A stretch of DNA of 64,000 nt from Candidatus Spongiisociaceae bacterium. GTDB lineage: Bacteria > Actinomycetota > Acidimicrobiia > Spongiisociales > Spongiisociaceae. The notes beneath the pieces are model-generated. The model saw only the letters and a list, made by a program, of their open reading frames with translations. It did not search any database and was not told where the DNA came from. The position numbers and the translations under genes were made by a program. The stretch spans positions 3,360,001 through 3,424,000 of the forward strand of contig CBDCOH010000002.1 of assembly GCA_965219685.1 (NCBI GenBank), given 5' to 3'. Of this stretch, positions 1 to 64,000 are shown one piece after another (position 1 is the first letter of the stretch; every line of letters begins with the position of its first letter).

Positions 1-1
1 G

Positions 2-1168
2 TTCATCACCGTCTTCGGCGGCCTTCTGGCGGCCGTCAGATCGTGGGCCCCGCGCTCGGTACCGTTCCTGATCCCACTGGCGGCCACCCTTACCGCGGTA
101 GGGTTCGTGATCCTGTACCGCCTCGACCATCAGTTGGCCGGCGTGCAGCGCTGGTGGCTGCTGACCAACGCCGGGCTGGCGGCGCTGTGGCTCTTCTCGG
201 TCAGGACGAGAGGGATTCGCTCGCTGGCCCGCCACCGCTACGTCTTGCTGGCTGTGGCCGCGGTCCTCGCGTCGCTTCCCCTGATCCCTCCGGTCGAGGG
301 TCTCCCGGTGCAGGGACTGCCGATCGACGGCTCCCGGCTCTGGGCGGAGTGGTCCTGGGGCGTTCAGATCCCGTTCCAGCCCGGCGAGGTGGCGAGGCTT
401 CTCCTGGTCGTGTTCCTCGCCTCGTTTCTGTCGGAACACCAGACGGCTCTGAGCGCGGCGGGCCGGACGGCCGGGAGGCTCCGCCTCCCTCAACCCCGGG
501 GCTTGGTACCCGCGGGGGTCGGCTGGCTCGCCAGCCTCGCGATCCTCCTGTACTTCAGGGACCTGGGCGCCTCCCTTCTGCTCGCCGCGGTGGTTCTGAC
601 GATGCTGTACATAGCCACCAACAGACCCTCATACCTGGCGACGGGAGGCGGCCTCGTTGTGGCCGGTGTGTTCGTTGCCTACTTCGTGGTCGACCATGTA
701 CGGGACCGCATCGACGCCTGGTTCGATCCATGGGCCAACCTCGACGGCGCCGGCCTCCAGACCGTCCAGGGGCTGTTCGCCCTAGCCGCCGGGAGCCTCT
801 CCGGCACGGGCCTGGGCCTGGGCGAGCCGGGCCTGATTCCCACGGCGACCACCGGCTTCGTCTTCGCCGCTTCGGGGGAGGAGCTGGGTCTGGCAGGCTC
901 CGTGGTGGTTCTGGCCGCGTACGCTCTACTGGTCGCGACGGGCTTCGGCATCGCTCTGCGCGCGAGGGACCTATTCAGAAAGCTGCTGGCCGCCGGTCTG
1001 TCCCTCACGCTGGGCTTCCAGACGCTGCTGGTTGTCGCCGGCGTGCTGCGGATCCTCCCGGTGACCGACATGACCGCCCCTTTCATGTCGGCGGGAGGCT
1101 CGTCGACGTTGGCCGGGTTCCTGCTCCTGGCGCTGCTGGCGCGGACCAGCCACGAGGAGCGCACGTGA
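2..1168 (+). CDS. rodA: FtsW/RodA/SpoVE (SEDS) family protein, 5'-truncated by window edge; catalytic Asp replaced by Gly
   Basis: Frame open from nt 2; multi-TM; SEDS motifs FQPGEVAR, DLG, GEELG, PFMSAGGSS; upstream of pbpA/pknB. The conserved TDFIF motif reads TTGFVF. Confidence 0.9.
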   Translation, partial: FITVFGGLLAAVRSWAPRSVPFLIPLAATLTAVGFVILYRLDHQLAGVQRWWLLTNAGLAALWLFSVRTRGIRSLARHRYVLLAVAAVLASLPLIPPVEGLPVQGLPIDGSRLWAEWSWGVQIPFQPGEVARLLLVVFLASFLSEHQTALSAAGRTAGRLRLPQPRGLVPAGVGWLASLAILLYFRDLGASLLLAAVVLTMLYIATNRPSYLATGGGLVVAGVFVAYFVVDHVRDRIDAWFDPWANLDGAGLQTVQGLFALAAGSLSGTGLGLGEPGLIPTATTGFVFAASGEELGLAGSVVVLAAYALLVATGFGIALRARDLFRKLLAAGLSLTLGFQTLLVVAGVLRILPVTDMTAPFMSAGGSSTLAGFLLLALLARTSHEERT

Positions 1169-2301
1169 ACGGACCGATGCGACGCGTGGCGTTGGGCCTG
1201 TTCCTGGCCTTCCTGGTCCTGGCCCTGGATGTCACCTACTGGCAGATCATCGCCGCCGACCGGCTGCGGGAACACCCCCAGAACGCCCGCGCCCAGCTGG
1301 CCCGCTCAGGCCGGGAGAGGGGCCAGATCATCTCCTCCGACACGGTAGTGCTGGCCACATCGGTACCGGACCCCTCCGATCCCCGCTACTACGTCCGCGA
1401 GTATCCTCACGGGCCGCTGTACGCTCACACGGTGGGTTTCTCGTCCCCGCTGTTCGGTGACAGCGGCCTCGAGCGCTCTCAAGCCGGCGTCCTCACGTCG
1501 GGCCGAGACCTGACCGTCTCGGGGATCATCAACGCCCTCGTCGGCGAGGACCGGCGGGCCCGCTCCATCCAGATCACTTTGAACCACCGGCTGCAACGGA
1601 CCGCGGCGCGCGCGCTGGGCAGCCGGTACGGGGCGTTGGTTGCCATCGAGCCGACCACCGGACGCCTGCTCGCCCTTGCCAGTTCCCCGACGTTCGATCC
1701 CAACTTCCTGATCGGCGCCGAGGCCGCAACCGTGTGGAACACACTCGGCCGGGACCCCTCCCGCCCCCTCCAGAACCGAGCCACCGGAAGGTGGCTTCCG
1801 GGCGACCTCCTGCCCGCGGATGCGATCACCGGCATCCCCAGTGGTCCGGACACCAGCAGCGAATCGGCCTTCTCACTGGCTCTCAGGACGGCGGCCGTGG
1901 CGACCGGGGGTCAGCCGATGAGACCCTACGTGGTGGCCCGGGTGTTCGACCGGGATTCGCAACTCGAGTCCGAGACCGAACCGATCCCGTTCGCCCAGCG
2001 GCTCAGCGGCGAAGAAGTAGCCACCCTGCGTGACAGCATGGACGTGCTCGAGATCGACAGTGCCCGATTCGGCCCGATACGCGGCCTCGGTGCGTCCGGC
2101 ACCGACCGGGACCCATACGACCGCCAGCGTATCTGGTTCGTCGGTTTCCTCCCCCTGGGCCAGCCGGCCATCGCCGTGGCGGTGGTGATCGAGTCGGTGG
2201 CGGCGAGCGGATCCCGGGGCACTGGCACTGCGGAGGCCGCCTCGATCGGCAGGGCTGTCATGGTGGCCTGGCTGGACCAGCAGAGTCCGCTCGGTCGGTG
2301 A
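1165..2301 (+). CDS. pbpA: PbpA-like class B penicillin-binding protein, internally deleted, lacking SxxK/SxN/KTG motifs
   Basis: GTG start overlaps rodA TGA (GTGA). N-terminal TM, RGQIISSD, YPHGPLYAHTVGF, ALVAIEPTTGRLLALASSPTFDPN, NRAT, WFVGFLP all resemble PbpA. Only 378 aa. Confidence 0.88.
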   Translation: MNGPMRRVALGLFLAFLVLALDVTYWQIIAADRLREHPQNARAQLARSGRERGQIISSDTVVLATSVPDPSDPRYYVREYPHGPLYAHTVGFSSPLFGDSGLERSQAGVLTSGRDLTVSGIINALVGEDRRARSIQITLNHRLQRTAARALGSRYGALVAIEPTTGRLLALASSPTFDPNFLIGAEAATVWNTLGRDPSRPLQNRATGRWLPGDLLPADAITGIPSGPDTSSESAFSLALRTAAVATGGQPMRPYVVARVFDRDSQLESETEPIPFAQRLSGEEVATLRDSMDVLEIDSARFGPIRGLGASGTDRDPYDRQRIWFVGFLPLGQPAIAVAVVIESVAASGSRGTGTAEAASIGRAVMVAWLDQQSPLGR

Positions 2302-2464
2302 TGCCGCCGAGGACGGGAACCTGCCCATCGTCGTCGGTGAAGGAGCCTTCGCGCCCCTCCGCGCGGGCGTGCCAGGCCAACCGCGACCCTGGCGCCGCAG
2401 AGGTGGCCCCCGGCACGACATGGCGAAGGATTCCCCCGGCGGAGCACTAGATTCAGGGGTGGTC

Positions 2465-4609
2465 ATGGACTCACCACATTCTCTAGGAAGGTACGACCTC
2501 ACGGCCCACCTGGCTCGGGGCGGTATGGCGGACGTGTTCGAGGCGTCCGATCGGATGCTGGACCGGCGCGTCGCGGTCAAGATCCTGCACCAGCGCTACG
2601 CCGAAACCGACACGTTCGTCGCACGATTCCGCAAGGAGGCCCAGGCCGCCGCCAACCTCAGCCACCCCAACATCGTTTCCATCTACGACTGGGGTGAGCA
2701 GGAGGGGACCTACTTCATCGTGATGGAACTCGTCAAGGGTCGTTCCCTGCGTGACGTGGTGAAGTCGGAGGGCAAGATCCTGCCACGGCGGGCCGCGGAG
2801 ATCGCCAGCGAGGTCTCCTCAGCGCTGGAGGTGGCGCATCGCAACCGGGTGATCCACCGGGACATCAAACCCGGAAACATCCTCCTCTCGGAGGACGGCA
2901 TCGTCAAGGTCACCGACTTCGGCGTGGCTCGCGCCTGGGATGACTCGGAGGATCTCACCAAGACCGGCGCGGTCATCGGAACCGCCACCTACTTCAGCCC
3001 CGAGCAGGCCCGCGGCGACCCGGCGGACGAACGTTCCGACATCTACAGCCTGGGCGTGGTGCTCTACGAGATGCTGGTCGGACGACCGCCCTTCAGCGGG
3101 GAAACCCCCGTCTCGGTGGCCTACCAGCACGTCACCGCCGAGGTGCCCGTGCCTAGCCGCCTCAACCCGGACGTACCGCCGGAGTTGGAGGCGATCGTGA
3201 TGAAAAGCCTCGCCAAGGATCCTGCCCGGCGTTACGAAGCAGCAGCCGACATCCGTCGCGACCTCCTGCTGTTCCTCCAGGGAAGGAAGCCTCCCAGGCC
3301 CTCTCCGGCCCCGCCGCGACCTGCCCAACCCCAGCGAGGCCGCAGGCCCGACCTCCCGCCTCCCACCGTTGCGCCTGACGAGGCGTACCGGAGGTTGCAT
3401 GCCACCCCCCGTCAGCCGTCACAGGTGCCTTTCATCATCACCTCGATAGCCCTGGCCGCCCTCGTCGTGGTCGGGGTCTGGTACCTGTTCAACGTGATCA
3501 CGGACCAGCCGGACGAGACGACCACGACGACCGGCGTGCGGATGGTTGTCGTGCCGCCCGTGAGCGGAAGGCTGGAGGACGAGGCTATCCAGATGCTCCA
3601 GGAGGCCGGTCTTTTCGTGGTTCCGGAGGGCGAGGCGGGCGACGCCGAGGCCGGCACCGTGCTGCGGACCGAGCCGGGTGCCGGAGCGGAACTCGAGGCG
3701 GGCGAGCGGGTAACGATGGTGGTCTCCATCGGACCCGTACAGATCCAGATACCCAACGTGGTCGGCTCGACGCAGGAGAGGGCCGAGAGTTCGCTCGAAG
3801 GGTTGGGATTCGGGGTAGATCCGCGGACCATCCGGCACGACACCATCGGTGCCGGACTGGTCGTCTCCCAGGATCCTCCCGGTGGGGCCAGCGCGCCGAG
3901 GGGGTCCACGGTGGAACTCGTGGTGTCGGCAGGACCGGAGCCGATCCAGATGCCCCGCGTGACCGGCCTGACCAGCGATCGGGCCGAGGGCAGGCTCGAG
4001 GGTCTGGACCTGGAGGTCGAACTCGTCACCACCTTCCACGACGAGGTGGAAGAAGGGCTGGTGATAAGCCAGAGCCCGGCGCCTGGCGCCGACATCAATC
4101 CCGGTTGGACCGTTCAAATCGTCGTGTCGAGCGGCCCTGAGGAGACCGAGGTCGAACTCGAGGATCTGTCGGGGAGGTCGATCGGCGATGCGACCGCATG
4201 GCTGGAGGAGTCAGGCTTCGAGGCGGTCATCGAGCAGGAGAGCAGCCGGGAGGTCGAGGCAGGCTCGGTCATCCGGACGGAGCCGCCGGGAGGCACCTCG
4301 CTCGAGCCCGGATCCCGGGTGGTGGTCGTGGAGTCCACCGGATCGCCGTTCATCGCCGTACCCGACCTCACCGGCTCCACCATCGAGGACGCGGAGGCTA
4401 CGCTGAGCGACCTGGGCCTTTTGCTGGAGGTTGCCAACTCGCCACGTTCGGTCGACGACCCCAGCCTGGACGGCAGGGTCGTCCGGCAAGCCCCGAGTCC
4501 CGGAGAGGAGTTGCTCGAGGGCGAGGCGGTGCTGGCGGTACTCGGCGAGTACTCCCCGGAGCCAACGCAGCCGCAGGACGGCAACGACGAGGAATCGGAG
4601 ACCGCATGA
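2465..4609 (+). CDS. pknB: PASTA-domain Ser/Thr protein kinase (5 PASTA repeats)
   Basis: GGMADV, VAVK, HRDIKPGN, DFG, GTATYFSPEQARG; Pro-rich linker; TM; five repeats starting VPPVSG, IPNVVG, MPRVTG, LEDLSG, VPDLTG. Start ATG 2465 inferred. Confidence 0.95.
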   Translation: MDSPHSLGRYDLTAHLARGGMADVFEASDRMLDRRVAVKILHQRYAETDTFVARFRKEAQAAANLSHPNIVSIYDWGEQEGTYFIVMELVKGRSLRDVVKSEGKILPRRAAEIASEVSSALEVAHRNRVIHRDIKPGNILLSEDGIVKVTDFGVARAWDDSEDLTKTGAVIGTATYFSPEQARGDPADERSDIYSLGVVLYEMLVGRPPFSGETPVSVAYQHVTAEVPVPSRLNPDVPPELEAIVMKSLAKDPARRYEAAADIRRDLLLFLQGRKPPRPSPAPPRPAQPQRGRRPDLPPPTVAPDEAYRRLHATPRQPSQVPFIITSIALAALVVVGVWYLFNVITDQPDETTTTTGVRMVVVPPVSGRLEDEAIQMLQEAGLFVVPEGEAGDAEAGTVLRTEPGAGAELEAGERVTMVVSIGPVQIQIPNVVGSTQERAESSLEGLGFGVDPRTIRHDTIGAGLVVSQDPPGGASAPRGSTVELVVSAGPEPIQMPRVTGLTSDRAEGRLEGLDLEVELVTTFHDEVEEGLVISQSPAPGADINPGWTVQIVVSSGPEETEVELEDLSGRSIGDATAWLEESGFEAVIEQESSREVEAGSVIRTEPPGGTSLEPGSRVVVVESTGSPFIAVPDLTGSTIEDAEATLSDLGLLLEVANSPRSVDDPSLDGRVVRQAPSPGEELLEGEAVLAVLGEYSPEPTQPQDGNDEESETA

Positions 4610-5538
4610 AACCGGTGGCAAGCCACCTTGCGCCGAGCCCGACCGGCAGCGAGCCGGCCGTGACCATCACCGACGCCGTGTTCCGCTACGGGAGCGAGGT
4701 GGTGCTCGATCGCTCCAGCCTTGCCATAGAACCCGGGACGATCACCGCCCTCATCGGTCCTAACGGCGCAGGGAAGTCCACGCTCCTCAACGGGATCGCC
4801 GGCCTGATCCCCCTGTCGGAGGGCCGAGTGGAGCTTGGAAGGGCCAATGGCCGGCCCTTGCGCCTTTCGTACGTGTTGCAGGACACCAAGATCAACCAGT
4901 CGCTTCCGGTCACGGTTCGCGAGGTGGTGAGCATGGGCCGCTACCCCGGCAAGGGACCCATCAGACCCCTCTCCAAGCGTGACCGGCAACTCGTGGACAA
5001 GGTGATGGAGCGAACGAACATCAGCCATCTGGCCAAGCGCCACCTGTCACGGTTGTCGGGAGGACAGCGCCACCGCGTGCTCCTGGCCCAAGGCTTGGTC
5101 CAGGAGCACGAGATCCTGCTGCTCGACGAGCCGGCGACCGGACTCGACCTGGTGTCTATCCAAGCCATAAGGGACACGGTGCGCGAGGAGGCCAACATCG
5201 GATGCACGGTGATTCTCACCACCCACGACATGGCCGACGCTTGGACAGCCGACTACGTGGTGTTGCTTGCCGGAAGGGTGGTCACGAGCGGCCCGCCCGA
5301 GGAAGTCCTCCAGTCGTCCCACCTCATCGAGGCCTACGGAACCGCCCTGCTGAACGTGGACGGAACCCACCTCCTCCTGGACGATCCGCATCACGACCAC
5401 CCCGACTCTCACCAGCCGACCATGCGATCGATCAGCGTGGAGACATGGGAATGGCTCCGCGAGGAGATCCCCCGGCTACTCGGCGCTTCGCCCGAGGACA
5501 TGATCGCGGGCAGGGACAAGACGACAGAACCTGAATAG
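4606..5538 (+). CDS. Metal (Zn/Mn) ABC transporter ATP-binding protein, ZnuC-like, orphan
   Basis: GPNGAGKS, LPVTVREVVSMGRY, LSGGQ, LLLDEP, TTHD; His-rich tail DDPHHDHPDSH; ATGA overlap with pknB stop. Confidence 0.85.
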   Translation: MKPVASHLAPSPTGSEPAVTITDAVFRYGSEVVLDRSSLAIEPGTITALIGPNGAGKSTLLNGIAGLIPLSEGRVELGRANGRPLRLSYVLQDTKINQSLPVTVREVVSMGRYPGKGPIRPLSKRDRQLVDKVMERTNISHLAKRHLSRLSGGQRHRVLLAQGLVQEHEILLLDEPATGLDLVSIQAIRDTVREEANIGCTVILTTHDMADAWTADYVVLLAGRVVTSGPPEEVLQSSHLIEAYGTALLNVDGTHLLLDDPHHDHPDSHQPTMRSISVETWEWLREEIPRLLGASPEDMIAGRDKTTEPE

Positions 5539-5566
5539 TGAGTGGTGAATCGTGAATGGTGAATGG
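5536..5566 (+). repeat. Heptamer tandem array TGGTGA(A/G), about 4 units
   Basis: TAGTGAG TGGTGAA TCGTGAA TGGTGAA TGG; contains the stop of the upstream gene. Confidence 0.85.
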
Positions 5567-5717
5567 AGGGCTGGGTTGGGAGCCAGTCTTCTCGGACCCT
5601 TTGAGCTGGATCGCCGCCCGCCCGTCCCGTATCAGGCGGGAGGTGGGTGGTAGAGGCCTACAACGCCCAGCCTATTGTCACCAAGGCCTAACTCGCTATC
5701 GAATACCCTTGAGAGTT

Positions 5718-5779
5718 ACTCACCACTCACCACTCACCACTCACCACTCACCACTCACCATTTACCACTCACCACTCAC
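5718..5779 (-). repeat. Heptamer tandem array (CTCACCA)n, about 8.5 units, inverted relative to 5536-5566
   Basis: Six perfect CTCACCA, then TTTACCA, CTCACCA, CTCAC; encodes the VSGEW* end of trpG. Confidence 0.95.
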
Positions 5780-6328
5780 GAAGTTCTCCAGGAGGGCCAT
5801 GCCTTCCACGGTGAGAACGCTCTCGGGGTGGAATTGAACGCCATGGATGTCGAGTTCCCGGTGCCTCACGCCTTGGACCACATCGTCCTCGCTCCACGCG
5901 CAGGGCTGTAGTACGCCGGGGAGCTTTGCCGCGGAGAGCGAGTGGTACCGCGTCGCGACGAACGGGTTGCTCAGCCCCTTGAAGACGCCCTCGCCGTCGT
6001 GGCGGACCGAGGAGGTCTTCCCGTGCATGACCTGGGGCGCAAGGTCCACCTGCCCGCCGAAGGCGGTGACGATCGCCTGATGGCCCAGGCAGACGCCGAG
6101 AATCGGAACGTGTCCTGCGAAACGCCGGATGTACGCTATGGAGTAACCGGCATCCTCGGGCCGGCCCGGACCCGGCGAGATGACCACCCGCTCAGGGTTC
6201 AACTCAGCCGCCCCATTCGCGTCCAACTGGTCGTTCCGCACGACGGTGGGCTCCGCGCCCAACTCGCCCAGGTACTGGACCAGGTTGAACGTGAAGCTGT
6301 CGTAGTTGTCGAGCACCAGGATCCTCAT
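5762..6328 (-). CDS. trpG: Anthranilate/aminodeoxychorismate synthase component II (glutamine amidotransferase)
   Basis: MRILVLDNYDSFTFNL, ISPGPG, LGVCLGHQ, RYHSL, GVQFHPES; canonical position between pknB and crgA. Confidence 0.95.
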   Translation of the reverse strand: MRILVLDNYDSFTFNLVQYLGELGAEPTVVRNDQLDANGAAELNPERVVISPGPGRPEDAGYSIAYIRRFAGHVPILGVCLGHQAIVTAFGGQVDLAPQVMHGKTSSVRHDGEGVFKGLSNPFVATRYHSLSAAKLPGVLQPCAWSEDDVVQGVRHRELDIHGVQFHPESVLTVEGMALLENFVSGEW

Positions 6329-6422
6329 GGCGTGCACGAGGATACCGGGCCGGGTTCGCAAGAGCCCCGGAGAAACCCGCGAAGTTTGTACAGGGCGGCG
6401 CGGGAGCGGTTACCCTTTGGTA

Positions 6423-6668
6423 ATGCCGCAATCCAAGGGACGCCGCAAAGCCAAGACGGTGCGGAGACCGACGCCGCCCAAGAGCGCGTCCGGAGGCAAG
6501 CGTGCCAAGCAGTCGCCGAAGATCTACGTTGCGATCATGTTCGGCCTGATGGTCTTGGGCGTGCTGATGGTCGTCACCCGCTATATCCTCGACACCCCCT
6601 CATGGCTTCTGCTGGCAGGGCTCGGATGCATGGGTGCCGGCTTCCTGATGACCACCAACTATCACTGA
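6423..6668 (+). CDS. crgA: Cell division protein CrgA
   Basis: MPQSKGRRK start, SP motif, two TM helices, GFLMTTNYH end; divergent from trpG as in other actinobacteria. Confidence 0.85.
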   Translation: MPQSKGRRKAKTVRRPTPPKSASGGKRAKQSPKIYVAIMFGLMVLGVLMVVTRYILDTPSWLLLAGLGCMGAGFLMTTNYH

Positions 6669-6728
6669 GTGGTAAGTGGTGAATGGTGAATGGTGAATGG
6701 TTAGCACTCCACCAGCCACCAGCCACCA
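6666..6728. repeat. Heptamer arrays (TGGTGAA)n followed by (CCAGCCA)n; possible 3' hairpin
   Basis: TGAG TGGTAAG TGGTGAA x3 TGGTTAG ... CCAGCCA CCAGCCA directly after the crgA stop. Confidence 0.8.
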
Positions 6729-6744
6729 AGTTACACGTGTGTAG

Positions 6745-6777
6745 TTTTCCCCCTGGTTTTCCCCGCCCTGTGGAAAA
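6745..6777. promoter_or_regulatory. Putative DnaA-box cluster
   Basis: TGTGGAAAA (6769-6777) is a consensus TT(A/T)TNCACA on the minus strand; degenerate TTTTCCCCC (6745) and TTTTCCCCG (6757); oriC-proximal gene context. Confidence 0.45.
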
Positions 6778-6785
6778 CGGGAGGG

Positions 6786-7031
6786 TCACTCCGCGGGGAC
6801 CTCGTCCATCTCCTCGCGGCAGTGGCGGGGGGGTTTCGGCTCGGAGACATTGGTGACCGTCATCGTCACCTGCGTGCCGCACAAACTACACCTGAAGCGC
6901 CGCCGGGTTTCCACCACATCTTCGGGGTCGACCTCGGGAGGCGGGTTGGCCACCGCCCTTATCGCCGTCATCAGCACAGTCCAGATCACCACGCCTATGA
7001 GCAGGGCAATGATGATGTTCAGCAGGGTCAC
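6786..7031 (-). CDS. Small membrane-anchored zinc-ribbon protein
   Basis: N-terminal TM, then RCSLCG ... PRHCREEM (CxxC/HC). Confidence 0.75.
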   Translation of the reverse strand: MTLLNIIIALLIGVVIWTVLMTAIRAVANPPPEVDPEDVVETRRRFRCSLCGTQVTMTVTNVSEPKPPRHCREEMDEVPAE

Positions 7032-7071
7032 TTCGGCCCGTTCCCGACCCTCTCGGCCATCCGGCGAACGG

Positions 7072-8250
7072 CTAGGCGACCCGCTCGAGGATCATGGCGT
7101 TTGCCATCCCACCCCCCTCGCACATGGTCTGGAGACCGTAACGGGCTCCTCGACGCTCCATCTCGTGGACGAGGGTGGCGGTCAGTTTGGCGCCCGTCCC
7201 GCCGAGCGGGTGACCCAGGGCGATCGCGCCTCCGTTGACGTTCGTCCGCTGCCAAAGGGGATCGGGATCGCTGCCGCCGTGCTCCGCTAGCCAGATCGCA
7301 ACGACCGACGCGAAGGCCTCGTTCACCTCGAACAGGTCGATGTCGTCGACGGCGAGGCCACACCTGTCGAGCACCCTGGTGGTGGCCGGGATGGGCCCGG
7401 TGAGCATGGTGACCGGATCGACGCCCGCCAACGCGAACCCGACGAAGCGCGCCTTCGGGACCAGGCCGAACTCGTGTGCCTTGGCTTCCGACATGATGAG
7501 CACCGCGGCAGCACCGTCGGATATCTGCGACGAGTTGCCGGCGGTCACGACACCGTCGGGTTTGAAGACCGGACCGAGGCCGGCCAGTACCTCTATCGAG
7601 GTGTCCGGTCGGATTCCCTCGTCGGTGACCATCACCTCTTTCGATCCGTTCAGCGCCACCTCGACCGGGACGATCTCCCTGTCGAACCGCCCCTCCTCTG
7701 TAGCCTGGGCAGCACGCATGTGCGAGTCATAGGCGATCCGGTCGAGGGACGCCCTCGACAGTCCCCACTTCTCGGCGATCATCTCGGCTGATATGCCCTG
7801 CGGGACGAGGCTGGCGGCGTAGCGCTCGACCATGAGGGGGCCGAACGGCTTGCCCGGCCCCTGATGGGCTGTGATCCCCATCGGAACGCGGGTCATGGAC
7901 TCGACCCCACCCGCGATGGCCACGTCGTAGGCGCCCGCCATCACCCCCTGAGCGGCGAAGTGCGACGACTGCTGTCCGGATCCGCACTGGCGGTCGATGG
8001 TCGTACCCACCACGTCTTCGGGGAAGCCGGCCGCCAGCGCCGCGTTGCGACCCACGTTTAGGCTCTGCTCGCCGGTCTGCATCACGCAGCCCATGATCAC
8101 GTCGTCGACGAGGGCGGGATCCAAGTCGTTCCGCTCGACGAGTGCACGCAGGGTGATGGCGGCGAGGTCCACGGGGTGGTAGCCGTCGAGTTTGCCGTTC
8201 CGCTTGCCGGTGGGGGTGCGCACCGCATCCACGATCACTGCTCTCTCCAT
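7072..8250 (-). CDS. Acetyl-CoA acyltransferase (thiolase)
   Basis: DRQCGSG, GVESM, NEAFA, GGAIALGHPLG, MCEGGG. Confidence 0.95.
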   Translation of the reverse strand: MERAVIVDAVRTPTGKRNGKLDGYHPVDLAAITLRALVERNDLDPALVDDVIMGCVMQTGEQSLNVGRNAALAAGFPEDVVGTTIDRQCGSGQQSSHFAAQGVMAGAYDVAIAGGVESMTRVPMGITAHQGPGKPFGPLMVERYAASLVPQGISAEMIAEKWGLSRASLDRIAYDSHMRAAQATEEGRFDREIVPVEVALNGSKEVMVTDEGIRPDTSIEVLAGLGPVFKPDGVVTAGNSSQISDGAAAVLIMSEAKAHEFGLVPKARFVGFALAGVDPVTMLTGPIPATTRVLDRCGLAVDDIDLFEVNEAFASVVAIWLAEHGGSDPDPLWQRTNVNGGAIALGHPLGGTGAKLTATLVHEMERRGARYGLQTMCEGGGMANAMILERVA

Positions 8251-8300
8251 GGCTACTCCTCGTCGGATGATCGTTCGTTTCCGGTTCCGGGTGTCCAGGG

Positions 8301-8374
8301 TGGAGGTGATCGGATTCGAACCGACGGCCTCCTGGATGCAAACCAGGCGCTCTGCCAGACTGAGCTACACCCCC
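8301..8374 (-). tRNA. tRNA-Ala(UGC)
   Basis: Minus strand GGGGGTGTAGCTCAGTCTGGCAGAGCGCCTGGTTTGCATCCAGGAGGCCGTCGGTTCGAATCCGATCACCTCCA; acceptor stem pairs; anticodon TGC. Confidence 0.97.
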
Positions 8375-8459
8375 GACAGGTACCAGTCTATGCCAGGCGC
8401 GACGTGACCGATGCCGGATGGGAACCTCGGGCCGGCCGGGCAGCCCCCGGCGTTGGTGG

Positions 8460-10022
8460 TCAAGGTAGGGCCCGCCCGGCCAAGACGCCGGTAGGGTTGC
8501 CGTTCTCAACCGCGATCCGGCCGTTGACCAGCACGTGTTCGATTCCCTCCGGATGGCTCTTGGGAACGTCGTAGGTGGCGGTGTCCGTTACGAGATCCGG
8601 GTCGAAGACCACCACGTCGGCTGCCTTGCCCGGCTGAATGAGACCGCGGTCTGTGAAGCCGAAGCGGGACGCCGGAAGGCCCGTCATCCGGTTGACCAGG
8701 TCCTCCAGCGGGTTTCCGTACCGTCTCCTCAGCGGACCCAACACCTTCGGGAAGGTGCCGTACGCCCTTGGATGCGGCTTGTCGCCCGCCAGGATGCTGT
8801 CGCTGCTGACCGCGTAGTCCTCCCGTTCGAGCAGCTTCATGTATTTCTCGCTGCCCGCTTCGACCACTTCGTCGGGAGGAGGGGGCATGCGATGGCCCAC
8901 CTCCAGGTTCTCCTCCAGGAGGATCTGGCAGACGAACTCCTCGCATGTCTCGAAGCCGCGCGCCTCGGTCGCCTCCGGGATGGTGAGGCCGACCAGATGG
9001 TTGTTGATCGCAGAAGGGGCGTGGCTGATCATCATGTCGCCCCATGACATGATCCGGTTGGCGATCCGCACGCCTGATACCTCGCCCTCCATCCGCTCGC
9101 GCTGCACCGGATCGGCCAAGCGCTCGAGGATCTCGTCGGGACCGCCCACCTGGGCCCAGGGCGGTAGGAAGGCCATGAGCGTGCTCGACCCCGAGAAGTA
9201 CGGGTACGCGTCGAAGGTCACATCGAGGCCGTCGGCTTTAGCGCGGTCGACCATCGAGATGTCCCAGCCGGGGCCGAAGTGGGTCAAGTGGAGCCCGATG
9301 CCCGACCCTCTGGCTACGTCCATGGCCTCCTGTACGGGATCGAACGGTTCCTCCCGGAAAATGGTGCGGAGGTGCGGGGCGAACACGCCGTCCGCGGCCG
9401 GGCGGCATAACTCGATCAACTCCTGCGTGTCCGAGTAGACCTGCGGGTAGTAGGCCAGCCCGGTGGAGAACCCGACCCCCCACTCCTCCATCCCCCGCTC
9501 GACCAGACGCTGGGCCAGCCTCAGGTCTTCGCCGACCAGCGGGGTGTCCTCCATTCCCACGACCTGCAGGCGGATCGCTCCATGGGGGATCAGGTAAGCG
9601 GTGTTGATGGCCACATGCCCGTCGAAGCGGTCCCGGTACTCAGCCACGCTCGACCAGTCCCAGCCCACGTCCAAGCTGGTGTTGAGGCCTGCCAGGTACC
9701 GGCGGTAGAGCTGGAGTTTGTCGGGGGACAGGGGCGCGTACGAGAGGCCGTCCTGGCCCAGCACCTCGGTCGTGATCCCCTGCAGGAGCTTCGGGGCGTG
9801 CTGCGGATCGGCGAGGAGCATCACGTCGGAGTGAGCGTGGGAATCGATGAACCCAGGCGCCACCACCTTCCCGCCCGCCTCGATGGTCACCTCGGAATCA
9901 ACGCCGGCGAGCCGGTCAACCGCCTCTATGAAGCCGCCCGCTATCCCGACGTCAACGGACCGGGCGGGTCCGCCGGATCCGTCGATTACGGCCCCGTCCC
10001 GGATTATCACGTCAAAGTTCAT
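8460..10022 (-). CDS. N-acyl-D-amino-acid deacylase family amidohydrolase
   Basis: APGFIDSHAHSD, QGITTEVLGQDG, HPRAYGTFPKVL, ADVVVFDP. Confidence 0.9.
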   Translation of the reverse strand: MNFDVIIRDGAVIDGSGGPARSVDVGIAGGFIEAVDRLAGVDSEVTIEAGGKVVAPGFIDSHAHSDVMLLADPQHAPKLLQGITTEVLGQDGLSYAPLSPDKLQLYRRYLAGLNTSLDVGWDWSSVAEYRDRFDGHVAINTAYLIPHGAIRLQVVGMEDTPLVGEDLRLAQRLVERGMEEWGVGFSTGLAYYPQVYSDTQELIELCRPAADGVFAPHLRTIFREEPFDPVQEAMDVARGSGIGLHLTHFGPGWDISMVDRAKADGLDVTFDAYPYFSGSSTLMAFLPPWAQVGGPDEILERLADPVQRERMEGEVSGVRIANRIMSWGDMMISHAPSAINNHLVGLTIPEATEARGFETCEEFVCQILLEENLEVGHRMPPPPDEVVEAGSEKYMKLLEREDYAVSSDSILAGDKPHPRAYGTFPKVLGPLRRRYGNPLEDLVNRMTGLPASRFGFTDRGLIQPGKAADVVVFDPDLVTDTATYDVPKSHPEGIEHVLVNGRIAVENGNPTGVLAGRALP

Positions 10023-10033
10023 TGCGTTCGCCC

Positions 10034-10075
10034 GTTGCCAGTTGCCAGTTGCCAGTTGCCAGTTGCCAGTTGCCA
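10034..10075 (+). repeat. Heptamer tandem array (GTTGCCA)6
   Basis: Six perfect units ending 11 nt upstream of the deacylase ATG. Confidence 0.95.
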
Positions 10076-10174
10076 GTCAGGCTACCCGTTCACCGCTACC
10101 CGAGCACTGCTCAGCCCAGGCCAAGTGCCCGTTCCTGTGGAGGGCCGCTTGGGTTCTCCGAATCGCAGTCCGGA

Positions 10175-10216
10175 TCACGAACCACCAGCCGCCGATCACC
10201 CGCCACCAACCACCGG
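10175..10216 (-). repeat. Degenerate heptamer array GGTGGTT/GGTGATC containing the oppF stop
   Basis: Minus strand GGTGGTT GGTGGCG GGTGATC GGCGGCT GGTGGTT CGTGATC. Confidence 0.65.
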
Positions 10217-11263
10217 TATCCCATCCAGGATGCACCTGACCCGGCGACCATTCGCCCCCGTCGCCCGGAGGGACTGGGGCTCGAGGCACTCCGCCCGCGA
10301 GTATGGGCAGCGGGGCTCGAACCGGCAGCCCGGCGGCACCGTGGCCACGTCCAGGGCTTCGCCGCGAATCACCTCGCCCCGTTGGTCGGCCCGGAGCTTG
10401 GGACGGGGAACGCTCTCGATAAGGGCCTTCGTGTACGGGTGGCGGGGCCGGGCGAACACATCGGCAGTGGTCCCGCTCTCGACTATCTGGCCCGCGTACA
10501 TGACCGCCACCCGCTCGCTGAGATGGCTGACGACCCGCAGGTCATGCGAGATGAACAGGTAGGCCATGCCCAGTTCCTGCTGCAGGCGCTTCAGCAGGTT
10601 GAGGATCTGCGCCTGAACCGACACGTCCAGTGCCGAGGTCGGCTCGTCCGCCACTATCAGCTTCGGGCGCAGCGCGATGGCGCGGGCGATGCATACCCGC
10701 TGGGCCTGGCCGCCGCTCAACTCGTGTGGGAAGCGGTCCGCGATGGTGGCGGGAAGGCCGACTGTACCCAGCAGATCGATCACCGTATCGAGCGCCTCCG
10801 TCGCGTTCCGGACCTCCCCATGCGTGCGGAGGGGATGGGCGACGGCTTGCAGGACGGAGTGCCTGGGGTTGAGCGAGGACAGCGGATCCTGGAAGATCAG
10901 CTGCATCTGGCGGCGCGTCCTTCGCAGTTCCGCCTTCTCGAGATCGAGAAGGCGGACTCCATCGAATTCGATCGCTCCCGAATCGGGCCGTTCGAGGGCG
11001 AGGAGCAACCGACCGACCGTCGTCTTGCCCGACCCGCTCTCGCCGACCAGTCCCAACGTCTCGCCCGACCGGATGGCCAGGCTGACATCGTCGCAGGCCC
11101 TGACGACAGGGGCGGGGCGCCGCAGCGCGATATCGCTAAGCGGGCGCGGCAACGGGTAGTACTTCTTGAGGCCCTTGATGGTGACGAGGGGTCGCTCGCT
11201 CGCCACGGAGTCCTCCATGACCCTACGCCGCCCGCCGCCGACCGGGGACGAGTCGACCGTCAT
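10196..11263 (-). CDS. Oligopeptide/dipeptide ABC transporter ATP-binding protein (OppF/DppF-like)
   Basis: GESGSGKT, IFQDP, LSGGQ, ADEPTSALD, HPYT, CRFEPRC; ATGA overlap with the upstream ATPase. Confidence 0.93.
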   Translation of the reverse strand: MTVDSSPVGGGRRRVMEDSVASERPLVTIKGLKKYYPLPRPLSDIALRRPAPVVRACDDVSLAIRSGETLGLVGESGSGKTTVGRLLLALERPDSGAIEFDGVRLLDLEKAELRRTRRQMQLIFQDPLSSLNPRHSVLQAVAHPLRTHGEVRNATEALDTVIDLLGTVGLPATIADRFPHELSGGQAQRVCIARAIALRPKLIVADEPTSALDVSVQAQILNLLKRLQQELGMAYLFISHDLRVVSHLSERVAVMYAGQIVESGTTADVFARPRHPYTKALIESVPRPKLRADQRGEVIRGEALDVATVPPGCRFEPRCPYSRAECLEPQSLRATGANGRRVRCILDGIPVVGGG

Positions 11264-12324
11264 GCCCCGGCCTCCGGGGCATCGTAGAAGCAGGCCACCC
11301 GGTGGTGCTCGCCCACCTCCCGGAGGGGTGGGCGCTCGGTGGCGCACCGCGGGTCGAGCCGGTGCGGGCACCTGTCGAAGAAGGCGCACCCTGCGAACGG
11401 CTCGGTCAGGTCCGGCATGGAGCCCTTCATGGTGACCAGCCACTCGTTATCGTCGTCCAGGTCGGGTGTCGATGCCAGCAGCCCTTGCGTGTATGGATGC
11501 CGGGGATCGGTGAACAGATCCTGCACCCGGGCCTCTTCGACGATCCGGCCGGCATACATGACATAGACCCGGTCGCAATTCTCGGCCACCAGCCCGATGT
11601 CGTGGGTGATCAGGAGCAGACCCATCTGCATCTCCTGCTGCAAGTCGGCGATCAGCTCGAGCACCTGTGCCTCGATGGTCACATCAAGGGCGGTGGTGGG
11701 TTCGTCGGCGATCAGCAGCGACGGGCTCCACGCCAGCCCGGCGGCGATCATCACCCTCTGGCGCAGGCCGCCGCTGAACTCGTGCGGGAAGCTCCTCACC
11801 CGGCGACCCGCGCCCGGGATGCGGACCTTCCGGAACAACTCGACGACCCGGACCTTGACGCGCCTGGCCATCCGGCGAAGGCGGTGCAGTGCCAGCAGTT
11901 CGTCGAGCACCACGACCAGCCTCATACGGCCGGGCTGGTGGACCCTCATCCCGTCCGCCACCTGCTCGCCCACCCGCAGGACGGGATTGAGGCTGCTCAT
12001 CGGATCCTGGAAGATCATGGCGATGTCCCGACCCCGGATATTGCGGATCGCCTCGGCTGATTGGCTCCGCAGGTCCACCCCGTTGAAGACGATCCGTCCA
12101 GACTCGATCCGGCCGGGTCGGGTTGTCAGGCCCATGACGGCCAGCGCCGTCTGGCTCTTGCCGGACCCGGACTCGCCGACCAGCCCCACCGCCTCGCCCT
12201 TCGCGATCTTGAGGTCTATGTCGTCCACGGCCCGCACCACGCCGCTGCGGGTGTAGAAGTAGACCCGCAGGTCCTCCACGCTCAGTACTGCCCCGCCGTT
12301 AGCGGACCTGTCCGGTGACGTCAT
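11260..12324 (-). CDS. Oligopeptide/dipeptide ABC transporter ATP-binding protein (OppD/DppD-like)
   Basis: GESGSGKS, IFQDPMSSLNP, FSGGLRQR, ADEPTTALD, HPYT. Confidence 0.93.
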   Translation of the reverse strand: MTSPDRSANGGAVLSVEDLRVYFYTRSGVVRAVDDIDLKIAKGEAVGLVGESGSGKSQTALAVMGLTTRPGRIESGRIVFNGVDLRSQSAEAIRNIRGRDIAMIFQDPMSSLNPVLRVGEQVADGMRVHQPGRMRLVVVLDELLALHRLRRMARRVKVRVVELFRKVRIPGAGRRVRSFPHEFSGGLRQRVMIAAGLAWSPSLLIADEPTTALDVTIEAQVLELIADLQQEMQMGLLLITHDIGLVAENCDRVYVMYAGRIVEEARVQDLFTDPRHPYTQGLLASTPDLDDDNEWLVTMKGSMPDLTEPFAGCAFFDRCPHRLDPRCATERPPLREVGEHHRVACFYDAPEAGA

Positions 12325-12331
12325 ATCAGCT

Positions 12332-13240
12332 TCACCTGATGTCCCGCATGCGGGGGTCGAGGGCGTCCCTCAATCCGTCGCCCAGGATGTTGAATCCGAT
12401 CACGCCCCAGCTGATTGCAAGGCCGGGGAAGACCACCGTCCATGACGCCACCGAGATGAACGAGCGGGACTCGCTAAGCATCCTGCCCCAACTCGGCTCC
12501 GGCGGCTGGGTACCGAGCCCGACGAAGCTCAGGCCGGCCTCGGCGATCAGGGTGCCGCCGAATCCGAGGGTCATGACCACCAGGACCGGGACGAAACTGT
12601 TGGCGAGCACCTGGCGGACCATGATGGACACGGGACCGTCGCCGATGGCCCGGGCGGCGGTCACGTAGTCCTGTTCGCGCACTTCCAGGACCGAACTCCT
12701 CACCAGCCGGGCGTATCCGGGTATGCCGGGCAACGCGAGGGCGATGATCACATTCCACACGCCCGGACCCAGGAAGGCTACGACCATCAGCGCCAGCACC
12801 AGCCAGGGGATGGCCTGCAGGATGTCCATCAACCTCATTATCAACTGATCGACCTTGCGCCCGACGAATCCGGCCACCAGACCGAGCACACCTCCGGCCG
12901 TTACGGCCAGCAACACCGCGGCCACCGAGATGACCAGGGCCTTCCTCCCACCCCAGATCACCCGGCTCAGCACGTCGCGCCCGAAGTCGTCGGTGCCGAA
13001 GGGATAGTCCCAGCCGGGTGGGGTGAACTGGGGGCCATGGTCAGGAATCACCGGATCGTACGGCGCGATGATCGGCGCGAAGAGGGACACAATCACCATG
13101 CCGAGGACGAGAACGAGTCCGACCAGGGCCCTCCGGGTGTGAAGGATCGTCGAGAGCACTTTTAGGGCCCTCGCCCTGCGGGTGGTCCGGACGATCGACA
13201 CCTCCCGCGCAGCTGCCTGCTCGCTGCCGGTACCGGTCAC
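12332..13240 (-). CDS. Peptide ABC transporter permease (OppC-like)
   Basis: PFGTDDFGRD, YVTAARAIG, EAGLSFVGLG, GDGLRDALDP. Confidence 0.93.
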   Translation of the reverse strand: MTGTGSEQAAAREVSIVRTTRRARALKVLSTILHTRRALVGLVLVLGMVIVSLFAPIIAPYDPVIPDHGPQFTPPGWDYPFGTDDFGRDVLSRVIWGGRKALVISVAAVLLAVTAGGVLGLVAGFVGRKVDQLIMRLMDILQAIPWLVLALMVVAFLGPGVWNVIIALALPGIPGYARLVRSSVLEVREQDYVTAARAIGDGPVSIMVRQVLANSFVPVLVVMTLGFGGTLIAEAGLSFVGLGTQPPEPSWGRMLSESRSFISVASWTVVFPGLAISWGVIGFNILGDGLRDALDPRMRDIR

Positions 13241-14193
13241 TCGAGCCTCACCTTGGGGTTGAGAACCGGGTAGAGCAGGTCGGTGACCAGGTTCACCAGG
13301 GAGAACGAGATGGCGAAGAAGAAGACCGCCGCTTGGATCACGATGTAGTCGCGCGACGAGACGGCTTCGAGGAACAGCCGTCCTACCCCTGGCAGGGTGA
13401 ACACCACCTCCACGAAGATCAGGCCGGAGATCAGGTCCGCTACATGGAGACCGATGACGGTGACGGTGGGGATGAGGGCGTTGCGCAGCGCGTGGCGGAT
13501 GTTGACCACACTGGACGGTAGACCCTTGGCGCGGGCGGCCAGCACGTAGGGCCTCCGGAGTTCCTCCAGGGTGCTGGACCGGAGCAGGCGGCTGATGGAG
13601 GCCGCGCTGTACATGCCCACCGCCAACGAAGGAAGCAACAGGCTGTGAGCGGTCCCCAGCGGATCGCCGAGCGGGTCTATTCCCAGGCTGCCGATAATCG
13701 GAAACCAGCCGAGCCAGAGCCCTCCCGTCAGCAGGAGCAGCATGGCCAGGTAGAAACTGGGCAGGGCAACGCCAACCAACGAGGCGAGGGAGGAAACGCC
13801 GTCGAGCCAGGTTCGATGGTTGAACGCGCCAGTCATACCCAGCGACATCCCGATCAGCACCGTGAACGCCAACGACATGACGGCAAGCGGGACCGTTACT
13901 CGCAGACCACGTCTGAGGATCTCGAAGGCGGGCTGGCCGGAGTAGAGAGAGTTACCCAGGTCACCCTTCACCGCGCCGGTCACGAACACCCAGTACTGCT
14001 CGACCAAGGGCTTGTCCAGACCGTGTTGGCGCCGGAACTCCTCGGCCAACTCCGGATGCTCCCGCGCCATCTCGCCGTACCTGATGAGGGCCGGGTCACC
14101 GCCGATGGCCCGGATAAGGAAGAAGACGAGCGTGGTCACCCCGACCGTGACCACGAGCGCCCACGCCAGCCGACGGACTATGTAGGAGCCCAC
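13237..14193 (-). CDS. Peptide ABC transporter permease (OppB-like)
   Basis: YIVRRL, GDLGNS, ARAKGL, HALRNALIP, DLLYPVLNPKVR. Confidence 0.93.
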   Translation of the reverse strand: MGSYIVRRLAWALVVTVGVTTLVFFLIRAIGGDPALIRYGEMAREHPELAEEFRRQHGLDKPLVEQYWVFVTGAVKGDLGNSLYSGQPAFEILRRGLRVTVPLAVMSLAFTVLIGMSLGMTGAFNHRTWLDGVSSLASLVGVALPSFYLAMLLLLTGGLWLGWFPIIGSLGIDPLGDPLGTAHSLLLPSLAVGMYSAASISRLLRSSTLEELRRPYVLAARAKGLPSSVVNIRHALRNALIPTVTVIGLHVADLISGLIFVEVVFTLPGVGRLFLEAVSSRDYIVIQAAVFFFAISFSLVNLVTDLLYPVLNPKVRLE

Positions 14194-14304
14194 GCCTCAA
14201 CCATCGTCAGATTGCACGCCGAACACGACATCCTCCCCGCCCGACGACCAACTCGCTGGTCGACGAGCGGCGGGAGAGATGTGGTGGATTGTGATGGACG
14301 CCTG

Positions 14305-16083
14305 CTATGCCTCGATCCAGGCCGTTTCCCAGCGTTGCTGCTGTTCGGGGAACATTGGGAAGCCCTTGACCTTGTTGGACATGGCGACCGCGTACGGCGC
14401 CGCCACGATAGCGATGAAGGTCGCACCCTCGTTGAGGTACTTGTTCCAAGCCATCGAGTAGAGCCTCCCGCGCTCGTCGACATCGGCAACGGCGCTTGCC
14501 TCCGAGATCCATGCCGAGATCTCGGGGTCGGTGTAGCCGGTGACGTCGCCTTCCCCGATGAACCGTGAACGCGGCCCGGGATCCATGAAGCTGATGGAGG
14601 CGCTGTTGGCCATCTGCCAGTCCTGCTGTGACCAGCGGTTGGCCCAGAACCCCTCCTCCAGTGCCGCGACCGTGGCGTTGATCCCGACCGCCTGCAGGTC
14701 GGCGGCCACCGACTCGGCGACCTTCTTGATGTGCGCCACGTCGTGTGCCGTCAACTCGAGATCGAATCCGAGTACTCCCTCAGCTTCCAGGATCGCCCGC
14801 GCCCCCTCCGGGTCGTAGGGCGGCGGGGTGATGTTGAGCGGGACATTGGACAGCGGCGGCACGTTGGTGTAGGCCGGCGCACCCAAGCCGAAGAGAGCCC
14901 GCTCGTTGGCAGCGTCCCGGTTGATCGACATGGCAATGGCCCGCCGCACGTTCGGGTTGTCGAGTGGCGGATACCTCGGGCTGATCCGGAACCAGTCCAC
15001 CCATGTGGAGGGCAGTACCTGGACGTTGATCGAATCGTCGGCCTGCAGGGCGGGGATCTCCACTCGCGGAGGGTTCCTGATCCAGTCGACTTCGCCGGCC
15101 CGGAGAGCCGCCAGACGGCTGGTCTCGTCCGGGATGGGGATCATGCGGATCTCATCGAGGATCGGCAGGTCCTCCTCCCAGTAGTTGGGGTTCTTCTCCA
15201 TGATCGTCACCACATCCGGGATGTGCTCCTTGAAGCGGAAGGGTCCCGTACCCACCGGGTAGCTGTTGATGTCGGCGATGGCCTCCTGCGGCATGATCGC
15301 GTTGACATGCACGAAGAACAGTTCCTCGAGGCGGGGATGGGGCTGATGGAGCGTGATGTGGATCGTGTGCGAGTCGGTGGCCTCGATGCTCTTGAAGAGG
15401 CTCTCATCGGTCTCCGCATTCACGAACGAGGCCCGGTACGCCGAACCTGTCTCCGGATTCAGCACGCGCATCGTGCTGTAGATGACGTCGTCGGCGGTCA
15501 TCTCCCGTCCGTTGTGGAAGTAGACCCCGCGCCGGACGTTGAAGGTCCACTCCATGAAGTCGTCGCTGAACTCCCAGCTCATCGCCTGCTCCGGAACGTG
15601 CCGGTAGGTAACCGGATCGAGATCCGACAGGCCGCGGAAGATCTGCGAGGGTGCCCACGCGTCCGTGAGGTTGAACTGCTTGTGGTAGTCGAAGTTCTGT
15701 ATCGACCCATCGATCCCCAGCCTGATGTTCTGCGGCGGCAGCTCGGGTTCGGGTGGCGGAGGGGGCGCCGTCGTACCGGGAGCAACCGTCACGGTGGTGG
15801 TCGAAGCCTCGGTGAGGGCCGTCGTGGTGTCGGCTGCCATCGCCTCGGTGGTCGTGGGCGCCGCCGTGGTCGGTGCCGCCGTCGTGGGTGCGGCAGTGGT
15901 GGGGGCTGCCGTTGCAGGGGCCGCGGTATCGGGAGCCGGAGCGTCCTCCCCGCACGCCGCCGCCAGTGAACCAGCCGCTACCAGCGAACCTCCGTAGCCC
16001 ATCCACTTCAGGAATGTCCGTCGATCTACAGGGGATCCGCGCCCGGGATCCTCGGGTCGCGTCTCTTCACTTCTACTAGCCAT
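14305..16083 (-). CDS. Family 5 ABC substrate-binding lipoprotein with Tat signal and PTTAA stalk
   Basis: DRRTFLK Tat motif, LAAAC lipobox, (PTTAA)n, GVYFHNGREMTADDV, PVGTGPF, VRRAIAMSINR. Confidence 0.92.
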   Translation of the reverse strand: MASRSEETRPEDPGRGSPVDRRTFLKWMGYGGSLVAAGSLAAACGEDAPAPDTAAPATAAPTTAAPTTAAPTTAAPTTTEAMAADTTTALTEASTTTVTVAPGTTAPPPPPEPELPPQNIRLGIDGSIQNFDYHKQFNLTDAWAPSQIFRGLSDLDPVTYRHVPEQAMSWEFSDDFMEWTFNVRRGVYFHNGREMTADDVIYSTMRVLNPETGSAYRASFVNAETDESLFKSIEATDSHTIHITLHQPHPRLEELFFVHVNAIMPQEAIADINSYPVGTGPFRFKEHIPDVVTIMEKNPNYWEEDLPILDEIRMIPIPDETSRLAALRAGEVDWIRNPPRVEIPALQADDSINVQVLPSTWVDWFRISPRYPPLDNPNVRRAIAMSINRDAANERALFGLGAPAYTNVPPLSNVPLNITPPPYDPEGARAILEAEGVLGFDLELTAHDVAHIKKVAESVAADLQAVGINATVAALEEGFWANRWSQQDWQMANSASISFMDPGPRSRFIGEGDVTGYTDPEISAWISEASAVADVDERGRLYSMAWNKYLNEGATFIAIVAAPYAVAMSNKVKGFPMFPEQQQRWETAWIEA

Positions 16084-16345
16084 GGATTCTCCTCCCGGGT
16101 TTCCCCAATCCACCCACCGCGGCTGATCCTCGGCGTGCCCGGGCCACGGCGCAGGCGACTGGAGTGCGCTCGACGTGGATCTCCTAGATACCTCCCTTGC
16201 AACGACCGGGCACTACTCGCTTCTGACTCTAGGAGCCAGCAAAAAGGACCGTCAACCAAAACTCCGGCTTTTCGCTTATCCACGCGGCACCGAACCGAAT
16301 CATCCACCTCGGTATCGTGAGACCAAGTCGGAAGGTGAGCGACAA

Positions 16346-17479
16346 GTGAGCAGATACAGCAACGACCCCTACCGGACACTTCTCGGTCTGCGACCGTTCA
16401 TAAACGCGTCGGGAAACTCCACCACGCTCGGGGGCAGTGTCATGCCCGGCAAGGTGGTCGACGCAATGGCCGCCGCGGCCCGATCCTTCATCGATCTGAA
16501 CGCCCTGCACGAGAAGGCGGGAGAGAAGTTGGCCGAGATGATCGGTGTAGAAGCCGCCTTCATTTCGTGCGGCGCTTCCAGCGGCGTGGCGATGTGCGCC
16601 GCCGCCTGCATGACCGGAGGAGACCCGGAAAGGGTTGCAAGCCTGCCGCATACGGAGGCGTTTGCAGACGAGTTCGTGATCAGCCTCATAGACCCCCACG
16701 TTTTCGTTCACCAGGGCATCGAATCGGTCGGCGGCAAGCTGGTCAGGGTAGGTAGCCGTACCGACGTGACCATCGCCGATATGGTGGCCGCCATTGGTCC
16801 GCGCACCGCGGCCGTGGTGCTGTTCTACGGTCTGCAGTCCCGCCAGGACCTGGCCGAGTTGGCTTCGGCTGCTTCGGCGCTCGGCGTTCCGGTCATCGTC
16901 GACGCCGCCGCCCAGCTCCCGCCCCGTTCCAACCTGACCTCGCTCCTCGATCTGGGAGCTTCCCTGGTCGCCTTCAGCGGCGGCAAGGCGATCAGAGGGC
17001 CGCAGAGCACCGGCCTGGTCCTCGGGCGAGCCGACCTGGTGGAGGCGGTCAGGCTCAACGCCAACCCCTTCACGGCCATCGGCCGCGGCATGAAGGTGGG
17101 CAAGGAGGAGATCGTGGGCCTGCTGGCCGCGGTCGAACTCTTCCTGGCCGCGGATGAAGAGGAGGAACTGGCGGGCTGGCGCCGGGACCTGGAGGGCATC
17201 GCCGCCAGGCTCAACGAACTCGACGGCGTACGCGCCGAGGTCGGATCCAAGGGGCACGCAGCGGCACCCGCCGCAGTCGCTCGTGGGTACGTCACGTTGG
17301 ATCCCGACCGAACACCGCCGGCCGCATCGATCATCGAGGACCTGCTGGCCGGGGAGCCTTCGATAGCGCTACGGGCCGATGCAGACGCCATCGTGATCGA
17401 TCCGATGACCATGCTGCCGGGCGACGCCGAGGTGGTGGCCCGGCGGATGGCGGAAGTTATTGTTGGCGTTAGGCGTTAG
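16346..17479 (+). CDS. SelA-like PLP enzyme (DgaE-type ammonia-lyase family)
   Basis: PFINASGNSTTLGGS, VIVDAAAQ, FSGGKAIRGPQSTG, IGRGMKVGKEEI; about 377 aa, lacking the SelA N-terminal domain. GTG start inferred. Confidence 0.85.
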   Translation: MSRYSNDPYRTLLGLRPFINASGNSTTLGGSVMPGKVVDAMAAAARSFIDLNALHEKAGEKLAEMIGVEAAFISCGASSGVAMCAAACMTGGDPERVASLPHTEAFADEFVISLIDPHVFVHQGIESVGGKLVRVGSRTDVTIADMVAAIGPRTAAVVLFYGLQSRQDLAELASAASALGVPVIVDAAAQLPPRSNLTSLLDLGASLVAFSGGKAIRGPQSTGLVLGRADLVEAVRLNANPFTAIGRGMKVGKEEIVGLLAAVELFLAADEEEELAGWRRDLEGIAARLNELDGVRAEVGSKGHAAAPAAVARGYVTLDPDRTPPAASIIEDLLAGEPSIALRADADAIVIDPMTMLPGDAEVVARRMAEVIVGVRR

Positions 17480-17513
17480 GCGTTAGGCGTTAGGCGTTAG
17501 GCGTTAGGCGTTA
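17465..17513 (+). repeat. Heptamer tandem array (GGCGTTA)7
   Basis: Seven perfect units; supplies GVRR* and the TAG stop of the PLP enzyme. Confidence 0.97.
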
Positions 17514-17590
17514 GGCGGCGGTTGGGCTCTCTCTTCCCTCTCGGCCCGAATCGGTAGCGTTGCGGTTTCCCCGCGTTTTCTTGGCAAATC

Positions 17591-17639
17591 AGTTTGCATT
17601 GCAAACTCTCGGCCTCTAAGGTGGTTTGCAGCACAAACT
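17591..17639. promoter_or_regulatory. Tandem palindromic operators upstream of the membrane protein/wHTH pair
   Basis: Perfect AGTTTGCA-T-TGCAAACT (17591-17607) and a related GGTTTGCAGCACAAACT (17623-17639). Confidence 0.7.
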
Positions 17640-17682
17640 ATGCGGTGGGCCAGGCCCGCCTGACTTGAGACGGAGGTGCATT

Positions 17683-18315
17683 ATGGGAGGACAGGACGGC
17701 GGGACTGCCGCCCTCACGCCTGAAGAGAGTTGGGGCACGATCCACGAAACACTGGACCGGACGCGTAGCTCGATCTACGTCGCCGGAGCGTCGACAATCC
17801 TGATCCTCTGGGGGGTCATAGTCGCTCTCGGATACTTCTGGCAGTACGCCTACCAGACATTGGCCGGCGATCTCTTCGCGGGCCGCCCCTGGATTCCCTT
17901 GCCGATCTGGATAGCACTCGGAATCGGGGGAATGGTGGGAAGCGGCATCATCAGCCACCGCGCCACGCGCAGGCTTGCCCCCGGGGTCGACCTGCGGCAA
18001 GCGGGAATCCGGGTGGGTCTCTTCTGGCTGGCGGTCGTGACCGCGTCGTTCCTCCTTCCGGGCGCGGCCGGTTTGTGGAACGCGGAGTTGGCCGCCCGGA
18101 TACCCTATGTCGTGGTCGGCGTGATAGGACTCGGATACGTCCTGTTCGGCATCATGTTCCGTCCGGCCTTGGCGATGGTGGGTCTGGGTATCGCCGCCTC
18201 CTTCTACCTTCCCAACTACCTGGCCGGCGATGTCGCGCCGGCCTTGTCGGGAGCAGCGACATTGGTGGTGGCAGGACTTGGCTGGGCGTGGATCCGAAGG
18301 ACAGACGTGGCGTGA
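17683..18315 (+). CDS. Hypothetical integral membrane protein
   Basis: GGAGG RBS, ATG 17683, about 6 hydrophobic helices; coupled to the wHTH gene. Confidence 0.8.
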   Translation: MGGQDGGTAALTPEESWGTIHETLDRTRSSIYVAGASTILILWGVIVALGYFWQYAYQTLAGDLFAGRPWIPLPIWIALGIGGMVGSGIISHRATRRLAPGVDLRQAGIRVGLFWLAVVTASFLLPGAAGLWNAELAARIPYVVVGVIGLGYVLFGIMFRPALAMVGLGIAASFYLPNYLAGDVAPALSGAATLVVAGLGWAWIRRTDVA

Positions 18316-18638
18316 CCGCAGAACCCATCGTCTTGAACGAGACCATCCACCAATCCACACGGCTGCGGATAATGTCCATGCTGGTCTCCCAGCCTGAGAC
18401 CGACCGGCTCACCTACGGGTTCATCCAGAAGACGCTGCATCTCACGGGTGGGAACCTGACAACCCATCTGCGGAAACTCGAGAGCGCAGGCTACCTGGTC
18501 ACCGCCAAGGAGTTCCTCGACTCCAAGCCTCGCACATGGGTCAGGGCGACACCGGAGGGCCGCCGAGCGTTCGCCGAGCATCTTGCCAACCTGGACAAGG
18601 CCCTCAACCTCCGGCGGGCACTGGCGGGTGACCGGTAA
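18312..18638 (+). CDS. Winged-helix (MarR-like/HTH_34) transcriptional regulator
   Basis: IHQSTRLRIM, LTGGNLTTHLRKLESAGY, KPRTW...T..GRRAF; GTGA overlap. Confidence 0.88.
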   Translation: MTAEPIVLNETIHQSTRLRIMSMLVSQPETDRLTYGFIQKTLHLTGGNLTTHLRKLESAGYLVTAKEFLDSKPRTWVRATPEGRRAFAEHLANLDKALNLRRALAGDR

Positions 18639-18694
18639 CGGCTTCCAAGACAAAGACGTTGTAGCCGCCGGTGTCCAGCAACGCCGAACCCTGC

Positions 18695-18790
18695 AACTAT
18701 CATAAGAAATGTGTATGGATGCTACAAAATAGATAAATATATCTGAATCCACCTGCGCCGTTCGTCTCCCATCAATATGATTTCGCGAGG
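18695..18790 (+). promoter_or_regulatory. AT-rich promoter region of the ECF operon with a palindrome
   Basis: Markedly AT-rich tract in a GC-rich window; AGATA-AATA-TATCT at 18731-18744. Confidence 0.5.
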
Positions 18791-18813
18791 AGCGCTACGA
18801 GGGAGGGTATCGA

Positions 18814-19416
18814 ATGAGCGCCATCCAAGACGGTCTACGACTCAAGACAGCTTTCACGACAGCAGCCTGGGTCCTGATCCCGGTCGCCATCGGGATCAAC
18901 CTCATCGGAAGGTACTTCGCCCAGACCTTGAACCTGCCGCTGTTCATCGACACGACCGGCACCACGATGGCGGCCTTCCTGGCCGGCCCCTGGGTTGCCG
19001 CAGTCGCCGGGGTGCTCACGAACCTCGTGATCGGGCTCACGCTCGAAGCGACGTCGATTCCATTCGGTATCGTCAACGCGGCTATCGGCATTGTGGCCGG
19101 TGTCATGGCAGCGCATGGATTCCTTCGCTCCACGGGCAAGGTGATCTGGCTGATACTGGCCTTGACCGCTACCACCATCATCACCGCCACGCCCATCGTG
19201 GTGCTCGTTTTCGAAGGCGTCTCCGGGTCAGGCGTCGACGTGGTCACCGGCTTCTTCGTGGCATCCGGGCAAGGAATCGTCGAATCGGTTATCGGTCAGC
19301 AACTGCTCACGACTCCGGGCGACAAGGTGCTCACGGTGCTCCTGTCCTTCATCTTGATAAAGGGAGTTCCGGCACGCTACCGGCCCCCGTTCGGCCGAGA
19401 AGTCGTTCCGTTCTAG
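18814..19416 (+). CDS. ECF transporter S component
   Basis: About 200 aa hydrophobic; LIPVAIGINL, LPLFIDTTGT, AGPW, DKVL; followed by T and A subunits. Confidence 0.88.
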   Translation: MSAIQDGLRLKTAFTTAAWVLIPVAIGINLIGRYFAQTLNLPLFIDTTGTTMAAFLAGPWVAAVAGVLTNLVIGLTLEATSIPFGIVNAAIGIVAGVMAAHGFLRSTGKVIWLILALTATTIITATPIVVLVFEGVSGSGVDVVTGFFVASGQGIVESVIGQQLLTTPGDKVLTVLLSFILIKGVPARYRPPFGREVVPF

Positions 19417-19515
19417 GAAGGTACTGAGGAACCGCCGGCTGGCCCGACGGTCGATGGCAACCCACATGTCAGCGGACGGCGGGCCACCGGCATTCCTTGT
19501 TTCTCAGCACCCTTC
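19417..19515 (+). other. Long intergenic RNA hairpin after the S-component gene
   Basis: GCCGG-C-TGGCCCG pairs with CGGGCCA-CCGGC; outer GAAG/GTACTGAG pairs with CTCAGCAC/CTTC. Confidence 0.6.
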
Positions 19516-19705
19516 TGACCGGCTAGTGGTCACCCTGTGAAGCAGCGGCACGGAGTGCACGGCGACGGCTCTCCGGGACAGACCCGCCTGTGAAGGCGTG
19601 CGGGGAACGGAACGTCGAGGCAGCGGAACGCAGCGCTGGGCTTCGCCGGTCGGCAGCACGGGCCGGTCCGCCTGGCGGGCAGACCACCCGAACCACGACG
19701 CGGTA

Positions 19706-20497
19706 GTGGAAGCCGACACGACCGCTTGGTCCCCGGCGCGATTAGCCGCGCTGTACGAGGTCGGGAGCACCTGGCTCCACCGGGTGCATCCCCTGACCAA
19801 GCTGGCCGCAGTGCTTCCACTATCGGTTGCGGGATTCGCCGGCGACACGGTTCGGGTTCCCGCAGTCCTCTTGCTGGCGGCGGCAGTGATCCTCATCGTG
19901 ACCCGTCTGGGTTCGGTCGTGCTGAAATCACTCCGGCTCATCGCACCGATGACATTCGCCCTCTTCGTGATACACGGGGTGGTCCGCCCTTACGATTCGG
20001 AACCTATCGCCAGCTGGGGCCCCATCTCGATCAACGCCGAAGGACTGGCCCTCGCCGGAACCACCGCCGCGCGCCTGGCGGTGTTCGTCGTCGCGGTGAC
20101 CGCCGCGATGGCGACCGTACACCCCAAGGTCTTCGCCACGGCCCTGATCCAGCGAGGTGTCTCGCACAAGCTTGCCTACGCGTATCTAGCCGGGGCAGAA
20201 TTGCTCCCGGAGATGCGGCTCCGGGCTTCCCAGATCCTCGATGCCCAGCAGTCGCGCGGCTTCGACACGAAGGGCAGTTTGCCGCGACGTCTCCGGACCC
20301 TCTTCGCACTGCTAAAGCCCCTGCTGGTCAGTTCCCTGATCGGGGTTGAGATGAGGACCCTGGCCCTCGAATCAAGGGGGTTCGCCCGACCCGGGCGCCG
20401 GACCTCCGCCGTGGAGGTGGAAGATCGGGGGAGGTGGCTCCAGAGGGCGCTCCTGCTGGCTGCGATCCCGCTGGTCGTCCTGGCCATCCTATGGTGA
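19706..20497 (+). CDS. ECF transporter T component
   Basis: WLHRVHPLTKL, AQQSRG, ALESRGF (two xRG coupling motifs). Start inferred. Confidence 0.88.
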   Translation: MEADTTAWSPARLAALYEVGSTWLHRVHPLTKLAAVLPLSVAGFAGDTVRVPAVLLLAAAVILIVTRLGSVVLKSLRLIAPMTFALFVIHGVVRPYDSEPIASWGPISINAEGLALAGTTAARLAVFVVAVTAAMATVHPKVFATALIQRGVSHKLAYAYLAGAELLPEMRLRASQILDAQQSRGFDTKGSLPRRLRTLFALLKPLLVSSLIGVEMRTLALESRGFARPGRRTSAVEVEDRGRWLQRALLLAAIPLVVLAILW

Positions 20498-21399
20498 GCG
20501 GCGCTCGCTCCCCGGACTCCAACGGGTCGGGGACCGCGGCATTTGCGAGGTTCGAGGGGTTCGGCGTCACTTACGCCACCGCTTCCGAGCCCTCGCTGAC
20601 CGGGGTGACCCTCGAGCTCTACAGCGACCGGCTCGCCCTCGTCACCGGGCCCTCCGGGAGCGGAAAGTCCACGCTGGCGCGGATCGTGGCCGGGTTCGTT
20701 CCGAGGCTGCTGCACGGGCAGGTGGAGGGCTCGGCACACGTGCTCGGTCACGACGTGGAATCCGCCGCGCCGCACGCGATCATCGAGTCCATAGGCATGG
20801 TGTTCGACAACCCCTTCGACCAGCTGACCGCCGCCACCAGGACGGTGTTCGACGAGACCGCCTACGCCTTGGAGAACGAGGGACTACCCCCTGCCGAGAT
20901 CGTCATCAGGGTTATGGGGGCCTTGGAGAACGTCGGGCTGGCCGAGATGGCCGGCCACCACCCCCGCCGCCTCTCGGGCGGCCAATCGCAGCGGCTGGCG
21001 ATAGCGTGCGCTCTGGCCCAGCAGAAGCCGATCCTGGTCCTCGACGACCCGACCTCCCAGCTCGATCCCACCGGAACCGCGGAGGTCGTGTCCATGGTCA
21101 AGAAGTTGCGGAGGGAGCACACGACGGTGGTACTGGTAGCCCAGGACCTGAGCCACTGGCTGGCCATCGCCGACCGGCTGATCATCCTGGACGAGGGTCG
21201 TGTGACGGCGGACGGGAACCCTGCTTCCCTCCTCGCCGACCCGGGGCCGCTTGCCGGAAAGGTCCTGATCCCTCGCTACGTCGCTATCTGGACCGAGTTG
21301 AGCAGCCGCGGGATGGAACTGGGTGATCGCGCGCCCCTCGGGACGGAACAGTTGCTGGAGTCACTCCGAGCCTCGGGCGGCGCCGGAGGATCGGAGTGA
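20491..21399 (+). CDS. ECF transporter ATPase A (degenerate Walker B and H-loop)
   Basis: GPSGSGKS, LSGGQ, but LVLDDPT and VAQD. Confidence 0.88.
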   Translation: MVSGARSPDSNGSGTAAFARFEGFGVTYATASEPSLTGVTLELYSDRLALVTGPSGSGKSTLARIVAGFVPRLLHGQVEGSAHVLGHDVESAAPHAIIESIGMVFDNPFDQLTAATRTVFDETAYALENEGLPPAEIVIRVMGALENVGLAEMAGHHPRRLSGGQSQRLAIACALAQQKPILVLDDPTSQLDPTGTAEVVSMVKKLRREHTTVVLVAQDLSHWLAIADRLIILDEGRVTADGNPASLLADPGPLAGKVLIPRYVAIWTELSSRGMELGDRAPLGTEQLLESLRASGGAGGSE

Positions 21400-22202
21400 T
21401 CCGGCTTCGCGATGTCAGCTACACCTACCCGAAGGGTGTCGAGGCGATACGTGGACTGAGCCTCGACGTGTCCGTCGGCGAGATCCTGTTCGTGCTAGGG
21501 CACAACGGCGCCGGAAAGTCGACGATGCTCCGCCTTTTCAACGGTCTACTCAAGCCCACCACCGGTACGGTGACGGTCGACGGCACCGACACGGCGAAGG
21601 TGAGACCCGCCCAACTCGCGCGTAGCGTCGGTCTGGTGTTCCAGAATCCCGACGCCCAGTTGTTCCGTGACCGGGTCTCGGACGAGGTGTCGTTCGGAGC
21701 CGACCATGGCGCCGGAACGGCGGATTCGACGCAACGCTTCGATCAGGCGATGGCTCTTCTCGGACTCGAGTCGGTGGCGGATCGCAACCCCTACGATCTC
21801 TCCCTCTCGTGGCGCAAGCGGGTGGCCATCGCGTCGGTCGTCGCCATGGGCAGCCCGATCTTGGTGCTCGACGAGCCTACGGGCGGCCAGGACGCCGAAG
21901 GAACCCGTGTTCTCACCGACCTCGTCATGGACAGGCGCCGTCACGGTCACGGTTGCGTGGTGGTCACCCACGACGTGGACCTGGCCTTCGACTGTGCCGA
22001 CCGGGTGGTGGTGATGAGAGAAGGCGAGATCCATCTAGAAGGCGACCCGATGACCGTGCTCGGCGATCCGCTCCTGGCGGCGGCCGGTGTCGAACCTTCA
22101 ACGATGCACCGTGTCTCGCAGGGGCTGGGACTGGATCGACCGGTCCGTACAGTGGACGAACTGGAAGAACACCTCAGATCCGCAGGAGGCACAACTCCAT
22201 GA
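21396..22202 (+). CDS. ECF transporter ATPase A'
   Basis: GHNGAGKS, FQNPDAQLF, LSLSW signature, LDEPT, VTHD. Confidence 0.9.
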   Translation: MIRLRDVSYTYPKGVEAIRGLSLDVSVGEILFVLGHNGAGKSTMLRLFNGLLKPTTGTVTVDGTDTAKVRPAQLARSVGLVFQNPDAQLFRDRVSDEVSFGADHGAGTADSTQRFDQAMALLGLESVADRNPYDLSLSWRKRVAIASVVAMGSPILVLDEPTGGQDAEGTRVLTDLVMDRRRHGHGCVVVTHDVDLAFDCADRVVVMREGEIHLEGDPMTVLGDPLLAAAGVEPSTMHRVSQGLGLDRPVRTVDELEEHLRSAGGTTP

Positions 22203-22990
22203 GCTTCGATCCGCTGAGCACCGACAAGCCGCAGCACCATATCCGATGCCTCCCGGGCGATGTGGCCGACAAGGTCCTCCTACCCGGTGACCCCAAGAGA
22301 GCGGAGCGGATAGCAGAGTTGCTCGACGACGCCCGCCACATCGCCACCAATCGCGAGTACGCCACCTACACGGGGACCTATCGAGGCATGCCGGTGTCCG
22401 TGACGTCGACCGGCATCGGTTGCCCTTCTGCGGCCATCGCCATCGAGGAACTCACCAGCGTGGGCGCCAGAACCCTGATCCGCGTCGGAACCAGCGGTTC
22501 GATGACGCCCGACGTGCAACCCGGTGAGGTGATCGTCGGGACGGGGGCCATACGGGAGGAGGGGACCGGGACGTCGTACCTTCCCATCGAATACCCGGCC
22601 GTGGCCGACCTCGACATGACGATCTGCCTGCGGGCCGCAGCCCTGGAACTCGGGCTGCCGGTGCGGTCGGGCGTTCTCCATTCCAAGGACTCGTTCTACT
22701 CGCACCGGACTCCGGACCGGGTGCCGGTGGCGCAGGAGATGCTGGGGAAGCGGGCCGCGTGGAGAGCGGGTGGGGCCCTCGCATCGGAGATGGAGACCTC
22801 CACGCTGTTTATCCTCGGATCCATGCTGCGGTTGAGGACAGGCTCCATATGTATGGTCGCCAGTTCGCATGATGCGGCTACCCGCCTGCCGCCTGCGGAG
22901 GCGGCGGCGCTGGTCGACAAGGTGATATTCGCCGCGCTCGATGCCCTGGTCATGGTCGAGTCACCGGGCAAGGGAGGCAACTCCGGATGA
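22199..22990 (+). CDS. Uridine phosphorylase-like nucleoside phosphorylase
   Basis: QHHI, LLPGDPKRA, STGIGCPS, IRVGTSG, KDSFY, SEMETSTLF; ATGA overlap. Confidence 0.9.
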   Translation: MSFDPLSTDKPQHHIRCLPGDVADKVLLPGDPKRAERIAELLDDARHIATNREYATYTGTYRGMPVSVTSTGIGCPSAAIAIEELTSVGARTLIRVGTSGSMTPDVQPGEVIVGTGAIREEGTGTSYLPIEYPAVADLDMTICLRAAALELGLPVRSGVLHSKDSFYSHRTPDRVPVAQEMLGKRAAWRAGGALASEMETSTLFILGSMLRLRTGSICMVASSHDAATRLPPAEAAALVDKVIFAALDALVMVESPGKGGNSG

Positions 22991-23991
22991 CCACCCGGAT
23001 CGACGTCCACACCCACTTCTACCCCACTTCCTACCTGGCCGCCCTGGAACGACGGAGCGACATCCCGCGCGTCTACCGGGACGGCGCTGTCAGACGGTTC
23101 GTGATCTTCCCGGAGGAGGATGCCGACCCGCGCATAGGTCGCCCCATCGAGGACGGGTGGTGCACCGTCGCGGGGAAGGTCGGCTTCATGGACGAAAAGG
23201 CCATCTCACGCTCCGTCATCTCGCTCGGCAACCCCTGGATGGAGCCGTTCGAGGGTCAGCAGGGGATCGAACTGACACGAGTGGTCAACGACGAGTTAGG
23301 CGCCCTGGAGGAGACGACGGATGGGCGGATGGTGGGTCTCGGAGCCCTCCCCGCAACCAGTGTCGAGGATGTCGTGGCGGAGATCGCGGCCATCGACCGG
23401 CACCCGAGCCTGCGCGGAATCGTGACGGGCCCCCGGATCGCGCAACTCCGGCTGGACGATCCGGAGTTGGAACCGGTCTGGGCGGAACTGGAGTCGCGGG
23501 ACGTCCCCGTGTTGTTGCACCCCCAGGACGGTATCGCCCTCGACCTCCTGGAAGGCTACGGACACGTCCTGCCCGTCGGGGTGGGTTTCCCGATGGAGAC
23601 CACCGCAGTGGTGAGCCGCCTCGTGTTCGGCGGCGTTCTCCACAACCACCCCGATCTCAAGATGATCGTCTCGCACGGTGGGGGGACGCTGTCGGCCCTG
23701 GTAGGGCGGCTCGACGCTGCCTGGCGATCGGACGAGATCGGCCGGTCCCGCCTTCCCGAACCCCCATCCAGGTCGATCGCCCGGCTCTACGTCGACGCCA
23801 TCACCTACGCACCGGGTCCGCTGCACGCATCCATCGCCATGGTCGGTAGCGAACGGGTCATGTTCGGCACCGATCACCCCTTCTCCATCGAGGATGCCGA
23901 AGCAACTGCGGACGCCATGGGTGCGGTCGACGAGATCGCCCGCGAGTCGATCTTCGCAGGCACCGCCTCCGCCCTCTTCCGATTGACCTGA
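22987..23991 (+). CDS. Amidohydrolase_2 decarboxylase, iso-orotate (uracil-5-carboxylate) decarboxylase-like
   Basis: IDVHTHFYP, GRP, SVISLGNPW, LLHP, YGHVLPVGVGFPMETT, SHGGGTL..GR, DAITY, MFGTDHPF match, from recall, the fungal IDCase motif series. Confidence 0.78.
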   Translation: MTTRIDVHTHFYPTSYLAALERRSDIPRVYRDGAVRRFVIFPEEDADPRIGRPIEDGWCTVAGKVGFMDEKAISRSVISLGNPWMEPFEGQQGIELTRVVNDELGALEETTDGRMVGLGALPATSVEDVVAEIAAIDRHPSLRGIVTGPRIAQLRLDDPELEPVWAELESRDVPVLLHPQDGIALDLLEGYGHVLPVGVGFPMETTAVVSRLVFGGVLHNHPDLKMIVSHGGGTLSALVGRLDAAWRSDEIGRSRLPEPPSRSIARLYVDAITYAPGPLHASIAMVGSERVMFGTDHPFSIEDAEATADAMGAVDEIARESIFAGTASALFRLT

Positions 23992-24065
23992 CGATCGAGA
24001 AGCTGCCTGACCAATCGGCCAATCGAGCGGCAGCCCCGACAGGGTTGCGTAGCTAGTTGGTCAAG

Positions 24066-24080
24066 TCTGATCTAGTCAGA
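24066..24080. promoter_or_regulatory. Putative vapBC autoregulatory operator
   Basis: TCTGA-TCTAG-TCAGA inverted repeat 13 nt upstream of the antitoxin ATG. Confidence 0.5.
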
Positions 24081-24093
24081 TAAACTGGCCTGT

Positions 24094-24327
24094 ATGATCG
24101 TCAACGTTTACGAGGCCAAGACCCATTTCTCCAAGCTCCTCGACCGTGTTCTGAACGGTGAGGAGATCGTGATAGGTCGGGCGGGGAGGCCCGTCGCCCG
24201 ACTAGTTCCCTTCGTCGCGAAGCGAACTCCAAGGGTGCCGGGCAGGCTGGCCGGCAAGATCGTCATGGCTGAGGACTTCGACGCGACACCCGGCTGGCTG
24301 CTCGACGCTTTCGAGGGCCGGGAGTGA
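24094..24327 (+). CDS. Phd/YefM family antitoxin
   Basis: VNVYEAKTHFSKLL...GEEIVI...GRPVARLVP. Confidence 0.93.
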   Translation: MIVNVYEAKTHFSKLLDRVLNGEEIVIGRAGRPVARLVPFVAKRTPRVPGRLAGKIVMAEDFDATPGWLLDAFEGRE

Positions 24328-24695
24328 ATCTACTGCTGGACACCCACACCGCGTTGTGGTGGTTCAGCAACGAGGGTCTCTTCACAGGAGGGGCGGATGC
24401 CATCGCGGATCCCAACAACCTCGTTTACGTAAGCGTGGCCAGCATCTGGGAGGTCAGCATCAAGCAGACCATCGGCAAACTCGCCATCAGTGATGAGTTC
24501 TACACGTTTGTCTACGAGGACTTCGAGCCTCTTCATATCACCATCTCAGACGCCCGAGCAGCCGGTGCCCTGCCGCGACACCACCGCGATCCGTTCGACA
24601 GGATGCTTGTCGCGCAGGCTCTTGCGCGCGACCTGACGCTGGTGAGTCGGGATCGGGCGTTGAGCCAGTATGGGGTCAAGTTGATGAGAGCCTGA
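24324..24695 (+). CDS. vapC: VapC (PIN domain) toxin
   Basis: LLLDTH, SVASIWEVSIK, HRDPFDRMLVAQA, LVSRD; GTGA overlap. Confidence 0.93.
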   Translation: MNLLLDTHTALWWFSNEGLFTGGADAIADPNNLVYVSVASIWEVSIKQTIGKLAISDEFYTFVYEDFEPLHITISDARAAGALPRHHRDPFDRMLVAQALARDLTLVSRDRALSQYGVKLMRA

Positions 24696-24826
24696 ACCGG
24701 GTTCGATACCTCCCAGGATGTGTTGTGGGCGCAGCCCGGAAGGCGTAACTCCCTACAAGGCCCCTTACCGTCGACACGTGGCCCGAAAAACTCCTACAAT
24801 GGCCACCCTCCGGCAACCGGCAACGG

Positions 24827-25798
24827 CTACGCTCGGCGTCCGGTGTAGGGGATGTCGTCGAGGATCCGGAACAGGACCTTCTTGTCGTCGTCGCCCAGAG
24901 CGCTGAAGGGTGGCCGCACGGACCCGCCCTTCAGGCCCACGTAGTCAAGGGTGCCCTTGATGACCGATGCCCCGAAGTAGTACGGGTACTCCTCGCCGGT
25001 CGTGAACTCCTCCCCCATGAAGAAGTGCATATAGGGCGCCAGCCTGGCGTGCATGCGGTCCGCCTCGCCGTAGGCGCCCTTCTCCAGCAGGTCCCAGTAC
25101 TCGAGCTCGAACTCGGGCCACCAACTGGCCGGACCCGAGATGAAGCTGGCGCTGCCGTGGATGTGACCGACCGACGAGGTGAAGCCCAGGGAGTTGTCGA
25201 TGAAATTGAACCGGTCCTTGAACATCGGGATGGTGCTGATCATCGGTACGTATATGCCCGGTCCCCCGTACTTGAGGGACAGGACGTTGGGGATGTCGGT
25301 CACGCGCTGAAGCAACGTGGCGGTGAGGCTGGTGGCGAGGTGCCCGCGCCACGGCTGGTCGTACAGCATGATGGCCATGTCCGGAACGGATTCCGCCACC
25401 ATACGTATGAAGGTGTCGAAACTGTCCTCGTCGAGGCGGTAGTAGAACGGCGGGGTGAGCATCACATGGCCGGCCCCGGCGTCGCGGGCGTTGCGGGTCA
25501 TCTTGATGGCTTCGAACACGCTGCAGGAACCCACCCCGGCCACGATCGGGAGCTTCCCGTCGGCGCCCCTGACGGACGCCTCGACTATCTGGCTGTGCTC
25601 CTCCTCGTTCAGATGTACCAGTTCACCCGTTCCCGACGGGGAGATGACGAAGCCGCGTCCGGTGACAAGGCCGCCTTCGACCATCCAGCGGATGTTGTCC
25701 TCCAGGGCGCCTAGATCCGGGCTGAAGTCATCGTTCCAGGGAATCATTGCCAGCGAGGCAGGCCCGCATATCTCCGCTTTCCGTGCGTCCCAGTCCAT
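24827..25798 (-). CDS. Dihydrodipicolinate synthase/N-acetylneuraminate lyase family aldolase
   Basis: SGTGE, IVAGVG, PPFYY, MLYD, SLKY (Schiff-base Lys), VRPP. ATG 25798. Confidence 0.85.
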   Translation of the reverse strand: MDWDARKAEICGPASLAMIPWNDDFSPDLGALEDNIRWMVEGGLVTGRGFVISPSGTGELVHLNEEEHSQIVEASVRGADGKLPIVAGVGSCSVFEAIKMTRNARDAGAGHVMLTPPFYYRLDEDSFDTFIRMVAESVPDMAIMLYDQPWRGHLATSLTATLLQRVTDIPNVLSLKYGGPGIYVPMISTIPMFKDRFNFIDNSLGFTSSVGHIHGSASFISGPASWWPEFELEYWDLLEKGAYGEADRMHARLAPYMHFFMGEEFTTGEEYPYYFGASVIKGTLDYVGLKGGSVRPPFSALGDDDKKVLFRILDDIPYTGRRA

Positions 25799-25988
25799 TT
25801 TCGCCCTCCACTCGAACCGGCACCGAACCTGCGCCGGTCTGTCTATCGACACCGAAACTATCGTCGTTCGTCGCTCCGTTGTCAACGGCCTGCAAGCCGG
25901 CCGCCCCAACCCTGCCGTTCATCGCCCTTCCGCCGAACCTGTGCTCGTCATTAGAGTCGAACGCGCGCCGGGAAGGAGGTTCGTAGCC

Positions 25989-26720
25989 GTGACAGCCGGC
26001 CTCGGGCGGATCGGCTTGATCGTCCCTTGTGATCTGACACTCGATGCGGAGTATCCGCGCTACCTCCCGGAGGGAGCGACCGTTCACGTGACACGTACCG
26101 GTTTTCACGCCGGCGATCTCGATCTCGACTTCATCTTGGGCGTGTCCTCACCGTCCGAGATCGCCTACGCCACCCGCAGCCTCACCAAGATCGCTCCGGG
26201 CGTCATCAGCTTTGCATGCACGTCCGGGAGCTTCGTTCTCGGCCTCGGCGGCGAGTCCGGTATCCGGGCCCTGATGGAGGATGCGGGGGCTGCAGTCGCC
26301 CAGACGACCAGCGGGGCGCTCCTCGATGCACTCGCCGCGCTGGGGGTCGAGCGGATCGGGCTCGGCACGCCCTACACGGAGTCGGTCGGCGCCAGACTCG
26401 GGTTTTTCCTGACCGAAGCCGGGTACCACGTCACGGATGTGGTCAACATGGAACTCCACGACGTGATCGGCCCGGTGGCGGACGACATGGTGACCGACCT
26501 GGCGCGCCGCGCGGCTGGCGGCCGCCCGGACGCCGTCTTCCTCGCCTGCACGGGTGTCCCGACGCTCGACTTGATCATCCCTCTCGAGGCCGACCTGGAG
26601 ATGCCCGTGCTTACCGCCAACCAGGTCACGATGTGGGCGGCCCTGGGATCGATCGGCATGCGCTCGCCGCTGGCCTCCCAACGCCTTCTCCGCACCGGGT
26701 GGAGGAGCCACCGGGCCTGA
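25989..26720 (+). CDS. Asp/Glu racemase / maleate cis-trans isomerase family protein
   Basis: GRIGLIVP, FACTSGS, GTPY, FLACTG, PVLTANQVTMW; GGAGG RBS before GTG. Confidence 0.88.
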   Translation: MTAGLGRIGLIVPCDLTLDAEYPRYLPEGATVHVTRTGFHAGDLDLDFILGVSSPSEIAYATRSLTKIAPGVISFACTSGSFVLGLGGESGIRALMEDAGAAVAQTTSGALLDALAALGVERIGLGTPYTESVGARLGFFLTEAGYHVTDVVNMELHDVIGPVADDMVTDLARRAAGGRPDAVFLACTGVPTLDLIIPLEADLEMPVLTANQVTMWAALGSIGMRSPLASQRLLRTGWRSHRA

Positions 26721-26757
26721 GCGGACCACTCCACCGGTCACCTCACCACGGTCGACC

Positions 26758-27899
26758 TTATCGGACCCGACTGAGGCCGACCGGTGCGGTCGACAGCACC
26801 TCGGGAGCACCATCGGTGATAGCGAGCACCTGCTCTGCGCAGTAGATCCCGGTGTCGTCCACGACGGCCGGTTCGATAGTGACCACCATGCCCGGCTGCA
26901 ATACCGTCTCGTCGAACTCGGCGATGCTGGGGGGTTCGGTCGCGTCGAGGCCGATGCCGTGACCGAGCCGCCCGAACCCGAGCGAGTCAAGCCCGAGAGA
27001 GTCCGACCTGTCCCGCACGGCCGCCGCGACCTCTCCGACCGCCGCACCGGCGCGGGCCACCTCGATCCCGGCGTTCGTGGCCTCAACCACGGCCTCCTGG
27101 AGTTCCGTCTGCCGGGAGTCGGGGCCTCCGACCACCGCTGCCCGGCAGAAGTCGGACCAGTACCCGTCCACCCGCACACCAACGTCGGACCAGACGAGGT
27201 CCCCCTCCCGGATGACACGGTCGCGCGGAGCGCTGACGAACCGGTCGTACGACCCGGACCCTGACGTTATGGCGATCCAACCCAGGGTGTCAGCCCCCGC
27301 ACCGATGGCAGCCCTCGCTATCCGTCGCGCCAGTTCACGCTCGGTGACTCCGGTGAGGGTCCCTGCCAGTACCTGCGCAAACGCTGCACTCGTGGCCTGG
27401 GCCGCAGCCCGTAGGCAGGCTATCTCGTAGGGGGACTTGACGGTCCGCAGCACCAGAGCAAGTCCTGGCCGTCGACCAACCGGAGGCGGTCGACCTGGCG
27501 GGCGATGGCACCGAAGTCGGCGGGAGTTACTCCCGCCCTCGCCTCCCTACCCAACTCCAAGCCGATGGGGCCGGGCGGAAGGGCACCGATCGCATCGACC
27601 ACATGCGGCACCACGCTCTCGGGCGGTACGTCGTAGCGATGGACCACCGAGTCGGGCCATGCCTCCCCGGCCTCATCGGCGACGAAGGCGGGGAGGCAAA
27701 GGTGGAGGGGGCCGTCCTCCGGAACCACCGCGATCGTCGACCTGGTGGCCGATGACCACATCGGGTCGAACCGTAGACCGGTGAAGTAGACGAAGTTGGC
27801 CTGTGTCGAGACGACCAGCCCAACCAGGCCGGCATCGGCCATCGCAGATCGGGCTCGCACGACGCGGTCGCGGAACTCGTCGGGGGGTGGTTGCGGCAT
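26758..27899 (-). pseudogene. Xaa-Pro aminopeptidase (M24B), split by a 1-nt frameshift near 27452
   Basis: Creatinase_N half ends ...GQDLLW (TGG TG) and continues in another frame as LRTVKSPYEI...; metal ligands D, D, H, E, E intact. Could be a sequencing error. Confidence 0.8.
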
Positions 27900-28231
27900 C
27901 AGGCGACAGATGGGGGCACGGCGGCGACTCCCCGCTGGCGGCAGGCCACCAAGAGCCTCCGGTTGATGGAATTGCGCAGGCTCCCATCGACAACCGCCAT
28001 GGCGATGTCTCGAAGGAGCGCCCTCTCGTGGGTCATGCGTTCCTTTTGATCCCAAGTCCGTTCATCCGGAGATCGGACGCGCCGGATTATCGCGTGCGAC
28101 GCGTCGAACGTCGACCGGCCCGGGGCCGCCCAACCCCCGAATCGTATACTCCTACACGAGCCGGAGGCCGGGCAAGGCGAGGGCCATGAGCGACGGTTTG
28201 CCGGAAGCAACCGGAAGGGGAGGAGCGGAAG

Positions 28232-29059
28232 ATGAACCCGACATGGCTAGGCGACAGGGCCGTCGCCGCATTCTTCTCCTTCGACCTCGACGGCGAGGCG
28301 TGGCTGCTCGCGGTTGACCGACGGAACGCCGACCTCCCGATCACCATGTCGCAGGCTGCATACGGACCCAAGGTCGGCGTCTACCGCATCCTCGATGTGC
28401 TGGCCGAATTCGAAGTCAGGTCCACCTTCTTCGTACCCTCGTGGGTGGCCGAGCGCCACCCGGCCGCGGTTGAAGCGATCCTCGCCGGGGGTCACGAACT
28501 CGGCTTGCACGGCCACATGCACGAGCGCCCGGATCTCCTGTCTGAACAAGAGGAGGTCGAGGTAGTGGAGCGGAGCATCCGGATCCTGAGCGAGATGTCG
28601 GGCCGGCCACCCATTGGCCACCGGGCGCCTGTCGCGGAGATCAGCCCGGCGACGAACCGGATCCTCGCCGAGCGGGGCGTCCAATACACGTCCACCTTCA
28701 TGGACTCGGTCGTTCCGTACTTCCATGATCTCGAGAATCTGTCACTTCTCGAATTGCCGATGCACTGGGTAGCCGACGACTGGGGATTCGCGATGGTCTC
28801 GCCCAATGCGTACCCCGCGCCGCACGTCAATCCGGTTATGACCAATGACCACGTCGTGTCGCTGTGGTCCGCCGAACTCGAAGGGATCCGGGAGGTGGGC
28901 GGGCTGTTCACCCTCGTCAACCATCCACAGGTCACGGGCCGTCCGTACCGGATCGACACGCTGCGCCGCATCATCATGCACGCCCGGGAGATAGACGCAT
29001 GGATAGCAAACGGGGAGGACATCAACGCTCATTGGAGATCCCTGTCAACTCCGGCGTGA
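28232..29059 (+). CDS. Polysaccharide deacetylase family protein (PuuE/PgdA-like)
   Basis: FSFDLD, YGPKVG, STFFVP, HELGLHGHMH, RAP, DDW, HPQVTGRP. Confidence 0.9.
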   Translation: MNPTWLGDRAVAAFFSFDLDGEAWLLAVDRRNADLPITMSQAAYGPKVGVYRILDVLAEFEVRSTFFVPSWVAERHPAAVEAILAGGHELGLHGHMHERPDLLSEQEEVEVVERSIRILSEMSGRPPIGHRAPVAEISPATNRILAERGVQYTSTFMDSVVPYFHDLENLSLLELPMHWVADDWGFAMVSPNAYPAPHVNPVMTNDHVVSLWSAELEGIREVGGLFTLVNHPQVTGRPYRIDTLRRIIMHAREIDAWIANGEDINAHWRSLSTPA

Positions 29060-29654
29060 GGAGTAGCAGGATCTCGTGATCCTCAGCGTCACCGCGTCGG
29101 GCGCCGGTATCGGGTTCGGTGACATCAACGATCCGCCCGGGATCGTAGGTGAGGGCCTTGCCGCCGTCCAGGGTCGCCCCGCCGCATAAGAGACCCGGTC
29201 ACCGTCGGAAGACCCCCATGGATAGAGCTGCTCTCTAGTCGGCAAACGCCGCTCTCGCAGCCGCCCCGACCTCATCCTCACCGATGCCCTGTAGTATTCT
29301 TCAGGCCTATAGGGTGGCGAATGTACATGACCTCAAGAGTCTTGCGGCGCGGCCGGGATCCGGCCTACGAAGCCGCGCCTACTCCCCGCGGCGGCCGTCT
29401 AAGTTGTAGCCAAGTCAGCAGCGATCGTGTCGAACCCTCCACGGCAACTCAAGACCCGGTGACGATCGGTCACGGCACGAAGGCAGGCGTCAGCAGCCTC
29501 CGGCTCGACTCTCTCACCGCCGCCAACCTGTCGTCCCCGAACTCACCGGCCTCGGCCGCTTCGAGCGTTCCGGTCCGCGAGGCCTGCGTTCTCGCCGCTC
29601 CCCACCCCCGCAGCCCGAGACCCCAGCGGCCCCTGTGTCACTGGGCTTCTCGCC

Positions 29655-30627
29655 TTGACGAGAAGGCGCTATCGGTTCATCAGGCTCCTGATTCCAGCCG
29701 TGATCGCACTGTACGTTGTCATGCTCCCACTCTGGCGAGGCGGCACGCACGAACACTCTGTCATGTCTGGCCGTCTTGTGGCTGATCCAGAGCCTTTTGC
29801 TTCTTCCCTATTCGCTGTCGGGCTTGTGGAAGATATGGGACGGTCGTCTTGAATTACTGTCGTCAGACAGTATGGTCAGAATACTATTGAATCGCGCTAT
29901 AGACGATGCTAGCAATATAGCGCCGCTCCTACCGCTAATCGCTCGGCATGACCTGCTCGCTCAGTCCATACTCCTGGTTACAGCCTATATAGAAGTGTTC
30001 GCACTCTTAGTGGTCTTCAGACCACATTTGCATAGAGTCTTTGGAGTCATACTGATCATCTTCCATGTCGGAAGTGATTGGCAAATGAACATCTCCTTCT
30101 TCAGCAATATTCTCATGATCGGCCTCTTCCTAGTGCTGTCTCCGACGGCTCCAACCCGGTTTTCTCTATCTGGCTTGGTACAATCCTTACCCGTGTACGG
30201 TATCCCTTTTCGTGCCTGGGCCCGCCTTCGATCGTCGCGCGACCGCGGTCCCGTGGCCCGGGCTTGGCTCGTCTACGATGGCGAGTGCCCGCTCTGCAGG
30301 AATTACACGCAATACCTCCGGGTGAAGGAGACGGTTGGAGAACTGACACTCGTCGATGCCCGTAAGGGCGGTCCCCTCGTAGATGAGGTTCGTGAATTAC
30401 CTCATGATCTCAACGATGGGATGGTTCTGAAGATGCACGGGCGTTACTACATCGGGCATGAGGCGCTGAATGTCCTTGCGTTGGTCTCGGAGAGACGTGG
30501 TGGCTTCAGTAGGGTGAATCGACTCGTATTCAGTTCGCCTCTGGCCGCACGGCTCGGCTATCCCCTGCTGCAGGCAGGACGCTGCCTGCTGCTGAGGGTC
30601 AAGGGCGTCCCACCCATACCGGAGTGA
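29655..30627 (+). pseudogene. Membrane (HTTM-like) plus DCC1/DUF393 thiol-disulfide oxidoreductase fusion with an eroded 5' end
   Basis: Frame 29716-30627 has YSLSGLWK, TM helices and VYDGECPLC; a hydrophobic N-terminal fragment lies in another frame (29655); no clear start; lower GC than flanks. Confidence 0.55.
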
Positions 30628-30882
30628 GAGAGGATCCTGCCGGCGTAGTTCGTTCGTGAAAGTAACGACAGCGAGTCTTGTATCCGGAGGCGCCTACGTC
30701 CCTGTGCCCCCTCGGGTCAATCCCCGTTAGTCTGTCGTCTAGGCCTCTCTGTCGATGGAGTGACTACCGTACCGGAGGTTAAGCGGCTGCGATTGCGCGG
30801 TTGCCCCAGCGCTCAGGATCGCTCCGACAGCGAATGCCTCCCGCTGTTACAGTCGGACGCGTGCCTACGAGGAGGTGAGGGC

Positions 30883-32121
30883 GTGGGAGACAGCAGGCGC
30901 TACAAGGCCTTCGAGCCCCCCGCCCACGTAGACGCCATCCGCGGAGACCTGCTCCGCCTCACCTTCCCGCTGGAGGAGTACAGGACTCGCTACCGCAGGG
31001 TCCAGCGGATGATCGGCGACGCGGGCCTCGATTACCTGTTCAGCACCTACCTGCCGCCCGTCTGCTGGATAACGGGATACGAGACCCTCGCCTCCGGGGC
31101 ACCTGTCGCGCTGGTGATCCCGGCCGAGGGTGAGCCGACCCTGATGATCGACGACTTCGAGGCTTTCAACACCCTGACGTCGGCTTGGGTGGAGGATGTG
31201 GTCACCTTCCCCTGGGCGGAGAACACCACCGGCGCCTTGATCGACCTGGCCAAGGATCGTGGGTGGGCCGGCAAGCGACTCGGTTGGGATTACAACCGGA
31301 TGGCGGTTGACGTCTTCCAGGCGGTTTCGGACGCGGTCGACGCGGAGTGGGTGCCCACGCGCAACATGCTTGAGGAGGCTCGCTCCCAGAAGAGCCCCGC
31401 CGAGATCGAGCAGATCCGCCGCGCCGGCCGCCTGACGGTGCTCGGCATGGCGGCGGCCCGCGAGTCCATCCGCCCGGGCGTCATCGATACCGACATCGCC
31501 AACGCCGCCTACGACGCCATCATCGGGGGCGGCAGCGAGCGGATGGGGCTCCAGCCGATCGTGACGGTGGGCAAGCGCTCCGGGATTCCTCACACCACCT
31601 TCCGCCGTATACCGATCGAGCCGGGCGAGTCGATCCTCATGGAGTTCGGGGCCTGCATCAACCGCTACACGGCGCCGATGATCCGGGCCGGATTCCTGGG
31701 CCAGCCCAACAACCCCCTGTGGGTCGAGATGTGGGAGGGGTGCAAGGACGCGGTCGAGAACACCATCCGGCTGATGCGACCCGGCGCCGAGGTCACGCCA
31801 CTGGCCGAGGAAGCCTCCGTACGCCTGTTCTCACTCCCGGAAGGGGTGTACGTGGACGGCAACCGCGGTTACTCGATGGGGCTCAGTTTCCCGGCCGGGT
31901 GGGGAGACTGCCCCGGCCTCCAGATCGCCACCGAGCAATTCTTGCCCTCCGCCAGGCCCGCCAGCTACGCCACCCTGAAGGTCGGCCACACGTTCCACGT
32001 GCGGGCCATGGCCCGCCACGTCGGGTTCGCAGGCGTAGGAGTTAGCGAGACGGTGACCGTGACCGAAGACGGCGCCGAGGTGCTCACGTCGAACACCAGG
32101 GAACTCGCCGTCATCGAATGA
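30883..32121 (+). CDS. M24 fold, creatinase/ectoine-hydrolase (DoeA/EutD)-like hydrolase
   Basis: EEYRTRY, WITGY, KSPAEI, EFGACINRYTAPMIR and GYSMGLSFPAGWGD instead of the metal-binding D/D/H set. Confidence 0.75.
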   Translation: MGDSRRYKAFEPPAHVDAIRGDLLRLTFPLEEYRTRYRRVQRMIGDAGLDYLFSTYLPPVCWITGYETLASGAPVALVIPAEGEPTLMIDDFEAFNTLTSAWVEDVVTFPWAENTTGALIDLAKDRGWAGKRLGWDYNRMAVDVFQAVSDAVDAEWVPTRNMLEEARSQKSPAEIEQIRRAGRLTVLGMAAARESIRPGVIDTDIANAAYDAIIGGGSERMGLQPIVTVGKRSGIPHTTFRRIPIEPGESILMEFGACINRYTAPMIRAGFLGQPNNPLWVEMWEGCKDAVENTIRLMRPGAEVTPLAEEASVRLFSLPEGVYVDGNRGYSMGLSFPAGWGDCPGLQIATEQFLPSARPASYATLKVGHTFHVRAMARHVGFAGVGVSETVTVTEDGAEVLTSNTRELAVIE

Positions 32122-32158
32122 CCTGCGAGGCCGGCGCAACACCAAGGAGCAGCGCCCG

Positions 32159-32743
32159 GTGACCTCCGACGAGACATCCTCGTCGTCCATGTTCGCCTCG
32201 GCTCGGGAACGGCGGCTCTGGACGTGGACCTTGGCGGTCGTGGTGGCGATCTACTCGACTCTCGGCCTCGCACGGACCCTGGCCGGAATCCTGCGAGAGG
32301 AAGGTCTCCTCGTAGCCGCCTTCGCCGCCGGCATGGTGCTCGTCGGAGCAACGGTCTTGGTCATGGGGCTGAGGAGTCGGCCGGGGGCCGCAGAAGTTGG
32401 CATCGCGCTGGGTATCGCGGCCGCGTACTTCATGGTGATGGTCCGGATGGCCCTCCCGGAGGAGCGCACCCACCTCATTGAATACGGTGTCGTGGCCGTC
32501 TTCATCCACGAAGCGCTGAAGGAGCGGGCCGGCCAGGGCCGGCGTGTCCCCGTACCCGCGCTGATCGCAGTTGGGGCGGCGTCCGCGGTAGGAACGGTCG
32601 ACGAGGGCATCCAGGCGTTCCTTCCCAGCCGTGTCTTCGACACCGAGGACATCCTGTTCAACGTCCTCGCAGCAACGATGGCAGTCGCCTCGAGCGCGGC
32701 GCTGGGCTGGGCCCGCAGCCGCAGGAGAGTCGGTAGCCGGTAG
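32159..32743 (+). CDS. VanZ family membrane protein
   Basis: ERTHLIEYG, DEGIQAFLPSRVFDTEDILFN. Confidence 0.8.
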   Translation: MTSDETSSSSMFASARERRLWTWTLAVVVAIYSTLGLARTLAGILREEGLLVAAFAAGMVLVGATVLVMGLRSRPGAAEVGIALGIAAAYFMVMVRMALPEERTHLIEYGVVAVFIHEALKERAGQGRRVPVPALIAVGAASAVGTVDEGIQAFLPSRVFDTEDILFNVLAATMAVASSAALGWARSRRRVGSR

Positions 32744-33012
32744 CAACGGTAGGCCTCCAGGTGTGGTGATCGAACAGCCCGCGAGCGCGAAGAGCGCTCA
32801 CTGACCGGAGCCACTGTGCCGCCCGATCACCGGCGAGCAGCCCAAGGCCGGCTGGCAGTATTCCATCAGGAAGGTGGTATCCCCTTCATATATCTACTCG
32901 CCGTCCTTCGCCTCTGATTCCGAAGGAGGTCGGTCAGCCTCGTGCGTGCGGAGTCTCGTCGCTGCGCCGAACTCGGGGCTTGCTGCCCCATCGAACTTCG
33001 GGCTCGAGCGAG

Positions 33013-33522
33013 TCAAGCCTTGAGAACGTGTCCCAAGCCGATAGCTTCCGAAAACTCTCGTGTGTTCATACAATTGAGCCCAAGCCGCTCGCAGGCAGTC
33101 CGGATGCTGATCTAGATCGGCAGTCGATCCACCTGGTCCTCGGTTACCACAAAGCATTCCTGGGCTTCGTTTTCCCTCCATAACTGCAGTGCTAGGGCCA
33201 GAACGTAAGGATCCGCCGGGTCGTTCTCTGCGTTCGCTTCGATAACTTCACCGGCCACTGCCATAACTTGCTCAACATATCCGGGGTCAGGTCCGCGCCG
33301 TACAATGATGTCAGGCTCAACTCCGAGAGCCCACGCCTCAGGCAGATCTATGTGGCGTTGACCCCCTACCTCCCGTGCTACCTGTCGCGGGAACGTGATC
33401 CTCCCGTTCTCGACCATCTCCTCCAGGTGTTTGGCGAACCGCCATTGATCCCTGGCCTTGACTACCTGTTTGAACGCAATGATCGAAGAGGTGTCAAGGA
33501 CGTAGATCGTGTCATCCAGCAT
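33013..33522 (-). pseudogene. DUF4411-like PIN-domain protein interrupted by an in-frame TAG (33112-33114)
   Basis: YVLDTSS, ADPYVLALA, VVTED; reading through the TAG gives ISIRTACERLGLNCMNTREF...KA* ending at 33013. Confidence 0.75.
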
Positions 33523-34656
33523 CTACCCACCGACATCCACCAACTGAGCGATTTCGTCGACTTCGGTGGTGTCAACCCTGAGATAGTCGCTCAGGTCACG
33601 CAAGTTGAGAAGTCCCCGGTCAGCCGCCCGGATCAGCTCGTCGACCACAACGCCGCCGTACTCGTCGATGCGACGCTGAGTCCGATACGTGGGCCGGCCC
33701 CTAGCAAAGCCCTTGTCACGATCCCACGTACGCGCCTTCTGGTCCACTAGGGCGTAGAGGGACCAAGGTGCAACCTGAAGGCGTATCAAGCGGACGGCAG
33801 CCGCACGAATACTCACCTTGAACTTGGCAGCAACCTTCTTGGCGACACCGAAACCGTCCTCTCCCGCAGGGATCTGATCCACGAACTGCAGCACGGATTC
33901 TCTCGGGAGCAGGACCGAAGCGGCGAACTGCTCACACCATCGTTCCTCGTCGGCAACGTCGCTAACGAGGTCAACACACGCCGACTCGCTCCGTAAGGTG
34001 AGGTGACCGAGTTCATGGAAGGCTGTGAAAACACGTGCCTCCCGGTTGTAGGCCGTGTTCACAGAAATAACTGGCGCGACCTCGTCCGAGAACGAGAAGC
34101 CCCGGATACCGTCCGGCCCGAGTTGGAGGGTGAACATGAGAATCCCGCGGCCCTCGAGCCTCGCCCGCCACCAGCGCCAAGGATCAACACGCGAGTCCCA
34201 GGACATCTGTAGATCAACGCTCACCCCGAGCCAGCGGCGGACCCGCGTCCCGGCCATCTCCGTATCTTCGTCTCGACCGAGCCGGGGCAGATCGGCCCGG
34301 CGACCCTGCTGCCTAAACAAGAAGGACATCAGCTTCTGCAGTCTGCGGGAGCGCCTCACCCAGAGGCGTTCCCGTTCCGACAGAGCACGGCCTACCTGGC
34401 CTGGAGACCCCCTCAACACTGGGACGCTCAATGGCTCAGGTGCGCGGGGAGCGAAGAACAGAGCGCTAGGCCGCTTCAAAGTCTTGAACAGCCGTGTGAA
34501 CTCGCCCTGCGACGGTCTAGAAACACCGTCCATCCAATCCCTCAGCACAACGGCGTCTACCCCTACCCTCCCAGAGACATCCTCCAGCAAAAGGCCGCTC
34601 TCTTCGACAGCCCAGCGGACAACCTCGGCGTTCACAGGCACAAAGGACTTCGCCAT
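33523..34656 (-). CDS. XRE-HTH plus ImmA/IrrE family metallopeptidase
   Basis: N-terminal HTH (VVRWAVEESG...KRPSALFF), IRGFS, FTAFHELGH (HExxH), EERWCEQFAASVLLP, FKVS. Confidence 0.9.
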   Translation of the reverse strand: MAKSFVPVNAEVVRWAVEESGLLLEDVSGRVGVDAVVLRDWMDGVSRPSQGEFTRLFKTLKRPSALFFAPRAPEPLSVPVLRGSPGQVGRALSERERLWVRRSRRLQKLMSFLFRQQGRRADLPRLGRDEDTEMAGTRVRRWLGVSVDLQMSWDSRVDPWRWWRARLEGRGILMFTLQLGPDGIRGFSFSDEVAPVISVNTAYNREARVFTAFHELGHLTLRSESACVDLVSDVADEERWCEQFAASVLLPRESVLQFVDQIPAGEDGFGVAKKVAAKFKVSIRAAAVRLIRLQVAPWSLYALVDQKARTWDRDKGFARGRPTYRTQRRIDEYGGVVVDELIRAADRGLLNLRDLSDYLRVDTTEVDEIAQLVDVGG

Positions 34657-35009
34657 CCACCTTCCTCCACTCAAACCACCATAGCCGCCGGGTGAGACCA
34701 GGCCGGCTAGACCACTGGCTTTGGAGGGTGGTCGAAAACGGGGTAGCGACGGTCCGTCTTCCTCTGACCAGGCATTATGTAGTCGGTCGATTCCGTGAAG
34801 GGGTTTCACACCACCCTCCTCGACCGTCCGTGCCAGTGAGGCCACACCAACCTCCCGGCACGGCCCGGCAAGAAGGGCGGCGAGCCAGAACTGTCCAGAT
34901 CGTCTAGCGCCGCAGTGGAATCGAGGATCAGGAGACTATCCAGGCGGAAAATGCCATATTGTCCTGGGTTTAGGGCGCTGAGAACCCGTGTGAGACCGTC
35001 AGGATCCGG

Positions 35010-35084
35010 TGGGCCCACCTGGATTTGAACCAGGGACCTCATCCTTATCAGGGATGCGCTCTAACCAACCTGAGCTATGGGCCC
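35010..35084 (-). tRNA. tRNA-Ile(GAU)
   Basis: Minus strand GGGCCCATAGCTCAGGTTGGTTAGAGCGCATCCCTGATAAGGATGAGGTCCCTGGTTCAAATCCAGGTGGGCCCA; anticodon GAT. Confidence 0.97.
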
Positions 35085-35130
35085 GGAGAGCCAGATAATA
35101 CACCGCCGCCGACTCCTTCCGGAAGGCGGG

Positions 35131-35964
35131 TTAGCGGGCGATCCAGGCCTCGGCGATCTGACCGACATACTCCAGCACCTCGGACGTCGGAGCGGTGGGT
35201 AGGCAGACGACTACCCGGTCGCATCCGGCTTCGGCCATCTCCTCGATCCGGTGCGACGCGGTGTAGTCGAGGTAGACGCTGATCTCCAGCGGCCCCCTGC
35301 CGTTGGCGGCCGCGGCGGCCTGGACCTCGGCGATCTCGGCTGGGGTCACCCGGTACATGCCCAGCGGGATCCACCCGTCCGCCAACGAGGCCAGGTCTGC
35401 CTTGGTTCCGGGACCCAGGGCCGCTCCGATGTGAACAGGGGGGTGGGGATGCTGGAGGGGTTTGGGTCCTTGGCGACTCGCAGCCAGGTGCATGCTGTCA
35501 CCCGCGAACTCCGTGGTATCGGTGGTCCACAGTGCCTTGACCATCCTCAGCTTCTCCCGCGTGATCGCCCGCCGCTGGTCGAAGGGGATACCGTGGCTCT
35601 CGTACTCCTTCCTGAGCCATCCGTACCCGACGCCGAACAGGAACCGGCCGCCCGAGATGCGGTCGAGGGTGGCGGTGGCCTTGGCCGTCCAGATCGGATC
35701 CCGGATCCCGAGCAAGGTGATCCCGGTCCCGAGCAGCATCCTGGCGGTGGAGGAGGCGACCGCGGCCAGGGAGGTGAACGCGTCGTAGAGGATCTCGTAC
35801 TTCTCGGGTAACCGGCGGTCCCCGAGTTCCTGCTGCTGGGCCAGTGGCATGTGGGAGTGCTCCGGCAACCACAGAGATTCGAAGCCGTGGGCTTCGAGCT
35901 CGACGCCCAACTCGGCGGGCTGGATCGAATCGGCCGTGAAGAAGATGGAGGCGCCTATGTGCAC
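35131..35964 (-). CDS. LLM class (probably F420-dependent) oxidoreductase
   Basis: GFESLWLPEHSH, RDPIWTAK, LDRISGGRFLFGVGYGW, PKPLQHPHPP. Confidence 0.9.
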   Translation of the reverse strand: MHIGASIFFTADSIQPAELGVELEAHGFESLWLPEHSHMPLAQQQELGDRRLPEKYEILYDAFTSLAAVASSTARMLLGTGITLLGIRDPIWTAKATATLDRISGGRFLFGVGYGWLRKEYESHGIPFDQRRAITREKLRMVKALWTTDTTEFAGDSMHLAASRQGPKPLQHPHPPVHIGAALGPGTKADLASLADGWIPLGMYRVTPAEIAEVQAAAAANGRGPLEISVYLDYTASHRIEEMAEAGCDRVVVCLPTAPTSEVLEYVGQIAEAWIAR

Positions 35965-35971
35965 TGTGCCC

Positions 35972-37615
35972 TCACGCCCTGCGAAGCCTGGCGCGTCCCT
36001 GGTCCACCCCGCGGCGTTCCAGCGCGAGCAGCTGTTGCAGGTCCTCGCGCAAGTTGAAGTTCACGCCCACCCGGACAGCCCACTCCTTCCATTCGTCCGC
36101 CATCCGAACGACTCGCTGCCTCTCCCGGCAGGCCAGATCGTTGCTCTCGGTGCGATCCTCGTCGATCTGGTACAGCTCCCACCGTTCTTCCTCCCCGCTC
36201 ACCAGCTTCCACGGACCGTTTCTGATCGCTCGGTACCCCTCGTGCTCGAAGAACAGGGCTCCCGGACGCTCCCATCCACAATTGCGGAAAGCGGGCAGCA
36301 GGCTGTGCCCCTCGTAGGGAGTGATGTCGCGACCACGGAACCGGGCCGGGTACGCGGCGCCCGCCGCCTCGAGACAGGTGGGCATGATGTCCACGAGATG
36401 GGCGGGTGTGTGAACCACGCCCGACTCCGGAACGCCGGCCGGCCAATGGACTATGAGCGGGGTGGAGATGCCACCCTCGTGCACCCACCCCTTGAATCGA
36501 CGGAACGGAGTGTTGGAGACGTTCGCCCAGCAGATGTCGTAGCTCTGGAATGTCTCCGGCCCGCCCGGGACGATGTCCGGAGTGTTTCCGTAGTGCATCG
36601 GCCGGCCGTCAGGGGTGGTGTCCGCCATCCAGCCGGGCCGCATAGGGCCGTCCTCGGCCAGGAACTCCGCCGCTCCGCCGTTGTCGGACAGGAAGACGAT
36701 CAGCGTATTGTCCAGCTCGTCCCGCTCGCGGAGCGCCTGCACCAGTCTGGCCACCCCCTGGTCCATGCGATCGATCTGGGCGGCGTACACCGCCATCCGG
36801 TACGCCTCCCACTCCGGATAGGTGGACTCCTCCCAGGGGAAGGCGGTCGGATCGCGGGGGCTGATCGGCCAGCGGGGGTCGACCAGGCCCCGCTCCTTGA
36901 GTTCCTCGTGACGGGCGGTCCTGATCGAGTCCCAGCCGCCCCGGTAGTGGTTCTCGTAGCCGGCGATGTCCTCCCCGCGGGCGTGCAGGGGCCAATGGGG
37001 GGCGGTGTAGGAGAGGTACAGGAAGAAGGGCACCTCGTCGTCCATGGCCTCGGTGGCCATGCGTACCGCGTGGTCGCTTATCCGATCCGTGTAGTACCAG
37101 TCGGGCTCCGTCTGGTCGAGCAGTTCCTCGTTGCGCATCAGGTAGGTGGGCTTGTAGTACGAGCCGGCCCCGCCGATCGTCCCGAAGAAGTCGTCGAACC
37201 CCCGCTCCCTCGGCAGGGGGAATCCGGGACGCTCATCGGGCCAACTGTCCCGCTCGGCCATGTTCCGCTGGCGCGCCACATGCCACTTACCCGACATGAG
37301 CGTGCGGTATCCCGCGGCCTGCAGCGCCTCGGCGACGGTGACGGATGAGTCGTTCAGGTAACCCTGGTAGGCGGGATTGGTTTCCGACATGGTGTAGGTC
37401 ATGTGGCCGATGCCGGCCTGGTGCGGGTGCAAACCGGTCAGCAGCGCGGCCCTCGACGGGCAGCAGCGAGCCGAGTTGTACATCTGGGTGAAACGGAGCC
37501 CGTCCCGGGCGAGCGAATCGATCGCCGGCGTGGATATCTCCGACCCGTAACAACCGAGATCCGAGAAGCCGAGATCGTCGGCCAGGATCACGACGATGTT
37601 GGGCCTGTCACTCAC
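35972..37615 (-). CDS. Arylsulfatase (formylglycine-dependent)
   Basis: RPNIVVILADDLG, CCPSRAALLTG (CxPxR), GKWH, APHWPLH, SDNG. Confidence 0.93.
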   Translation of the reverse strand: MSDRPNIVVILADDLGFSDLGCYGSEISTPAIDSLARDGLRFTQMYNSARCCPSRAALLTGLHPHQAGIGHMTYTMSETNPAYQGYLNDSSVTVAEALQAAGYRTLMSGKWHVARQRNMAERDSWPDERPGFPLPRERGFDDFFGTIGGAGSYYKPTYLMRNEELLDQTEPDWYYTDRISDHAVRMATEAMDDEVPFFLYLSYTAPHWPLHARGEDIAGYENHYRGGWDSIRTARHEELKERGLVDPRWPISPRDPTAFPWEESTYPEWEAYRMAVYAAQIDRMDQGVARLVQALRERDELDNTLIVFLSDNGGAAEFLAEDGPMRPGWMADTTPDGRPMHYGNTPDIVPGGPETFQSYDICWANVSNTPFRRFKGWVHEGGISTPLIVHWPAGVPESGVVHTPAHLVDIMPTCLEAAGAAYPARFRGRDITPYEGHSLLPAFRNCGWERPGALFFEHEGYRAIRNGPWKLVSGEEERWELYQIDEDRTESNDLACRERQRVVRMADEWKEWAVRVGVNFNLREDLQQLLALERRGVDQGRARLRRA

Positions 37616-38469
37616 GCGGCAGGCTGGTGATCACGCCAGGAGAATCGGGGTCGGTAGCCGATGAGTTCCCTCGCCGCTCGAATGGACACGAGCGTCTCGT
37701 ACCCGTCCAGGGGCCGCCGGAGCGGGACACCCCCGAAAGCCAGGGCGGCCAACTCCGATGATGGGATGTCCATGCATGTGTCGGCGGCGCCGATGTTCAA
37801 TACGTGGGCGCCGCGCACGGGAGCTTCCAGGGCGGAGGCGCATGCGCCGGCGACATCGCGCACGTCGACGTAGACGAAGGCGTTGAACCGCCGGGACAGG
37901 GGATTCTCCTGCCAGACCGGCACCACTTCCCATCCGCCTTCGTGGATCATCCAAGCGAGCCGTAACCCGACCACGTCCAGACCTCGAACCTCCGAGAAGT
38001 ACGTCCCGATCTGCTCACCCACATGCTTCGAGAGCGCATAGGTCCCCCGGGGCCGGGCGGGAAGAGACTCGCTGATGGGCAGGCAATCGGGGAGGTTGTC
38101 AGGTCCCCAAGGGTTACCGGTCACGGCCTGCGTCGAAGCCCAGACGACCCGTTTGACGCCTGCAATGGCGGCCGCCTCGAAAACGTTGTACGTGGTCTGC
38201 ACGTTCGTGTTGAAAGTGACGGTGGGTGTCCGCACTCCTTGGGCCCAGACCCCCGCCAGGTGCAGGACGGCGTCGGCGCCACGGAAGGCCTCAACCGTCT
38301 CTCCGAGGTCGCCGAGGTCCACGAAGAGGTGCGAGCCGATGTGCGAACCCGCGTCACCCCCACGAGGAGCTACCAGATCCACGGTGAGCACCTCGGCGCC
38401 GGTGGACCGTAGATGAGAGGCGATCACGGTTCCCGACCGGCCCGCTCCTCCCGTGATCACAACTCTCAA
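37612..38469 (-). CDS. NAD-dependent epimerase/dehydratase family protein
   Basis: ITGGAGRSG, YALSK (YxxxK), YVDVRD. Confidence 0.88.
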   Translation of the reverse strand: MRVVITGGAGRSGTVIASHLRSTGAEVLTVDLVAPRGGDAGSHIGSHLFVDLGDLGETVEAFRGADAVLHLAGVWAQGVRTPTVTFNTNVQTTYNVFEAAAIAGVKRVVWASTQAVTGNPWGPDNLPDCLPISESLPARPRGTYALSKHVGEQIGTYFSEVRGLDVVGLRLAWMIHEGGWEVVPVWQENPLSRRFNAFVYVDVRDVAGACASALEAPVRGAHVLNIGAADTCMDIPSSELAALAFGGVPLRRPLDGYETLVSIRAARELIGYRPRFSWRDHQPAA

Positions 38470-38479
38470 CGCGTTCTCC

Positions 38480-39301
38480 TTATGTCTGGTCTTCGCCGGT
38501 GGACAGGTTTCTGAAGGCGCGGACCGTGTTGCGGACGGCGCGCTCGACCGGTATCCGCTCGATGCTCGAAGCCCCGACGAAACCCACCGCGGTCGTGAGC
38601 GGCAGCGCCTCCCGGACGTCGTCGGGCGTGGACAGCCTGCCCCCGTGGAGAAGGGCGATGACCTGCGGATTCACAGCTACAGCGGCGTCGATCAGTGACT
38701 GGGCGTACCCGCAGACCGCTTCGATAGATCGGTCGTCCGAATACCCGACCCTTCCGCCGGTGGTGGGCCCCGAGTGGGTGACGATCACATCCGCTCCCGC
38801 GGCCGCCATGGCGGCGGCGTCATCCGCACTGGCCACATACGCCATGGTGAAGAGGTCGCGAGACCGGGCCAGGCCGATCGCTTCGACCTCACGCCCGAAG
38901 CCGTAGCCGACCATCTCTGCTCTCCGGCGCTGGTCGGGCATGTTCGTGAGGGTGGGAAAGTTGATGATCCCGTCGAACCCGGCCGCCTCGAACTGGTCGA
39001 GCAACCTGCCCAGGTCCCTGCGGGTAGGGTCGTTGGCTTCGATGCCTCCGATGACCGGCGTGGTCGACACCACGTTGAGGATCTCCGATGACATCTCGAC
39101 TGTCTCCCGGTTCGAGTCCCCGAACCGCCAGGTCGGCAGGCCCTTGAGTCGCGACCGACCCGTGCTGTAGACCACGATCAGGTCGGCGTCGCCTTCCTCG
39201 GCGGCCCTGGCAATTATCCCGGCGCTGCATCCGGCCGCCAGCACCGCGTGGCCCGTGGAGATGCGCCCGCGCAGGCGTTCCAGGATGGCTTGTCGTTTCA
39301 A
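38480..39301 (-). CDS. PEP-hydrolase-like TIM-barrel protein (Tm-1-like C-terminal domain family)
   Basis: GIIARAAEEGDADLIVVYSTGR, GIINFPT, H.GPTTGG, LHGG, GFVGASSIERIP. TTG start inferred. Confidence 0.85.
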   Translation of the reverse strand: MKRQAILERLRGRISTGHAVLAAGCSAGIIARAAEEGDADLIVVYSTGRSRLKGLPTWRFGDSNRETVEMSSEILNVVSTTPVIGGIEANDPTRRDLGRLLDQFEAAGFDGIINFPTLTNMPDQRRRAEMVGYGFGREVEAIGLARSRDLFTMAYVASADDAAAMAAAGADVIVTHSGPTTGGRVGYSDDRSIEAVCGYAQSLIDAAVAVNPQVIALLHGGRLSTPDDVREALPLTTAVGFVGASSIERIPVERAVRNTVRAFRNLSTGEDQT

Positions 39302-39442
39302 GTCGGTTCCCTCCGCGTGAGGTTGCGTCCCGTGAGCCTTCCAGCCGCTGTGCGGGATTCCAAACCGCCCCGGCACCGGTCGCCCTCTCCTTGGCGACCG
39401 GCACCGGGCATGCTCGGGATCAGGTCGTCGGTTACTCGGCGC

Positions 39443-40981
39443 TCACGAATCGAGCAGGTTCGCGTAGTACTCGCCGAGGAGCGTGGCGCCGTCCTCCACG
39501 AGCTTCCGCTGAGCCTCCTCGCGGGTCATGTTCCCGGTTAGCAGTTCCGCCTGAACGTCCTGCTGGAGCACCCTGAACGAGAAGGGCGGCGGGCCCAGGT
39601 TGCCTTCGTCGGTCATCGGCATCTCCGAGAGGGCGTACGGGAGGATCTCCCACGCCGCCGCCATCGGGGGCGAGGTTCCGAGAAACGCCGCATACTCGGC
39701 GGAGTCCCCGACGCTCAACCGGCTCGGCAGGTTGCCCGACGTGGCGGCCCAGTAGGCCTGGCTCTCCGGGCTGGACAGGAACTTGACGAACTCCCAGGTC
39801 GCCCTGTTCTCGGCCTCGGTCGTGTTGAAGGCGACCGCATTCGGACCGAAGAGCACCGTGAGCGGATCCGAACCCGGGAGCTCCTGTGGAAGCGCCCCGA
39901 CGCTCCAGTTGAACGCGCCGGCTACGCCCTCCTCGACGAACGGTATCCATCTACTCGACGTAACGATGTACGCCACCTGCTGGGAAGCGAAGTCGCTCAG
40001 GTTGGCCGTGGCCTCGTCGGCCCTGCCCACGGTGGGGAAGCCGTAACCCTCCTCGATGAGCGTCGCGAACAGGTCGAGCGTCTTGGTCCACGGTTCCTCA
40101 CCGTAGCGGGTCGCCCGGGTGTCCATGTCGATGGTGGGGAAGCCCCCGAAGGTGAATCCGGTGGCATTCCACATCGAGGCATCGACCTGGATGGAGTAAC
40201 AACTCTTGTTGAGTTCGGTCAGGATCACCTCGCACTGGGAGAGGAACTCGTCCCAGGTCTCGGCCGGCCCGTCGAATCCCAGGCCGGTCAGCATGTCCTG
40301 GTTGTAGAACAGGACCGCGATCGCCACTGTCCAGGGGAAGCTGAGCATCCGGCCGCCCTCGGTCAGGTAGGTGTTCCGGGCGATCTCCACCGGCAGGAAG
40401 TCGGCCACGTCCACCCCGATCTGCGGATCGTTGACATAATCCGTCAGGTCGAGCAGCACCCCGCCCCTATGCCAGTTGACGGTGCCGTCCTCGAACGCAA
40501 CCGTCAGGTTCGGGAGGTCGTTGGCTTCAATGGCGCCGGCGATCTTCTGGGATGTCGGGTAGTAACCGCCGGTGAACTGGGCCTCCACGTCGATCTGCGG
40601 ATACTTGGCCTCGAACCTGGCCACCAGTTCGGTCATCGCCTCCTCCAGCGGCCCGCTGTAGACGTGCCAGAACTGGATGGTGGCGGGTTCCAACTGCGCG
40701 AGCGTGGTGGTTGTCTCCTCCATCGCCGCCTCGGTCGTGACAGGCGCCGCCTCGGTCGTGGGCGTCTCCTCCATCGCCGCCTCGGTGGTAGCAGGCGCCG
40801 CCTCGGTCGTGGGCGTCTCCTCCATCGCCGCCTCGGTCGTGGCAGGCGCCGCGGTGGTCGCCGCCGGCGCGGCTGTAGTCGCGGCCGGCTCGTCGTCGCC
40901 GCAAGCCGCGGCAACCAGTGCCCAGACTACGAACAGCACCCCGAGCATCATGGTCTTCGGTCGGGAATGACTTGCCTTCAT
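39443..40981 (-). CDS. Carbohydrate ABC substrate-binding lipoprotein with repeat stalk
   Basis: LVAAAC lipobox, TTEAA repeats, IQFWH, LFYNQD, ETWDEF, WEFVKFL. Confidence 0.9.
   Translation of the reverse strand: MKASHSRPKTMMLGVLFVVWALVAAACGDDEPAATTAAPAATTAAPATTEAAMEETPTTEAAPATTEAAMEETPTTEAAPVTTEAAMEETTTTLAQLEPATIQFWHVYSGPLEEAMTELVARFEAKYPQIDVEAQFTGGYYPTSQKIAGAIEANDLPNLTVAFEDGTVNWHRGGVLLDLTDYVNDPQIGVDVADFLPVEIARNTYLTEGGRMLSFPWTVAIAVLFYNQDMLTGLGFDGPAETWDEFLSQCEVILTELNKSCYSIQVDASMWNATGFTFGGFPTIDMDTRATRYGEEPWTKTLDLFATLIEEGYGFPTVGRADEATANLSDFASQQVAYIVTSSRWIPFVEEGVAGAFNWSVGALPQELPGSDPLTVLFGPNAVAFNTTEAENRATWEFVKFLSSPESQAYWAATSGNLPSRLSVGDSAEYAAFLGTSPPMAAAWEILPYALSEMPMTDEGNLGPPPFSFRVLQQDVQAELLTGNMTREEAQRKLVEDGATLLGEYYANLLDS
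40713..40852 (-). repeat. Coding 51-bp tandem repeat (PATTEAAMEETPTTEAA), about 2.7 copies
   Basis: GTCTCCTCCATCGCCGCCTCGGT recurs every 51 nt. Confidence 0.9.
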
Positions 40982-41042
40982 ACCTACTCCCTCGCTTGTC
41001 TACCGTTTCGTCCGCCGATCCGCAGACCGCGGCTGCCGTCGG

Positions 41043-41870
41043 TTACTTGAGACCTCCCTGGGTGACTCCTTCTATAACGAACCTCTGGCCAACAAAAAAC
41101 AGAATACCCACGGGCAGTATCCCGATGACGGCCGCAGCCATCAACATGTTGATGAACACGGCGCCCTCCGTCTGGAAGGAGACCAGACCCAGTTGCACGA
41201 CACGCAACTCCGCGTCGGCGGTCACGAACAGCGGCCAGAGGAGGGCGTTCCAGGACCAGATGAACGTGATGAGAAAGACGGTCACGGCTGCTGCCCGGAC
41301 CAGGGGCAGCCCGATCGACCAGAACGCCCTGGCCTCCGAGCTGCCGTCCACGTACGCCGAGTCGAACAGGTCGTCGGGGATTCCCAGGAACTCCTGGCGG
41401 AACATGAACACCGCGAACGCCCCGGCCATCCACGGCACGATCAGGGCGGTGTAGGTGTTGTACCAGCCGAGATCGTTGATGAGCACGTAGTTGGCGATGA
41501 AGGTGGCCTCGAAGGGGATCATGAAACTGGCAAGGACGAGCATCAGGATCACCTTCCGTCCCCGGAACCGGATCCGCACGAGGGCATAGCCCGCCAGCGC
41601 GCCGAACAGCACGTTCCCACTCGCCGAGAGGACCGCCACGAAGAGGGAGTTGAGTATCCAGCGGGCCATCATGGTCTCGAGGAAGATGTCGATGTAGGTG
41701 GTGATGGACGCCGATTCGGGAATCAACGTGGGAGGAACCAGCAGAGCCTCGTCCAAGGGCTTCAGCGAAGTGGTCACCATCCAGTAGAGAGGCGCCAGGG
41801 CGAAGGCACAGAGCACGACCAGCACGACATGGGCGAGCGTGCGGGTCTGGGACGAGTGGCCGGCTGCCAT
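41043..41870 (-). CDS. Carbohydrate ABC transporter permease
   Basis: PLYWMVTTSLK, DSAYVDG (EAA loop), FIWSWN, QRFVIEG. Confidence 0.92.
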   Translation of the reverse strand: MAAGHSSQTRTLAHVVLVVLCAFALAPLYWMVTTSLKPLDEALLVPPTLIPESASITTYIDIFLETMMARWILNSLFVAVLSASGNVLFGALAGYALVRIRFRGRKVILMLVLASFMIPFEATFIANYVLINDLGWYNTYTALIVPWMAGAFAVFMFRQEFLGIPDDLFDSAYVDGSSEARAFWSIGLPLVRAAAVTVFLITFIWSWNALLWPLFVTADAELRVVQLGLVSFQTEGAVFINMLMAAAVIGILPVGILFFVGQRFVIEGVTQGGLK

Positions 41871-42871
41871 CAGACGGTCCCCGCGGTGTAGTGGACCCAT
41901 CGACGGCTCAACCGGAACTGGAGCCAGGTGACCAGCAGGATGATTATGAAGAGTGCCGTGGCCGTGGTGGCGCCGACTGCGAACAGGTTGTCACCCCAGA
42001 ACTGGCGGTACATGAGCATCGACAGGGTCTCGGTGGTTCTCGCCGGCCCGCCCTGGGTCAGGACGAAGATCGTGTTGAACTCGCGGAGCGCGAAGACCAG
42101 GGAGACGACCACCACGAACAGGATCGTCGGGGAGAGCACCGGAACCACGACCCGCCGGAGAATCTTCGGCTCGCTGGCGCCGTCCACACGGGCCGCGTCG
42201 AGCAGGTCCGGATCGATACGGGTCATACCGGCATACAGGATGAGGACGGTGAACCCCAGCATCTGCCAGAACCTGACCAGCACGAGGATGGCCATTGCGA
42301 CGCTCGGGCCTTCCGCCCAACCGGGCACGGTGGCGCCGAACCAACCTGCGACCATCTCGACAACACCGGTCGAGTCGAGAATCCACGACTGGCGCCTCAC
42401 GCCGAACGGCTGGAGCGAAGCATTCACAACGCCGGTCGGGCTCGGGGCGAATACGAGTCCCCACACGAGGCTCGTGGCAACAGTGGGAACGATGAAGGGG
42501 ACGAACAGCAGGAGCCGGTAGAGGTAGCTCTTGCGGATCACGTAGTGCAGCAAGTAGGCGACCGGAATGGACACGATGACCGTTACGGGCACCACGAAGG
42601 CGAAGAAGAAGGTCACCTTCACCGAGTTCCAGAAGTCCCCGCCCTGGAGCAGGTCTATGTAGTTCGCCAAGCCCACCCACTCGGCCCCGGCCAGGGTCCA
42701 GTCGGTGAGCGAGAGATAGATGTTGCGACCGGTCCCGTACAGGTGGAATACCCCGATCACCAGCAAGGCCGGCAGCACGAAGAGGATGGCCGTGCCCAGC
42801 GAACTGGTGCGGGAGGAACGCCGCCTACGCCATCGACCGGCGTAAGTCCGAAGCGACCTTGCCGAGACCAT
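41870..42871 (-). CDS. Carbohydrate ABC transporter permease
   Basis: WVGLANY, DAARVDGAS, VLTQGGP. Confidence 0.92.
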   Translation of the reverse strand: MVSARSLRTYAGRWRRRRSSRTSSLGTAILFVLPALLVIGVFHLYGTGRNIYLSLTDWTLAGAEWVGLANYIDLLQGGDFWNSVKVTFFFAFVVPVTVIVSIPVAYLLHYVIRKSYLYRLLLFVPFIVPTVATSLVWGLVFAPSPTGVVNASLQPFGVRRQSWILDSTGVVEMVAGWFGATVPGWAEGPSVAMAILVLVRFWQMLGFTVLILYAGMTRIDPDLLDAARVDGASEPKILRRVVVPVLSPTILFVVVVSLVFALREFNTIFVLTQGGPARTTETLSMLMYRQFWGDNLFAVGATTATALFIIILLVTWLQFRLSRRWVHYTAGTV

Positions 42872-42899
42872 ACGCTCACCCTCCTAGGCTGCTCTGATT

Positions 42900-43354
42900 A
42901 TGGCCCAATCGGAACCGGCCCGTAGGAGCCTCCGGAACCGCCGAAGGTCCACCTGCTTCTCCACTTGGTGGGTTTCCATGCGGCCGGGGACCCTCACCGA
43001 ACTGGCCGGGGAGAGCGGGACGGCGATGGCTCTCCCGGAGACCTTCGGCGACTTCAAGCACTTCCTCCGACCTGGCGAACCGGGCGATTCGCGAAGCCGG
43101 ACACCTCAGCCGGCTGGTCTTAGAGGTGGTCGAGGATGCCGCGGCCGCAGACAGCGGACTACTCCGGCGCCTCGCTCCTGTTCGGGAACTCGCTGCTCAG
43201 CGAGTACCAGTTGGCCCGCGACGTGTTCGGGTTCTCCGACCGCCGTATCGCCGCCGTCGCCGAAGCCTCGATCGTCCACAGCACAGCATCCCGAGCCCTC
43301 AAGTCGGGCGCTTCGGCAGGGATCCGCCAGTGGTTGGGCCACGATGAGCAGTAA
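42900..43354 (+). pseudogene. Adenosine deaminase family remnant (frameshifts and a large internal deletion)
   Basis: Fragments in different frames: PKVHLLLHLVG and SMRPGTLTELA...FGDFKHF (N-terminus); LLFGNSLLSEYQLARDVFGFSD...IRQWL (C-terminus); catalytic middle absent. Confidence 0.7.
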
Positions 43355-43417
43355 CTACCGTCCCCATGGCGTGTCCCGGCTTGTACTCTCGCATCGCGAC
43401 ATCCTGGGAGCAATCGA

Positions 43418-44413
43418 ATGACAGAGTTGCTGAGGAAGCGACCTCTTGGGCGGACCGGTATTCGTGTCTCGCCGATCGGGATCGGCACGGGATCGTTAGG
43501 GGCCGACCCGGCGGTCGCCGACCCCGCCGGTGTCGACGAATTCGCCGTCGCGACCCTTCGAACCGCTCTCCGGTCCGGCCTGAACTACATCGACACGGCG
43601 CCCGGGTATCGGGGCGGCGCCAGCGACCGACGGGTCGGCATGGCCCTGCGCGACGGATGGCGCGACCGCGTCGTGCTGGCCACCAAGGTGGGCAGCCATC
43701 CGGACCGTCCGGGCGACATGACCGGCGAGGCCGCGGAATGGGTCATCGAGCAGAGCATGGAGATCATCGGGACCGGCTTCATCGATGTCGCCCTGGTCCA
43801 CGACCCCTCCGCCATGGCCCCGGTCTTGGAGCCGGGCGGCGCTGTCGCGGCCCTCGAGCGGTTGAAGGAGGAGGGCAAAGTCCGCGCCATCGGCCTGGGC
43901 GTCCAGAACCACGAGTTTCTCAGGACTGCGATCGAGTCGGGAAGGTTCGATGTGATCCAGAGCCCCTACGACTACAACCTGATGCGTACCACTGCCGAGC
44001 ACCTGCTCGACCTGGCGGCCGAACGAGGGCTGGGGGTCCTCAACGCGTCCCCGTTCCTGGCCGGACTCCTCTCCGGCGTCGATCCCGACGAGATAGTCGC
44101 CATCCGGGCCGCAACCGGCATGTGGAAGCTGAGAGCCCGTGACGTAGGACGGGCACGCCGGATCTGGGAGTGGGCGAGAGACCGGGATGCGGATCTACGG
44201 GCGCTGGCTATGCAGTTCTGCTTGCGGGAACAACGTATCGCCACGACCCTCATCGGGCCCCGGCGCCCCTCGGACGTGGTGGAGGATCTTGTCGCCGCCT
44301 CCAAGCCGGTACCCCGCGAGGACTGGGAGGCGCTGGCCGAGGTCCTTCCGACCTTCCCGCCGCCGGCTCCCGGAGGAGAGGCCGCAGTAGGGCCCTACCC
44401 GCCGAGTGACTGA
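43418..44413 (+). CDS. Aldo/keto reductase
   Basis: RPLGRTG, YIDTAPGY, LATKVG, LVHDP, EEGKVRAIGLG. Confidence 0.92.
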   Translation: MTELLRKRPLGRTGIRVSPIGIGTGSLGADPAVADPAGVDEFAVATLRTALRSGLNYIDTAPGYRGGASDRRVGMALRDGWRDRVVLATKVGSHPDRPGDMTGEAAEWVIEQSMEIIGTGFIDVALVHDPSAMAPVLEPGGAVAALERLKEEGKVRAIGLGVQNHEFLRTAIESGRFDVIQSPYDYNLMRTTAEHLLDLAAERGLGVLNASPFLAGLLSGVDPDEIVAIRAATGMWKLRARDVGRARRIWEWARDRDADLRALAMQFCLREQRIATTLIGPRRPSDVVEDLVAASKPVPREDWEALAEVLPTFPPPAPGGEAAVGPYPPSD

Positions 44414-44440
44414 ACTGCCTCTGGCTGGCGACTGGCTGTC

Positions 44441-44525
44441 CCGTTATCCGTTGCCCGTTGTTCGTTGGCCGTTGGCCGTTGGCCGTGGACGAGGGGCCGT
44501 GGACGGCAAACGGCGGACGGGGAAA
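44441..44525. repeat. Degenerate heptamer array (CCGTTGG)n grading into CGGCGGA-type units between convergent genes
   Basis: CCGTTAT CCGTTGC CCGTTGT TCGTTGG CCGTTGG CCGTTGG CCGTGGA CGAGGGG CCGTGGA CGGCAAA CGGCGGA CGGGGAA. Confidence 0.8.
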
Positions 44526-44537
44526 CTGGTGGTTGCG

Positions 44538-47282
44538 TCAGGCTTGGTAGGCATCCGGGACAGGCGGTAGGGGCCTCGTGAGCCAGCGGGGGCGGCGGAG
44601 GCCCCCGGGTCCGGGTCCGGGACGGGTCCGGGCCATCCACTCCCGGTAGATGTCGTGGGACTTGGCCGTGTCCACGAAGACATCGCCGTATCGGTCTCCG
44701 GCTTCGGCAGGGCCCAGGCGGACGCGCTGATGCCAGGCATGCATGCCCGACACGGGATCGGGATGAACCGGGAAGGCCAGGTTCTGGTGTACACCGGGAT
44801 CGCGCCACCAGATCCGCTCGCTGTCGGGATCCTCAGACTGGAACGGTTCGATGCCGGTCTTGTGCCTCAGCAGCCAGCCACCCGCGGGGCGCTGGATGTC
44901 CACCAGGGCCGACGACCACCGCTCGTTGCCCATGCCGGCGTCGAGGCGCCACCTCCCCATGTGGTGGGATGCAGCCACCACACCCGGCCTGATCCCCTCG
45001 GTCCGCCAGGCTCGCATCACGAAGTAGCCGATGTCGGTGGATATTCGCACCAGGTCGCCGGTGGCGAATCCGAGCTGGTCGGCGTCGATGGAGTTCATCC
45101 AAAGCGGGTGGCCGTGGCTGATCTCGTACAGGTATTTGGCGTTGCCCGACCGGGTATGGATGAGGGTGGGCAGCCGGAAGATCGGCAGCAGGATGCGCTC
45201 GTCTCCCTCGAGGTCCAGATCGCGCCAGTACACGTGGGACTTGAGGTACGTGGGTATGGCAGCATCCGCCCAGTTCCAGGATTCGAGCGTCTCGGAGTGC
45301 CACTCGAGCAGGCGGGACGGCGAGGCGAATCCGCTCCTACGCTCTCCGTCGACATTCACCCCTGGCTGGTCGGCGCTCGCCGTCTCTTCGTTCAGGCGGT
45401 AGCGGTCGCGGTCGATTTCGAAGGCCCCGTACTTGCGCATGTACCCGAGCGGGGTCAGCCCTTCCTGCCGGGCCTGTTCAGGGAGCCCCGGCACCGAGTT
45501 GTCGAACATCCACCCGTAGTACTCGTCGACAGTCACCGGCCGGGAAGGGTCCGTGGGCGACTCGTACCACCTGCGCACGCCGAGCGATCCGTCCGGGTCG
45601 ATACGCCACGACAGGTCGATCCAGAACTCGTTCTCCTCCCACACCTCGCCCGGGTTGGCCTCGTAGGTGCGCTCGTACCGCTGTCCGGCCCGCTCTCCGG
45701 CCACCCGCAGCACCGGCTGGCGGAAACCGAGCCAGCGGGCTGCATGGGTCTCGTAGGAGTGGGTGTCGTGACGCTCGGCCCCGACCCCCATGGGCAGGAC
45801 GTAGTCGGCGAACCAGGCCGTCTCCGACCAGGTCGGGGTGAGGGCCACGTGGAGGCCGACCTTGTCCTCGTCGGTGAGTGCCTCGAGCCAGGTGAAGCCG
45901 TCGGGGTTGGTCCAGACAGGGTTGTAGACGCGGGTGAAGTAGACCTCGAGGCGTCCCCTCCCCTCCTTGAGGAAGTGCGGCAGGAGGTAGCTCAGCTCGT
46001 AGTGGCTGAGCGGGAACTCCGCCGGCCAGATCAACTCATTCCAGCGGTTGGCCGGGGGCGGCATGTTCCAGTGCTCGGGCTTGAACTTGTCCCATGCGCT
46101 CGGCGAGGTGCCGCCCTCCGTTCCCACCGATCCCGTGAGGACGTGGAGGAAGAAGAGGCAGCGGGCGACCTGCCAGCCACCGAGGTTCCCCGATCCGGCG
46201 GCCCGCCATGTGTGGGAGGCGAAGCGGGTTCCGGCCCCGGCGATACCACGGGCGACGGCCTCGATGCGTTCGGGATCCACCCCTGTCTCCGCGGCGGCGA
46301 ACTCGATCGTGTATTCGGCATAGGTCTCGCGCAGGAGTTCCACGAAGCTTTCGTAGGTGCGTGGGCGTTCCGGAGACCGAGCGGCCAGCGACGCCTCCCA
46401 GTTGACCCACCGGCGCATGAATCCGTGGTCGATGGCGTCCCACTCGATCAACCGGGCGGCGATGGCCAGGAGCATGGCCGCCTCGGTACCCGGCCACGGA
46501 GAGAGCCAGTGGTCGGACATCGACGCGGTATTCGAGAGCCGCGGGTCGATGGTGGCCACCTGCGCCCCCGCCTGGCGGGCCTCGATTATGCGCTGGGCGT
46601 GAGGGTTGAAATAGTGCCCGGACTCGAGTTGGGCCGATAGCAGGAGGATGAAGCGGGCGTTGGCGAAGTCGGCGGACGGGCGGTCGTATCCCATCCACAT
46701 GGCGTAGCCGGTGCGGGCCCCCGACGAGCAGATGTTGGTGTGGCTGTTGTGACCGTCCACGCCCCAGGACCGGAGTATGCGGTCGATGAAGCCGTCCTCT
46801 CCGGGCCGTCCCACGTGGTAGATGATCTCGTCGTGGCGGTCCTCGACCAGCGCGGTGCGGATCCGGGAAGCGATGTCCTGGAGGGCGTCCTCCCAGGAGA
46901 CCTGTTCCCAGTTCCCTCCACCGCGGGCACCGGCCCTGCGCAGCGGGTGGAGAATCCTCTCCGGGTCGTACATCTGGTTGATGGTCGCCGGGCCCTTGGC
47001 ACAGTTGCGGCCCCTCGATCCGGGATGCTCAGGGTTGCCCTCGAAGCGCCGCACCCGACCGTTGTCCTTGTCGACGTAGGCCAGCAGCCCGCACCCGGCC
47101 TCGCAGTTGAAACATGTGGTCGGGACCAGGCGGTAACGTCGCTTGACCCGCTCGGGCCACGCCTTGGCGTCGTACTCCTCCCAGTCGTCCCAGGAGTCGG
47201 TCGGGGGGAAGGGCACCAGGCCACTCCCTGGAACCAGTCGCGGCAGGGCATCCGAGGCGGGCCGGTCCTTCTCCATCGTCAT
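44538..47282 (-). CDS. Molybdopterin oxidoreductase catalytic subunit (DMSO reductase family), no Tat signal
   Basis: TCFNCEAGCG...NCAKG 4Fe-4S site, RILHPLRR, HTNICS (putative Cys Mo ligand), ADYVLP, molydop-binding C-terminus. Confidence 0.92.
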   Translation of the reverse strand: MTMEKDRPASDALPRLVPGSGLVPFPPTDSWDDWEEYDAKAWPERVKRRYRLVPTTCFNCEAGCGLLAYVDKDNGRVRRFEGNPEHPGSRGRNCAKGPATINQMYDPERILHPLRRAGARGGGNWEQVSWEDALQDIASRIRTALVEDRHDEIIYHVGRPGEDGFIDRILRSWGVDGHNSHTNICSSGARTGYAMWMGYDRPSADFANARFILLLSAQLESGHYFNPHAQRIIEARQAGAQVATIDPRLSNTASMSDHWLSPWPGTEAAMLLAIAARLIEWDAIDHGFMRRWVNWEASLAARSPERPRTYESFVELLRETYAEYTIEFAAAETGVDPERIEAVARGIAGAGTRFASHTWRAAGSGNLGGWQVARCLFFLHVLTGSVGTEGGTSPSAWDKFKPEHWNMPPPANRWNELIWPAEFPLSHYELSYLLPHFLKEGRGRLEVYFTRVYNPVWTNPDGFTWLEALTDEDKVGLHVALTPTWSETAWFADYVLPMGVGAERHDTHSYETHAARWLGFRQPVLRVAGERAGQRYERTYEANPGEVWEENEFWIDLSWRIDPDGSLGVRRWYESPTDPSRPVTVDEYYGWMFDNSVPGLPEQARQEGLTPLGYMRKYGAFEIDRDRYRLNEETASADQPGVNVDGERRSGFASPSRLLEWHSETLESWNWADAAIPTYLKSHVYWRDLDLEGDERILLPIFRLPTLIHTRSGNAKYLYEISHGHPLWMNSIDADQLGFATGDLVRISTDIGYFVMRAWRTEGIRPGVVAASHHMGRWRLDAGMGNERWSSALVDIQRPAGGWLLRHKTGIEPFQSEDPDSERIWWRDPGVHQNLAFPVHPDPVSGMHAWHQRVRLGPAEAGDRYGDVFVDTAKSHDIYREWMARTRPGPGPGGLRRPRWLTRPLPPVPDAYQA

Positions 47283-47295
47283 CTCCGTCTTCCCT

Positions 47296-48876
47296 TCATG
47301 ACAGGGGCACGCTCTGGCCCGCCCTGACGAAGGCGTCGTCGGCGAACCAGATGCCGACTAGAGCCGCGAGGCCTCCCAGTTCGGCCACCCACAGAGGAAC
47401 GCCGGAGCCTGCGAGGAAGACCGCGCCGAGCACCAGGGGTATCGCCACCCCGACCACTTGGCCTCCTAGCCACCACTCTCTCGCGTGGGCGCCCCTGGTC
47501 AGATGGTGCATGGCCGCGGCATGGTTGCGGGTCGGGTGCCGAGTGACAAGCTCGACCGCCCCGATCAGCGCCAGCGCCGCCGTGCCGCCCACGAGTGCCC
47601 ACGCGAACGTGCGCTGGGCGGCGGGCTCCAGATCGAAGGCCGCGGCAGCCAGGAGCCCGACCGCACCTCCCACCGCGAAGGCACCCGCCAGCATGTGCCA
47701 CAGGAGCGTCTGGCTCTGCCAGAGGTCCCGACCTTCGGCCTGGCCGAACAGGAATGCGGTGTACCCGGCCACGCCCAAGCCGCCCGCCGCCGCCGCCCAG
47801 ATGAACACCGTCACGGAACCGGCGGCGGCAATGCCGAACAAGAACCACAGGCCGAGGATCACCGCCTGGGCGGCCAGGATCCAGGCGCCCCTGACCAGCC
47901 AAGACCCCGTGTTGCCCCTCGTCAAGAGGTAGTGGAACCGGTCGGGTCGCTTGAGATCCCAGACCAGCAGCACGCCGGTGAGGGCCAGGAAGATCCCGGC
48001 GATCAACGGTGCTCCCCACCGAGCGAACGGGTTGTCCACACCGGCGCCTGACAGCAGCGAGAGAGCCAGGACCATGACGATGCCCGCCGAGATGCCCTTG
48101 GTGAGGAAGTAGCTCGACACCCGCCATCCCCAAGGCATCGGATGGTCGGTGTTGTAGACAACGCGGGGAGGGGCGTCCTTCCGGTGTCCGTGGGAGGATG
48201 CCCGGTCCTTCTTCCGCCCGTTGCCACGGGTGCCGTCCGGAGGCGTCAGGTCGACGGTCATGAACGACGGCGCAGGGTCGCGCCAGATACCCCCGTCGCC
48301 CGGGTCGACGGCGCCCAACGGGTCGATTCCGGCCTCCTCAACCCCCCGGTACCACAGGTTGGGTGCGGTGTTCTGCTCGGGGGACCGCTGGAGCAGGCGT
48401 TCGGCGTGGACTAGCTGGGAGATAGGGGTGGTCGGGTCGTCGAGGTCGCCCGAGATGATCGCTCCTTCGGGACACACCACCACACAGGCCGGCTCGAGTC
48501 CCACCTCGACCCGGTGCACGCAGTAGTTGCACTTCTGGGCCGTGTGATCGTGTGGATCGATGTACAAGGCGTCGTAGGGACATGCCTGCATGCAGCTCTT
48601 GCACCCGATACAGAGACTGGTGTCGAAATCGACTATCCCGTCCTCTCGCCGGAAGAGCGCGTTGGTGGGGCAGATCGACACGCAGGGGGCGTCCGTGCAG
48701 TGGTTGCACCGCATGACCGAGAAGGACCGCTTCGTGTCGGGCCAGGTTCCCGTCTCGATGTACTTGACCCAGGTGCGGTCAACCCCCAGAGGGACGTCGT
48801 GCTCGGTCTTGCACGCCACCGTGCACGCGTGGCAGCCGATACACGCCGTCTGGTCGATGACGAAACCGAATTGCAA
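47296..48876 (-). CDS. 4Fe-4S dicluster (NrfC/DmsB-like) fused to an NrfD/PsrC membrane anchor
   Basis: CIGCHAC, CNHC..APCVSICP, CIGCKSCMQACPY, KCNYC; then PWGW, DLKRPDRF, SWL..G and multiple TMs. Confidence 0.92.
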   Translation of the reverse strand: MQFGFVIDQTACIGCHACTVACKTEHDVPLGVDRTWVKYIETGTWPDTKRSFSVMRCNHCTDAPCVSICPTNALFRREDGIVDFDTSLCIGCKSCMQACPYDALYIDPHDHTAQKCNYCVHRVEVGLEPACVVVCPEGAIISGDLDDPTTPISQLVHAERLLQRSPEQNTAPNLWYRGVEEAGIDPLGAVDPGDGGIWRDPAPSFMTVDLTPPDGTRGNGRKKDRASSHGHRKDAPPRVVYNTDHPMPWGWRVSSYFLTKGISAGIVMVLALSLLSGAGVDNPFARWGAPLIAGIFLALTGVLLVWDLKRPDRFHYLLTRGNTGSWLVRGAWILAAQAVILGLWFLFGIAAAGSVTVFIWAAAAGGLGVAGYTAFLFGQAEGRDLWQSQTLLWHMLAGAFAVGGAVGLLAAAAFDLEPAAQRTFAWALVGGTAALALIGAVELVTRHPTRNHAAAMHHLTRGAHAREWWLGGQVVGVAIPLVLGAVFLAGSGVPLWVAELGGLAALVGIWFADDAFVRAGQSVPLS

Positions 48877-49053
48877 GCTGTGCCCTCCGTGACGGACCCG
48901 CCGGTGTCTCCGGCGATCTCACGCTGGGTTGAACAATAACGCCAACCCACGCACAGGCGGCGATCTTGGATGAGCCGCGCCTTCTCATCCAGTAGCAACG
49001 CCCTGGCCCGCCGATGACTCGCACGGACCAAGGTGTGCGGTGGAATGGACCGA

Positions 49054-49374
49054 CTAGAGATCGAGTTGGACCCGGATTGCCCTATCCACATCTGCCAGGT
49101 CGGCATCCGAGAGGCGGCCCATCATCCTGTGCAGCCGAGCCTTGGACGCGGTGGTGATCTGGTCGGCCTTCGCCTTGTGTCGCTTACCCGTCACGTCGAC
49201 GTAGGCCTCGCTCGGATAGAGGCGGGACACGTTGGAGGTGATCGGGACCACCTGGACACGGTTCAACGCCCGATTCGCTGCGTCGTTGCTGACCACGACG
49301 GCCGGTCGCGTCTTGCGGACCTCTCCTCCGGGAGCAGGATCGAACGTCACCCACCAGACGTCACCGCGGTTCAT
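49054..49374 (-). CDS. mazF: PemK/MazF family toxin
   Basis: [37 protein letters not shown]. Confidence 0.93.
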
Positions 49375-49588
49375 CGGCGGCATCGCCTATCAGTCCTTCG
49401 GACCATGCCAAAGCCGCAGACTCCCGGGCCTCGTCGGCTGCCATCTCGCGGTATGCAGCCTCTAGATCGGCGTCGACCACGTGCGGGCGTGCCAGACCTT
49501 CGAGAAACCTGCTGATCTTTCTGGGGCCGACCCGCCGATAAAGGCCCGCGTAGACCTCGTCGTCGATGGTGATCGTCAGCTTCTTCAT
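49361..49588 (-). CDS. Cognate antitoxin (RHH/CopG-like)
   Basis: [12 protein letters not shown]..., [19 protein letters not shown]; overlaps the toxin start; TACACGT repeats upstream (49588-49610). Confidence 0.85.
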
Positions 49589-49735
49589 ACACGTATACTA
49601 CACGTGTAACCGCCCCGGACAGCCGAACTCAAGACCCATTAACCAGCCGAAGGAGAGCGACCCTCCTCCGCTCTTGTAGGTGTGCCAGGCGATTACGGTC
49701 ACTCCTCCGCTCCTTCGACATGAACGGTTGGCGCC

Positions 49736-51448
49736 CTACCCGCTGCTGTACTTGGCGTACTTCTCCAGGAGCCGGACCGGTTTCTGGAGCGCGTCGCGGC
49801 GGAACGGCTCACCGAGTTCCTGGCTCACCTGGATCTCGAGGACGGTGGGCCGCTCGGACTCGACCGCGGCTCGCAGAGCGTCTCCGACCTCTCCCGGCTT
49901 CTCCACCATGACACCCTCGGCGCCCATGGCGCGGCCGATGGCCGCGAAACTGGGATTCTCCAGCATGGTCGCCACGTAGCGGTCGTCGTAGAAGTCGATC
50001 TGGTTGCGCTTCTCGGCGCCCCACTGGCGGTTGTTGAACACGCATGCCACCACCGGGATGTTCTCCCGGACGCAGGTCAGCACCTCGGCCAGGCTCATCC
50101 CCCAGGCCCCGTCCCCGACGTACGCGATGGCGGGCCGCTCCGGCGCGGCGACCTTGGCGCCCATCGCGGTGGGGAACGCGTAGCCGCAGTTCCCGAACAT
50201 CATCGCCGCGAACATGCTGTTGGGCCGGTCGAAGCTCAGGTACGAGTTGGCCACCGAGCAGATGTTGCCGATGTCGGTGGTGACCATGGCATTCGCCGGC
50301 ATGGCCAGCTCCAGTTCCCTCAGCGCGGTACGGGGCGCCATCGGCACGTCCCGAGAGGAGGAGATGGAATCGAGTTCCCGGGACCAGGCCTCCTTCTCCG
50401 CCCGGACCCGGGCCAAACGTTCGGCCCGGTTGGCCTCGGCGCTGCGCTCAACGCCTGCCAGCCTCCTCGCCAACTCGGCCGCCACAGCACCAGCATCCCC
50501 GTGGATGGCCACATCGGCCGGCTTGACCAGCCCTAGCGTCCGGTGGTCGGAGTCGACCTGGATGAGTCGGGCGTCCTCCGGCCAGTACTCGATGCCGTAC
50601 TGGGGCAGCGTGCCGAACGGCCCCAACCGAGTACCCAGGGCCAGGATCACGTCCGCCTGCGAAACGATCCTCATCGCTGCCTTGGAACCCTGGTAACCGA
50701 TCGGTCCACATGCCAGTTCATGGCTGGCCGGGAACGCATCGTTATGGAGGTAGGAACATATGACGGGGGCTCCCAGCAACTCGGCCAACGCCACTGCGGC
50801 GGCCTGCCCTCCGCCCATCACCACGCCCCCTCCCGCCATCACCACCGGGAAGCGGGCCTCGGCCAGGAGCCGCGAAGCAGCAGTCAGACCTTCCGGGCCA
50901 CCGGACGAACGCTCGATCACCAGAGGATCCCTGATGTCGAAGTCGGCCTCGCCGTAGAAGAAGTCACGCGGGATGTTGATCTGCACCGGGCCCCGCTCCG
51001 CCATCGCCAGGGTGAAAGCCCGATGGGTTAGCTCCGCGATCCGTTCGAAGCGCTTGACCTCGACCTGGTACTTGGTGATCTTCGAGAAGATCGGCATCTG
51101 ATCGGTCTCTTGGAAGCCGCCCAGGCCCTCCCCCATCGAACCGGCCTGCGGGGTGACCGCGACAACGGGCGAGTGGGCCCAGAAGGCCGCGGCGATGGCC
51201 GTGACGAAGTTGGTGATACCCGGACCGTTCTGGCCGATGCAGACGCCATGCCGGTTGGACACCCGGCTGTAGCCGTCGGCCATGTGGGCGGCGTTCTGCT
51301 CGTGGGCAACCGGCCAGAACCGGATACCGGCGGGCTCGAAGATGTCGAGGGCCTCCATGAAGGCCGACCCGACGATCCCGAATACATCTGTGACCCCCTG
51401 GGCGGCGAGGGTCTCGACAAAGGCCTCGCTAGCGGTCATCCGCACCAT
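49736..51448 (-). CDS. xsc: Sulfoacetaldehyde acetyltransferase (ThDP)
   Basis: MTASEAFVETL, FGIVGSAFM, QNGPGITNF, GYQGSKA, TDIGN, FGNCGY, QWGAEKRNQ, ELGEPFRRDAL; GGAGGAGG RBS. Confidence 0.9.
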   Translation of the reverse strand: MVRMTASEAFVETLAAQGVTDVFGIVGSAFMEALDIFEPAGIRFWPVAHEQNAAHMADGYSRVSNRHGVCIGQNGPGITNFVTAIAAAFWAHSPVVAVTPQAGSMGEGLGGFQETDQMPIFSKITKYQVEVKRFERIAELTHRAFTLAMAERGPVQINIPRDFFYGEADFDIRDPLVIERSSGGPEGLTAASRLLAEARFPVVMAGGGVVMGGGQAAAVALAELLGAPVICSYLHNDAFPASHELACGPIGYQGSKAAMRIVSQADVILALGTRLGPFGTLPQYGIEYWPEDARLIQVDSDHRTLGLVKPADVAIHGDAGAVAAELARRLAGVERSAEANRAERLARVRAEKEAWSRELDSISSSRDVPMAPRTALRELELAMPANAMVTTDIGNICSVANSYLSFDRPNSMFAAMMFGNCGYAFPTAMGAKVAAPERPAIAYVGDGAWGMSLAEVLTCVRENIPVVACVFNNRQWGAEKRNQIDFYDDRYVATMLENPSFAAIGRAMGAEGVMVEKPGEVGDALRAAVESERPTVLEIQVSQELGEPFRRDALQKPVRLLEKYAKYSSG

Positions 51449-51614
51449 CATCATCCTCCTCCGTAGGCAAGCGAGAGGCACCGTGCTTCGTTGGTCACCC
51501 GGCTTGAAGTCGCCGGGCTGGATTGCCCACCCCGGCCCCCTGAAGGGTAACCAGCCGTATAGTGCTGAGCACACTATCCGGGTCGAGGTCCGCTACCGGA
51601 GGCAGAGAAGGCAA

Positions 51615-52052
51615 ATGGATGCCGTAGAGGAACTGCAGGCCGTCGAGGAGATAAAGCGCCTCAAGGCTCGCTACTGCCGCTTTGTCGACCTGAACCGCCG
51701 CGACGATCTGCGGGACCTGTTCACCGAGGACATCGTCTACGAGTTCCAGGGATGGAGACAGGGGCAGGGGGCCGACTCGTTCGCAGGCTCCGCCGAGGAC
51801 TTCGCCGACCGTCTCTCCTTCCACCGGGTATCGATGCCTGACATCGAGATCCTCTCCGAAACGACCGCCCGCGGCGTCTGGGCGATGGTGGACATCATCG
51901 AGTACCCGCCGACTTCGGGGAAGCAAGGCTCCCGGGGATTCGGCTGGTATCACGAGGAGTACCGCAAGGTGGACGGTATGTGGAAGATCTCGTCCCTGCT
52001 GCTGGTCCGCCACCGAAGCGAGGAACTGGGCGCCCGCAACACCCGGGCATGA
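51615..52052 (+). CDS. SnoaL-like/NTF2 family protein
   Basis: EEIKRLKARYCRFVD, LFTED, ARGVWAM.D, GWYHEEYRKVDGMWKI. Confidence 0.88.
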   Translation: MDAVEELQAVEEIKRLKARYCRFVDLNRRDDLRDLFTEDIVYEFQGWRQGQGADSFAGSAEDFADRLSFHRVSMPDIEILSETTARGVWAMVDIIEYPPTSGKQGSRGFGWYHEEYRKVDGMWKISSLLLVRHRSEELGARNTRA

Positions 52053-52059
52053 GATCACC

Positions 52060-53481
52060 ATGGGCGTGAAGTCGATCGTCGGCGGGACCGTGGTGACCAT
52101 GGACCCGGACCGCAGAATCGTCGAGAACGGCGTGGTCGTGATCGAGGACCAGCACATCGCCGCGGTCGGCCCGGCCTCCCGTGTCCTCCCCCCGCGGGGC
52201 GCCGACGTCATCGACGCGGCCGGGATGGTGGTGCTGCCCGGCCTGATCAACGGCCACACCCACGTCCCGCAGATCCTGCTGCGCGGGTACTCGTCCAACC
52301 AGCACCGCGATGTCTGGGACTGGCTGACCAATGTGGTGCATCCCGGGCTGGCCGTGTACGAAGCGAGCGACATCCGGACCGCGGCCCGCCTCTACAGCGT
52401 CGAAGCGATCCGCTCGGGCATGACATGCTTCGTAGACAATGAGGACGCCTGGCCGGACCGCACCCAGGAGGCAATCGGGCACGTGATCGACACCTACCAA
52501 GAGACCGGGATGCGGGCGATGGTGGCCCGGATGATGTTCGACGAGAAGCCCGATCAACTCCGAGATCTCATCCGATCCCTCCGGGCGCAGGAACCGCAGG
52601 TCGCCCACGTCGACCTCTGGCGTGGCACCGAGCAACTGCTGGGGGATGTCGAGCGCCTTATCAGGACGTACGACGGCGTCGCGGGAGGAAGGATCCGGGT
52701 CTGGCCGTCGCCGGTGGGGGTGATCTGCTCGGATCGAATGTTCGAGAGCAGTCGCCGCTTGGCCAGGGACAACGGGACGATGTGGACCATCCACCTGGTG
52801 CAAGGCCCGGCCGGTGCCGAGAATCCGGGACCCAGCAGCACCGAGGCACTGGACCTCCGTGGTCATCTCGACCCCCGCCTGCTCGCCAGCCATTGCGTGG
52901 GCCTGAGCCGAACGGACATCCGTATCCTCAAGGCGACCGGCGTGAAGGGCTGCACCCAGGTGGTCTCCAACTGCTTCCTGGGTATGGGCATGGCGCCTGT
53001 CCCCCGACTATTGGAGGCCGGCCTGCCACTGGCGGTCGGTACCGACGACGTCAACTGCAACGGGACGGTCAACCTGCTCTCCGACATGAAGATCCTGGCC
53101 CTGGTGCATCGCGCCCTGGCCAACGATCCGTCGACCCTCCCGGCCGACCAGGTTCTGGAGATGGCTACGATCAACGGTGCCCGGGCGGTGGGGATGGAGA
53201 GCGAGATCGGGTCGATCGAAGCCGGAAAGCGGGCCGACATAATTCTCATCGACCTCGGACACGCCCAGATGACCCCCACGCACCATCTACCCTCGGCGGT
53301 GGTCTTCCAGACCTACGGCAACGAGGTGGACACCGTGCTCATCGACGGCAATATCGTGATGAGAAACCGGCGGCTGACCTGGCTCACGGCCGCCGAGGAA
53401 CGCGCCCTCTACCGGGAGGCGGCCGAGCGATCCACCGGGATAAGCCTCCGAGCCGGTATCCGTGCCTCTAATGGTAAATGA
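52060..53481 (+). CDS. AtzA/TriA-like amidohydrolase (triazine chlorohydrolase/deaminase clade)
   Basis: HTHVPQILLRG, ARMMFD, GGRIRVWP, MWTIH, QVVSN, GTDDVNCN, FQTYGNEVDTVLIDGN; colinear with the recalled AtzA sequence over about 470 aa. Confidence 0.8.
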   Translation: MGVKSIVGGTVVTMDPDRRIVENGVVVIEDQHIAAVGPASRVLPPRGADVIDAAGMVVLPGLINGHTHVPQILLRGYSSNQHRDVWDWLTNVVHPGLAVYEASDIRTAARLYSVEAIRSGMTCFVDNEDAWPDRTQEAIGHVIDTYQETGMRAMVARMMFDEKPDQLRDLIRSLRAQEPQVAHVDLWRGTEQLLGDVERLIRTYDGVAGGRIRVWPSPVGVICSDRMFESSRRLARDNGTMWTIHLVQGPAGAENPGPSSTEALDLRGHLDPRLLASHCVGLSRTDIRILKATGVKGCTQVVSNCFLGMGMAPVPRLLEAGLPLAVGTDDVNCNGTVNLLSDMKILALVHRALANDPSTLPADQVLEMATINGARAVGMESEIGSIEAGKRADIILIDLGHAQMTPTHHLPSAVVFQTYGNEVDTVLIDGNIVMRNRRLTWLTAAEERALYREAAERSTGISLRAGIRASNGK

Positions 53482-53573
53482 TCCGAGTTGCCGTTAACCA
53501 CCGCTCACCAACTAGAACCTATAGACTACCGGCTAGGAACTAGTCTAGTCGCCTACTGTTCAGGAGAAGCACA

Positions 53574-55205
53574 GTGAACGTCGCAGACGCCATCGCCGAG
53601 ATCCTGAAGCGGGAAGGCGTCGAGTTCCTCGTCAGCTATCCCGTCAACCCGATCATCGAAGCCTGCGCCGAAGCGGACATCCGCACCATCGTCGTGCGCC
53701 AGGAACGGACCGGCCTGCATATGGCGGATGCCTACAGCAGGGTCAACTCGGGGGACCGCATCGGCGTGTTCGCCATGCAGCACGGACCGGGGGCCGAGAA
53801 CGCCTTCGGCGGCGTCGCCCAGGCCTACGGCGAGTCCGTCCCGATCCTCGTTCTCCCGGCCGGCTATCCACGCCGGGAAGCCCAGGTGGCTCCCAACTTC
53901 AACTCCGCCCTCAACTACCGCCACGTGACCAAGTGGACCGAACACGTGCCGGTTCCGGAGGCGCTCACCGAGGTCATGCGCAGGGCGTTCGCCCGCCTCC
54001 GCAACGGGCGGCCCCGGCCGGTGATGGTCGAAGTCCCCTTGGACCTGTTCGGTGAAGAACTCGCCATGCCACTCGGATACACGCCGAGCTTCTCCACACG
54101 GGTCGGCCCGGACCCGGCCGATGTATCCGCCGCGGCAGAGGTCCTGGCAGATGCGCGAAGCCCGGTGATCTACGCAGGACAGGGGGTTCACTACGCCAAG
54201 GCCTGGCCGGAGTTGCGGCAACTGGCGGAGTTGTTGAATGCCCCCGTCACCACCAGCCTGGGCGGCAAGAGCGCATTCGACGAGGCACACCCCCTGGCGC
54301 TCGGCTCGGCGGGACGGTCCACGACCCTCGCCGTCCACAGGTTCCTGGACGAGGCCGACGTGATCCTCGGGATAGGGTGCAGTTTCACCAGCACGACGTT
54401 CGGCCTGCCGATGCCTGCGGGCAAGACGTTCATCCACGCCACCCTCGACCCCGACGACCTGAACAAGGACCTGGAGATCCACCATCCTGTCGTCGGCGAC
54501 GCGCAACTCGTACTGCAGGCGCTGCTGGACGAACTCGAGTACCGCGCCCTGCCCCACACAGAGACACGACGGGGAGTCCCCGGCCGGATCCGCCACTTCA
54601 ACCAAGGCTGGATCGCCGACTGGCTGCCGAGGCTGGCATCCGACGAGCAGCCGCTCTCTCCCTACCGGGTCATCTGGGACCTGCTCCACACCGTCGACCC
54701 CGGTGAGACCATCGTCACCCACGATGCAGGGAGTCCCCGCGACCAGATGTCTCCCTTCTGGGTGGGCCGGGAACCCCTCAGCTACCTGGGGTGGGGGAAG
54801 ACGACGCAACTCGGGTACGGGCTGGGCCTGGCAATGGGGGCGAAGCTGGCCCGGCCCGAGAAGCTCTGTGTCAACGTGTGGGGTGACGCGGCGATCGGCT
54901 TCACGGGGATGGACTTCGAGACTGCGGTGAGGGAACGCATCCCGATCCTGTCCGTCCTCCTCAACAACTCCTCGATGGCGATCGAGATCCCCATCATGCA
55001 GGTCGCCCAGGAGAAGTACGGCAGCACCGACATCTCCGGAAACTACGCAGACATGGCGAGGGCCTTCGGAGGCTACGGGGAGCGGGTCACCGAACCCTCG
55101 GAGATTATCCCGGCCATCCGGCGCGGCATCGACCAGACCCGTGAGGGCACACCGGCACTGCTGGAGTTCATAACCGCCAAGGAGTACACCTATCCGGTCT
55201 TCTGA
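53574..55205 (+). CDS. ThDP-dependent enzyme (acetolactate synthase-like)
   Basis: RQERTGLHMADAY, QHGPG, PVIYAGQG, WGDAA...LNN ThDP motif. Confidence 0.9.
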   Translation: MNVADAIAEILKREGVEFLVSYPVNPIIEACAEADIRTIVVRQERTGLHMADAYSRVNSGDRIGVFAMQHGPGAENAFGGVAQAYGESVPILVLPAGYPRREAQVAPNFNSALNYRHVTKWTEHVPVPEALTEVMRRAFARLRNGRPRPVMVEVPLDLFGEELAMPLGYTPSFSTRVGPDPADVSAAAEVLADARSPVIYAGQGVHYAKAWPELRQLAELLNAPVTTSLGGKSAFDEAHPLALGSAGRSTTLAVHRFLDEADVILGIGCSFTSTTFGLPMPAGKTFIHATLDPDDLNKDLEIHHPVVGDAQLVLQALLDELEYRALPHTETRRGVPGRIRHFNQGWIADWLPRLASDEQPLSPYRVIWDLLHTVDPGETIVTHDAGSPRDQMSPFWVGREPLSYLGWGKTTQLGYGLGLAMGAKLARPEKLCVNVWGDAAIGFTGMDFETAVRERIPILSVLLNNSSMAIEIPIMQVAQEKYGSTDISGNYADMARAFGGYGERVTEPSEIIPAIRRGIDQTREGTPALLEFITAKEYTYPVF

Positions 55206-55248
55206 AAGCCGATCGGGCTCCCCTCCTGCTTGCGGGGACGCCTGACCC

Positions 55249-56229
55249 GTGGTCGAGCGGCCCACGGTGTGCATCTTCCCGGACTTCGAGCCCGACCTCG
55301 TGGCGGCGATCGAAGAGAACTGCCGGGTCCGGTTCGTGGACATGGCATCCCCACGCGTCCACCAGCTCGCTGCCCTGCACGACGCCCAAGGTGTCCTGCT
55401 CAACCCGCTGACCCCGGCCGACCGGGAGTTCTTCGAGGCAGCGCAGCGGCTGCGGGTTCTGTCCACCGCCAGCGTCGGATACGACACGATCGACATCGGC
55501 GAGGCCACCCGGCGCGGCATCATGGTCTGCCACACCCCAGGCGTTCTCACCGCGGCGGTGGCCGATCTGACCATGGTGTTGATCATCTCCCTGGCGAGAC
55601 GGCTCTTCGACAACGAGCGGTACGTCCGATCGGGAGGATGGGCCAGGGCCGAGCCACCCCCGGACCTCGGCTCCGATGTCGACGGCAAGACACTCGGCGT
55701 GGTCGGCTTCGGTCGGATCGGCCAGGAGGTCACCCGCCGCATGCAGGGCCTCGGGATGCGCACGCTGTGGTATGACGCGATCGGCGACCCCCATCCGCAG
55801 GCACCGGCCAGCCGGTACCGCCCACTCCACGAGTTACTGGGCGAGTCGGACTTCGTCACCCTCCACGCCGACCTGAACGCGGCTTCCCGGCATCTCATCG
55901 GGGCCGAGGAACTGAAACTCATGAAGCCCACCGCCTACCTCATCAACACCGCCCGGGGCGGGCTGATCGACCAGAGCGCCCTGACCGAGACTTTGAGGTG
56001 CGGCACCCTCGCCGGCGCCGCTCTCGACGTCCTCGAGGTGGAGCCACCCGATCCAGACGATCCGCTCCTGGTCCTGCCCAACGTGGTGTGCCTTCCCCAC
56101 ATCGGGACCGCCACCACGGAAACCCGCCGCCGGATGCGTGAGATGGCAGTACGCAACCTGCTCGCAGGCCTCGCCGGCGAGACCCCGCCCGCCGTTGCGA
56201 ACCCGGGGTTGGTGAGTGGTGAGTGGTGA
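55249..56229 (+). CDS. D-isomer 2-hydroxyacid dehydrogenase (glyoxylate/hydroxypyruvate reductase-like)
   Basis: VGYDTID, GFGRIG, INTARG, LDV.EVEP, PHIG. Confidence 0.92.
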   Translation: MVERPTVCIFPDFEPDLVAAIEENCRVRFVDMASPRVHQLAALHDAQGVLLNPLTPADREFFEAAQRLRVLSTASVGYDTIDIGEATRRGIMVCHTPGVLTAAVADLTMVLIISLARRLFDNERYVRSGGWARAEPPPDLGSDVDGKTLGVVGFGRIGQEVTRRMQGLGMRTLWYDAIGDPHPQAPASRYRPLHELLGESDFVTLHADLNAASRHLIGAEELKLMKPTAYLINTARGGLIDQSALTETLRCGTLAGAALDVLEVEPPDPDDPLLVLPNVVCLPHIGTATTETRRRMREMAVRNLLAGLAGETPPAVANPGLVSGEW

Positions 56230-56251
56230 GTGGTGAATGGTGAATGGTGAA
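56210..56251 (+). repeat. Heptamer array (TGGTGAG)3(TGGTGAA)3
   Basis: Supplies VSGEW* to the dehydrogenase and the ATG of the next gene. Confidence 0.93.
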
Positions 56252-57934
56252 ACAGAACGGGCAACGCAGCTGATCACCGGTGCCCGCGCCCTCGCCGAGA
56301 TGCTCCACGGGTACGGCGTGACTCACGTCTTTATGGTTCCGGCCATCCTGCGGCGCACCTTGGTGGAACTGGAGCGGTTCGGGGTGCGGCGCATCCATAC
56401 GCACGGTGAGAAGGCGGCCGCCTATATGGCCGACGGGTACGCACGGATGGCGGGTCGCCCGGGAGTGTGCATGGCCCAAGCTGTCGGTGCGCTCAACCTG
56501 GCGGCCGGCCTCCGCGATGCTCATCTGGCCAATTCTCCCGTCGTTGCCCTCACCGGAGGCCGCGACCCGACCGCGGCCGGCAAGGGCGTCTACCAGGAGG
56601 TGGACGATCTGCCCGCCTTCGTCAACGTCACCAAGTTCAGCGCCGCCGTCGACGCGGTGGAGCAGCTTCCCGGCCTGGTTCGCCGGGCCTTCCGCACCGC
56701 GGTGTCCGGCCGTCCCGGACCGGTGCACCTCCAGTTCGCCGGCAACGAAGGCCAGGTCGACCTCGGTCTGGCCGATCTCGACGCCTCCGTCGACACCCGG
56801 TTCCTGTCCGTACCACCGCTCCGGCCCCTGGCCGACCCGGAAGCCGTGTCTGCCGCGCTAAGACTGCTCGATCGCGCCGAGCGGCCGGTGCTCGTGGCTG
56901 GCGGCGGAGTTCGAGCTTCGCGAGCCGCCGCCGAGTTGGTGGCCGTCGCTGAACATCTCGGCATCCCCGTGGTCACCTCTCTCAACGGGAAGGACACGAT
57001 TCCAGGAGGCCACCCTCTCTGTGTGGGCGTCGTCGGCACGTACTCGCGGAGCGCCGCCAACCGGGTCGTAAACCAGGCGGACCTGGTCTGCTTCGTCGGT
57101 TCGAGCACCGGCAGCATGACCACCCATTTCTGGCAGGTTCCAGCGCCGGGGATTCCCGCCATCCAGATCGACATCGATCCCGAGATGACCGGCCGCAACT
57201 ACCCCCTACGGGTCGCCATCACTGCGGACGCCCGCACAGCGCTCGCCGCCATCCTCGAGAGAGCCCAACCGACGCATTCTGGCCGGGGGGAGTGGGTCGC
57301 CGCGGCGCGCCGCGAAGTAGCCGCCTGGCGGCACCAACATCTCCGGCGCCTGCGCTCGGACGCGGTGCCCATCCGCCCGGAGCGGATCTGCGCGGAGTTG
57401 ACCGATCTGGTCCCCGACGACGCCTGCGTGGTGGTCGATACCGGCCACGCCGGGATGTGGATGGGCGGCATGTTCGACACCCGCACCCCCCATCAGCGCT
57501 ACCTGCGCAGCGCAGGCCACCTCGGTTGGGCGTTCCCCGCCGCGCTGGGCGCCAAGTGCGCCGCCCCCGACCGCCCCGTAGTCTGCTTCACCGGCGACGC
57601 CGGGTTCTGGTACCACATAGCCGAGGTCGAAACGGCGGTTCGATGGGGCATCAACACAGTCACCGTGGTCAACAACAACTCGTCGGGGAACCAGTCCACC
57701 CTTGGCTTCGACCGCGCCTACGGCGGGGAGCAGACCGCTGAAGGACGCCGCCTGTGGACCTTCACCGACGTGGACTTCGCCCGGCTCGCCGAGGGTATGG
57801 GGGCACTGGGCATCCGGGTCGAGCAGCCCGACCAGATCGCCCCCGCCTTGGACCGCGCCCTGGGAGCGGAGCAACCGGCCGTCATCGACGTCGTCACCGA
57901 TATCGAAGCCCTGGCTCCCCTCGCCGTGACCTGA
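56237..57934 (+). CDS. ThDP-dependent enzyme (acetolactate synthase large-subunit-like)
   Basis: HGEKAAAYMADGYAR, GRPGPVHL, GDAG...NN. Confidence 0.9.
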   Translation: MVNGETERATQLITGARALAEMLHGYGVTHVFMVPAILRRTLVELERFGVRRIHTHGEKAAAYMADGYARMAGRPGVCMAQAVGALNLAAGLRDAHLANSPVVALTGGRDPTAAGKGVYQEVDDLPAFVNVTKFSAAVDAVEQLPGLVRRAFRTAVSGRPGPVHLQFAGNEGQVDLGLADLDASVDTRFLSVPPLRPLADPEAVSAALRLLDRAERPVLVAGGGVRASRAAAELVAVAEHLGIPVVTSLNGKDTIPGGHPLCVGVVGTYSRSAANRVVNQADLVCFVGSSTGSMTTHFWQVPAPGIPAIQIDIDPEMTGRNYPLRVAITADARTALAAILERAQPTHSGRGEWVAAARREVAAWRHQHLRRLRSDAVPIRPERICAELTDLVPDDACVVVDTGHAGMWMGGMFDTRTPHQRYLRSAGHLGWAFPAALGAKCAAPDRPVVCFTGDAGFWYHIAEVETAVRWGINTVTVVNNNSSGNQSTLGFDRAYGGEQTAEGRRLWTFTDVDFARLAEGMGALGIRVEQPDQIAPALDRALGAEQPAVIDVVTDIEALAPLAVT

Positions 57935-57946
57935 CACTTCTTCGCA

Positions 57947-58273
57947 TCACGACGGAAGGCCGGTCCCCCCGGAAGCGGGAGCGTGAACAGCGATCATGTC
58001 CAGGCGTTCCGAAAGACGGTCTTGGGTGACCTCGAGGTCGTACTGGCTCTGCAACCCCATCCAGAAGGCCGGAGAATTACCGAAGAAACGAGCCAGCAGC
58101 AAAGCCGTCTCCGCGGTAATGGACCGCTCCCCGTGGACGATGGCATGAATCCGCCTCGCGTCCACCCCGATGGACTTCGCCAGCCGATACTGGGTGATGT
58201 TCATGGGGACGAGGAACTCCTCGTTGAGAACTTCTCCCGGATGGATAGGGGGTAGTTTCGTTTCGGTGGTCAT
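57947..58273 (-). CDS. higA: HigA family antitoxin
   Basis: PIHPGEVL.EEFL, ITQYRLAK, ITAETALLLARFFG.SPAFWMGLQSQYD. Confidence 0.93.
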   Translation of the reverse strand: MTTETKLPPIHPGEVLNEEFLVPMNITQYRLAKSIGVDARRIHAIVHGERSITAETALLLARFFGNSPAFWMGLQSQYDLEVTQDRLSERLDMIAVHAPASGGTGLPS

Positions 58274-58286
58274 CGCCCCTCCACTT

Positions 58287-58581
58287 TCAGTGGTAGTCCA
58301 CTATCTCGACCCGGTAGGCGTCGCCGTCGGCCCAGACGAAACAGATCCGCCACTGGTCGTTGATGCGGATGCTGTGCTGCCGTCCCGATCTCCCGACAGA
58401 GCCTCCAGCCGGTTTCCTGGCGGCACCCGTAGGTCGGCGACGCTTGTGGCGTTGTTCAGGATCATCAGCTTCCTCTGTGCTCGCCGCTGGACATGCTCAG
58501 GCAACCTGCGAACACGACGGCGTTCGGCGACCGCCTGTGTGTCCCTGTCCCGGTAGCTCGGTCCCCGTAGCTCCGAATCAC
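58287..58581 (-). pseudogene. higB: HigB toxin pseudogene (14-nt duplication and 1-nt deletion)
   Basis: Reconstructed MIRSYRDRDT...RKL..L..A....DLRVPPGNRLEALSGDRDG/QHSIRINDQWRICF...VEIVDYH*; GGAGCTACGGGGAC/CGAGCTACCGGGAC duplication near the start; second shift near 58380. Confidence 0.88.
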
Positions 58582-58734
58582 CAGTATAGTAGCACCGGCC
58601 GCTATTAGCGTCGCATACTACTATCCGTATTGCTTCGCGAGCGACACAGGCCTGATGACGCAGCTGCGGACCTGGCGACTCGCCAACCGGCTTACCGACA
58701 CATGGTCGGATAACGGGTGTAAGGTTCGGCGACC

Positions 58735-59658
58735 ATGCAATCTCTGGTAGAAGCCGACGTTCTCACCAAGCGGTTCGGTGACTTCACCGCAGTCGACGCG
58801 ATCAGCTTCTCCGTCGCCCCCGGAGAGGTGTTCGGCTTCCTCGGTCCCAACGGTGCGGGCAAGAGCTCCACCATGCGGATGATCGGCGCGGTCTCGCCCG
58901 TGACGTCGGGACGGCTTCGGGTGTTCGGCCTCGATCCGGCCACCGACGGCCGACGTATCCGGTCCCGGCTGGGGGTGGTGCCCCAGGACGACTCGCTCGA
59001 CATGGAGCTGAGCGTCGAGGAGAACCTGTACATCTACGGCCGGTACTACGACCTCCCCCGCCGCGAGATCCGGGCTCGTATCGAGGAGTTGATCGCCTTC
59101 GCCCAGCTCGGGGAGCACCGTACCTCGCGGGTCGATCCGCTCTCGGGCGGGATGAAGCGGCGCCTCACCATCGCCAGGGGCCTGATCAATCGTCCCGACC
59201 TGCTGATCCTCGACGAGCCGACCACGGGACTCGATCCCCAAGCCCGCCATGTGTTGTGGGATCGGCTCTACCGGCTCAAGCAGGACGGGGTCACTCAGGT
59301 CATCACCACCCACTACATGGACGAGGCTGAGCAGCTGTGCGATCGGCTGGTGATCATGGATCGCGGCCGTATCGTCGCCGAGGGGTCGCCCCGCGTGCTC
59401 ATCGAGACCCATTCAACCCGCGAGGTGCTGGAGGTGCGCTTCCCCGTCGGAGAGCTGGAGCCGGCCGGACCCGCACTCCGAGAGGTGGCCGACCGGGTCG
59501 AGTTGCTGGCCGACCGCGCGCTTCTCTACACCTCCGATGCCGACTCGTCTCTGGCGGAGGTCCACCGGCTCGGCCTCCAGCCGGAAAGCGCGCTGGTACG
59601 CCGCAGCACTCTTGAGGATGTCTTCCTCAAGCTGACCGGGCGCACCCTGGTCGATTGA
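58735..59658 (+). CDS. ABC-2 exporter ATP-binding protein (NodI-like)
   Basis: GPNGAGKS, LSGGMKRR, LDEPTTGLDPQARH, TTHYMDEAE. Confidence 0.92.
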   Translation: MQSLVEADVLTKRFGDFTAVDAISFSVAPGEVFGFLGPNGAGKSSTMRMIGAVSPVTSGRLRVFGLDPATDGRRIRSRLGVVPQDDSLDMELSVEENLYIYGRYYDLPRREIRARIEELIAFAQLGEHRTSRVDPLSGGMKRRLTIARGLINRPDLLILDEPTTGLDPQARHVLWDRLYRLKQDGVTQVITTHYMDEAEQLCDRLVIMDRGRIVAEGSPRVLIETHSTREVLEVRFPVGELEPAGPALREVADRVELLADRALLYTSDADSSLAEVHRLGLQPESALVRRSTLEDVFLKLTGRTLVD

Positions 59659-59659
59659 C

Positions 59660-60451
59660 GTGGGCCGCCTGATGCGGGTGCCTGGAGCGCTGCGGGTGGT
59701 CGAGACCAACGCCATCGCGTACCGTAGGGTCTGGAAGGGGTCGGCGTTTTCGTCGTTCGTCACCCCGGCCCTGTTCCTGGTTGCGATGGGGTTGGGCCTC
59801 GGATCGCTGGTGGACCGCGGAACGGGCGCCCCCGGTTTCGAGGGCCTCAGCTACATGGCCTTCCTCGCCCCCGGACTTCTCGTCGCCAGCGCCATGCAGT
59901 CCGGGGCGGCCGAGGGATCATTCAAGGTGATCGCCGGGATGAAGTGGACCCGCACCTTCCACTCGGTGGTCGCATCGCCGGTCGGCACCGGTGGCCTGGT
60001 AGGGGGCCACTTCGTCTGGGCCGGCCTCCGGGTGCTGATGGTCTCGGTGGTCTTCGGGGCGGTAGCGGCCGCCCTGGGGGCGATCTCGGCGATCGCCGCC
60101 CTGGCCCTGGCGCCCATCGGGTTGCTCATCGGCCTCGCCATCGCCGGGCCGATGACCGCCTTCACCGCCAACCGGGAGAACACCGAAGCGCTCACCGCTG
60201 TCTTCCGTTTCGGCATCACGCCCATGTACCTCTTCTCGGGCACGTTCTTCCCGATCAGCCAGCTCCCCGATTGGCTCCGGTCCGTGGCCACCGTGACGCC
60301 GCTCTGGCACGCGGTCGAATTGGCCAGGCGGGTGGCCCTGGGCCATGACTCGGCGCTTCCGGCCTGGCAACACGTCGGGTACCTGGTCCTGGTGTTCGTC
60401 GTGGGGGCTGCCCTCACCTACCGGCTCTTCGCGCGGCGGCTGAACGTATGA
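59660..60451 (+). CDS. ABC-2 exporter permease (NodJ-like)
   Basis: YMAFLAPGL, FSGTFFPI, PLWHAVEL. Confidence 0.9.
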   Translation: MGRLMRVPGALRVVETNAIAYRRVWKGSAFSSFVTPALFLVAMGLGLGSLVDRGTGAPGFEGLSYMAFLAPGLLVASAMQSGAAEGSFKVIAGMKWTRTFHSVVASPVGTGGLVGGHFVWAGLRVLMVSVVFGAVAAALGAISAIAALALAPIGLLIGLAIAGPMTAFTANRENTEALTAVFRFGITPMYLFSGTFFPISQLPDWLRSVATVTPLWHAVELARRVALGHDSALPAWQHVGYLVLVFVVGAALTYRLFARRLNV

Positions 60452-61257
60452 CCACCCGCACCCTGGCACTCCGGGTCCTGCCGGCTCCGCTGGTGGGGCT
60501 GCGCGCCCAGCGACTGATCGAGCGCAACATGCTCGTCTCCAAGCGGGCGTGGATGATCGTCGTCTCGGGCTTCTTCGAGCCGGTCTTCTACCTGCTCTCG
60601 CTCGGCATAGGGATGGGCCGCCTGGTAGGAGAATTAGCCGGTCCGGGGGGTACCACCATCAGCTACGCGGCGTTCGTGGCGCCGGCTCTCCTGGCGGCGT
60701 CGGCCATGAACGGAGCGGTGTTCGAGTCGACCATCAACATCTTCATCAAGCTCCGCTACGGCAAGATCTACGACGCCATCCTCGCCACCCCCCTCCGCCC
60801 GTGGGACATCGCCATCGGGGAGATAACCTGGTCGTTGATCCGCGGTGTCCTCTACTCGACCGGATTCGTCGTGGTCATGGCGGCGATGGGCCTGGTCGCA
60901 ACACCGCTGGCGATCCTGGTGATACCGGCGGCCACTCTGATCGGCTTCGCTTTCGGGGGGGTCGGTATGGCGGCGGCCACCTTCATGCGTAGCTGGCAGG
61001 ACTTCGACCTGGTCATGCTGTTCCTGCTGCCCCTGTTCCTGTTCAGCGCAACCTTCTACCCGCTGGACGTCTACCCGCCGACCCTCCAGGCCCTCACCCA
61101 GCTCTCCCCGCTGTACCACGGAGTCGAACTAATCCGGGCATTCACACTCCACTCCTTCGACGCGGGGATCTTCGGCCACATGGCATACCTGATAGCGATC
61201 GGATCGGTCGGGCTCATGGTGGCCGGACGGCGGCTCGGGGCCCTGCTCAAGCCGTAA
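60448..61257 (+). CDS. ABC-2 exporter permease
   Basis: GFFEPVFYL, YAAFVAPAL, FSATFYPL, PLYHGVEL. Confidence 0.9.
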   Translation: MTTRTLALRVLPAPLVGLRAQRLIERNMLVSKRAWMIVVSGFFEPVFYLLSLGIGMGRLVGELAGPGGTTISYAAFVAPALLAASAMNGAVFESTINIFIKLRYGKIYDAILATPLRPWDIAIGEITWSLIRGVLYSTGFVVVMAAMGLVATPLAILVIPAATLIGFAFGGVGMAAATFMRSWQDFDLVMLFLLPLFLFSATFYPLDVYPPTLQALTQLSPLYHGVELIRAFTLHSFDAGIFGHMAYLIAIGSVGLMVAGRRLGALLKP

Positions 61258-61290
61258 GAGCCGGCTTCCGACAGCCTGGATTATTGGTCT

Positions 61291-61516
61291 CTAGTTGGTA
61301 GTTTTAGTTGCTAATCGGTACTTACAGTTGGATCGTGCAGCGTTGTGCAACACATCTGTCGCATGTATGGATCTGTTTCTGGACTCGGACCCCTAGCTGC
61401 CATTTCGTGAAGAGCCCCCCTCGGCGCAAACGCGAGATCCAAACAGTGCCATAGAGGATGGCAAATAGAACGAACTAACGCTATCCTACGACTACCGACT
61501 AGGAACTACTCGGCTA
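61291..61516. repeat. Inverted degenerate TAGT(T/C)GG-type arrays bracketing a ~140-bp core
   Basis: Left: TAGTTGG TAGTTT TAGTTGC TAATCGG. Right (minus strand): TAGCCGAG TAGTTCC TAGTCGG TAGTCG TAGGA TAGCGT TAGTTCG. Confidence 0.65.
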
Positions 61517-63097
61517 GGCCTGCATCTCTCCCGAGGATCGGGCGGAACCCGGCTGCCGCTCAGGGAGAACGTCGCGGAGGGGAAGCCCCCTGAACATAAG
61601 ACCGGCGACGGTGGCGGCGATCGCCACGGGTATCGCCAACCGGAACATCTGAGCCGAACTGAGCGCGACCGCCTCCCGGATGACGTCGCGCACGGACGCC
61701 TCCATCGTCGCGACGACCGCCGGGGTCGCGATCAACTCGCTGACCTCGAGGTCCGACACCGGCGAATCCTGCGGGAGTCGGGCTGCGAGGAGCCCGGCGA
61801 GACGCGCGTTGAACAGGGCTCCGAACACGGCCACCCCGGTACTACCGCCGAGTTGGCGGAACACCTGTACCGACGATGTCGCAACCCCGAGGTCCCGAGG
61901 ATGGACTGCGTTCTGTATGACCAGGATCAGCACCGGGATCAGGACACCCATGCTCAAGCCGAAGACGAGTAGGTAGCCGGCCGCGGCCGCCGGACTGGTC
62001 GAGACCGTCATGGTGCTCAGCAATGCCAATCCCACCCCGAGGAGGACGGGCCCTGAGGCCACTACCAACCGGTAGCGCCCCCATCGCGCCACGATCCGCC
62101 CCGACACAAGGCTCGCGACCAGGGAGGCCGTGAGCATCGGAACCAGGAGGAGTCCCGAGTGGGTCGCAGACAGGCCCAGGGCGATCTGCAAGAAGACCGG
62201 GAAGTACGCCAGCGGCAGGAAGAGGCCGAAGCCGGCGATGAAACTGGTCACGTTGGCAGCCGAGAACTCCCGGTTCCGGAAGAGGAACAGGGGCAGTATG
62301 GGAGAAGCAGCCTTTCCCTCCTGCCGCACGAACCACAGCAGCGCCAACACCCCCGCGGCCAGCGTCGAGACGATCACCGGGGAGCCCCACGCATACTCAT
62401 GACCTCCCCAGGTCGCGGCGAGCAGCACAGCGGCCAGCCCAAGCGCCAGTAGAGCAGCACCGAGCCAGTCCACACCGATTCCCCTGGTCACGGGTGGATC
62501 GGTCAGGTTGCGGCGGATCAGGACCAAAGTGATGACGGCCAGCGCGACGCTGGGGTAGAACGCCAGGCGCCAGGAGACATGATCGACCGCAACGCCTCCG
62601 AGCAACGGCCCGCAGACGCTGGCGACCGCGAACACCCCGCTTATGTACACCTGGTAACGGCCCCGCTGCCGCGGCGTGATCATGTCGCCGACGATCATGT
62701 AGCTGAGCGAGATCAGGCCGGCCGATCCCGCGCCTTGGACAGCCCTGAAGGCGATGAGTTGGCCGATGCTCTGGCTGAGGCCCGCCGCGCACGAACCCAG
62801 GGAGAACAAGAGGATGGCGACCTGCATCAGCCTCCGACGGCCGTAGAGATCGGACAGTTTGCCGTAGAGAGGGACCGTTACCGTTGACGCCAGCACGTTC
62901 GCGGTCAGCACCCAGGGAAGCAGCGTGAGGGCCCCCATCTCGCCGACGATGGTCGGAAGGGCCGTAGACACGATGGTGTAGTCCATCGCGGCGATGGCCA
63001 TAGCCAGCAGCAACGCAAAGAAGGTTCTTCGCACGGTCGGCGTCAGCTTCGATGCCTTGCTGCTTCCGCCGGCATGGGCTCCGGACTTCCGGGTCAT
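61514..63097 (-). CDS. MFS drug-resistance transporter (EmrB/QacA, DHA2)
   Basis: DYTIVSTALPTI, LYGKLSDLYGRR, RAVQG, 14-TM pattern. Start inferred. Confidence 0.9.
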   Translation of the reverse strand: MTRKSGAHAGGSSKASKLTPTVRRTFFALLLAMAIAAMDYTIVSTALPTIVGEMGALTLLPWVLTANVLASTVTVPLYGKLSDLYGRRRLMQVAILLFSLGSCAAGLSQSIGQLIAFRAVQGAGSAGLISLSYMIVGDMITPRQRGRYQVYISGVFAVASVCGPLLGGVAVDHVSWRLAFYPSVALAVITLVLIRRNLTDPPVTRGIGVDWLGAALLALGLAAVLLAATWGGHEYAWGSPVIVSTLAAGVLALLWFVRQEGKAASPILPLFLFRNREFSAANVTSFIAGFGLFLPLAYFPVFLQIALGLSATHSGLLLVPMLTASLVASLVSGRIVARWGRYRLVVASGPVLLGVGLALLSTMTVSTSPAAAAGYLLVFGLSMGVLIPVLILVIQNAVHPRDLGVATSSVQVFRQLGGSTGVAVFGALFNARLAGLLAARLPQDSPVSDLEVSELIATPAVVATMEASVRDVIREAVALSSAQMFRLAIPVAIAATVAGLMFRGLPLRDVLPERQPGSARSSGEMQA

Positions 63098-63158
63098 CGA
63101 CACGTCGCCGGCCTGCCGGAGCAGAGCGATACGGACCGGCTCACCCGACAGGGTGGTC

Positions 63159-63983
63159 TCATCCGCGCACCGCGCGGAAGCGGGCCACACGATCGACGAT
63201 GGCTGCTTCGGTAGGAAGCCGCTCGATGCTGGACGCGCCGACGAACCCGTTTAGTCTCGGAACCAGTTGCAGCGCCTCCTCGAGGTCGGAGGGTTCGGAG
63301 ATGGGACCGCCGTGGCAAAGGACGGGAATGAACCTTCCGGCCTCGTCGGCAACCCCGCAGATCGCCTCGAGGACAGGCACCAGAGATGGCACGGTCCGCC
63401 GGTCGGAGGCACCGATCATGCCTCCTGTGGTCAGCCCAACGTGAGCAACCAGGACATCGGCGCCGGCCTCGGCCATGGCGGCCGCCTCTTCGGCGCTGAA
63501 CACGTAGGGCATGGTGAACATCCCCATACGGGAGGCCAGCCCGATCATCGCCACCTCGGCCGAGTAGGACATGCCGGTCGCCTCCAGCGCGCGCCGGAAG
63601 CCGCCGTCTATCAGGCCCACGGTCGGAAAGTTCTGGACCCCGGAGATCCCGCATCCCGCCAACTCGTCCAGGAACCTCCCCATGTCGCGGAACGGATCGG
63701 TCCCGCACACCCCGGCGATCACCGGCATCCTGTCGACCACGGTGACGATCTCCCTCGTCATCTCCAGGACGGTCCGGTTGGCGTCCCCGTAGGGCATAAG
63801 ACCGGCCAGCGATCCCCGTCCCGCCATCCGGTACCGGCCCGAGTTGTAGATGACGACGGCGTCCGCCCCGCCTGCCTCCGCGCACTTGGCGGAGAGGCCG
63901 GTCCCGGCCCCGGCGACCACGAGCGTCTCGTTCCGGCGTGCCTTCGCGATCAGGGCGCCTGCCAGATCATTGGTCTCAGGCAC
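63159..63983 (-). CDS. PEP-hydrolase-like TIM-barrel protein (Tm-1-like family), second paralogue
   Basis: GAGTGLSAKCAEAGGAD, YNSGRYRMAGRGSLAGLMPYGDAN, VQNFPTVG, CHGGPI, GASSIERLP. Confidence 0.9.
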   Translation of the reverse strand: MPETNDLAGALIAKARRNETLVVAGAGTGLSAKCAEAGGADAVVIYNSGRYRMAGRGSLAGLMPYGDANRTVLEMTREIVTVVDRMPVIAGVCGTDPFRDMGRFLDELAGCGISGVQNFPTVGLIDGGFRRALEATGMSYSAEVAMIGLASRMGMFTMPYVFSAEEAAAMAEAGADVLVAHVGLTTGGMIGASDRRTVPSLVPVLEAICGVADEAGRFIPVLCHGGPISEPSDLEEALQLVPRLNGFVGASSIERLPTEAAIVDRVARFRAVRG

Positions 63984-64000
63984 GGTCCCTCCTTTCCGAG

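Follow-up and report, generated by a model that had tools for sequence, protein, structure and literature searches.

Introduction

SEDS–bPBP pairs are regarded as the central enzymes of wall growth and as drug targets. Roles of these pairs apart from catalysis (scaffolding, activation, and signalling) are a matter of debate and have usually been probed with engineered point mutants. In B. subtilis PBP2B and S. aureus PBP1, the protein is needed and its transpeptidase activity is not. The locus described here would share with them a structural or activating bPBP role apart from cross-linking. However, PBP2B and PBP1 keep an intact active site and an active SEDS partner, whereas our locus has a natural loss that is fixed in a clade and extends to both partners. 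In C. difficile, a dcw-encoded SEDS–bPBP pair was repurposed for sporulation; it also left its ancestral role and other synthases took over, but its enzymes remain catalytic (PMC10693644).

The canonical SEDS–bPBP pairs (E. coli RodA–PBP2, 8tj3; T. thermophilus, 6pl5; FtsW–FtsI) have the same two folds and adjacent genes as our pair. Its predicted pairing, through RodA TM8–9 and PL4 and the bPBP membrane helix, resembles theirs, but both catalytic centres are missing and the NCBIfam equivalog cut-offs are missed. RodA–PbpA of M. tuberculosis (Rv0017c/Rv0016c; PbpA structures 3lo7 and 3un7) holds the orthologous position, and the gene order is common to both (PMC6554272). The M. tuberculosis cluster is fhaA-fhaB-pstP-rodA-pbpA-pknA-pknB, whereas our locus has one kinase gene instead of two. 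The PBP_dimer_2 pedestal is shared by both PbpA proteins, and the best sequence and fold matches of ours are PbpA-type bPBPs. In contrast to the mycobacterial pair, our PbpA is without the Ser and Lys of SxxK, SxN, KTG, and about 105 aa, our RodA is without the Asp, and MreB and a separate RodA–PBP2 pair are also present in this organism.

A description of a naturally dead SEDS–bPBP pair was not found in the full-text literature searched, a body of text to which subscription journals contribute little. A text search of a review of Streptomyces PBPs (PMC6273383) returned no passage on motif-less class B PBPs of the pknB operon. Below, RodA and PbpA without further qualification are the proteins of this operon, and the window is the whole stretch of DNA that was analyzed (64,000 nucleotides).

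Results

RodA has lost the catalytic Asp and part of the SEDS signature

The rodA gene starts 126 nt upstream of the window (full ORF L003:1210-2502; protein of 430 aa), and the last 388 of its 430 codons and the stop lie within it, at 2..1168 of the + strand. The frame is open throughout 2..1168 and contains IPTATTGFVFAASGEELG, with GGC at 854..856 (+ strand). This codon encodes Gly327, which occupies the position of the SEDS catalytic Asp. In E. coli RodA, this residue is Asp262, and the D262A protein is inactive (PMC10449877). With phmmer, the RodA stretch iptattgfvfaasgeelgl was aligned to lperhtdfifavlaeelgl of E. coli RodA (8tj3_B) and also to lpeahtdfvfavlaeelg of P. aeruginosa FtsW. 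The two alignments put Gly327 exactly at the Asp262 position, which bears out the claim of an earlier note on this DNA that the Asp codon reads Gly.

In the relatives with a short PbpA (the short clade, described below), the residue at this position was S in 10, G in five, R in three, and D in one of 19 aligned RodA proteins. Asp is thus absent in 18 of the 19, the exception being G019, and it is present in all nine long-form relatives. The short-clade alignment revealed no new conserved acidic residue in the loop.

RodA is a member of the SEDS family by its score against FTSW_RODA_SPOVE (PF01098; 186.6 bits, cut-off 26.4). It is the lowest scoring of the three SEDS genes in the genome and misses the NCBIfam equivalog cut-offs (ftsW, 205.2 vs. 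337.5; rodA_shape, 147 vs. 336.7). Of 43 universally conserved SEDS columns, 13 are fully kept across the short clade and 10 are kept in less than half of its members; the G000 protein retains 35 of the 43 positions that are invariant in the active SEDS proteins of the order. RodA retains the fold, the GEELG motif, Asp229, and Pro322, which corresponds to E. coli Pro257. A crude hydropathy scan gave 12 hydrophobic segments, including an overlapping pair, where 10 TM segments are expected for SEDS proteins. The C-terminal Thr was considered as a conserved phosphosite and discarded, since members end in T, V, A, S, or L and conservation at this end is confined to the S-H-E-E-R just before.

PbpA lacks the three transpeptidase motifs

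The pbpA gene (1165..2301, + strand) encodes a class B PBP homologue of 378 aa and is open from GTG at 1165, or from ATG at 1177. The GTG overlaps the rodA stop codon (GTGA, 1165–1168), and neither gene has a stop or a frameshift in the window. NRATGRWLPGDLLP (1774–1815) aligns to the PGSTFK region of full-length relatives. In the alignment with nine long-form relatives, PGDLLP (1798..1815, + strand) is the remnant of PGSTFK (SxxK), with Ser changed to Asp214 and Lys to Pro217. It is followed by the junction of an in-frame deletion of about 105 aa (1816..1860, + strand), located by a gap of 106 columns that runs from the SxxK helix through SxN, by matches in two pieces in long-form genomes and with 3un7_A, and by low pLDDT at residues 221–230. 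With the deletion went the remainder of the SxxK helix, SxN, and the helical portion of the transpeptidase domain. Farther on, GASGT (2089..2103, + strand) stands where KTGT belongs, with Lys changed to Ala and Thr to Ser in the alignment to GKTGT. The SxxK, SxN, and KTG positions are therefore DLLP, deleted, and ASG, and none of the three motifs is present.

The pedestal is present (PBP_dimer_2, PF21922; 57.9 bits, profile positions 1–82 of 83). Pfam matched the transpeptidase profile at positions 165–298 of 299 only, an incomplete domain, and the NCBIfam pbp2 cut-off is missed (125 vs. 455). M. tuberculosis PbpA (3un7_A) aligned to our PbpA in two pieces, with chain residues ~194–297 skipped; it is also the best structural match of the AF2 model (pLDDT 78.4, pTM 0.76), with E 2.6e-22 and TM 0.64–0.66. 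As the nucleophile is absent, covalent β-lactam labelling of PbpA is expected to be negative. The loss of SxxK, the removal of about 100 or more aa including SxN, the GASGT in place of KTG, and the two intact frames with GTGA coupling had all been read from the DNA in the earlier note, and the alignment, Pfam, and 3un7_A agree with it.

Sequencing or assembly error was rejected as the cause, as the same state occurs in relatives and in independent contigs. A contig from a sponge-metagenome run of another study (X5) covers 2–2396 with 58 substitutions and 0 gaps; there are 0 differences at 854–856 among those listed, and 17 further differences lie beyond the list. The stretch 708–984 is also covered by pieces from a coral-metagenome run (X6). 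All the runs aligned were contigs, and no RNA data set was among those listed for this DNA.

The short PbpA is fixed in three genera

All 23 species genomes (23/23) from three genera (g1, g4, and g7) of one sponge-associated actinobacterial family had a short PbpA, and the five matching genomes (5/5) of other genera of the same family had a long one. Contiguous, whole-length matches to our PbpA were obtained in 19 genomes (g1, 8/8; g4, 3/3; g7, 8/8), and all 21 remaining matching genomes gave matches in two pieces. Among the protein clusters, 38 of the 120 listed are short PbpA forms of 367–380 aa, with coverage of at least 97% and always an open frame. SxxK, SxN, and KTG are absent from the 19 aligned short members, in which the frames are open (19/19) at identities as low as 41%–43%, whereas S..K, SCN, and KTGT are all present in the PbpA of nine of nine long-form relatives from sister genera.

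Some candidates were discarded. Two genome matches reported with stops inside have no real stops, only read-through beyond the C-terminus. P0128, P0167, and P0217, from a library of 1.84 billion proteins, match at the N-terminus only and were rejected as natural short forms; since PGSTFK is present in them and is followed by out-of-frame-looking sequence, they are broken gene calls.

In genus g3, PbpA is full length and the SxxK lysine is lost; the motifs read SAFY/SVFT, SCG/SCD, and ASG/KTG, and the RodA Asp position is E/D. In a tree of PknB only, the short clade is one branch (98/94) with g3 as its sister (81/64); a quick concatenated tree gave 100 and 97. The g3 state may be an ancestral intermediate or, alternatively, an independent loss. 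Because the deletion in PbpA and the loss of Asp from RodA amount to one phylogenetic event, their co-occurrence carries no statistical weight.

Both genes are under purifying selection

Among 15 short-clade pairs, dN/dS was 0.09–0.40. The values pooled from five independent close pairs (bootstrap 95% interval) were 0.210 (0.174–0.250) for RodA, 0.234 (0.185–0.288) for PbpA, and 0.299 (0.223–0.388) for the transpeptidase remnant of PbpA; for RodA residues 301–400 the value was 0.114. The most conserved parts of the pair are RodA TM8–9 and the PbpA pedestal. Within PbpA, the pedestal and N-lobe are best conserved (windowed conservation 0.71–0.83, omega 0.18), and each protein has 50–60 invariant residues.

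Relative to the PknB kinase domain, the N-terminal part of PbpA evolves no faster in the short clade than in the long-form relatives (1.74 vs. 1.93). RodA and the transpeptidase remnant, measured against PknB, are ~1.4 and ~1.6 times faster, respectively, in the short clade, which indicates that constraint is partly relaxed. Stops, frameshifts, and a dN/dS near 1, the marks of a pseudogene, were not found in rodA or pbpA. What was found corresponds to pseudoenzymes: catalytic residues lost, fold kept, purifying selection, and conservation across species. Both genes are kept intact and co-translated under purifying selection throughout the three-genus clade.

The operon is conserved and the other wall machines are intact

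Downstream of pbpA lies pknB (2369..4609, + strand), which encodes a PASTA Ser/Thr kinase (NCBIfam PknB_PASTA_kin, 660 bits vs. a cut-off of 450; Pfam). The VAVK, HRDIKPGN, and DFG motifs and five PASTA stretches are present, so the kinase is intact, as the earlier note had it. Upstream of rodA are fhaA-fhaB-pstP. The order fhaB-pstP-rodA-pbpA-pknB, with rodA and pbpA abutting, was found in 18 of 18 relatives examined; fhaA was unmatched by the query used in four of the 18. The synteny of fhaA-fhaB-pstP-rodA-pbpA with a kinase gene is ancestral to Actinobacteria, and mycobacterial kinase genes are transcribed from promoters of their own (PMC6554272). The putative functional tie between the pair and PknB is drawn from this synteny.

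PASTA stretches were counted in kinases of loci other than L125 and L126. Five were present in G000, in six of seven other short-clade kinases scanned, in both g3 genomes, and in G032, G036, and G033; four were present in G019, G011, G008, G040, and G038. No clean link was found, among the kinases scanned, between the PASTA number and the loss of the RodA and PbpA motifs.

A search for other synthases, which the earlier note had called for, recovered both sets. The genome has an intact mreB-mreC-mreD-pbp2-rodA, in which mreC adjoins the active pair, and elsewhere an intact ftsW/ftsI, with HTDFIF in FtsW. Every genome carries intact mreBCD-pbp2-rodA and ftsW/ftsI; SEDS matches numbered at least two in all 41 genomes and exactly three in 38.

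A RodA–PbpA complex is predicted

Over three runs the predicted RodA–PbpA complex scored 0.84, whereas the best of three controls scored 0.00. The runs share at least 84% of their contacts, and partner pLDDT was 74. The complex-score mark was calibrated on 80 solved complexes, of which 58 attained it, and on 110 mismatched pairs, of which two did. The score may reflect likeness to the solved RodA–PBP2 structures (6pl5, 8tj3) instead of binding of these copies. Predicted interface residues of RodA were conserved above the rest (0.78 vs. 0.63; reached by 0 of 5,000 random sets), and those of the PbpA membrane helix were not (0.66 vs. 0.64; 1,794 of 5,000).

Discussion

The best explanation overall, to which we give a probability of roughly 0.58, is that RodA and PbpA are a conserved pseudoenzyme pair and a non-catalytic scaffold or adaptor in the PknB module. 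From the missing residues we infer that neither protein has catalytic activity; their role is probably that of a scaffold in this module. The earlier note had left two possibilities, and it stands in part. In favour of retention as a non-catalytic complex are the sharing in 23/23 genomes, the intact frames, the dN/dS of 0.21–0.23, the conserved RodA interface, the predicted pairing, and the conserved PknB operon. Joint decay did not hold up.

Under joint decay, rodA and pbpA would be pseudogenes in the making under relaxed selection. The faster evolution of RodA and of the transpeptidase remnant, the eroded SEDS positions, and the two other complete synthase pairs would fit such a course, but the loss is old and common to three genera, frames are intact in 19/19 aligned members at identities down to 41%–43%, and pooled omega is 0.21–0.23 with upper bootstrap bounds below 0.3. 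Decay is already contradicted by these values, and we regard it as very improbable. Hardly any weight goes to a related idea, that the frames are open only for operon mechanics (translational coupling or spacing for pknB expression) and the proteins are irrelevant. The kept GTGA overlap and the abutting rodA and pbpA in 18/18 loci agree with it; however, coupling preserves open frames and not amino acid sequence, and mycobacterial kinase genes have their own promoters (PMC6554272). An omega well below 1 in every region, together with the 50–60 invariant residues, indicates selection on the proteins themselves.

Two other explanations give the proteins a function. The dead pair could hold back the active elongasome as a decoy or brake, competing with RodA–PBP2 for an MreC-like activator or lipid II and tuning the wall growth of a slow-growing symbiont. 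As the pedestal and membrane interface are kept, with the pedestal and N-lobe the best conserved part of PbpA, it could compete with the catalytic RodA–PBP2; both proteins are under purifying selection, and mreC adjoins the active pair. Nevertheless, the operon is a kinase/phosphatase/FHA module and not mre, and the erosion of SEDS positions conserved in all active members, likely including substrate-contacting ones, argues against lipid II sequestration. We consider this explanation unlikely. Still less likely is a pair that remains active, in which RodA polymerizes glycan with another residue as the base and PbpA is an allosteric activator only. RodA keeps the fold, Pro322, GEELG, and Asp229, and in canonical systems the bPBP pedestal activates the SEDS partner (PMC6207328; PMC10257715). 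Against this, D262A kills the activity of E. coli RodA–PBP2 (PMC10449877), lineages differ in the replacement residue (G, S, R) and share no new conserved acidic residue in the loop, 10 of the 43 universal SEDS positions are each missing from the majority of members, and uncross-linked glycan would be the only product because the three transpeptidase motifs are gone.

In the scaffold explanation, RodA and PbpA would retain the canonical SEDS–bPBP complex, with RodA TM8–9 and periplasmic loop 4 against the PbpA membrane helix. It would act as a membrane scaffold or adaptor for the FhaA–FhaB–PstP–PknB cell-wall signalling module of its own operon. Its conserved parts lie on both sides of the membrane: outside, the pedestal of PbpA, and inside, the N- and C-terminal RodA tails (“SHEER”). 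A role as a lipid II or peptidoglycan sensor feeding PknB, proposed in the earlier note, appears if anything weakened by the erosion of 10 of 43 SEDS positions in most members and the absent PASTA link.

The likely order of events would be inactivation of the transpeptidase, the state of the sister genus g3, and then the deletion and the loss of the RodA Asp. MreBCD–PBP2–RodA and FtsW–FtsI, complete in the clade, would be available for wall building. Futile cycling induced by β-lactams is the basis for regarding an uncoupled polymerase as harmful. Glycan made by a polymerase that has no cross-linker stays uncross-linked, and making it is both wasteful and harmful; selection would thus favour silencing the polymerase. 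We put forward only tentatively that this is the first natural SEDS–bPBP complex without both activities, turned into a dedicated non-catalytic subunit of a PASTA kinase machine, which anchors or positions PknB, PstP, and the FHA proteins or senses the wall via the pedestal, and which arose by ordered loss, the cross-linker first and the polymerase next.

In Actinobacteria, wall synthesis is controlled by PknB, and the clade represents a natural experiment beside this kinase: both active sites are gone, and the pairing surface, the pedestal, and the cytoplasmic tails are under selection. Comparison of the dead pair with the live pair of the sister genera separates the residues for catalysis from those for assembly, and it is an evolutionary test of the harm done by an uncoupled polymerase. 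If the pair is indeed a non-catalytic subunit of the kinase machine, the SEDS–bPBP architecture would have a function independent of catalysis.

Catalytic residues and gene order at the rodA-pbpA locus

The window begins inside rodA*, a SEDS gene (frame 2..1168, forward strand) whose full ORF encodes 430 aa and starts 126 nt upstream of the window. It is followed on the same strand by pbpA* (class B PBP; 1165-2301) and pknB (PASTA Ser/Thr kinase; 2369-4609), and the GTGA stop/start overlap that the earlier note described between the first two is present at 1165-1168. Farther upstream of rodA* are fhaA-like, fhaB-like, and PP2C (pstP-like) genes. The locus is the actinobacterial fhaA-fhaB-pstP-rodA-pbpA-pknB cluster, which one study describes as conserved throughout Actinobacteria (PMC6554272). 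The order fhaB-pstP-rodA-pbpA-pknB was identical in 18 of the 18 relatives examined, and fhaA was detected in 14.

The earlier note had claimed that RodA carries a Gly codon at its essential Asp position and that PbpA has lost SxxK, roughly 100 or more aa including SxN, and KTG; each of these losses was found again by alignment. RodA* reads IPTATTGFVFAASGEELG, with GGC at 854-856. Gly replaces Asp262, since HMMER aligned this stretch residue for residue with 'lperhtdfifavlaeelgl' of E. coli RodA (8tj3_B) and with 'lpeahtdfvfavlaeelg' of P. aeruginosa FtsW. Asp262 is described as the catalytic residue, with an enzymatically inactive Ala mutant (PMC10449877). In PbpA*, PGDLLP (1798-1815) aligned with PGSTFK of relatives, the 106-column gap that follows takes out SxN, and GASGT (2089-2103) aligned with GKTGT. 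Pfam recognises the pedestal domain, but of the 299 positions in the transpeptidase profile just the last 134 match, and M. tuberculosis PbpA aligned in two pieces with ~104 residues skipped. These orthologues of the actinobacterial RodA/PbpA pair thus lack the catalytic features by which membership of either enzyme family is judged.

Contigs from runs of other studies show this structure too, without indels. The contig from sequencing run X1 is identical and may be the source, and so is not independent. Two runs from other studies, labelled sponge metagenome and coral metagenome, contained more than one third of the window's sampled words.

Downstream of pknB, a glutamine amidotransferase-like ORF of the trpG/pabA type (5762-6361, reverse strand) and a small ORF beginning MPQSKGRRKAK (6306-6668, forward strand), which is putatively crgA-like, have a placement resembling that found near the origin in other Actinobacteria; in 13 of 18 relatives, trpG adjoins pknB. 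In genus g4, the pstP query matched ~1420-1470 nt in two loci (L124 of G018 and L125 of G015) vs ~680 nt in other genera. The window also carries heptanucleotide tandem arrays at 5718-5779, 6666-6701, 10030-10077, 17465-17517, 44448-44486, and 56210-56250, and also at 5532-5564 (units ACTCACC, TGAATGG, GCCAGTT, GGCGTTA, CCGTTGG, and TGGTGAG; 5-9 copies each). One is 100% regular and at least the first (5718-5779) is intergenic; the arrays resemble the heptamer STRR repeats of cyanobacteria.

Distribution of the short form

The double catalytic loss is a clade trait and not a single-genome lesion. The PbpA query matched 40 of 41 related genomes, the one without a match being G012 (72% complete). 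A contiguous match across all 374 residues was found in 19 genomes, belonging to genera g1 (8/8), g4 (3/3), and g7 (8/8), hereafter the short clade; in all 21 others the match came in two pieces with ~95-100 additional codons. Across the family, all 23 genomes belonging to g1, g4, and g7 had the short PbpA, and all five matching genomes of g2, g3, g5, and g6 had the long form.

We extracted and aligned 30 orthologous loci (19 short, two of genus g3, and nine long). All nine long forms had S..K, SCN, and KTGT as well as the RodA Asp. All 19 short forms lacked S..K, SxN, and KTG, and their RodA Asp position held Gly in five, Ser in 10, Arg in three, and Asp in one (G019). Two of the long forms (L033 from G028 and L035 from G039) come from unpublished genomes and entered the motif, dN/dS, rate, conservation, and tree counts; because the seven others have the same motifs, no conclusion rests on these two alone.

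In a collection of 5.8 billion proteins, 38 of the 120 clusters listed had a length of 367-380 aa, coverage of 97% or more, and 51-100% identity, and one of these short-form clusters is named 'Candidatus Spongiisocius sp.' by its source. A profile search against 1.84 billion representatives gave, among its best 150 matches, just two clusters aligned over their whole length in a single stretch, the window's own and P0123, together with the fragment P0049; the others were long forms matched in two stretches, fragments, or broken calls. The short form was present in genome records named Candidatus Spongiisociaceae bacterium, Acidimicrobiia bacterium, and Candidatus Spongiisocius variivorans; the hosts are uncultured.

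Four PbpA homologues (P0156, P0159, P0201, and P0202) have 880-913 aa, with the PbpA part starting at about residue 420-440. In these other lineages RodA and PbpA have probably fused naturally, as would be expected if the two proteins act as one unit.

Phylogeny and order of events

When the tree was built from the PknB kinase domain alone, a marker free of the trait, the short-form genomes grouped on a single branch (98/94) and g3 was their sister group (81/64), and the family's long-form genera and other families fell outside. Concatenated sequences with the trait columns removed (quick search) gave SH-aLRT values of 100 for the short clade and 97 for the g3 sister position. The simplest history is one deletion in the ancestor of g1, g4, and g7.

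Genus g3 (L130 of G014 and L131 of G009; also L028 and L031) has a full-length PbpA in which SxxK is SAFY or SVFT, SxN is SCG or SCD, and KTG is ASG in one genome; its RodA retains Asp in one of the two genomes, and the second has Glu. This genus may stand midway in the degeneration seen in the short clade, and its state suggests that inactivation of the transpeptidase site preceded both the deletion and the loss of the RodA Asp, an order to be read with care, as the g3 lysine may have been lost in a separate event. Gly, Ser, and Arg at the Asp position are one-step neighbours via GGC, a pattern that fits, though does not prove, one D-to-G change followed by a loss of constraint.

Selection on both genes

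As the earlier note had it, the frames are intact: the genes were open in 19 of 19 short-clade genomes. Apparent stops inside two matches were rejected as lesions, being read-through past the C-terminus. The comparison among relatives that the note proposed gave dN/dS well below 1 for both genes. Across 15 short-clade pairs, Nei-Gojobori values were 0.128-0.392 for rodA and 0.086-0.398 for pbpA; the source genome and its closest relative gave 0.128 and 0.086 at dS 0.20-0.25, and five pairs outside the clade gave 0.17-0.37. Pooled over five phylogenetically independent close pairs (bootstrap 95% intervals in parentheses), omega was 0.210 for RodA* (0.174-0.250) and 0.114 for its residues 301-400 (0.072-0.161). 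For PbpA* it was 0.234 overall (0.185-0.288), 0.177 in the pedestal (0.093-0.282), 0.178 in the N-lobe (0.105-0.282), and 0.299 in the remnant after the deletion (0.223-0.388).

Some of the constraint on the pair has nevertheless been relaxed. With the p-distance of the neighbouring PknB kinase domain as the unit (= 1; three partial sequences left out), the short clade vs the long forms had relative rates of 2.32 vs 1.64 for RodA and 2.70 vs 1.68 for the C-terminal part of PbpA, with no speed-up in its N-terminal part (1.74 vs 1.93). We defined 43 invariant SEDS columns from eight long-form RodAs and the source genome's canonical RodA and FtsW. In the 19 RodA* sequences, 13 columns were fully kept and 10, the Asp among them, were kept in fewer than half; the source genome's RodA* keeps 35. 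RodA* is unlikely to retain polymerase activity: no acidic residue has become conserved in place of the Asp, and a large part of the SEDS signature is eroded.

Structure and possible role of the pair

The AlphaFold2 model of PbpA* (18-sequence alignment; mean pLDDT 78.4, pTM 0.76) shows a membrane helix and a pedestal, together with a transpeptidase remnant folded as a compact sheet plus helices; the structures that it matched best were entries for M. tuberculosis PbpA (E 2.6e-22, query TM 0.64-0.66). The predicted RodA*-PbpA* complex scored 0.84 in three runs (at least 84% of contacts in common, partner pLDDT 74) and the highest-scoring of three controls had 0.00. With this predictor, 58 of 80 solved complexes and two of 110 mismatched pairs attain the mark; the score may reflect likeness and not binding, because RodA-PBP2 complexes are already solved. 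The predicted interface joins RodA* residues 242-393 (loop 4, TM8-9) and PbpA* residues 1-46. Conservation of the RodA* side was 0.78 vs 0.63 for the rest (matched by 0 of 5000 random sets); the PbpA* side was not more conserved than its rest (0.66 vs 0.64). The most conserved windows were RodA* 1-20, 301-380, and 421-430 (tail ...SHEER) and PbpA* 21-180. The cytoplasmic tail ...R(x)SHEER (1148-1165) and the N-terminal (M/V)SRTAEA of this operon's RodA are conserved order-wide among the 30 orthologues, live and dead, and are candidate docking sites.

Non-catalytic roles of bPBPs are known, engineered or conditional. In C. difficile, a SEDS-bPBP pair is reported to have been repurposed and to be still catalytic (PMC10693644). 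Full-text searches of literature mostly outside subscription journals found no description of a naturally dead SEDS-bPBP pair.

The source genome has three SEDS genes and four transpeptidase-domain proteins. The intact counterparts that the earlier note wanted checked are there: a SEDS gene with TTDFIF in an mreB-mreC-mreD-pbp2-rodA operon, and one with HTDFIF near ftsI. The wall machinery is otherwise complete. Among the 41 related genomes, 38 had exactly three SEDS matches, one had two, and two had four. The pair at this locus is therefore a third, accessory pair order-wide, and its catalytically dead version appears only in the short clade. The main alternative for its role is that the dead pair serves as a decoy towards the active elongasome. 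From the conserved regions, the predicted pairing, and the operon order, we infer instead that RodA* and PbpA* would form a non-catalytic complex that retains its pairing surface, pedestal, and cytoplasmic tails and would work within the kinase/phosphatase/FHA module.

Follow-up and report, generated by a model that had tools for sequence, protein, structure and literature searches.

Work on iso-orotate decarboxylase (IDCase; uracil-5-carboxylate decarboxylase, EC 4.1.1.66) has centred almost entirely on fungi, where the enzyme completes thymidine salvage and has served as a model of a hypothetical DNA decarboxylase; to our knowledge the decarboxylation of 5-carboxyuracil to uracil has so far been described in fungi only. 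The fungal enzymes (4HJW, 4HK5, 4LAK/4LAM), whose base comes from intracellular thymine oxidation, share the Amidohydro_2 (cog2159) family with ACMSD, LigW and gamma-resorcylate decarboxylase; all carry out metal-dependent non-oxidative decarboxylation at a carboxylate site of His, Arg and Asp residues. Among uridine phosphorylases, the Streptococcus pyogenes type (3QPB) features a KDxFY loop, Lys162 and the SEME ribose/phosphate motifs; the roles of SpUP Lys162 and His169 were reportedly addressed by Tran et al. in 2011. Group I (dedicated) ECF importers have their S, T, A and A' genes together. One family of S components, CD3073 (NF045596), has a name that gives no substrate, and a full-text literature search on CD3073 found no relevant paper.

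Relatives of these systems are joined in a window of 64,000 nucleotides from a sponge-associated Candidatus Spongiisociaceae bacterium (contig CBDCOH010000002.1, positions 3,360,001 to 3,424,000). ORF and domain calls define at 18814-23991, on the + strand, six genes in the order ECF S, T, A, A', uridine-phosphorylase-like and Amidohydro_2. The features of this region are:

18345-18638, + strand, HTH_34 winged-helix regulator gene directly upstream (PF13601 82 bits)
18690-18813, + strand, AT-rich leader with the inverted repeat AGATA-N4-TATCT and a GGAGG ribosome-binding site 5' of the S gene
18814-19416, + strand, ECF S (substrate-capture) component (NF045596 CD3073-like 106.5 bits, model matched full-length; PF12822 20.3 bits)
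19598/19706-20497, + strand, ECF T (transmembrane coupling) component (PF02361 CbiQ 72.6 bits)
20434-21399, + strand, ECF ATPase A (TIGR04520 188.6 bits; ABC_tran 82.3 bits)
21396-22202, + strand, ECF ATPase A' (TIGR04521 199.4 bits; ABC_tran 104.8 bits)
22199-22990, + strand, uridine-phosphorylase-family gene of S. pyogenes type (PNP_UDP_1 137.9 bits; TIGR01718 239.7 bits)
22987-23991, + strand, predicted IDCase-like metal-dependent decarboxylase (Amidohydro_2 PF04909 TIM-barrel domain 98.2 bits, residues 5-333)

At least 182 nt lie between the S and T genes; of the start candidates listed for T, the GTG at 19706 is the likely one. The T and A genes overlap, with A starting either at the GTG at 20434, which has GGGGGAG upstream, or within ATGGTGA at 20491-20497. 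A GTGA overlap joins A to A', and ATGA overlaps are found at both the A'/phosphorylase and the phosphorylase/amidohydrolase junctions. These four stop/start overlaps imply co-translation. The initial annotation had described a row of six genes of which the last five overlap, which is correct, and all the motifs that it quoted are present in the translations (HTHFYPTSY, GRP, SVISLGNPW, YGHVLPVGVGFPMETT, HGGGTLSALVGR, DAITY and MFGTDHPF in the amidohydrolase, KDSFYSHRTP in the phosphorylase). The resemblance of the amidohydrolase to fungal IDCase, which it had pointed out, is borne out by a match to 4hjw (E 7.5e-50). The leader, presumed to be a promoter or operator region, gave neither an Rfam family match nor a sigma-70 consensus. 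The HTH_34 gene is possibly a local regulator that lies outside the conserved block, a homologue being found near the operon in just two of 16 related loci (L013, L015).

Of the PDB structures matched by the amidohydrolase, fungal IDCase stands well ahead at 173 bits, followed by ACMSD (111 bits), LigW (74 bits) and gamma-resorcylate decarboxylase (60 bits). The family profile gives the same order (274, 163, 124 and 103 bits, respectively); IDCase leads ACMSD by 62 bits in the first comparison and by 111 bits in the second. Ten of the 11 published IDCase active-site residues, whose list and roles are those given in an excerpt of PMC6305744, are identical in the window protein when aligned to 4lak. 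The metal ligands His12, His14, His195 and Asp323 correspond to H8, H10, H178 and D296, the last being also the catalytic Asp, and the carboxylate binders His251 and Arg262 to H230 and R241. Arg68, which reads uracil N1/O2, is R52 of the GRP motif, and Asn98, which reads N3-H and a C=O, is N82 of SLGNPW. The ring residues Phe222 and Phe326 of the aromatic cage are F201 and F299. All ten are invariant in a 19-sequence alignment (A1). The exception is Phe327, the third Phe of the cage, replaced by Ser300 in the window protein and by Ser across the whole bacterial family of that alignment (consensus FGTDHPFS). The enzyme also differs from its fungal counterparts in being bacterial, in being about 40 residues shorter, in loops and at the carboxyl terminus, and in the position of its gene behind a phosphorylase and an ECF importer. 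Taken together, the residue-by-residue comparison supports the prediction of an IDCase-like amidohydrolase, the likeness extending to the residues that contact the uracil ring. The free base should be its substrate, because Arg68 contacts N1, and cleavage of a nucleoside should thus precede decarboxylation. In a tree restricted to bacterial IDCase homologues, the sponge-clade and Nonomuraea proteins fall in separate groups.

The phosphorylase shows the NP-I fold and carries the motifs for phosphate and ribose (PNP_UDP_1 137.9 bits), its best structural relative being 3QPB (E 7.4e-65), and lies under the TIGR01718 equivalog cut-off (239.7 versus 280.3 bits). It retains the KDxFY loop, the equivalent of SpUP Lys162 and the SEME motif, of which S196-E197-M198-E199, together with K163, R34 and R95, are invariant in alignment A2. 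It differs in the base-binding loop, where KDSFYSHRTP aligns with kdaFYgqheP of 3qpb, so that Ser-His-Arg stands in place of the Gly-Gln-His of the S. pyogenes type. The uracil-pairing Gln is thereby absent; its E. coli equivalent, Gln166, pairs with uracil N3-H and O2 and is central to discrimination between uracil and cytosine according to an excerpt of PMC5238616. A motif census shows His at this position in all 15 orthologues of the sponge clade, while the 105 other homologues carry Gln (75) or Glu (30) and never His. The loss of Gln noted in the initial annotation is better put as a change from Gly-Gln-His to Ser-His-Arg in an S. pyogenes-type enzyme than as a lost E. coli-type FYPGQ. As a trait linked to IDCase it holds for the sponge clade only, since IDCase-linked phosphorylases elsewhere keep Gln: the three found next to an IDCase gene outside this clade are all of GQK type, with Lys one position on. 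Among 80 metagenome phosphorylase loci, the sole GQK locus is also the sole one with an IDCase gene (0 of the 79 others); this link amounts to three or four cases, two of which (L028 and L094) are syntenic relatives.

The S, T and two ATPase genes lie within one operon, as in group I ECF modules. The S component matches NF045596 over the full model length and, at 106.5 bits against an equivalog cut-off of 180 bits, is classed as a relative rather than an equivalog; seven S homologues from other loci also remain under this cut-off (95-148 bits). S homologues in other bacteria adjoin genes for uridine phosphorylase, IU_nuc_hydro, PfkB and RbsD. Four of six from Actinomycetota adjoin IU_nuc_hydro, PfkB, RbsD or ribose-ABC genes, and in a phosphorylase-centred metagenome scan ten of the 80 loci combine the phosphorylase with neighbouring genes for an S homologue and a T component. 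Such neighbours, namely uridine phosphorylase, nucleoside hydrolase and ribokinase-like genes, lend good support to a nucleoside as the cargo, and the S component is predicted to be a nucleoside-binding subunit, the link to nucleoside enzymes being one of gene neighbourhood. The import of a nucleoside proposed in the initial annotation thus finds backing in the S family, while the choice of nucleoside remains a matter of interpretation; nothing points to the cytidine-type substrate that it also considered.

Twelve of the 16 Spongiisociaceae-type loci carry the complete block, from S to the IDCase gene, with its gene order unchanged. Of the others, one is cut by a contig end and two are on contigs that begin within the IDCase gene. 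Locus L016 keeps the IDCase gene with a 59-residue phosphorylase remnant and lacks the ECF genes. The genes flanking the block vary between subclades, and recurrence of the order in spite of these differing flanks indicates that the six-gene block is more than a chance assembly. A Nonomuraea locus (L044) provides a second complete case (identity of 63% for S, 54% for T, 53% for A', 55% for the phosphorylase and 45% for IDCase), with a GntR gene inserted in the block and an aldehyde dehydrogenase gene after the IDCase gene. Adjacency of phosphorylase and IDCase genes is also seen in Anaerolineaceae (L028) and in a metagenome contig (L094). In all, two lineages other than Spongiisociaceae show it, which supports the reading in the initial annotation. 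In Terrimesophilobacter (L048) an ECF module and two phosphorylase genes lie 6-10 kb from the IDCase gene, in an island that also carries BMP-type ABC transporter, PfkB kinase and GntR genes. In 48 of 51 IDCase loci outside Spongiisociaceae no phosphorylase is found within ~10 kb, and the homologues lacking one sit in other N-heterocycle clusters instead; some are grouped with genes for SDR, aldehyde dehydrogenase, TenA and NMT1/THI5-type pyrimidine-binding proteins. Clusters of BMP and amidohydrolase genes are likewise found around IDCase homologues.

The operon may be a self-contained system for uptake and salvage of a 5-carboxyuracil nucleoside, a reading to which we give an even chance of being right. 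Its cargo would be a uridine-like nucleoside with 5-carboxyuracil as base (5-carboxyuridine and/or 5-carboxy-2'-deoxyuridine), brought in by the dedicated ECF transporter. The uridine-phosphorylase-family enzyme would then use phosphate to release pentose-1-phosphate and 5-carboxyuracil. The IDCase orthologue would hold the free base via the metal, Arg52 and Asn82, Asp296 would protonate C5, and departure of CO2 would leave uracil for conversion to UMP by Upp, whose gene lies at another place in the genome (223 bits, a score exceeding the cut-off). The analysis establishes what the genes are, how the operon is built and conserved, that the IDCase active site is kept and that the S family is linked to nucleoside genes; we infer the identity of the nucleoside, the order of the steps and the role of the Ser-His-Arg loop. 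The genome, which is 96.7% complete, yielded no T7H-like 2OG-Fe(II) oxygenase (PF03171), so that there is no evident path of the fungal kind starting at thymine, and an outside source of the carboxylated base is the better fit. Against the 5-carboxyuracil nucleoside stand the scarcity of phosphorylase genes at IDCase loci outside Spongiisociaceae, the IDCase gene of L016 that has no ECF genes, the usual pairing of S and phosphorylase genes without IDCase, the absence of the Gln to His change from other IDCase-linked phosphorylases, Ser300 at the place of Phe327, and the separation of the sponge-clade and Nonomuraea IDCases in the tree. No abundant natural source of 5-carboxyuridine or 5-carboxy-2'-deoxyuridine is known to us, and literature searches turned up neither such a source nor an account of such a pathway in bacteria.

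An unlikely alternative is that the operon serves general uptake and cleavage of uridine or other pyrimidine nucleosides, with ordinary uridine or deoxyuridine as cargo and IDCase as an add-on feeding 5-carboxyuracil of other origin, such as chemical or enzymatic thymine oxidation, to the uracil pool. The S family and this phosphorylase subfamily usually occur together without IDCase: the ten metagenome loci mentioned above pair a CD3073-like S with a canonical GQH-type phosphorylase and have no IDCase gene, which fits plain uridine uptake, as do the nucleoside hydrolase or ribokinase-like neighbours of S in four of six Actinomycetota genomes, the retention of SEME, Lys163, Arg34 and Arg95, and the fact that most IDCase homologues function with no adjoining phosphorylase. 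However, the ATGA coupling of the two enzyme genes and their adjacency in three lineages are hard to explain if the released base is uracil, and the IDCase-linked phosphorylases have a distinct loop (GQK or SHR), the 79 other metagenome loci having no IDCase gene. Five further PNP_UDP_1 genes in the genome are available for ordinary nucleosides, and no T7H-like oxygenase was found there that would make 5-carboxyuracil internally.

We also think it improbable that the cargo is another modified nucleoside. Candidates would be nucleosides of 5-hydroxymethyl- or 5-formyl-uracil, from 5hmU-rich prey or phage DNA and oxidised by enzymes encoded elsewhere, of 5-carboxycytosine that is deaminated first, or a sponge or microbial natural product, in which case the IDCase-like enzyme would strip a ring carboxyl from a base related, not identical, to 5-carboxyuracil. 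The change of the base-reading Gln to His, at the position whose E. coli equivalent discriminates uracil from cytosine (PMC5238616, excerpt), and the family-wide Ser for Phe327 are compatible with such a cargo. So are the homologue clusters with SDR, aldehyde dehydrogenase, TenA and NMT1/THI5 genes and the aldehyde dehydrogenase gene of Nonomuraea, which suggest that in some pathways carboxylated pyrimidines arise from alcohols or aldehydes. Conservation of Arg52, Asn82 and the metal and carboxylate ligands favours instead a 2,4-dioxo ring with a 5-carboxylate; moreover, the operon has no oxidoreductase or deaminase gene, and for the genes of the group 1 and group 2 clusters that neighbour IDCase elsewhere no orthologues were found in this genome, only matches of ~25-43% identity. 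A decarboxylase of ACMSD or aromatic-acid type, with no relation to nucleosides and placed behind the phosphorylase by accident, is a very improbable reading of the amidohydrolase: many homologues are labelled 'aminocarboxymuconate-semialdehyde decarboxylase' by JGI and ACMSD structures are the second-best matches, but IDCase leads in both protein and profile scores, the uracil-specific Arg and Asn are kept, no aromatic or tryptophan catabolic genes were found near the operon, and the adjacency to the phosphorylase is conserved between genera and seen again in other phyla.

The salvage of a 5-carboxyuracil nucleoside can be placed, tentatively, in a wider frame. A bacterial family of true IDCase orthologues, as yet unannotated, may end several undescribed routes from 5-substituted pyrimidines to uracil, and sponge-symbiotic Acidimicrobiia and Nonomuraea may have joined IDCase, a nucleoside-specific ECF importer and a re-tuned uridine phosphorylase paralogue for high-affinity scavenging of 5-carboxyuracil nucleosides; we regard this as possible, with more doubt than confidence. 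These nucleosides could arise as end-products when thymidine, 5-hydroxymethyl-deoxyuridine or 5-methylcytidine released from the nucleic acids of host, prey or phage is oxidised. If bacterial IDCase orthologues are indeed wired to nucleoside import, carboxylated pyrimidine nucleosides would be real environmental nutrients and an orphan ECF S family would gain a substrate class. The phosphorylase would then be a natural variant for 5-substituted nucleosides, useful in biocatalysis, and the SDR/ALDH/TenA and BMP/amidohydrolase clusters around the homologues would indicate additional routes for oxidised pyrimidines in bacteria.

Six open reading frames on the + strand of the window, identified by ORF calling, span 18814-23991. 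They are listed here in order, together with the neighbouring genes as assigned by Pfam:

Upstream of the operon: oligopeptide-type ABC system, Amidohydro_3 gene, SelA-like gene, membrane protein gene and HTH_34 regulator gene.
ORF 1, + strand: ECF S component; full-length match of 106.5 bits (cut-off 180) to NF045596, "CD3073 family putative ECF transporter S component", and a weak one to PF12822.
ORF 2, + strand: T component, CbiQ-type.
ORFs 3 and 4, + strand: two ECF-type ATPases (A and A').
ORF 5, + strand: uridine-phosphorylase-family protein (UP); PNP_UDP_1 137.9 bits, TIGR01718 239.7 bits (cut-off 280.3).
ORF 6, + strand: Amidohydro_2 protein (IDC), without any NCBIfam model.
Downstream of the operon: small antitoxin-like ORF and PIN-domain gene, then DHDPS-family, Amdase-like and M24/creatinase genes.

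The T and A genes overlap (ATGGTGA, or an earlier GTG), as do A and A' (GTGA), A' and UP (ATGA), and UP and IDC (ATGA), while S and T are separated by at least 182 nt. GGAGG-type Shine-Dalgarno-like stretches lie 5' of the S, A' and UP starts, and the candidate GTG start of A has GGGGGAG upstream. The initial annotation had described this row, its overlaps and a series of motifs, and all of them, every quoted motif included, were recovered in the window translations and the reading of the junctions. No pyrimidine link is evident among the neighbouring genes of the window in their Pfam assignments, and the six genes are therefore regarded as a self-contained unit. The interpretation favoured here, with roughly even confidence, is that the ECF module would import a uridine-like nucleoside bearing a 5-carboxyl group, the phosphorylase would yield 5-carboxyuracil and pentose-1-phosphate, the orthologue of fungal iso-orotate decarboxylase (IDCase) would turn 5-carboxyuracil into uracil and CO2, and Upp, which is present in the genome (223 bits, above cut-off), would make UMP from uracil.

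The segment 18700-18760 is very AT-rich, whereas the G+C content of the window is 62-69% elsewhere, and the inverted repeat AGATA-N4-TATCT, about 60 nt 5' of the S start, may be a candidate operator for the upstream HTH_34 regulator. A riboswitch or other RNA element upstream of the operon was rejected, no Rfam element being found in the AT-rich leader; the sole Rfam match over the region (CcsR1, 19.3 bits, E 0.39) is far under the gathering score and outside the leader. The promoter scan gave no promoter-like site, nor is there a consensus promoter in the leader, and the two terminator-like sites of the terminator scan are fewer than the shuffled controls give on average. Directly 3' of the operon, at 24094-24695, a small ORF beginning ATGATCGTCAAC... 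is followed by the PIN-domain gene (PF01850, 55.8 bits). They look like a VapBC-type toxin-antitoxin pair; comparable small pairs are found 3' of the operon in the fetched loci L013, L014, L015, L018 and L022 (gene clusters c22 and c23). The host genome is 4.4 Mb long and 96.7% complete. Metagenome-assembled genomes that go by Candidatus Spongiisocius, Candidatus Spongiisociaceae or Acidimicrobiia are its closest named relatives, and DNA close to the stretch is seen in sequencing runs with coral, sponge and marine metagenome labels.

Judged from its protein matches, the transporter belongs to the dedicated ECF systems, and its S component is related to the CD3073 family without attaining equivalog rank. 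No PDB relative of the S protein was found by sequence, and nothing relevant was found in the literature under the name CD3073. When seven S homologues were compared with the models, NF045596 was the sole match, with scores (95-148 bits) all under the cut-off. The CD3073-type family is consistently tied to nucleoside-cleaving and ribose-using genes. Relatives of S are rare, with a match in 6 of 400 other sampled Actinomycetota genomes (E <= 1e-8), most of which have T, A and A' genes of their own. In L088 the neighbours of the S homologue encode an inosine-uridine nucleoside hydrolase, a PfkB kinase, RbsD and a ribose-type ABC system; L091 has a nucleoside hydrolase, L092 has PfkB, and L093 has LacI and PfkB, while the surroundings of the two others are uninformative. 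In a phosphorylase-centred metagenome scan, 10 of 80 loci have both a T gene and a homologue of S (31-37% identity) next to the phosphorylase. Two phosphorylase genes are embedded between S and T in one metagenomic locus (L097, 4387-13175; order A-A'-S-phosphorylase (PNP)-UP-T), and another (L111) has the order nucleoside hydrolase-GntR-S-A-A'-T-UP-phosphorylase, beyond which comes a second nucleoside hydrolase. Of the reading proposed in the initial annotation, the nucleoside cargo has the strongest support, S homologues adjoining nucleoside hydrolase, phosphorylase and PfkB genes.

In L097 an MFS gene follows the operon and a queuosine salvage gene (Q_salvage, PF10343) lies 3 kb on, which hints that some S-family members carry other modified nucleosides. 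That the cargo of the window transporter is another modified nucleoside is one of two main rival readings and is held to be unlikely; the decarboxylase residues described below point to a 5-carboxyuracil-type substrate. Note that a 48-residue fragment 75-79% identical to S residues 22-69 is encoded in the same genome outside the window (L087, G000:C2:3610369-3610512), where its neighbour is an aldehyde dehydrogenase gene (C2:3608816-3610210), and is possibly what remains of a second transporter copy.

The closest structural relative of the phosphorylase is the uridine phosphorylase of Streptococcus pyogenes (3qpb, E 7.4e-65), and E. coli-type enzymes score about 145-150 bits. The base-binding loop reads kdaFYgqheP in 3qpb and KDSFYSHRTP in the window. 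In E. coli uridine phosphorylase the Gln166 amide pairs with uracil N3-H and O2 while Arg168 binds O4, a network described as the basis of discrimination between uracil and cytosine (PMC5238616). The position of the Gln is occupied by Gln in 75, Glu in 30 and His in 15 of 120 database homologues. The latter are all from the sponge clade (77-92% identity; three are fragments), and since His is found in all and only the homologues of that clade, the Gln-to-His change is real, fixed there and confined to it. The residue that follows is Arg in the window, Lys in the closest outside relatives (49-60% identity; loop types 15 GQK, 2 AQK, 1 AQR) and His in the S. pyogenes type (53 GQH). Tran et al. 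in 2011 are said to have aligned SpUP His169 structurally with E. coli Arg168. A Lys or Arg at that site could reach O4 plus the adjacent 5-carboxylate.

The canonical Gln loop is missing from all five other PNP_UDP_1 genes of the genome, so the window phosphorylase is one of several specialised paralogues. It would act in the manner of a uridine phosphorylase but lacks the uracil-binding Gln and scores under the curated cut-off (TIGR01718 239.7 versus 280.3), and is therefore filed as a UP-family paralogue of altered specificity. Plain uridine salvage, with the IDCase homologue as a side entrance, is the other main rival reading and is held to be as unlikely as that of another modified nucleoside. 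An expansion of nucleoside phosphorylase paralogues is striking in the Anaerolineaceae genome of locus L028 (G455, 2.5 Mb), which has 14 UP-family profile matches, many in tandem arrays (e.g., C1:393086-400025 and C1:243011-247375).

The chemistry of the final step is predicted to be that of fungal IDCase. The top five matches of IDC in an all-PDB search are fungal uracil-5-carboxylate decarboxylases (4hjw, E 7.5e-50, 173 bits), followed at a distance by ACMSD (111 bits), LigW (74) and gamma-resorcylate decarboxylase (60); the lead of IDCase grows when a profile built from 19 bacterial homologues replaces the single protein (IDCase 274 bits, ACMSD 163, LigW 124). In the Cordyceps militaris enzyme, His12, His14, His195 and Asp323 are the metal ligands, His251, Arg262 and Asp323 bind the carboxylate, Phe222, Phe326 and Phe327 stack on the ring, and specificity comes from Arg68, which hydrogen-bonds N1 and C2=O, and Asn98, which reads N3-H and a carbonyl (PMC6305744). 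Residues were mapped by counting along the alignment of the window protein with 4lak, a mapping that is sound because its numbering reproduces His12, His14, Phe222, His251, Arg262 and residue 323. The window equivalents are H8, H10, H178, D296, H230, R241, F201, F299, R52 and N82, and the only difference among the residues listed is Ser300 at Phe327. None of the ten identical residues varies across the 19-sequence alignment, which covers several phyla and gene contexts; together they provide strong sequence-level evidence for a 5-carboxyuracil-type substrate bound as the free base. Cleavage would precede decarboxylation because Arg68, R52 in the window, contacts N1 of the free base. By every sequence-level membership test that was run, IDC would be placed with IDCase, the one exception being the aromatic cage, where the third Phe is replaced. 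In public databases the family carries generic names or "ACMSD", and the names in the protein atlas are generic only; that IDC is an accidental ACMSD-like neighbour is very unlikely against these scores and residues.

Orthologues of IDC (79-91% identity) are found in all seven other genomes of the window's genus and in 10 of 12 genomes of a second genus of the same family, the other 41 relatives having paralogues of at most 35% identity only, or nothing (a tally that takes in an unpublished genome, G032, on which no claim depends). Conservation of the operon, earlier put forward as a check, holds: of 16 Spongiisociaceae-type loci, each taken with 10 kb on either side, 12 keep all six genes in order, with flanking genes that vary between subclades. 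One of the remaining four ends inside A and two contigs start inside the decarboxylase gene. In the fourth (L016, 9819-10999) IDC is intact, the phosphorylase is reduced to its last 59 codons and there are no ECF genes, so that the operon has decayed there or the assembly has joined unrelated pieces.

Beyond the family, IDC has UP or ECF genes in its vicinity in 3 of 51 other loci and on one metagenome contig. In the Nonomuraea sp. locus (L044) the identities are 63% for S, 54% for T, 45% for A, 53% for A' and 55% for UP; GntR and then IDC (45%) follow, and 1.1 kb further along comes a gene for an aldehyde dehydrogenase. UP adjoins IDC in the Anaerolineaceae genome (L028) and the syntenic metagenome contig (L094), and in Terrimesophilobacter (L048) a distance of 6-10 kb separates IDC from an ECF module that comes with two UP genes, the island also carrying a BMP-type ABC system, PfkB and GntR. 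All three UPs directly adjoining IDC outside the sponge clade have the GQK loop. The sole GQK locus of the 80 metagenome loci carries an IDC gene, found in 0 of the 79 others, several of which are on short contigs; P0148 (GQK) and P0028 (an IDC homologue), both reported from a 17,918-base Anaerolineales contig, suggest a candidate fourth case. In a quick-search tree of 65 bacterial IDC homologues (LG+G4), the sponge clade (15 rows, SH-aLRT 100) is the weakly supported (87) sister of a Chloroflexota clade with L028 and L094, and the Nonomuraea protein is placed elsewhere on a long branch, so that the ECF/UP link possibly arose more than once or the placement is unreliable.

The phosphorylase partner is an exception in the IDC family, being absent near IDC in most of the 51 loci outside the sponge clade (context counts are approximate, gene calling in fetched loci being imperfect). 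Group 1 (11 loci, mainly of freshwater Actinomycetota) has on one side of IDC a MocR-type regulator, Amidohydro_1, isochorismatase, PTE-family, SDR and aldehyde dehydrogenase genes, and on the other an NMT1/THI5-type binding-protein ABC system, TenA, another SDR and a luciferase-like monooxygenase; the cluster takes up about 6 kb to each side of IDC in L029, L031, L033, L045, L047, L049, L070 and L073. It is a candidate undescribed route in which a 5-hydroxymethyl pyrimidine (thymine/5hmU-type, or HMP, the pyrimidine of thiamine) would be oxidised to the 5-carboxylate and then decarboxylated. The aldehyde dehydrogenase cluster (c4) is broad (>=28% identity), so orthology should not be assumed among the members that separate lineages carry close to IDC. 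Group 2 (13 loci, among them L035, L036, L040, L042, L057-L060 and L064) has GntR, an FAA-hydrolase-family gene, Amidohydro_1, CN_hydrolase, IDC and a FrsA-like esterase, with a BMP (PnrA-like) ABC system and a second Amidohydro_1 nearby. In the window's genome the genes of both clusters have no orthologues, only matches of about 25-43% identity. A DEAD-box helicase gene adjoining IDC in two lineages was dismissed as coincidence. The IDC family is rare (profile search, E <= 1e-60: 1 of 400 other Actinomycetota; 3 of 340 other Chloroflexota, all at borderline E-values), which makes evenly spread sampling of genomes uninformative as a wider test of the association of GQK-type UP with IDC. Both groups look like uptake and breakdown systems for pyrimidine-like heterocycles and fit a general family role as pyrimidine-5-carboxylate decarboxylase.

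The fungal route from thymine to 5-carboxyuracil is not evident in the window's genome, since no PF03171 2OG-Fe(II) oxygenase was found there; a search for a deoB-type phosphopentomutase (TIGR01696) was likewise negative. The literature searched, which takes in a minor part of the subscription journals and was judged by titles and the first lines of abstracts, yielded no bacterial IDCase or its pathway, no ECF nucleoside importer of this S family, and no combination of them. OMP decarboxylase is present in the genome, so de novo pyrimidine synthesis is probably intact and the operon would serve scavenging, not the rescue of an auxotrophy. Its parts are familiar; their combination, and the nutrient that it implies, would be new.

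Follow-up and report, generated by a model that had tools for sequence, protein, structure and literature searches.

Glutamine replaces the HxxE glutamate in a conserved clade of AtzA/TriA-branch amidohydrolases from Acidimicrobiia that probably perform a different hydrolysis

How quickly enzymes can evolve is classically illustrated by AtzA and TriA. AtzA is a hexameric, Fe(II)-dependent enzyme that dechlorinates atrazine, and we know of no characterised natural relatives of either protein. In the canonical deaminases of the cog0402-type group, the glutamate of the HxxE motif acts as a proton shuttle.

The catalytic residues of these enzymes have been discussed by Noor et al. (2012) and Peat et al. 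(2015). The dechlorinase specificity of AtzA is ascribed to Asn328/Ser331 and Phe84 (Noor 2012, Peat 2015). In TriA, Cys331 and Asp328 were proposed to protonate the poor amine leaving group, and the C331S substitution raised dechlorination 24-fold (Noor et al. 2012). Two routes of water deprotonation were proposed for AtzA (Peat et al. 2015). In TrzN, Glu241 was described as donating the proton when the leaving group is poor, and threonine occupies the position of the strand 8 aspartate ligand (Peat 2015).

The locus considered here belongs to a Candidatus Spongiisociaceae assembly of 4.42 Mb in two contigs, where its position is C2:3.41 Mb. The whole stretch of DNA that was analysed, 64,000 nucleotides, is referred to below as the window, and its hydrolase and SnoaL proteins are called P0001 and P0002. 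The following features were located in it.

49736..51574, minus strand: sulfoacetaldehyde acetyltransferase (Xsc)-type ThDP enzyme, divergent neighbour (TIGR03457, 861.5 bits, cutoff 676.4)
51615..52052, plus strand: BaiE-like SnoaL_4/NTF2 gene (P0002), 145 aa, with its stop 7 nt upstream of the hydrolase ATG
52060..53481, plus strand: amidohydrolase gene of the HxxQ type (P0001), 473 aa, from the open reading frame and its translation
52255..52263, plus strand: codons of His66-Thr67-His68, the strand 1 HxH metal ligands (AtzA His66/His68), invariant in alignment A1
52792..52794, plus strand: codon of His245, metal ligand (AtzA His243)
52801..52803, plus strand: CAA codon of Gln248, aligned with the HxxE glutamate (AtzA Glu246)
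52807..52836, plus strand: Gly/Pro-rich loop after Gln248, residues 250-259 (PAGAENPGPS), with low model confidence at 251-254
52891..52893, plus strand: codon of His278 (AtzA His276)
53044..53058, plus strand: codons of Asp329 (metal ligand, AtzA Asp327) and of Asp330 and Cys333 (TriA-type Asp328/Cys331 pair)
53574..57934, plus strand: variable downstream cassette of a ThDP enzyme (PRK06154 type), a D-2-hydroxyacid dehydrogenase and a second ThDP enzyme

Both open reading frames of the preliminary description and all of the AtzA-like motifs quoted there were found. In P0001, these motifs were HTHVPQILLRG (residues 66-76), GGRIRVWPSP (209-218), QVVSNCFLGMGMAPVP (300-315) and FQTYGNEVDTVLIDGN (416-431), and the catalytic motifs were HLVQ (245-248) and GTDDVNCN (327-334).

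P0001 matched Pfam Amidohydro_1 at 8.5e-54. When it was compared with the PDB by phmmer, AtzA was the best solved relative (4v1x, E 1.1e-123 over residues 4-469), followed by an MTA/SAH deaminase (3.7e-44), and TrzN was found at about 3e-27. Identity to AtzA of pADP-1 was 44.7% (210 of 470 aligned columns; 44.8% by tblastn). The AlphaFold model of P0001 (pLDDT 93.7) superposed on 4v1x with a TM score of 0.97 and an rmsd of 1.6 Å, and the best 50 PDB matches of a fold search with this model were all amidohydrolases. In the HMMER alignment, HLVQ was matched to HMAE of AtzA and GTDDVNCN to GTDNGNSN. The full-length colinearity with AtzA that had been noticed earlier was thus borne out. In a tree of 66 rows, P0001 fell inside a clade of 42 rows that contained AtzA and TriA (SH-aLRT 99), and the MTA/SAH and 5'-deoxyadenosine deaminases (NCBIfam equivalogs) fell in the outgroup. 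Membership of the AtzA/TriA branch, rather than of the generic deaminases, was therefore supported by both the search and the tree. Within this branch, the clade of P0001, with glutamine at the HxxE position (the Gln clade), formed a group of 16 rows with an SH-aLRT of 100 and a stem length of 0.56.

An NCBIfam scan of P0001 yielded no named model at its cutoff (best scores for the MTA/SAH and 5'-deoxyadenosine deaminase equivalogs: PRK06038, 270.7 bits versus 609; PRK07228, 266.2 versus 522), and the ten proteins scanned out of 14 others with HxxQ likewise reached the cutoff of no named model. A functional anchor is therefore absent for P0001 and the scanned HxxQ proteins. A search of the ESM Atlas returned matches only to generic "amidohydrolase" and "NTF2" clusters, and literature searches, which covered both enzymes of the HxxQ type and the host lineage, returned nothing bearing on the Gln clade. 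With regard to mononuclear subtype III (cog0402-type), P0001 has the (beta/alpha)8 fold and the metal ligands and lacks the HxxE glutamate. It is a variant enzyme within a known family and not a new kind of system.

AtzA of Pseudomonas sp. ADP (pADP-1, PDB 4v1x) and P0001 have length, colinearity and the five metal-ligand positions in common. However, AtzA has Glu246, Asn328/Ser331 and Phe84 where P0001 has Gln248, Asp330/Cys333 and Val85, and neither the Asn/Ser pair nor the Phe84 of the dechlorinase is found in P0001. TriA, represented by P0037 and by a TriA-like gene of the Klebsiella plasmid NZ_CP084848.1, shares with P0001 the Asp328/Cys331 pair and the tree branch, whereas it retains the HxxE glutamate, Leu84/Leu92 and an acidic residue 250 in place of the Gln, Val/Val and Gly of the Gln clade. 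AtzA and TriA differ at only 9 residues; P0001 shows no such near-identity, being only about 45% identical to TriA and 44.7% to AtzA and carrying Gln248, Val85 and Val93.

TrzN of Arthrobacter aurescens (PDB 3ls9 and others) belongs to the same superfamily and has the same overall fold (TM about 0.83), but it is distant from P0001 (E about 3e-27, 23-24% identity), and its strand 8 threonine contrasts with Asp329, which P0001 keeps. The engineered E241Q variant of TrzN carries the same Glu-to-Gln change as the Gln clade. According to PDB entry titles, E241Q variants were crystallised with ligands, and these ligand-bound entries suggest that the change cripples TrzN.

Closer comparison was provided by Glu-bearing relatives (P0018-P0049 and P0060; 43-51% identity), found in metagenomes and in a small number of Actinomycetota genomes, which have the DD.NC motif and the same ligands as P0001. 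All 29 of those compared carried both the HxxE glutamate and E/D250, whereas the Gln clade has neither. P0060 was 57.8% identical to AtzA, grouped with it at an SH-aLRT of 100 and had the TriA state at 8 of the 9 AtzA/TriA diagnostic sites; P0018 and P0019 were about 51% identical to AtzA, as against 44.7% for P0001. Among natural proteins, P0060 is therefore a closer relative of AtzA and TriA than the Gln clade is.

Conservation of the active site was followed in 23 Gln clade sequences with at least 63% identity, taken from Acidimicrobiia MAGs including Ca. Spongiisocius. Because these include near-duplicates, and because the locus translations repeat some protein clusters, they represent fewer independent lineages, about three sub-clades. 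P0001 contains all five metal ligands of AtzA (His66, His68, His245, His278 and Asp329, for AtzA His66, His68, His243, His276 and Asp327), and the ligand positions, as named by Peat (2015), were H/H/H/H/D in 23 of the 23 sequences; in alignment A1, too, none of the five varied. The glutamine of HLVQ was equally invariant (23/23). In the window, the CAA codon at 52801-52803 proved to be as first described; CAA occurred in two of nine loci (the window and L003) and CAG in the other seven.

Of the 265 family sequences that were examined, 216 had glutamate at the HxxE position. Fourteen further HxxQ proteins outside the Gln clade were found among the 265, and glutamine appeared at no fewer than four separate places in the tree, which indicates that a Glu-less active site is a repeated and retained solution in this family. 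The ratio dN/dS of the hydrolase gene was 0.10-0.32 in 28 pairs, with dS up to 1.2; the gene is under purifying selection. The question of whether the glutamine is a private mutation can thus be answered in the negative: it is fixed in the clade, written with two synonymous codons and held in a constrained gene.

Asp330 and Cys333 were also kept in 23 of the 23 sequences. The same pair was found in the Glu-bearing relatives, where aspartate occurred in 29 of 29 and cysteine in 27 of 29. Because Asp/Cys is common to the whole family, it is not diagnostic of TriA; the TriA-type pair seen earlier is indeed present, but it does not reveal an affinity to TriA. The alignment marks Asp/Cys as the common and probably ancestral state of the family and the Asn/Ser of AtzA as a derived oddity. 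In 2012, the available sequences were too few to decide the ancestral AtzA/TriA state (Noor et al. 2012).

The pocket of the Gln clade was compared with that of the 29 Glu-bearing relatives. At AtzA positions, E246 was changed to Q, E/D250 to G or a gap, Y93 to H, F89 to T or I, L84 to V and L92 to V, and His94, Trp86, Trp187 and Gly220 were newly fixed. P0001 has therefore lost two acids, the HxxE glutamate and E/D250, and gained His94. Its loop 250-259 stands in for the acidic E/D250 segment of the relatives.

The gene was confirmed to be chromosomal. In the stretch from 30.7 to 64 kb, 27 ORFs (6 + 21, with part of the small ORFs) were scanned, and none of them matched a transposase family. 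When 49.0-58.4 kb was compared with 72,556 plasmids by megablast, the only two matches were short and irrelevant. The same gene pair occupied syntenic chromosomal places in related MAGs. In contrast, the AtzA gene is carried by a conjugative plasmid, on which it is flanked by the transposase genes of IS1071 and ISPps1. The same 4.42-Mb genome encodes 18 paralogous amidohydrolases, of which seven lack the glutamate. A scan of metagenomes with generic patterns retained 80 loci, among which just one belonged to the Gln clade (L033, with HLVQ but lacking a SnoaL gene); identity was at most 35% for the remaining 79, which lay outside the clade comparison.

The wider neighbourhood was less constant. 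The Xsc gene lies beside the SnoaL gene in the genus of the window itself and is absent from L004, L005, L006 and L008, and among the seven loci compared, the full downstream cassette was found, besides the window, only in L003. The Xsc gene and the ThDP cassette were therefore rejected as pathway partners, and since conservation of the surroundings does not extend past the SnoaL gene, no pathway can be read from the neighbours.

BaiE is the bile-acid 7-alpha-dehydratase, which acts on a 7-alpha-hydroxy-3-oxo-delta4 bile-acid CoA ester. P0002 matched Pfam SnoaL_4 at 4.8e-25 and BaiE (4l8o) at E 5.6e-12, with roughly 30% identity by eye. In HMMER alignments with 4l8o and 4leh, its residues Y20, D25, H70, D93, Y112 and R132 corresponded to Y30, D35, H83, D106, Y126 and R146 of BaiE, so that all six functional residues are common to both; a review lists these as the catalytic Tyr/Asp/His together with Asp106, Tyr126 and Arg146. 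The six residues were invariant or at least 90% conserved in alignment A2. As many SnoaL_4 proteins of actinobacteria share them, the substrate of P0002 need not be a steroid. BaiE has its bai operon, whereas P0002 lies in neither a bai operon nor a CoA-ligase context, its neighbours being Xsc, an amidohydrolase or ThDP enzymes.

The SnoaL gene, whose dN/dS was 0.08-0.26 (21 pairs), was directly upstream of a hydrolase of the 78%-or-more type in seven of seven genomes (the window and L003-L008). However, it was present without such a hydrolase in two genomes (G405 and G406), and in G401 it adjoins a ThDP gene instead; these cases weaken the reading that the two proteins share a pathway. In L028, the first ThDP gene of the cassette directly follows the SnoaL gene. 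For a P0001-P0002 complex, two structure predictions that used alignments A1 and A2 and were made without controls each gave a score of 0.00, where the mark was 0.32. In gene order, the pairing pointed out in the preliminary description holds for genomes with the close hydrolase but is not exclusive. P0002 probably acts in the same route as the hydrolase, as an enzyme in its own right and not as an obligate partner.

Because a whole conserved clade has glutamine in place of a normally essential glutamate, it is probable that these proteins catalyse a hydrolysis different from that of the atrazine- and melamine-degrading enzymes. For P0001, we favour, at an even chance, a member of the AtzA/TriA branch that is competent as a mononuclear-metal hydrolase, whose acid/base machinery and pocket have been rebuilt and whose natural substrate would not be a basic aminotriazine. 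By analogy with one of the two routes of Peat et al. for AtzA, the metal-bound water would be deprotonated by Asp329 and would attack the substrate at an electrophilic sp2 carbon. Gln248 would serve only as a neutral hydrogen-bond partner of a substrate heteroatom, with no proton shuttling, and Cys333, backed by Asp330, would protonate a poor amine-type leaving group, as proposed for TriA. A pocket that is less acidic and more aromatic suggests that the substrate is either a ring with N or an amidine compound, neutral or acidic in character, which would probably come from the host or from sea water. P0002, as a putative Tyr/Asp/His dehydratase, would need a carbonyl, and hydrolytic deamination could unmask one. 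As a counterpoint to this favoured reading, deamination without the HxxE glutamate would be unusual.

The loss of two pocket acids and the gain of His94 would also fit an oxo-substituted or acidic substrate and a different class of reaction, such as ring opening, the hydrolysis of an amide or ureide, or a hydration step that works in tandem with the SnoaL dehydratase. In that case, Gln248, being able to donate and accept hydrogen bonds, would act as a neutral partner of a carbonyl oxygen or N-H group, with Asp329 as the sole base, as in cyclic amidohydrolases. The tight linkage to a BaiE-like dehydratase acting on carbonyl-activated substrates agrees with this, and the seven of 18 paralogues without the glutamate point to broad non-deaminase chemistry in the organism. 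However, the nearest characterised relatives all exchange a ring substituent and none opens a ring, no ring-opening enzyme is found among the closer solved relatives, and the retention of Asp/Cys is most simply explained by leaving-group protonation. Such a change of class appears somewhat unlikely.

A hydrolytic dehalogenase of halogenated N-heterocycles had also been suggested. Conceivably, it would act on halogenated metabolites of sponges, given that relatives bear the names Candidatus Spongiisocius and Spongiisociaceae, and, being Glu-less, it would be restricted to good leaving groups. AtzA is proof that the scaffold can dechlorinate, and the residue replaced by glutamine is that which in TrzN protonates the ring and the leaving group where the latter is poor (Peat 2015), whereas halides "depart readily" without it. 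Nevertheless, AtzA, the only dechlorinase of the branch, retains the glutamate, and no halogen-related gene was seen in the neighbouring ORFs scanned. Moreover, Asp/Cys is fixed in 23 of 23 sequences, whereas AtzA has Asn/Ser and C331S raised the dechlorination by TriA 24-fold (Noor et al. 2012), which points away from a dedicated dehalogenase. The suggestion has no direct support, the fixed pair argues against it, and we regard it as distinctly unlikely. A catalytically dead binding protein, with the fold kept and turnover lost together with a glutamate that 216 of 265 family members possess and whose replacement in TrzN E241Q was used for ligand-bound crystal structures (entry titles), is very improbable in view of the invariant five metal ligands and Asp/Cys pair, the dN/dS of 0.10-0.32 across dS up to 1.2, a glutamine kept through synonymous codon change and pocket residues that are fixed rather than drifting.

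The favoured reading of a rebuilt hydrolase can be extended to the whole HxxQ clade, although we consider this extension unlikely as it stands. The clade would be a selected alternative design of subtype III, in which the strand 8 aspartate (with His278) would activate water and a Cys-Asp relay would serve the leaving group with no glutamate shuttle, and it would, jointly with the BaiE-like dehydratase, serve acidimicrobial associates of sponges in breaking down a host-derived, possibly halogenated, heterocycle. If such a Glu-less design is true, the AtzA/TriA scaffold was catalytically plural in nature before herbicides, and the same data set would settle the origin of AtzA from a TriA-like deaminase state. 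The Gln clade offers a ready test of catalysis by the Cys-Asp pair and the strand 8 aspartate alone, without the supposedly indispensable glutamate, and its relatives give an outgroup series for AtzA and TriA, with TriA states at 8 of 9 sites in P0060. For the organism, the locus points to an uncharacterised catabolic step in an uncultured Acidimicrobiia lineage that is rich in amidohydrolases (18 paralogues).

The amidohydrolase gene and its SnoaL neighbour were located as follows, with motifs read from the translated ORF of the hydrolase (P0001) and the codon from its DNA.

51615-52052, + strand: ORF of the SnoaL protein P0002, 145 aa, ending 7 nt before the hydrolase ORF; Pfam SnoaL_4, 4.8e-25
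52060-53481, + strand: ORF of the amidohydrolase P0001, 473 aa; Pfam Amidohydro_1, 8.5e-54
P0001 residues 66-76: HTHVPQILLRG
P0001 residues 209-218: GGRIRVWPSP
P0001 residues 245-248: HLVQ
52801-52803, + strand: CAA, codon of Gln248
P0001 residues 300-315: QVVSNCFLGMGMAPVP
P0001 residues 327-334: GTDDVNCN
P0001 residues 416-431: FQTYGNEVDTVLIDGN
L001:3001-4425: atzA of pADP-1

All motifs quoted in the preliminary description were found in P0001, as was Gln at the HxxE position; the observation was confirmed and its interpretation partly supported. The best solved relative of P0001 was AtzA (4v1x; E 1.1e-123, residues 4-469), followed by an MTA/SAH deaminase (3.7e-44), with TrzN at ~3e-27. Identity to pADP-1 AtzA was 44.7% (210/470 columns). 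The AlphaFold model, built with 51 sequences as input (pLDDT 93.7), superposed on 4v1x with a TM of 0.97 and an rmsd of 1.6 A, the runner-up entries giving TM values of 0.84-0.87. The full-length colinearity with AtzA that had been proposed was borne out by both the search and the model.

In a quick IQ-TREE tree of 66 rows (LG+C20; support as SH-aLRT only), the 16 rows of the Gln clade formed one group (support 100, stem length 0.56). They were nested in a 42-row clade (support 99) together with AtzA, a TriA-like Klebsiella plasmid protein, TriA (P0037) and the Glu-bearing relative P0060; the order of sub-clades within it was left unresolved by this tree. P0001 thus stood inside the AtzA/TriA clade and not among generic deaminases, the proteins labelled MTA/SAH deaminase forming the outgroup. 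P0060, 57.8% identical to AtzA, grouped with AtzA/TriA at support 100; two further relatives, P0018 and P0019, were ~51% identical to AtzA. Since P0001 shares the support-99 clade, yet P0060 is nearer, P0001 is, judged by its sequence, a member of the AtzA/TriA branch without being the closest natural relative of AtzA. Nor is it AtzA's ancestor.

The conservation of Gln in homologues was then considered. When the 51 best word-index matches were aligned, HLVQ was found in 16 sequences (the query and P0003-P0017, 63-92% identity), HVAQ in two unrelated sequences and Glu in 33. When locus translations were added, Gln was present in 23/23 clade sequences; some of the locus translations duplicate protein clusters, so that independent lineages are fewer, about three sub-clades. 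The Gln codon was CAA in two and CAG in seven of nine DNA copies, and pairwise dN/dS of the hydrolase was 0.10-0.32 (28 pairs, dS up to 1.2), which shows purifying selection. A private inactivating mutation, which had been envisaged earlier, does not fit the invariant Gln, the use of both codons and these dN/dS values, and from the sequences Gln248 is judged to be no private lesion. In an exhaustive 50%-identity library the Gln clade formed a single cluster (representative P0006), the next representative being 49% identical. Among 265 proteins examined, 14 further ones carried Gln at this position, at no fewer than three more places on the tree, and none of the ten scanned reached a curated NCBIfam cutoff.

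The Asp/Cys pair had been described as a TriA-type feature. Among 29 Glu-bearing relatives, however, Asp328 (AtzA numbering) was found in 29 and Cys331 in 27, which indicates that the pair is the common state of the family and no mark of TriA; by the same comparison, Asn/Ser of AtzA is the exception. Nine sites distinguishing AtzA from TriA were taken from excerpts of Noor 2012 and Peat 2015. The closest natural relative in the sample, P0060, had the TriA residue at 8/9 of them, and the 29 relatives had L84 in 27, L92 in 27 and D125 in 19. Taken with the counts at 328 and 331, these residues make AtzA F84, V92, E125, N328 and S331 look derived, and the gathered relatives are informative about the direction in which AtzA and TriA evolved. 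According to an excerpt of Noor 2012, sequences were then too few for such a test; a narrow literature search for later phylogenetic treatment of these sites found nothing relevant. A natural AtzA/TriA intermediate was observed at L002:3001-4425 (Klebsiella pneumoniae plasmid NZ_CP084848.1, a 16-kb mobilizable plasmid). Eight residues separate it from pADP-1 AtzA; it has TriA-like residues at 84, 92, 125, 219, 255, 328 and 331 and AtzA-like ones at 217 and 253, and its gene adjoins an NCS2 permease, a nucleoside deaminase and carbamate kinase.

Among solved structures, P0002 matched BaiE bile-acid 7-alpha-dehydratases best (E 5.6e-12 to 2.9e-10), and a putative scytalone dehydratase came next. 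In HMMER alignments, BaiE Tyr30, Asp35, His83, Asp106, Tyr126 and Arg146, whose functions are described in an excerpt of a review, corresponded to P0002 Tyr20, Asp25, His70, Asp93, Tyr112 and Arg132. All six were invariant or at least 90% conserved in 40 homologues, and dN/dS of the SnoaL gene was 0.08-0.26. P0002 most likely functions as a Tyr/Asp/His dehydratase or isomerase.

The SnoaL gene lay directly upstream of the hydrolase gene in six of seven related genome loci, those six at 78-93% hydrolase identity; with the window, the pairing was found in 7/7 genomes with a hydrolase of the type at least 78% identical. A 64% type was found without a SnoaL gene in L009 and in the metagenome locus L033, beside epimerase, aldehyde dehydrogenase, DUF952, UPF0261 and PEP-hydrolase-like genes. 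The syntenic locus of the related genome G401 had the order Xsc, SnoaL, ThDP enzyme, the hydrolase being absent between them, and two other genomes (G405, G406) kept Xsc and SnoaL with no hydrolase match at E <= 1e-90. Therefore, the type at least 78% identical is always accompanied by a SnoaL gene and the reverse is untrue; the pairing noted earlier holds for this type and strict dependence does not.

Neither the Xsc gene nor the ThDP/2-hydroxyacid-dehydrogenase/ThDP cassette was constant between loci, and in four loci the hydrolase/SnoaL pair was immediately flanked by a molybdopterin/FeS-NrfD oxidoreductase operon on one side and an ABC-2 transporter on the other. The window's oxidoreductase genes (44538-48876, - strand; 914-aa molybdopterin oxidoreductase and 526-aa fused 4Fe-4S/NrfD membrane protein) were 87-93% conserved and syntenic in related MAGs, forming a fixed left border. 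The cassette (53574-57934, + strand) encodes two ThDP enzymes with a D-2-hydroxyacid dehydrogenase between them; the first ThDP enzyme matches NCBIfam PRK06154 at 855 bits (cutoff 607). With the divergent Xsc-type sulfoacetaldehyde acetyltransferase next to the cassette, 8 kb of the window hold three ThDP enzymes. The first ThDP gene of the cassette directly follows the SnoaL gene in G401 (L028:568-2199). Type II toxin-antitoxin modules stood at both edges of the block variable between genomes (49054-49588 and 57947-58504, both - strand). In one, a small ORF lies upstream of a MazF-like toxin; in the other, a HigA-like HTH protein is accompanied by a short ORF that matched a RelE/ParE toxin gene at the DNA level. 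PEP_hydrolase-like (PF09370) genes recurred in the window (37612-39376 and 63159-63983, - strand), adjoining an NAD epimerase, and in L009:2598-7751; in L009/L033 the neighbours were UPF0261, DUF952, aldehyde dehydrogenase and epimerase. Upstream, a sulfatase (35972-37615, - strand) and a creatinase/prolidase-type M24 peptidase (30760-32121, + strand) lay beside an ABC sugar-type uptake system.

The related loci came from MAGs assigned to Acidimicrobiia, among them Candidatus Spongiisocius and Candidatus Spongiisociaceae. At E <= 1e-90, hydrolase matches were found in 3/7 genomes of the window's own genus, 3/8 of a second genus of the family, 0/9 of the rest of the family, 0/16 of other families of the order and 3/400 other genomes of the phylum (43-46% identity). 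The genus and family loci share identities and gene orders with the seven related loci and are not counted as additional genomes. Within a narrow lineage, the hydrolase gene is accessory. The 4.42-Mb genome of the window had 18 matches to this amidohydrolase type, seven of them without Glu at HxxE in a MAFFT alignment (HLSA, HCSA, HQSW twice, HCAG, HVGA, HLVQ). Most of the matches lay in three clusters on contig C2 (~1.40-1.47, 1.83-1.93 and 2.23-2.26 Mb), the others being singles.

For mapping the active site, the pocket and ligand list was taken from an excerpt of Peat 2015. The five metal ligands and Asp330 and Cys333 were present in 23/23 clade sequences. Relative to the 29 Glu-bearing relatives, the fixed changes were Glu246 to Gln, Glu/Asp250 to Gly or a gap, Tyr93 to His, Phe89 to Thr or Ile, and Leu84 and Leu92 to Val; Trp187 and Gly220 were also fixed. 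Two pocket acids were therefore lost jointly and the Asp/Cys relay was retained. The stretch after Gln248 is Gly/Pro-rich, and residues 251-254 were the model's sole internal low-confidence part. In the excerpted texts, the relay is proposed to protonate the amine leaving group (Noor 2012), and Glu241 of TrzN is the proton source for poor leaving groups (Peat 2015); E241Q TrzN variants were crystallised with ligands, according to PDB entry titles. In P0001, Asp329 would deprotonate the metal-bound water, as in the first AtzA mechanism of the Peat 2015 excerpt, Gln248 would serve as a neutral hydrogen-bond partner, a poor leaving group would receive its proton from Cys333, supported by Asp330, and the substrate would be less basic than an aminotriazine. 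The chances of this reading as a whole appear about even. Another reaction class, for example ring or amide hydrolysis or hydration coupled to the SnoaL dehydratase, seems unlikely. A dedicated dehalogenase is decidedly improbable because the Asp/Cys pair is fixed; moreover, C331S raised dechlorination by TriA 24-fold (Noor 2012, excerpt), and AtzA itself retains Glu. The clade is not evidence for the natural dehalogenase suggested before. That P0001 is a dead binding protein is very improbable.

As read from the sequences, P0001 belongs to a selected HxxQ clade of the AtzA/TriA branch, linked to a BaiE-like NTF2 enzyme. The clade is well suited as a test of whether this fold can catalyse independently of the Glu.
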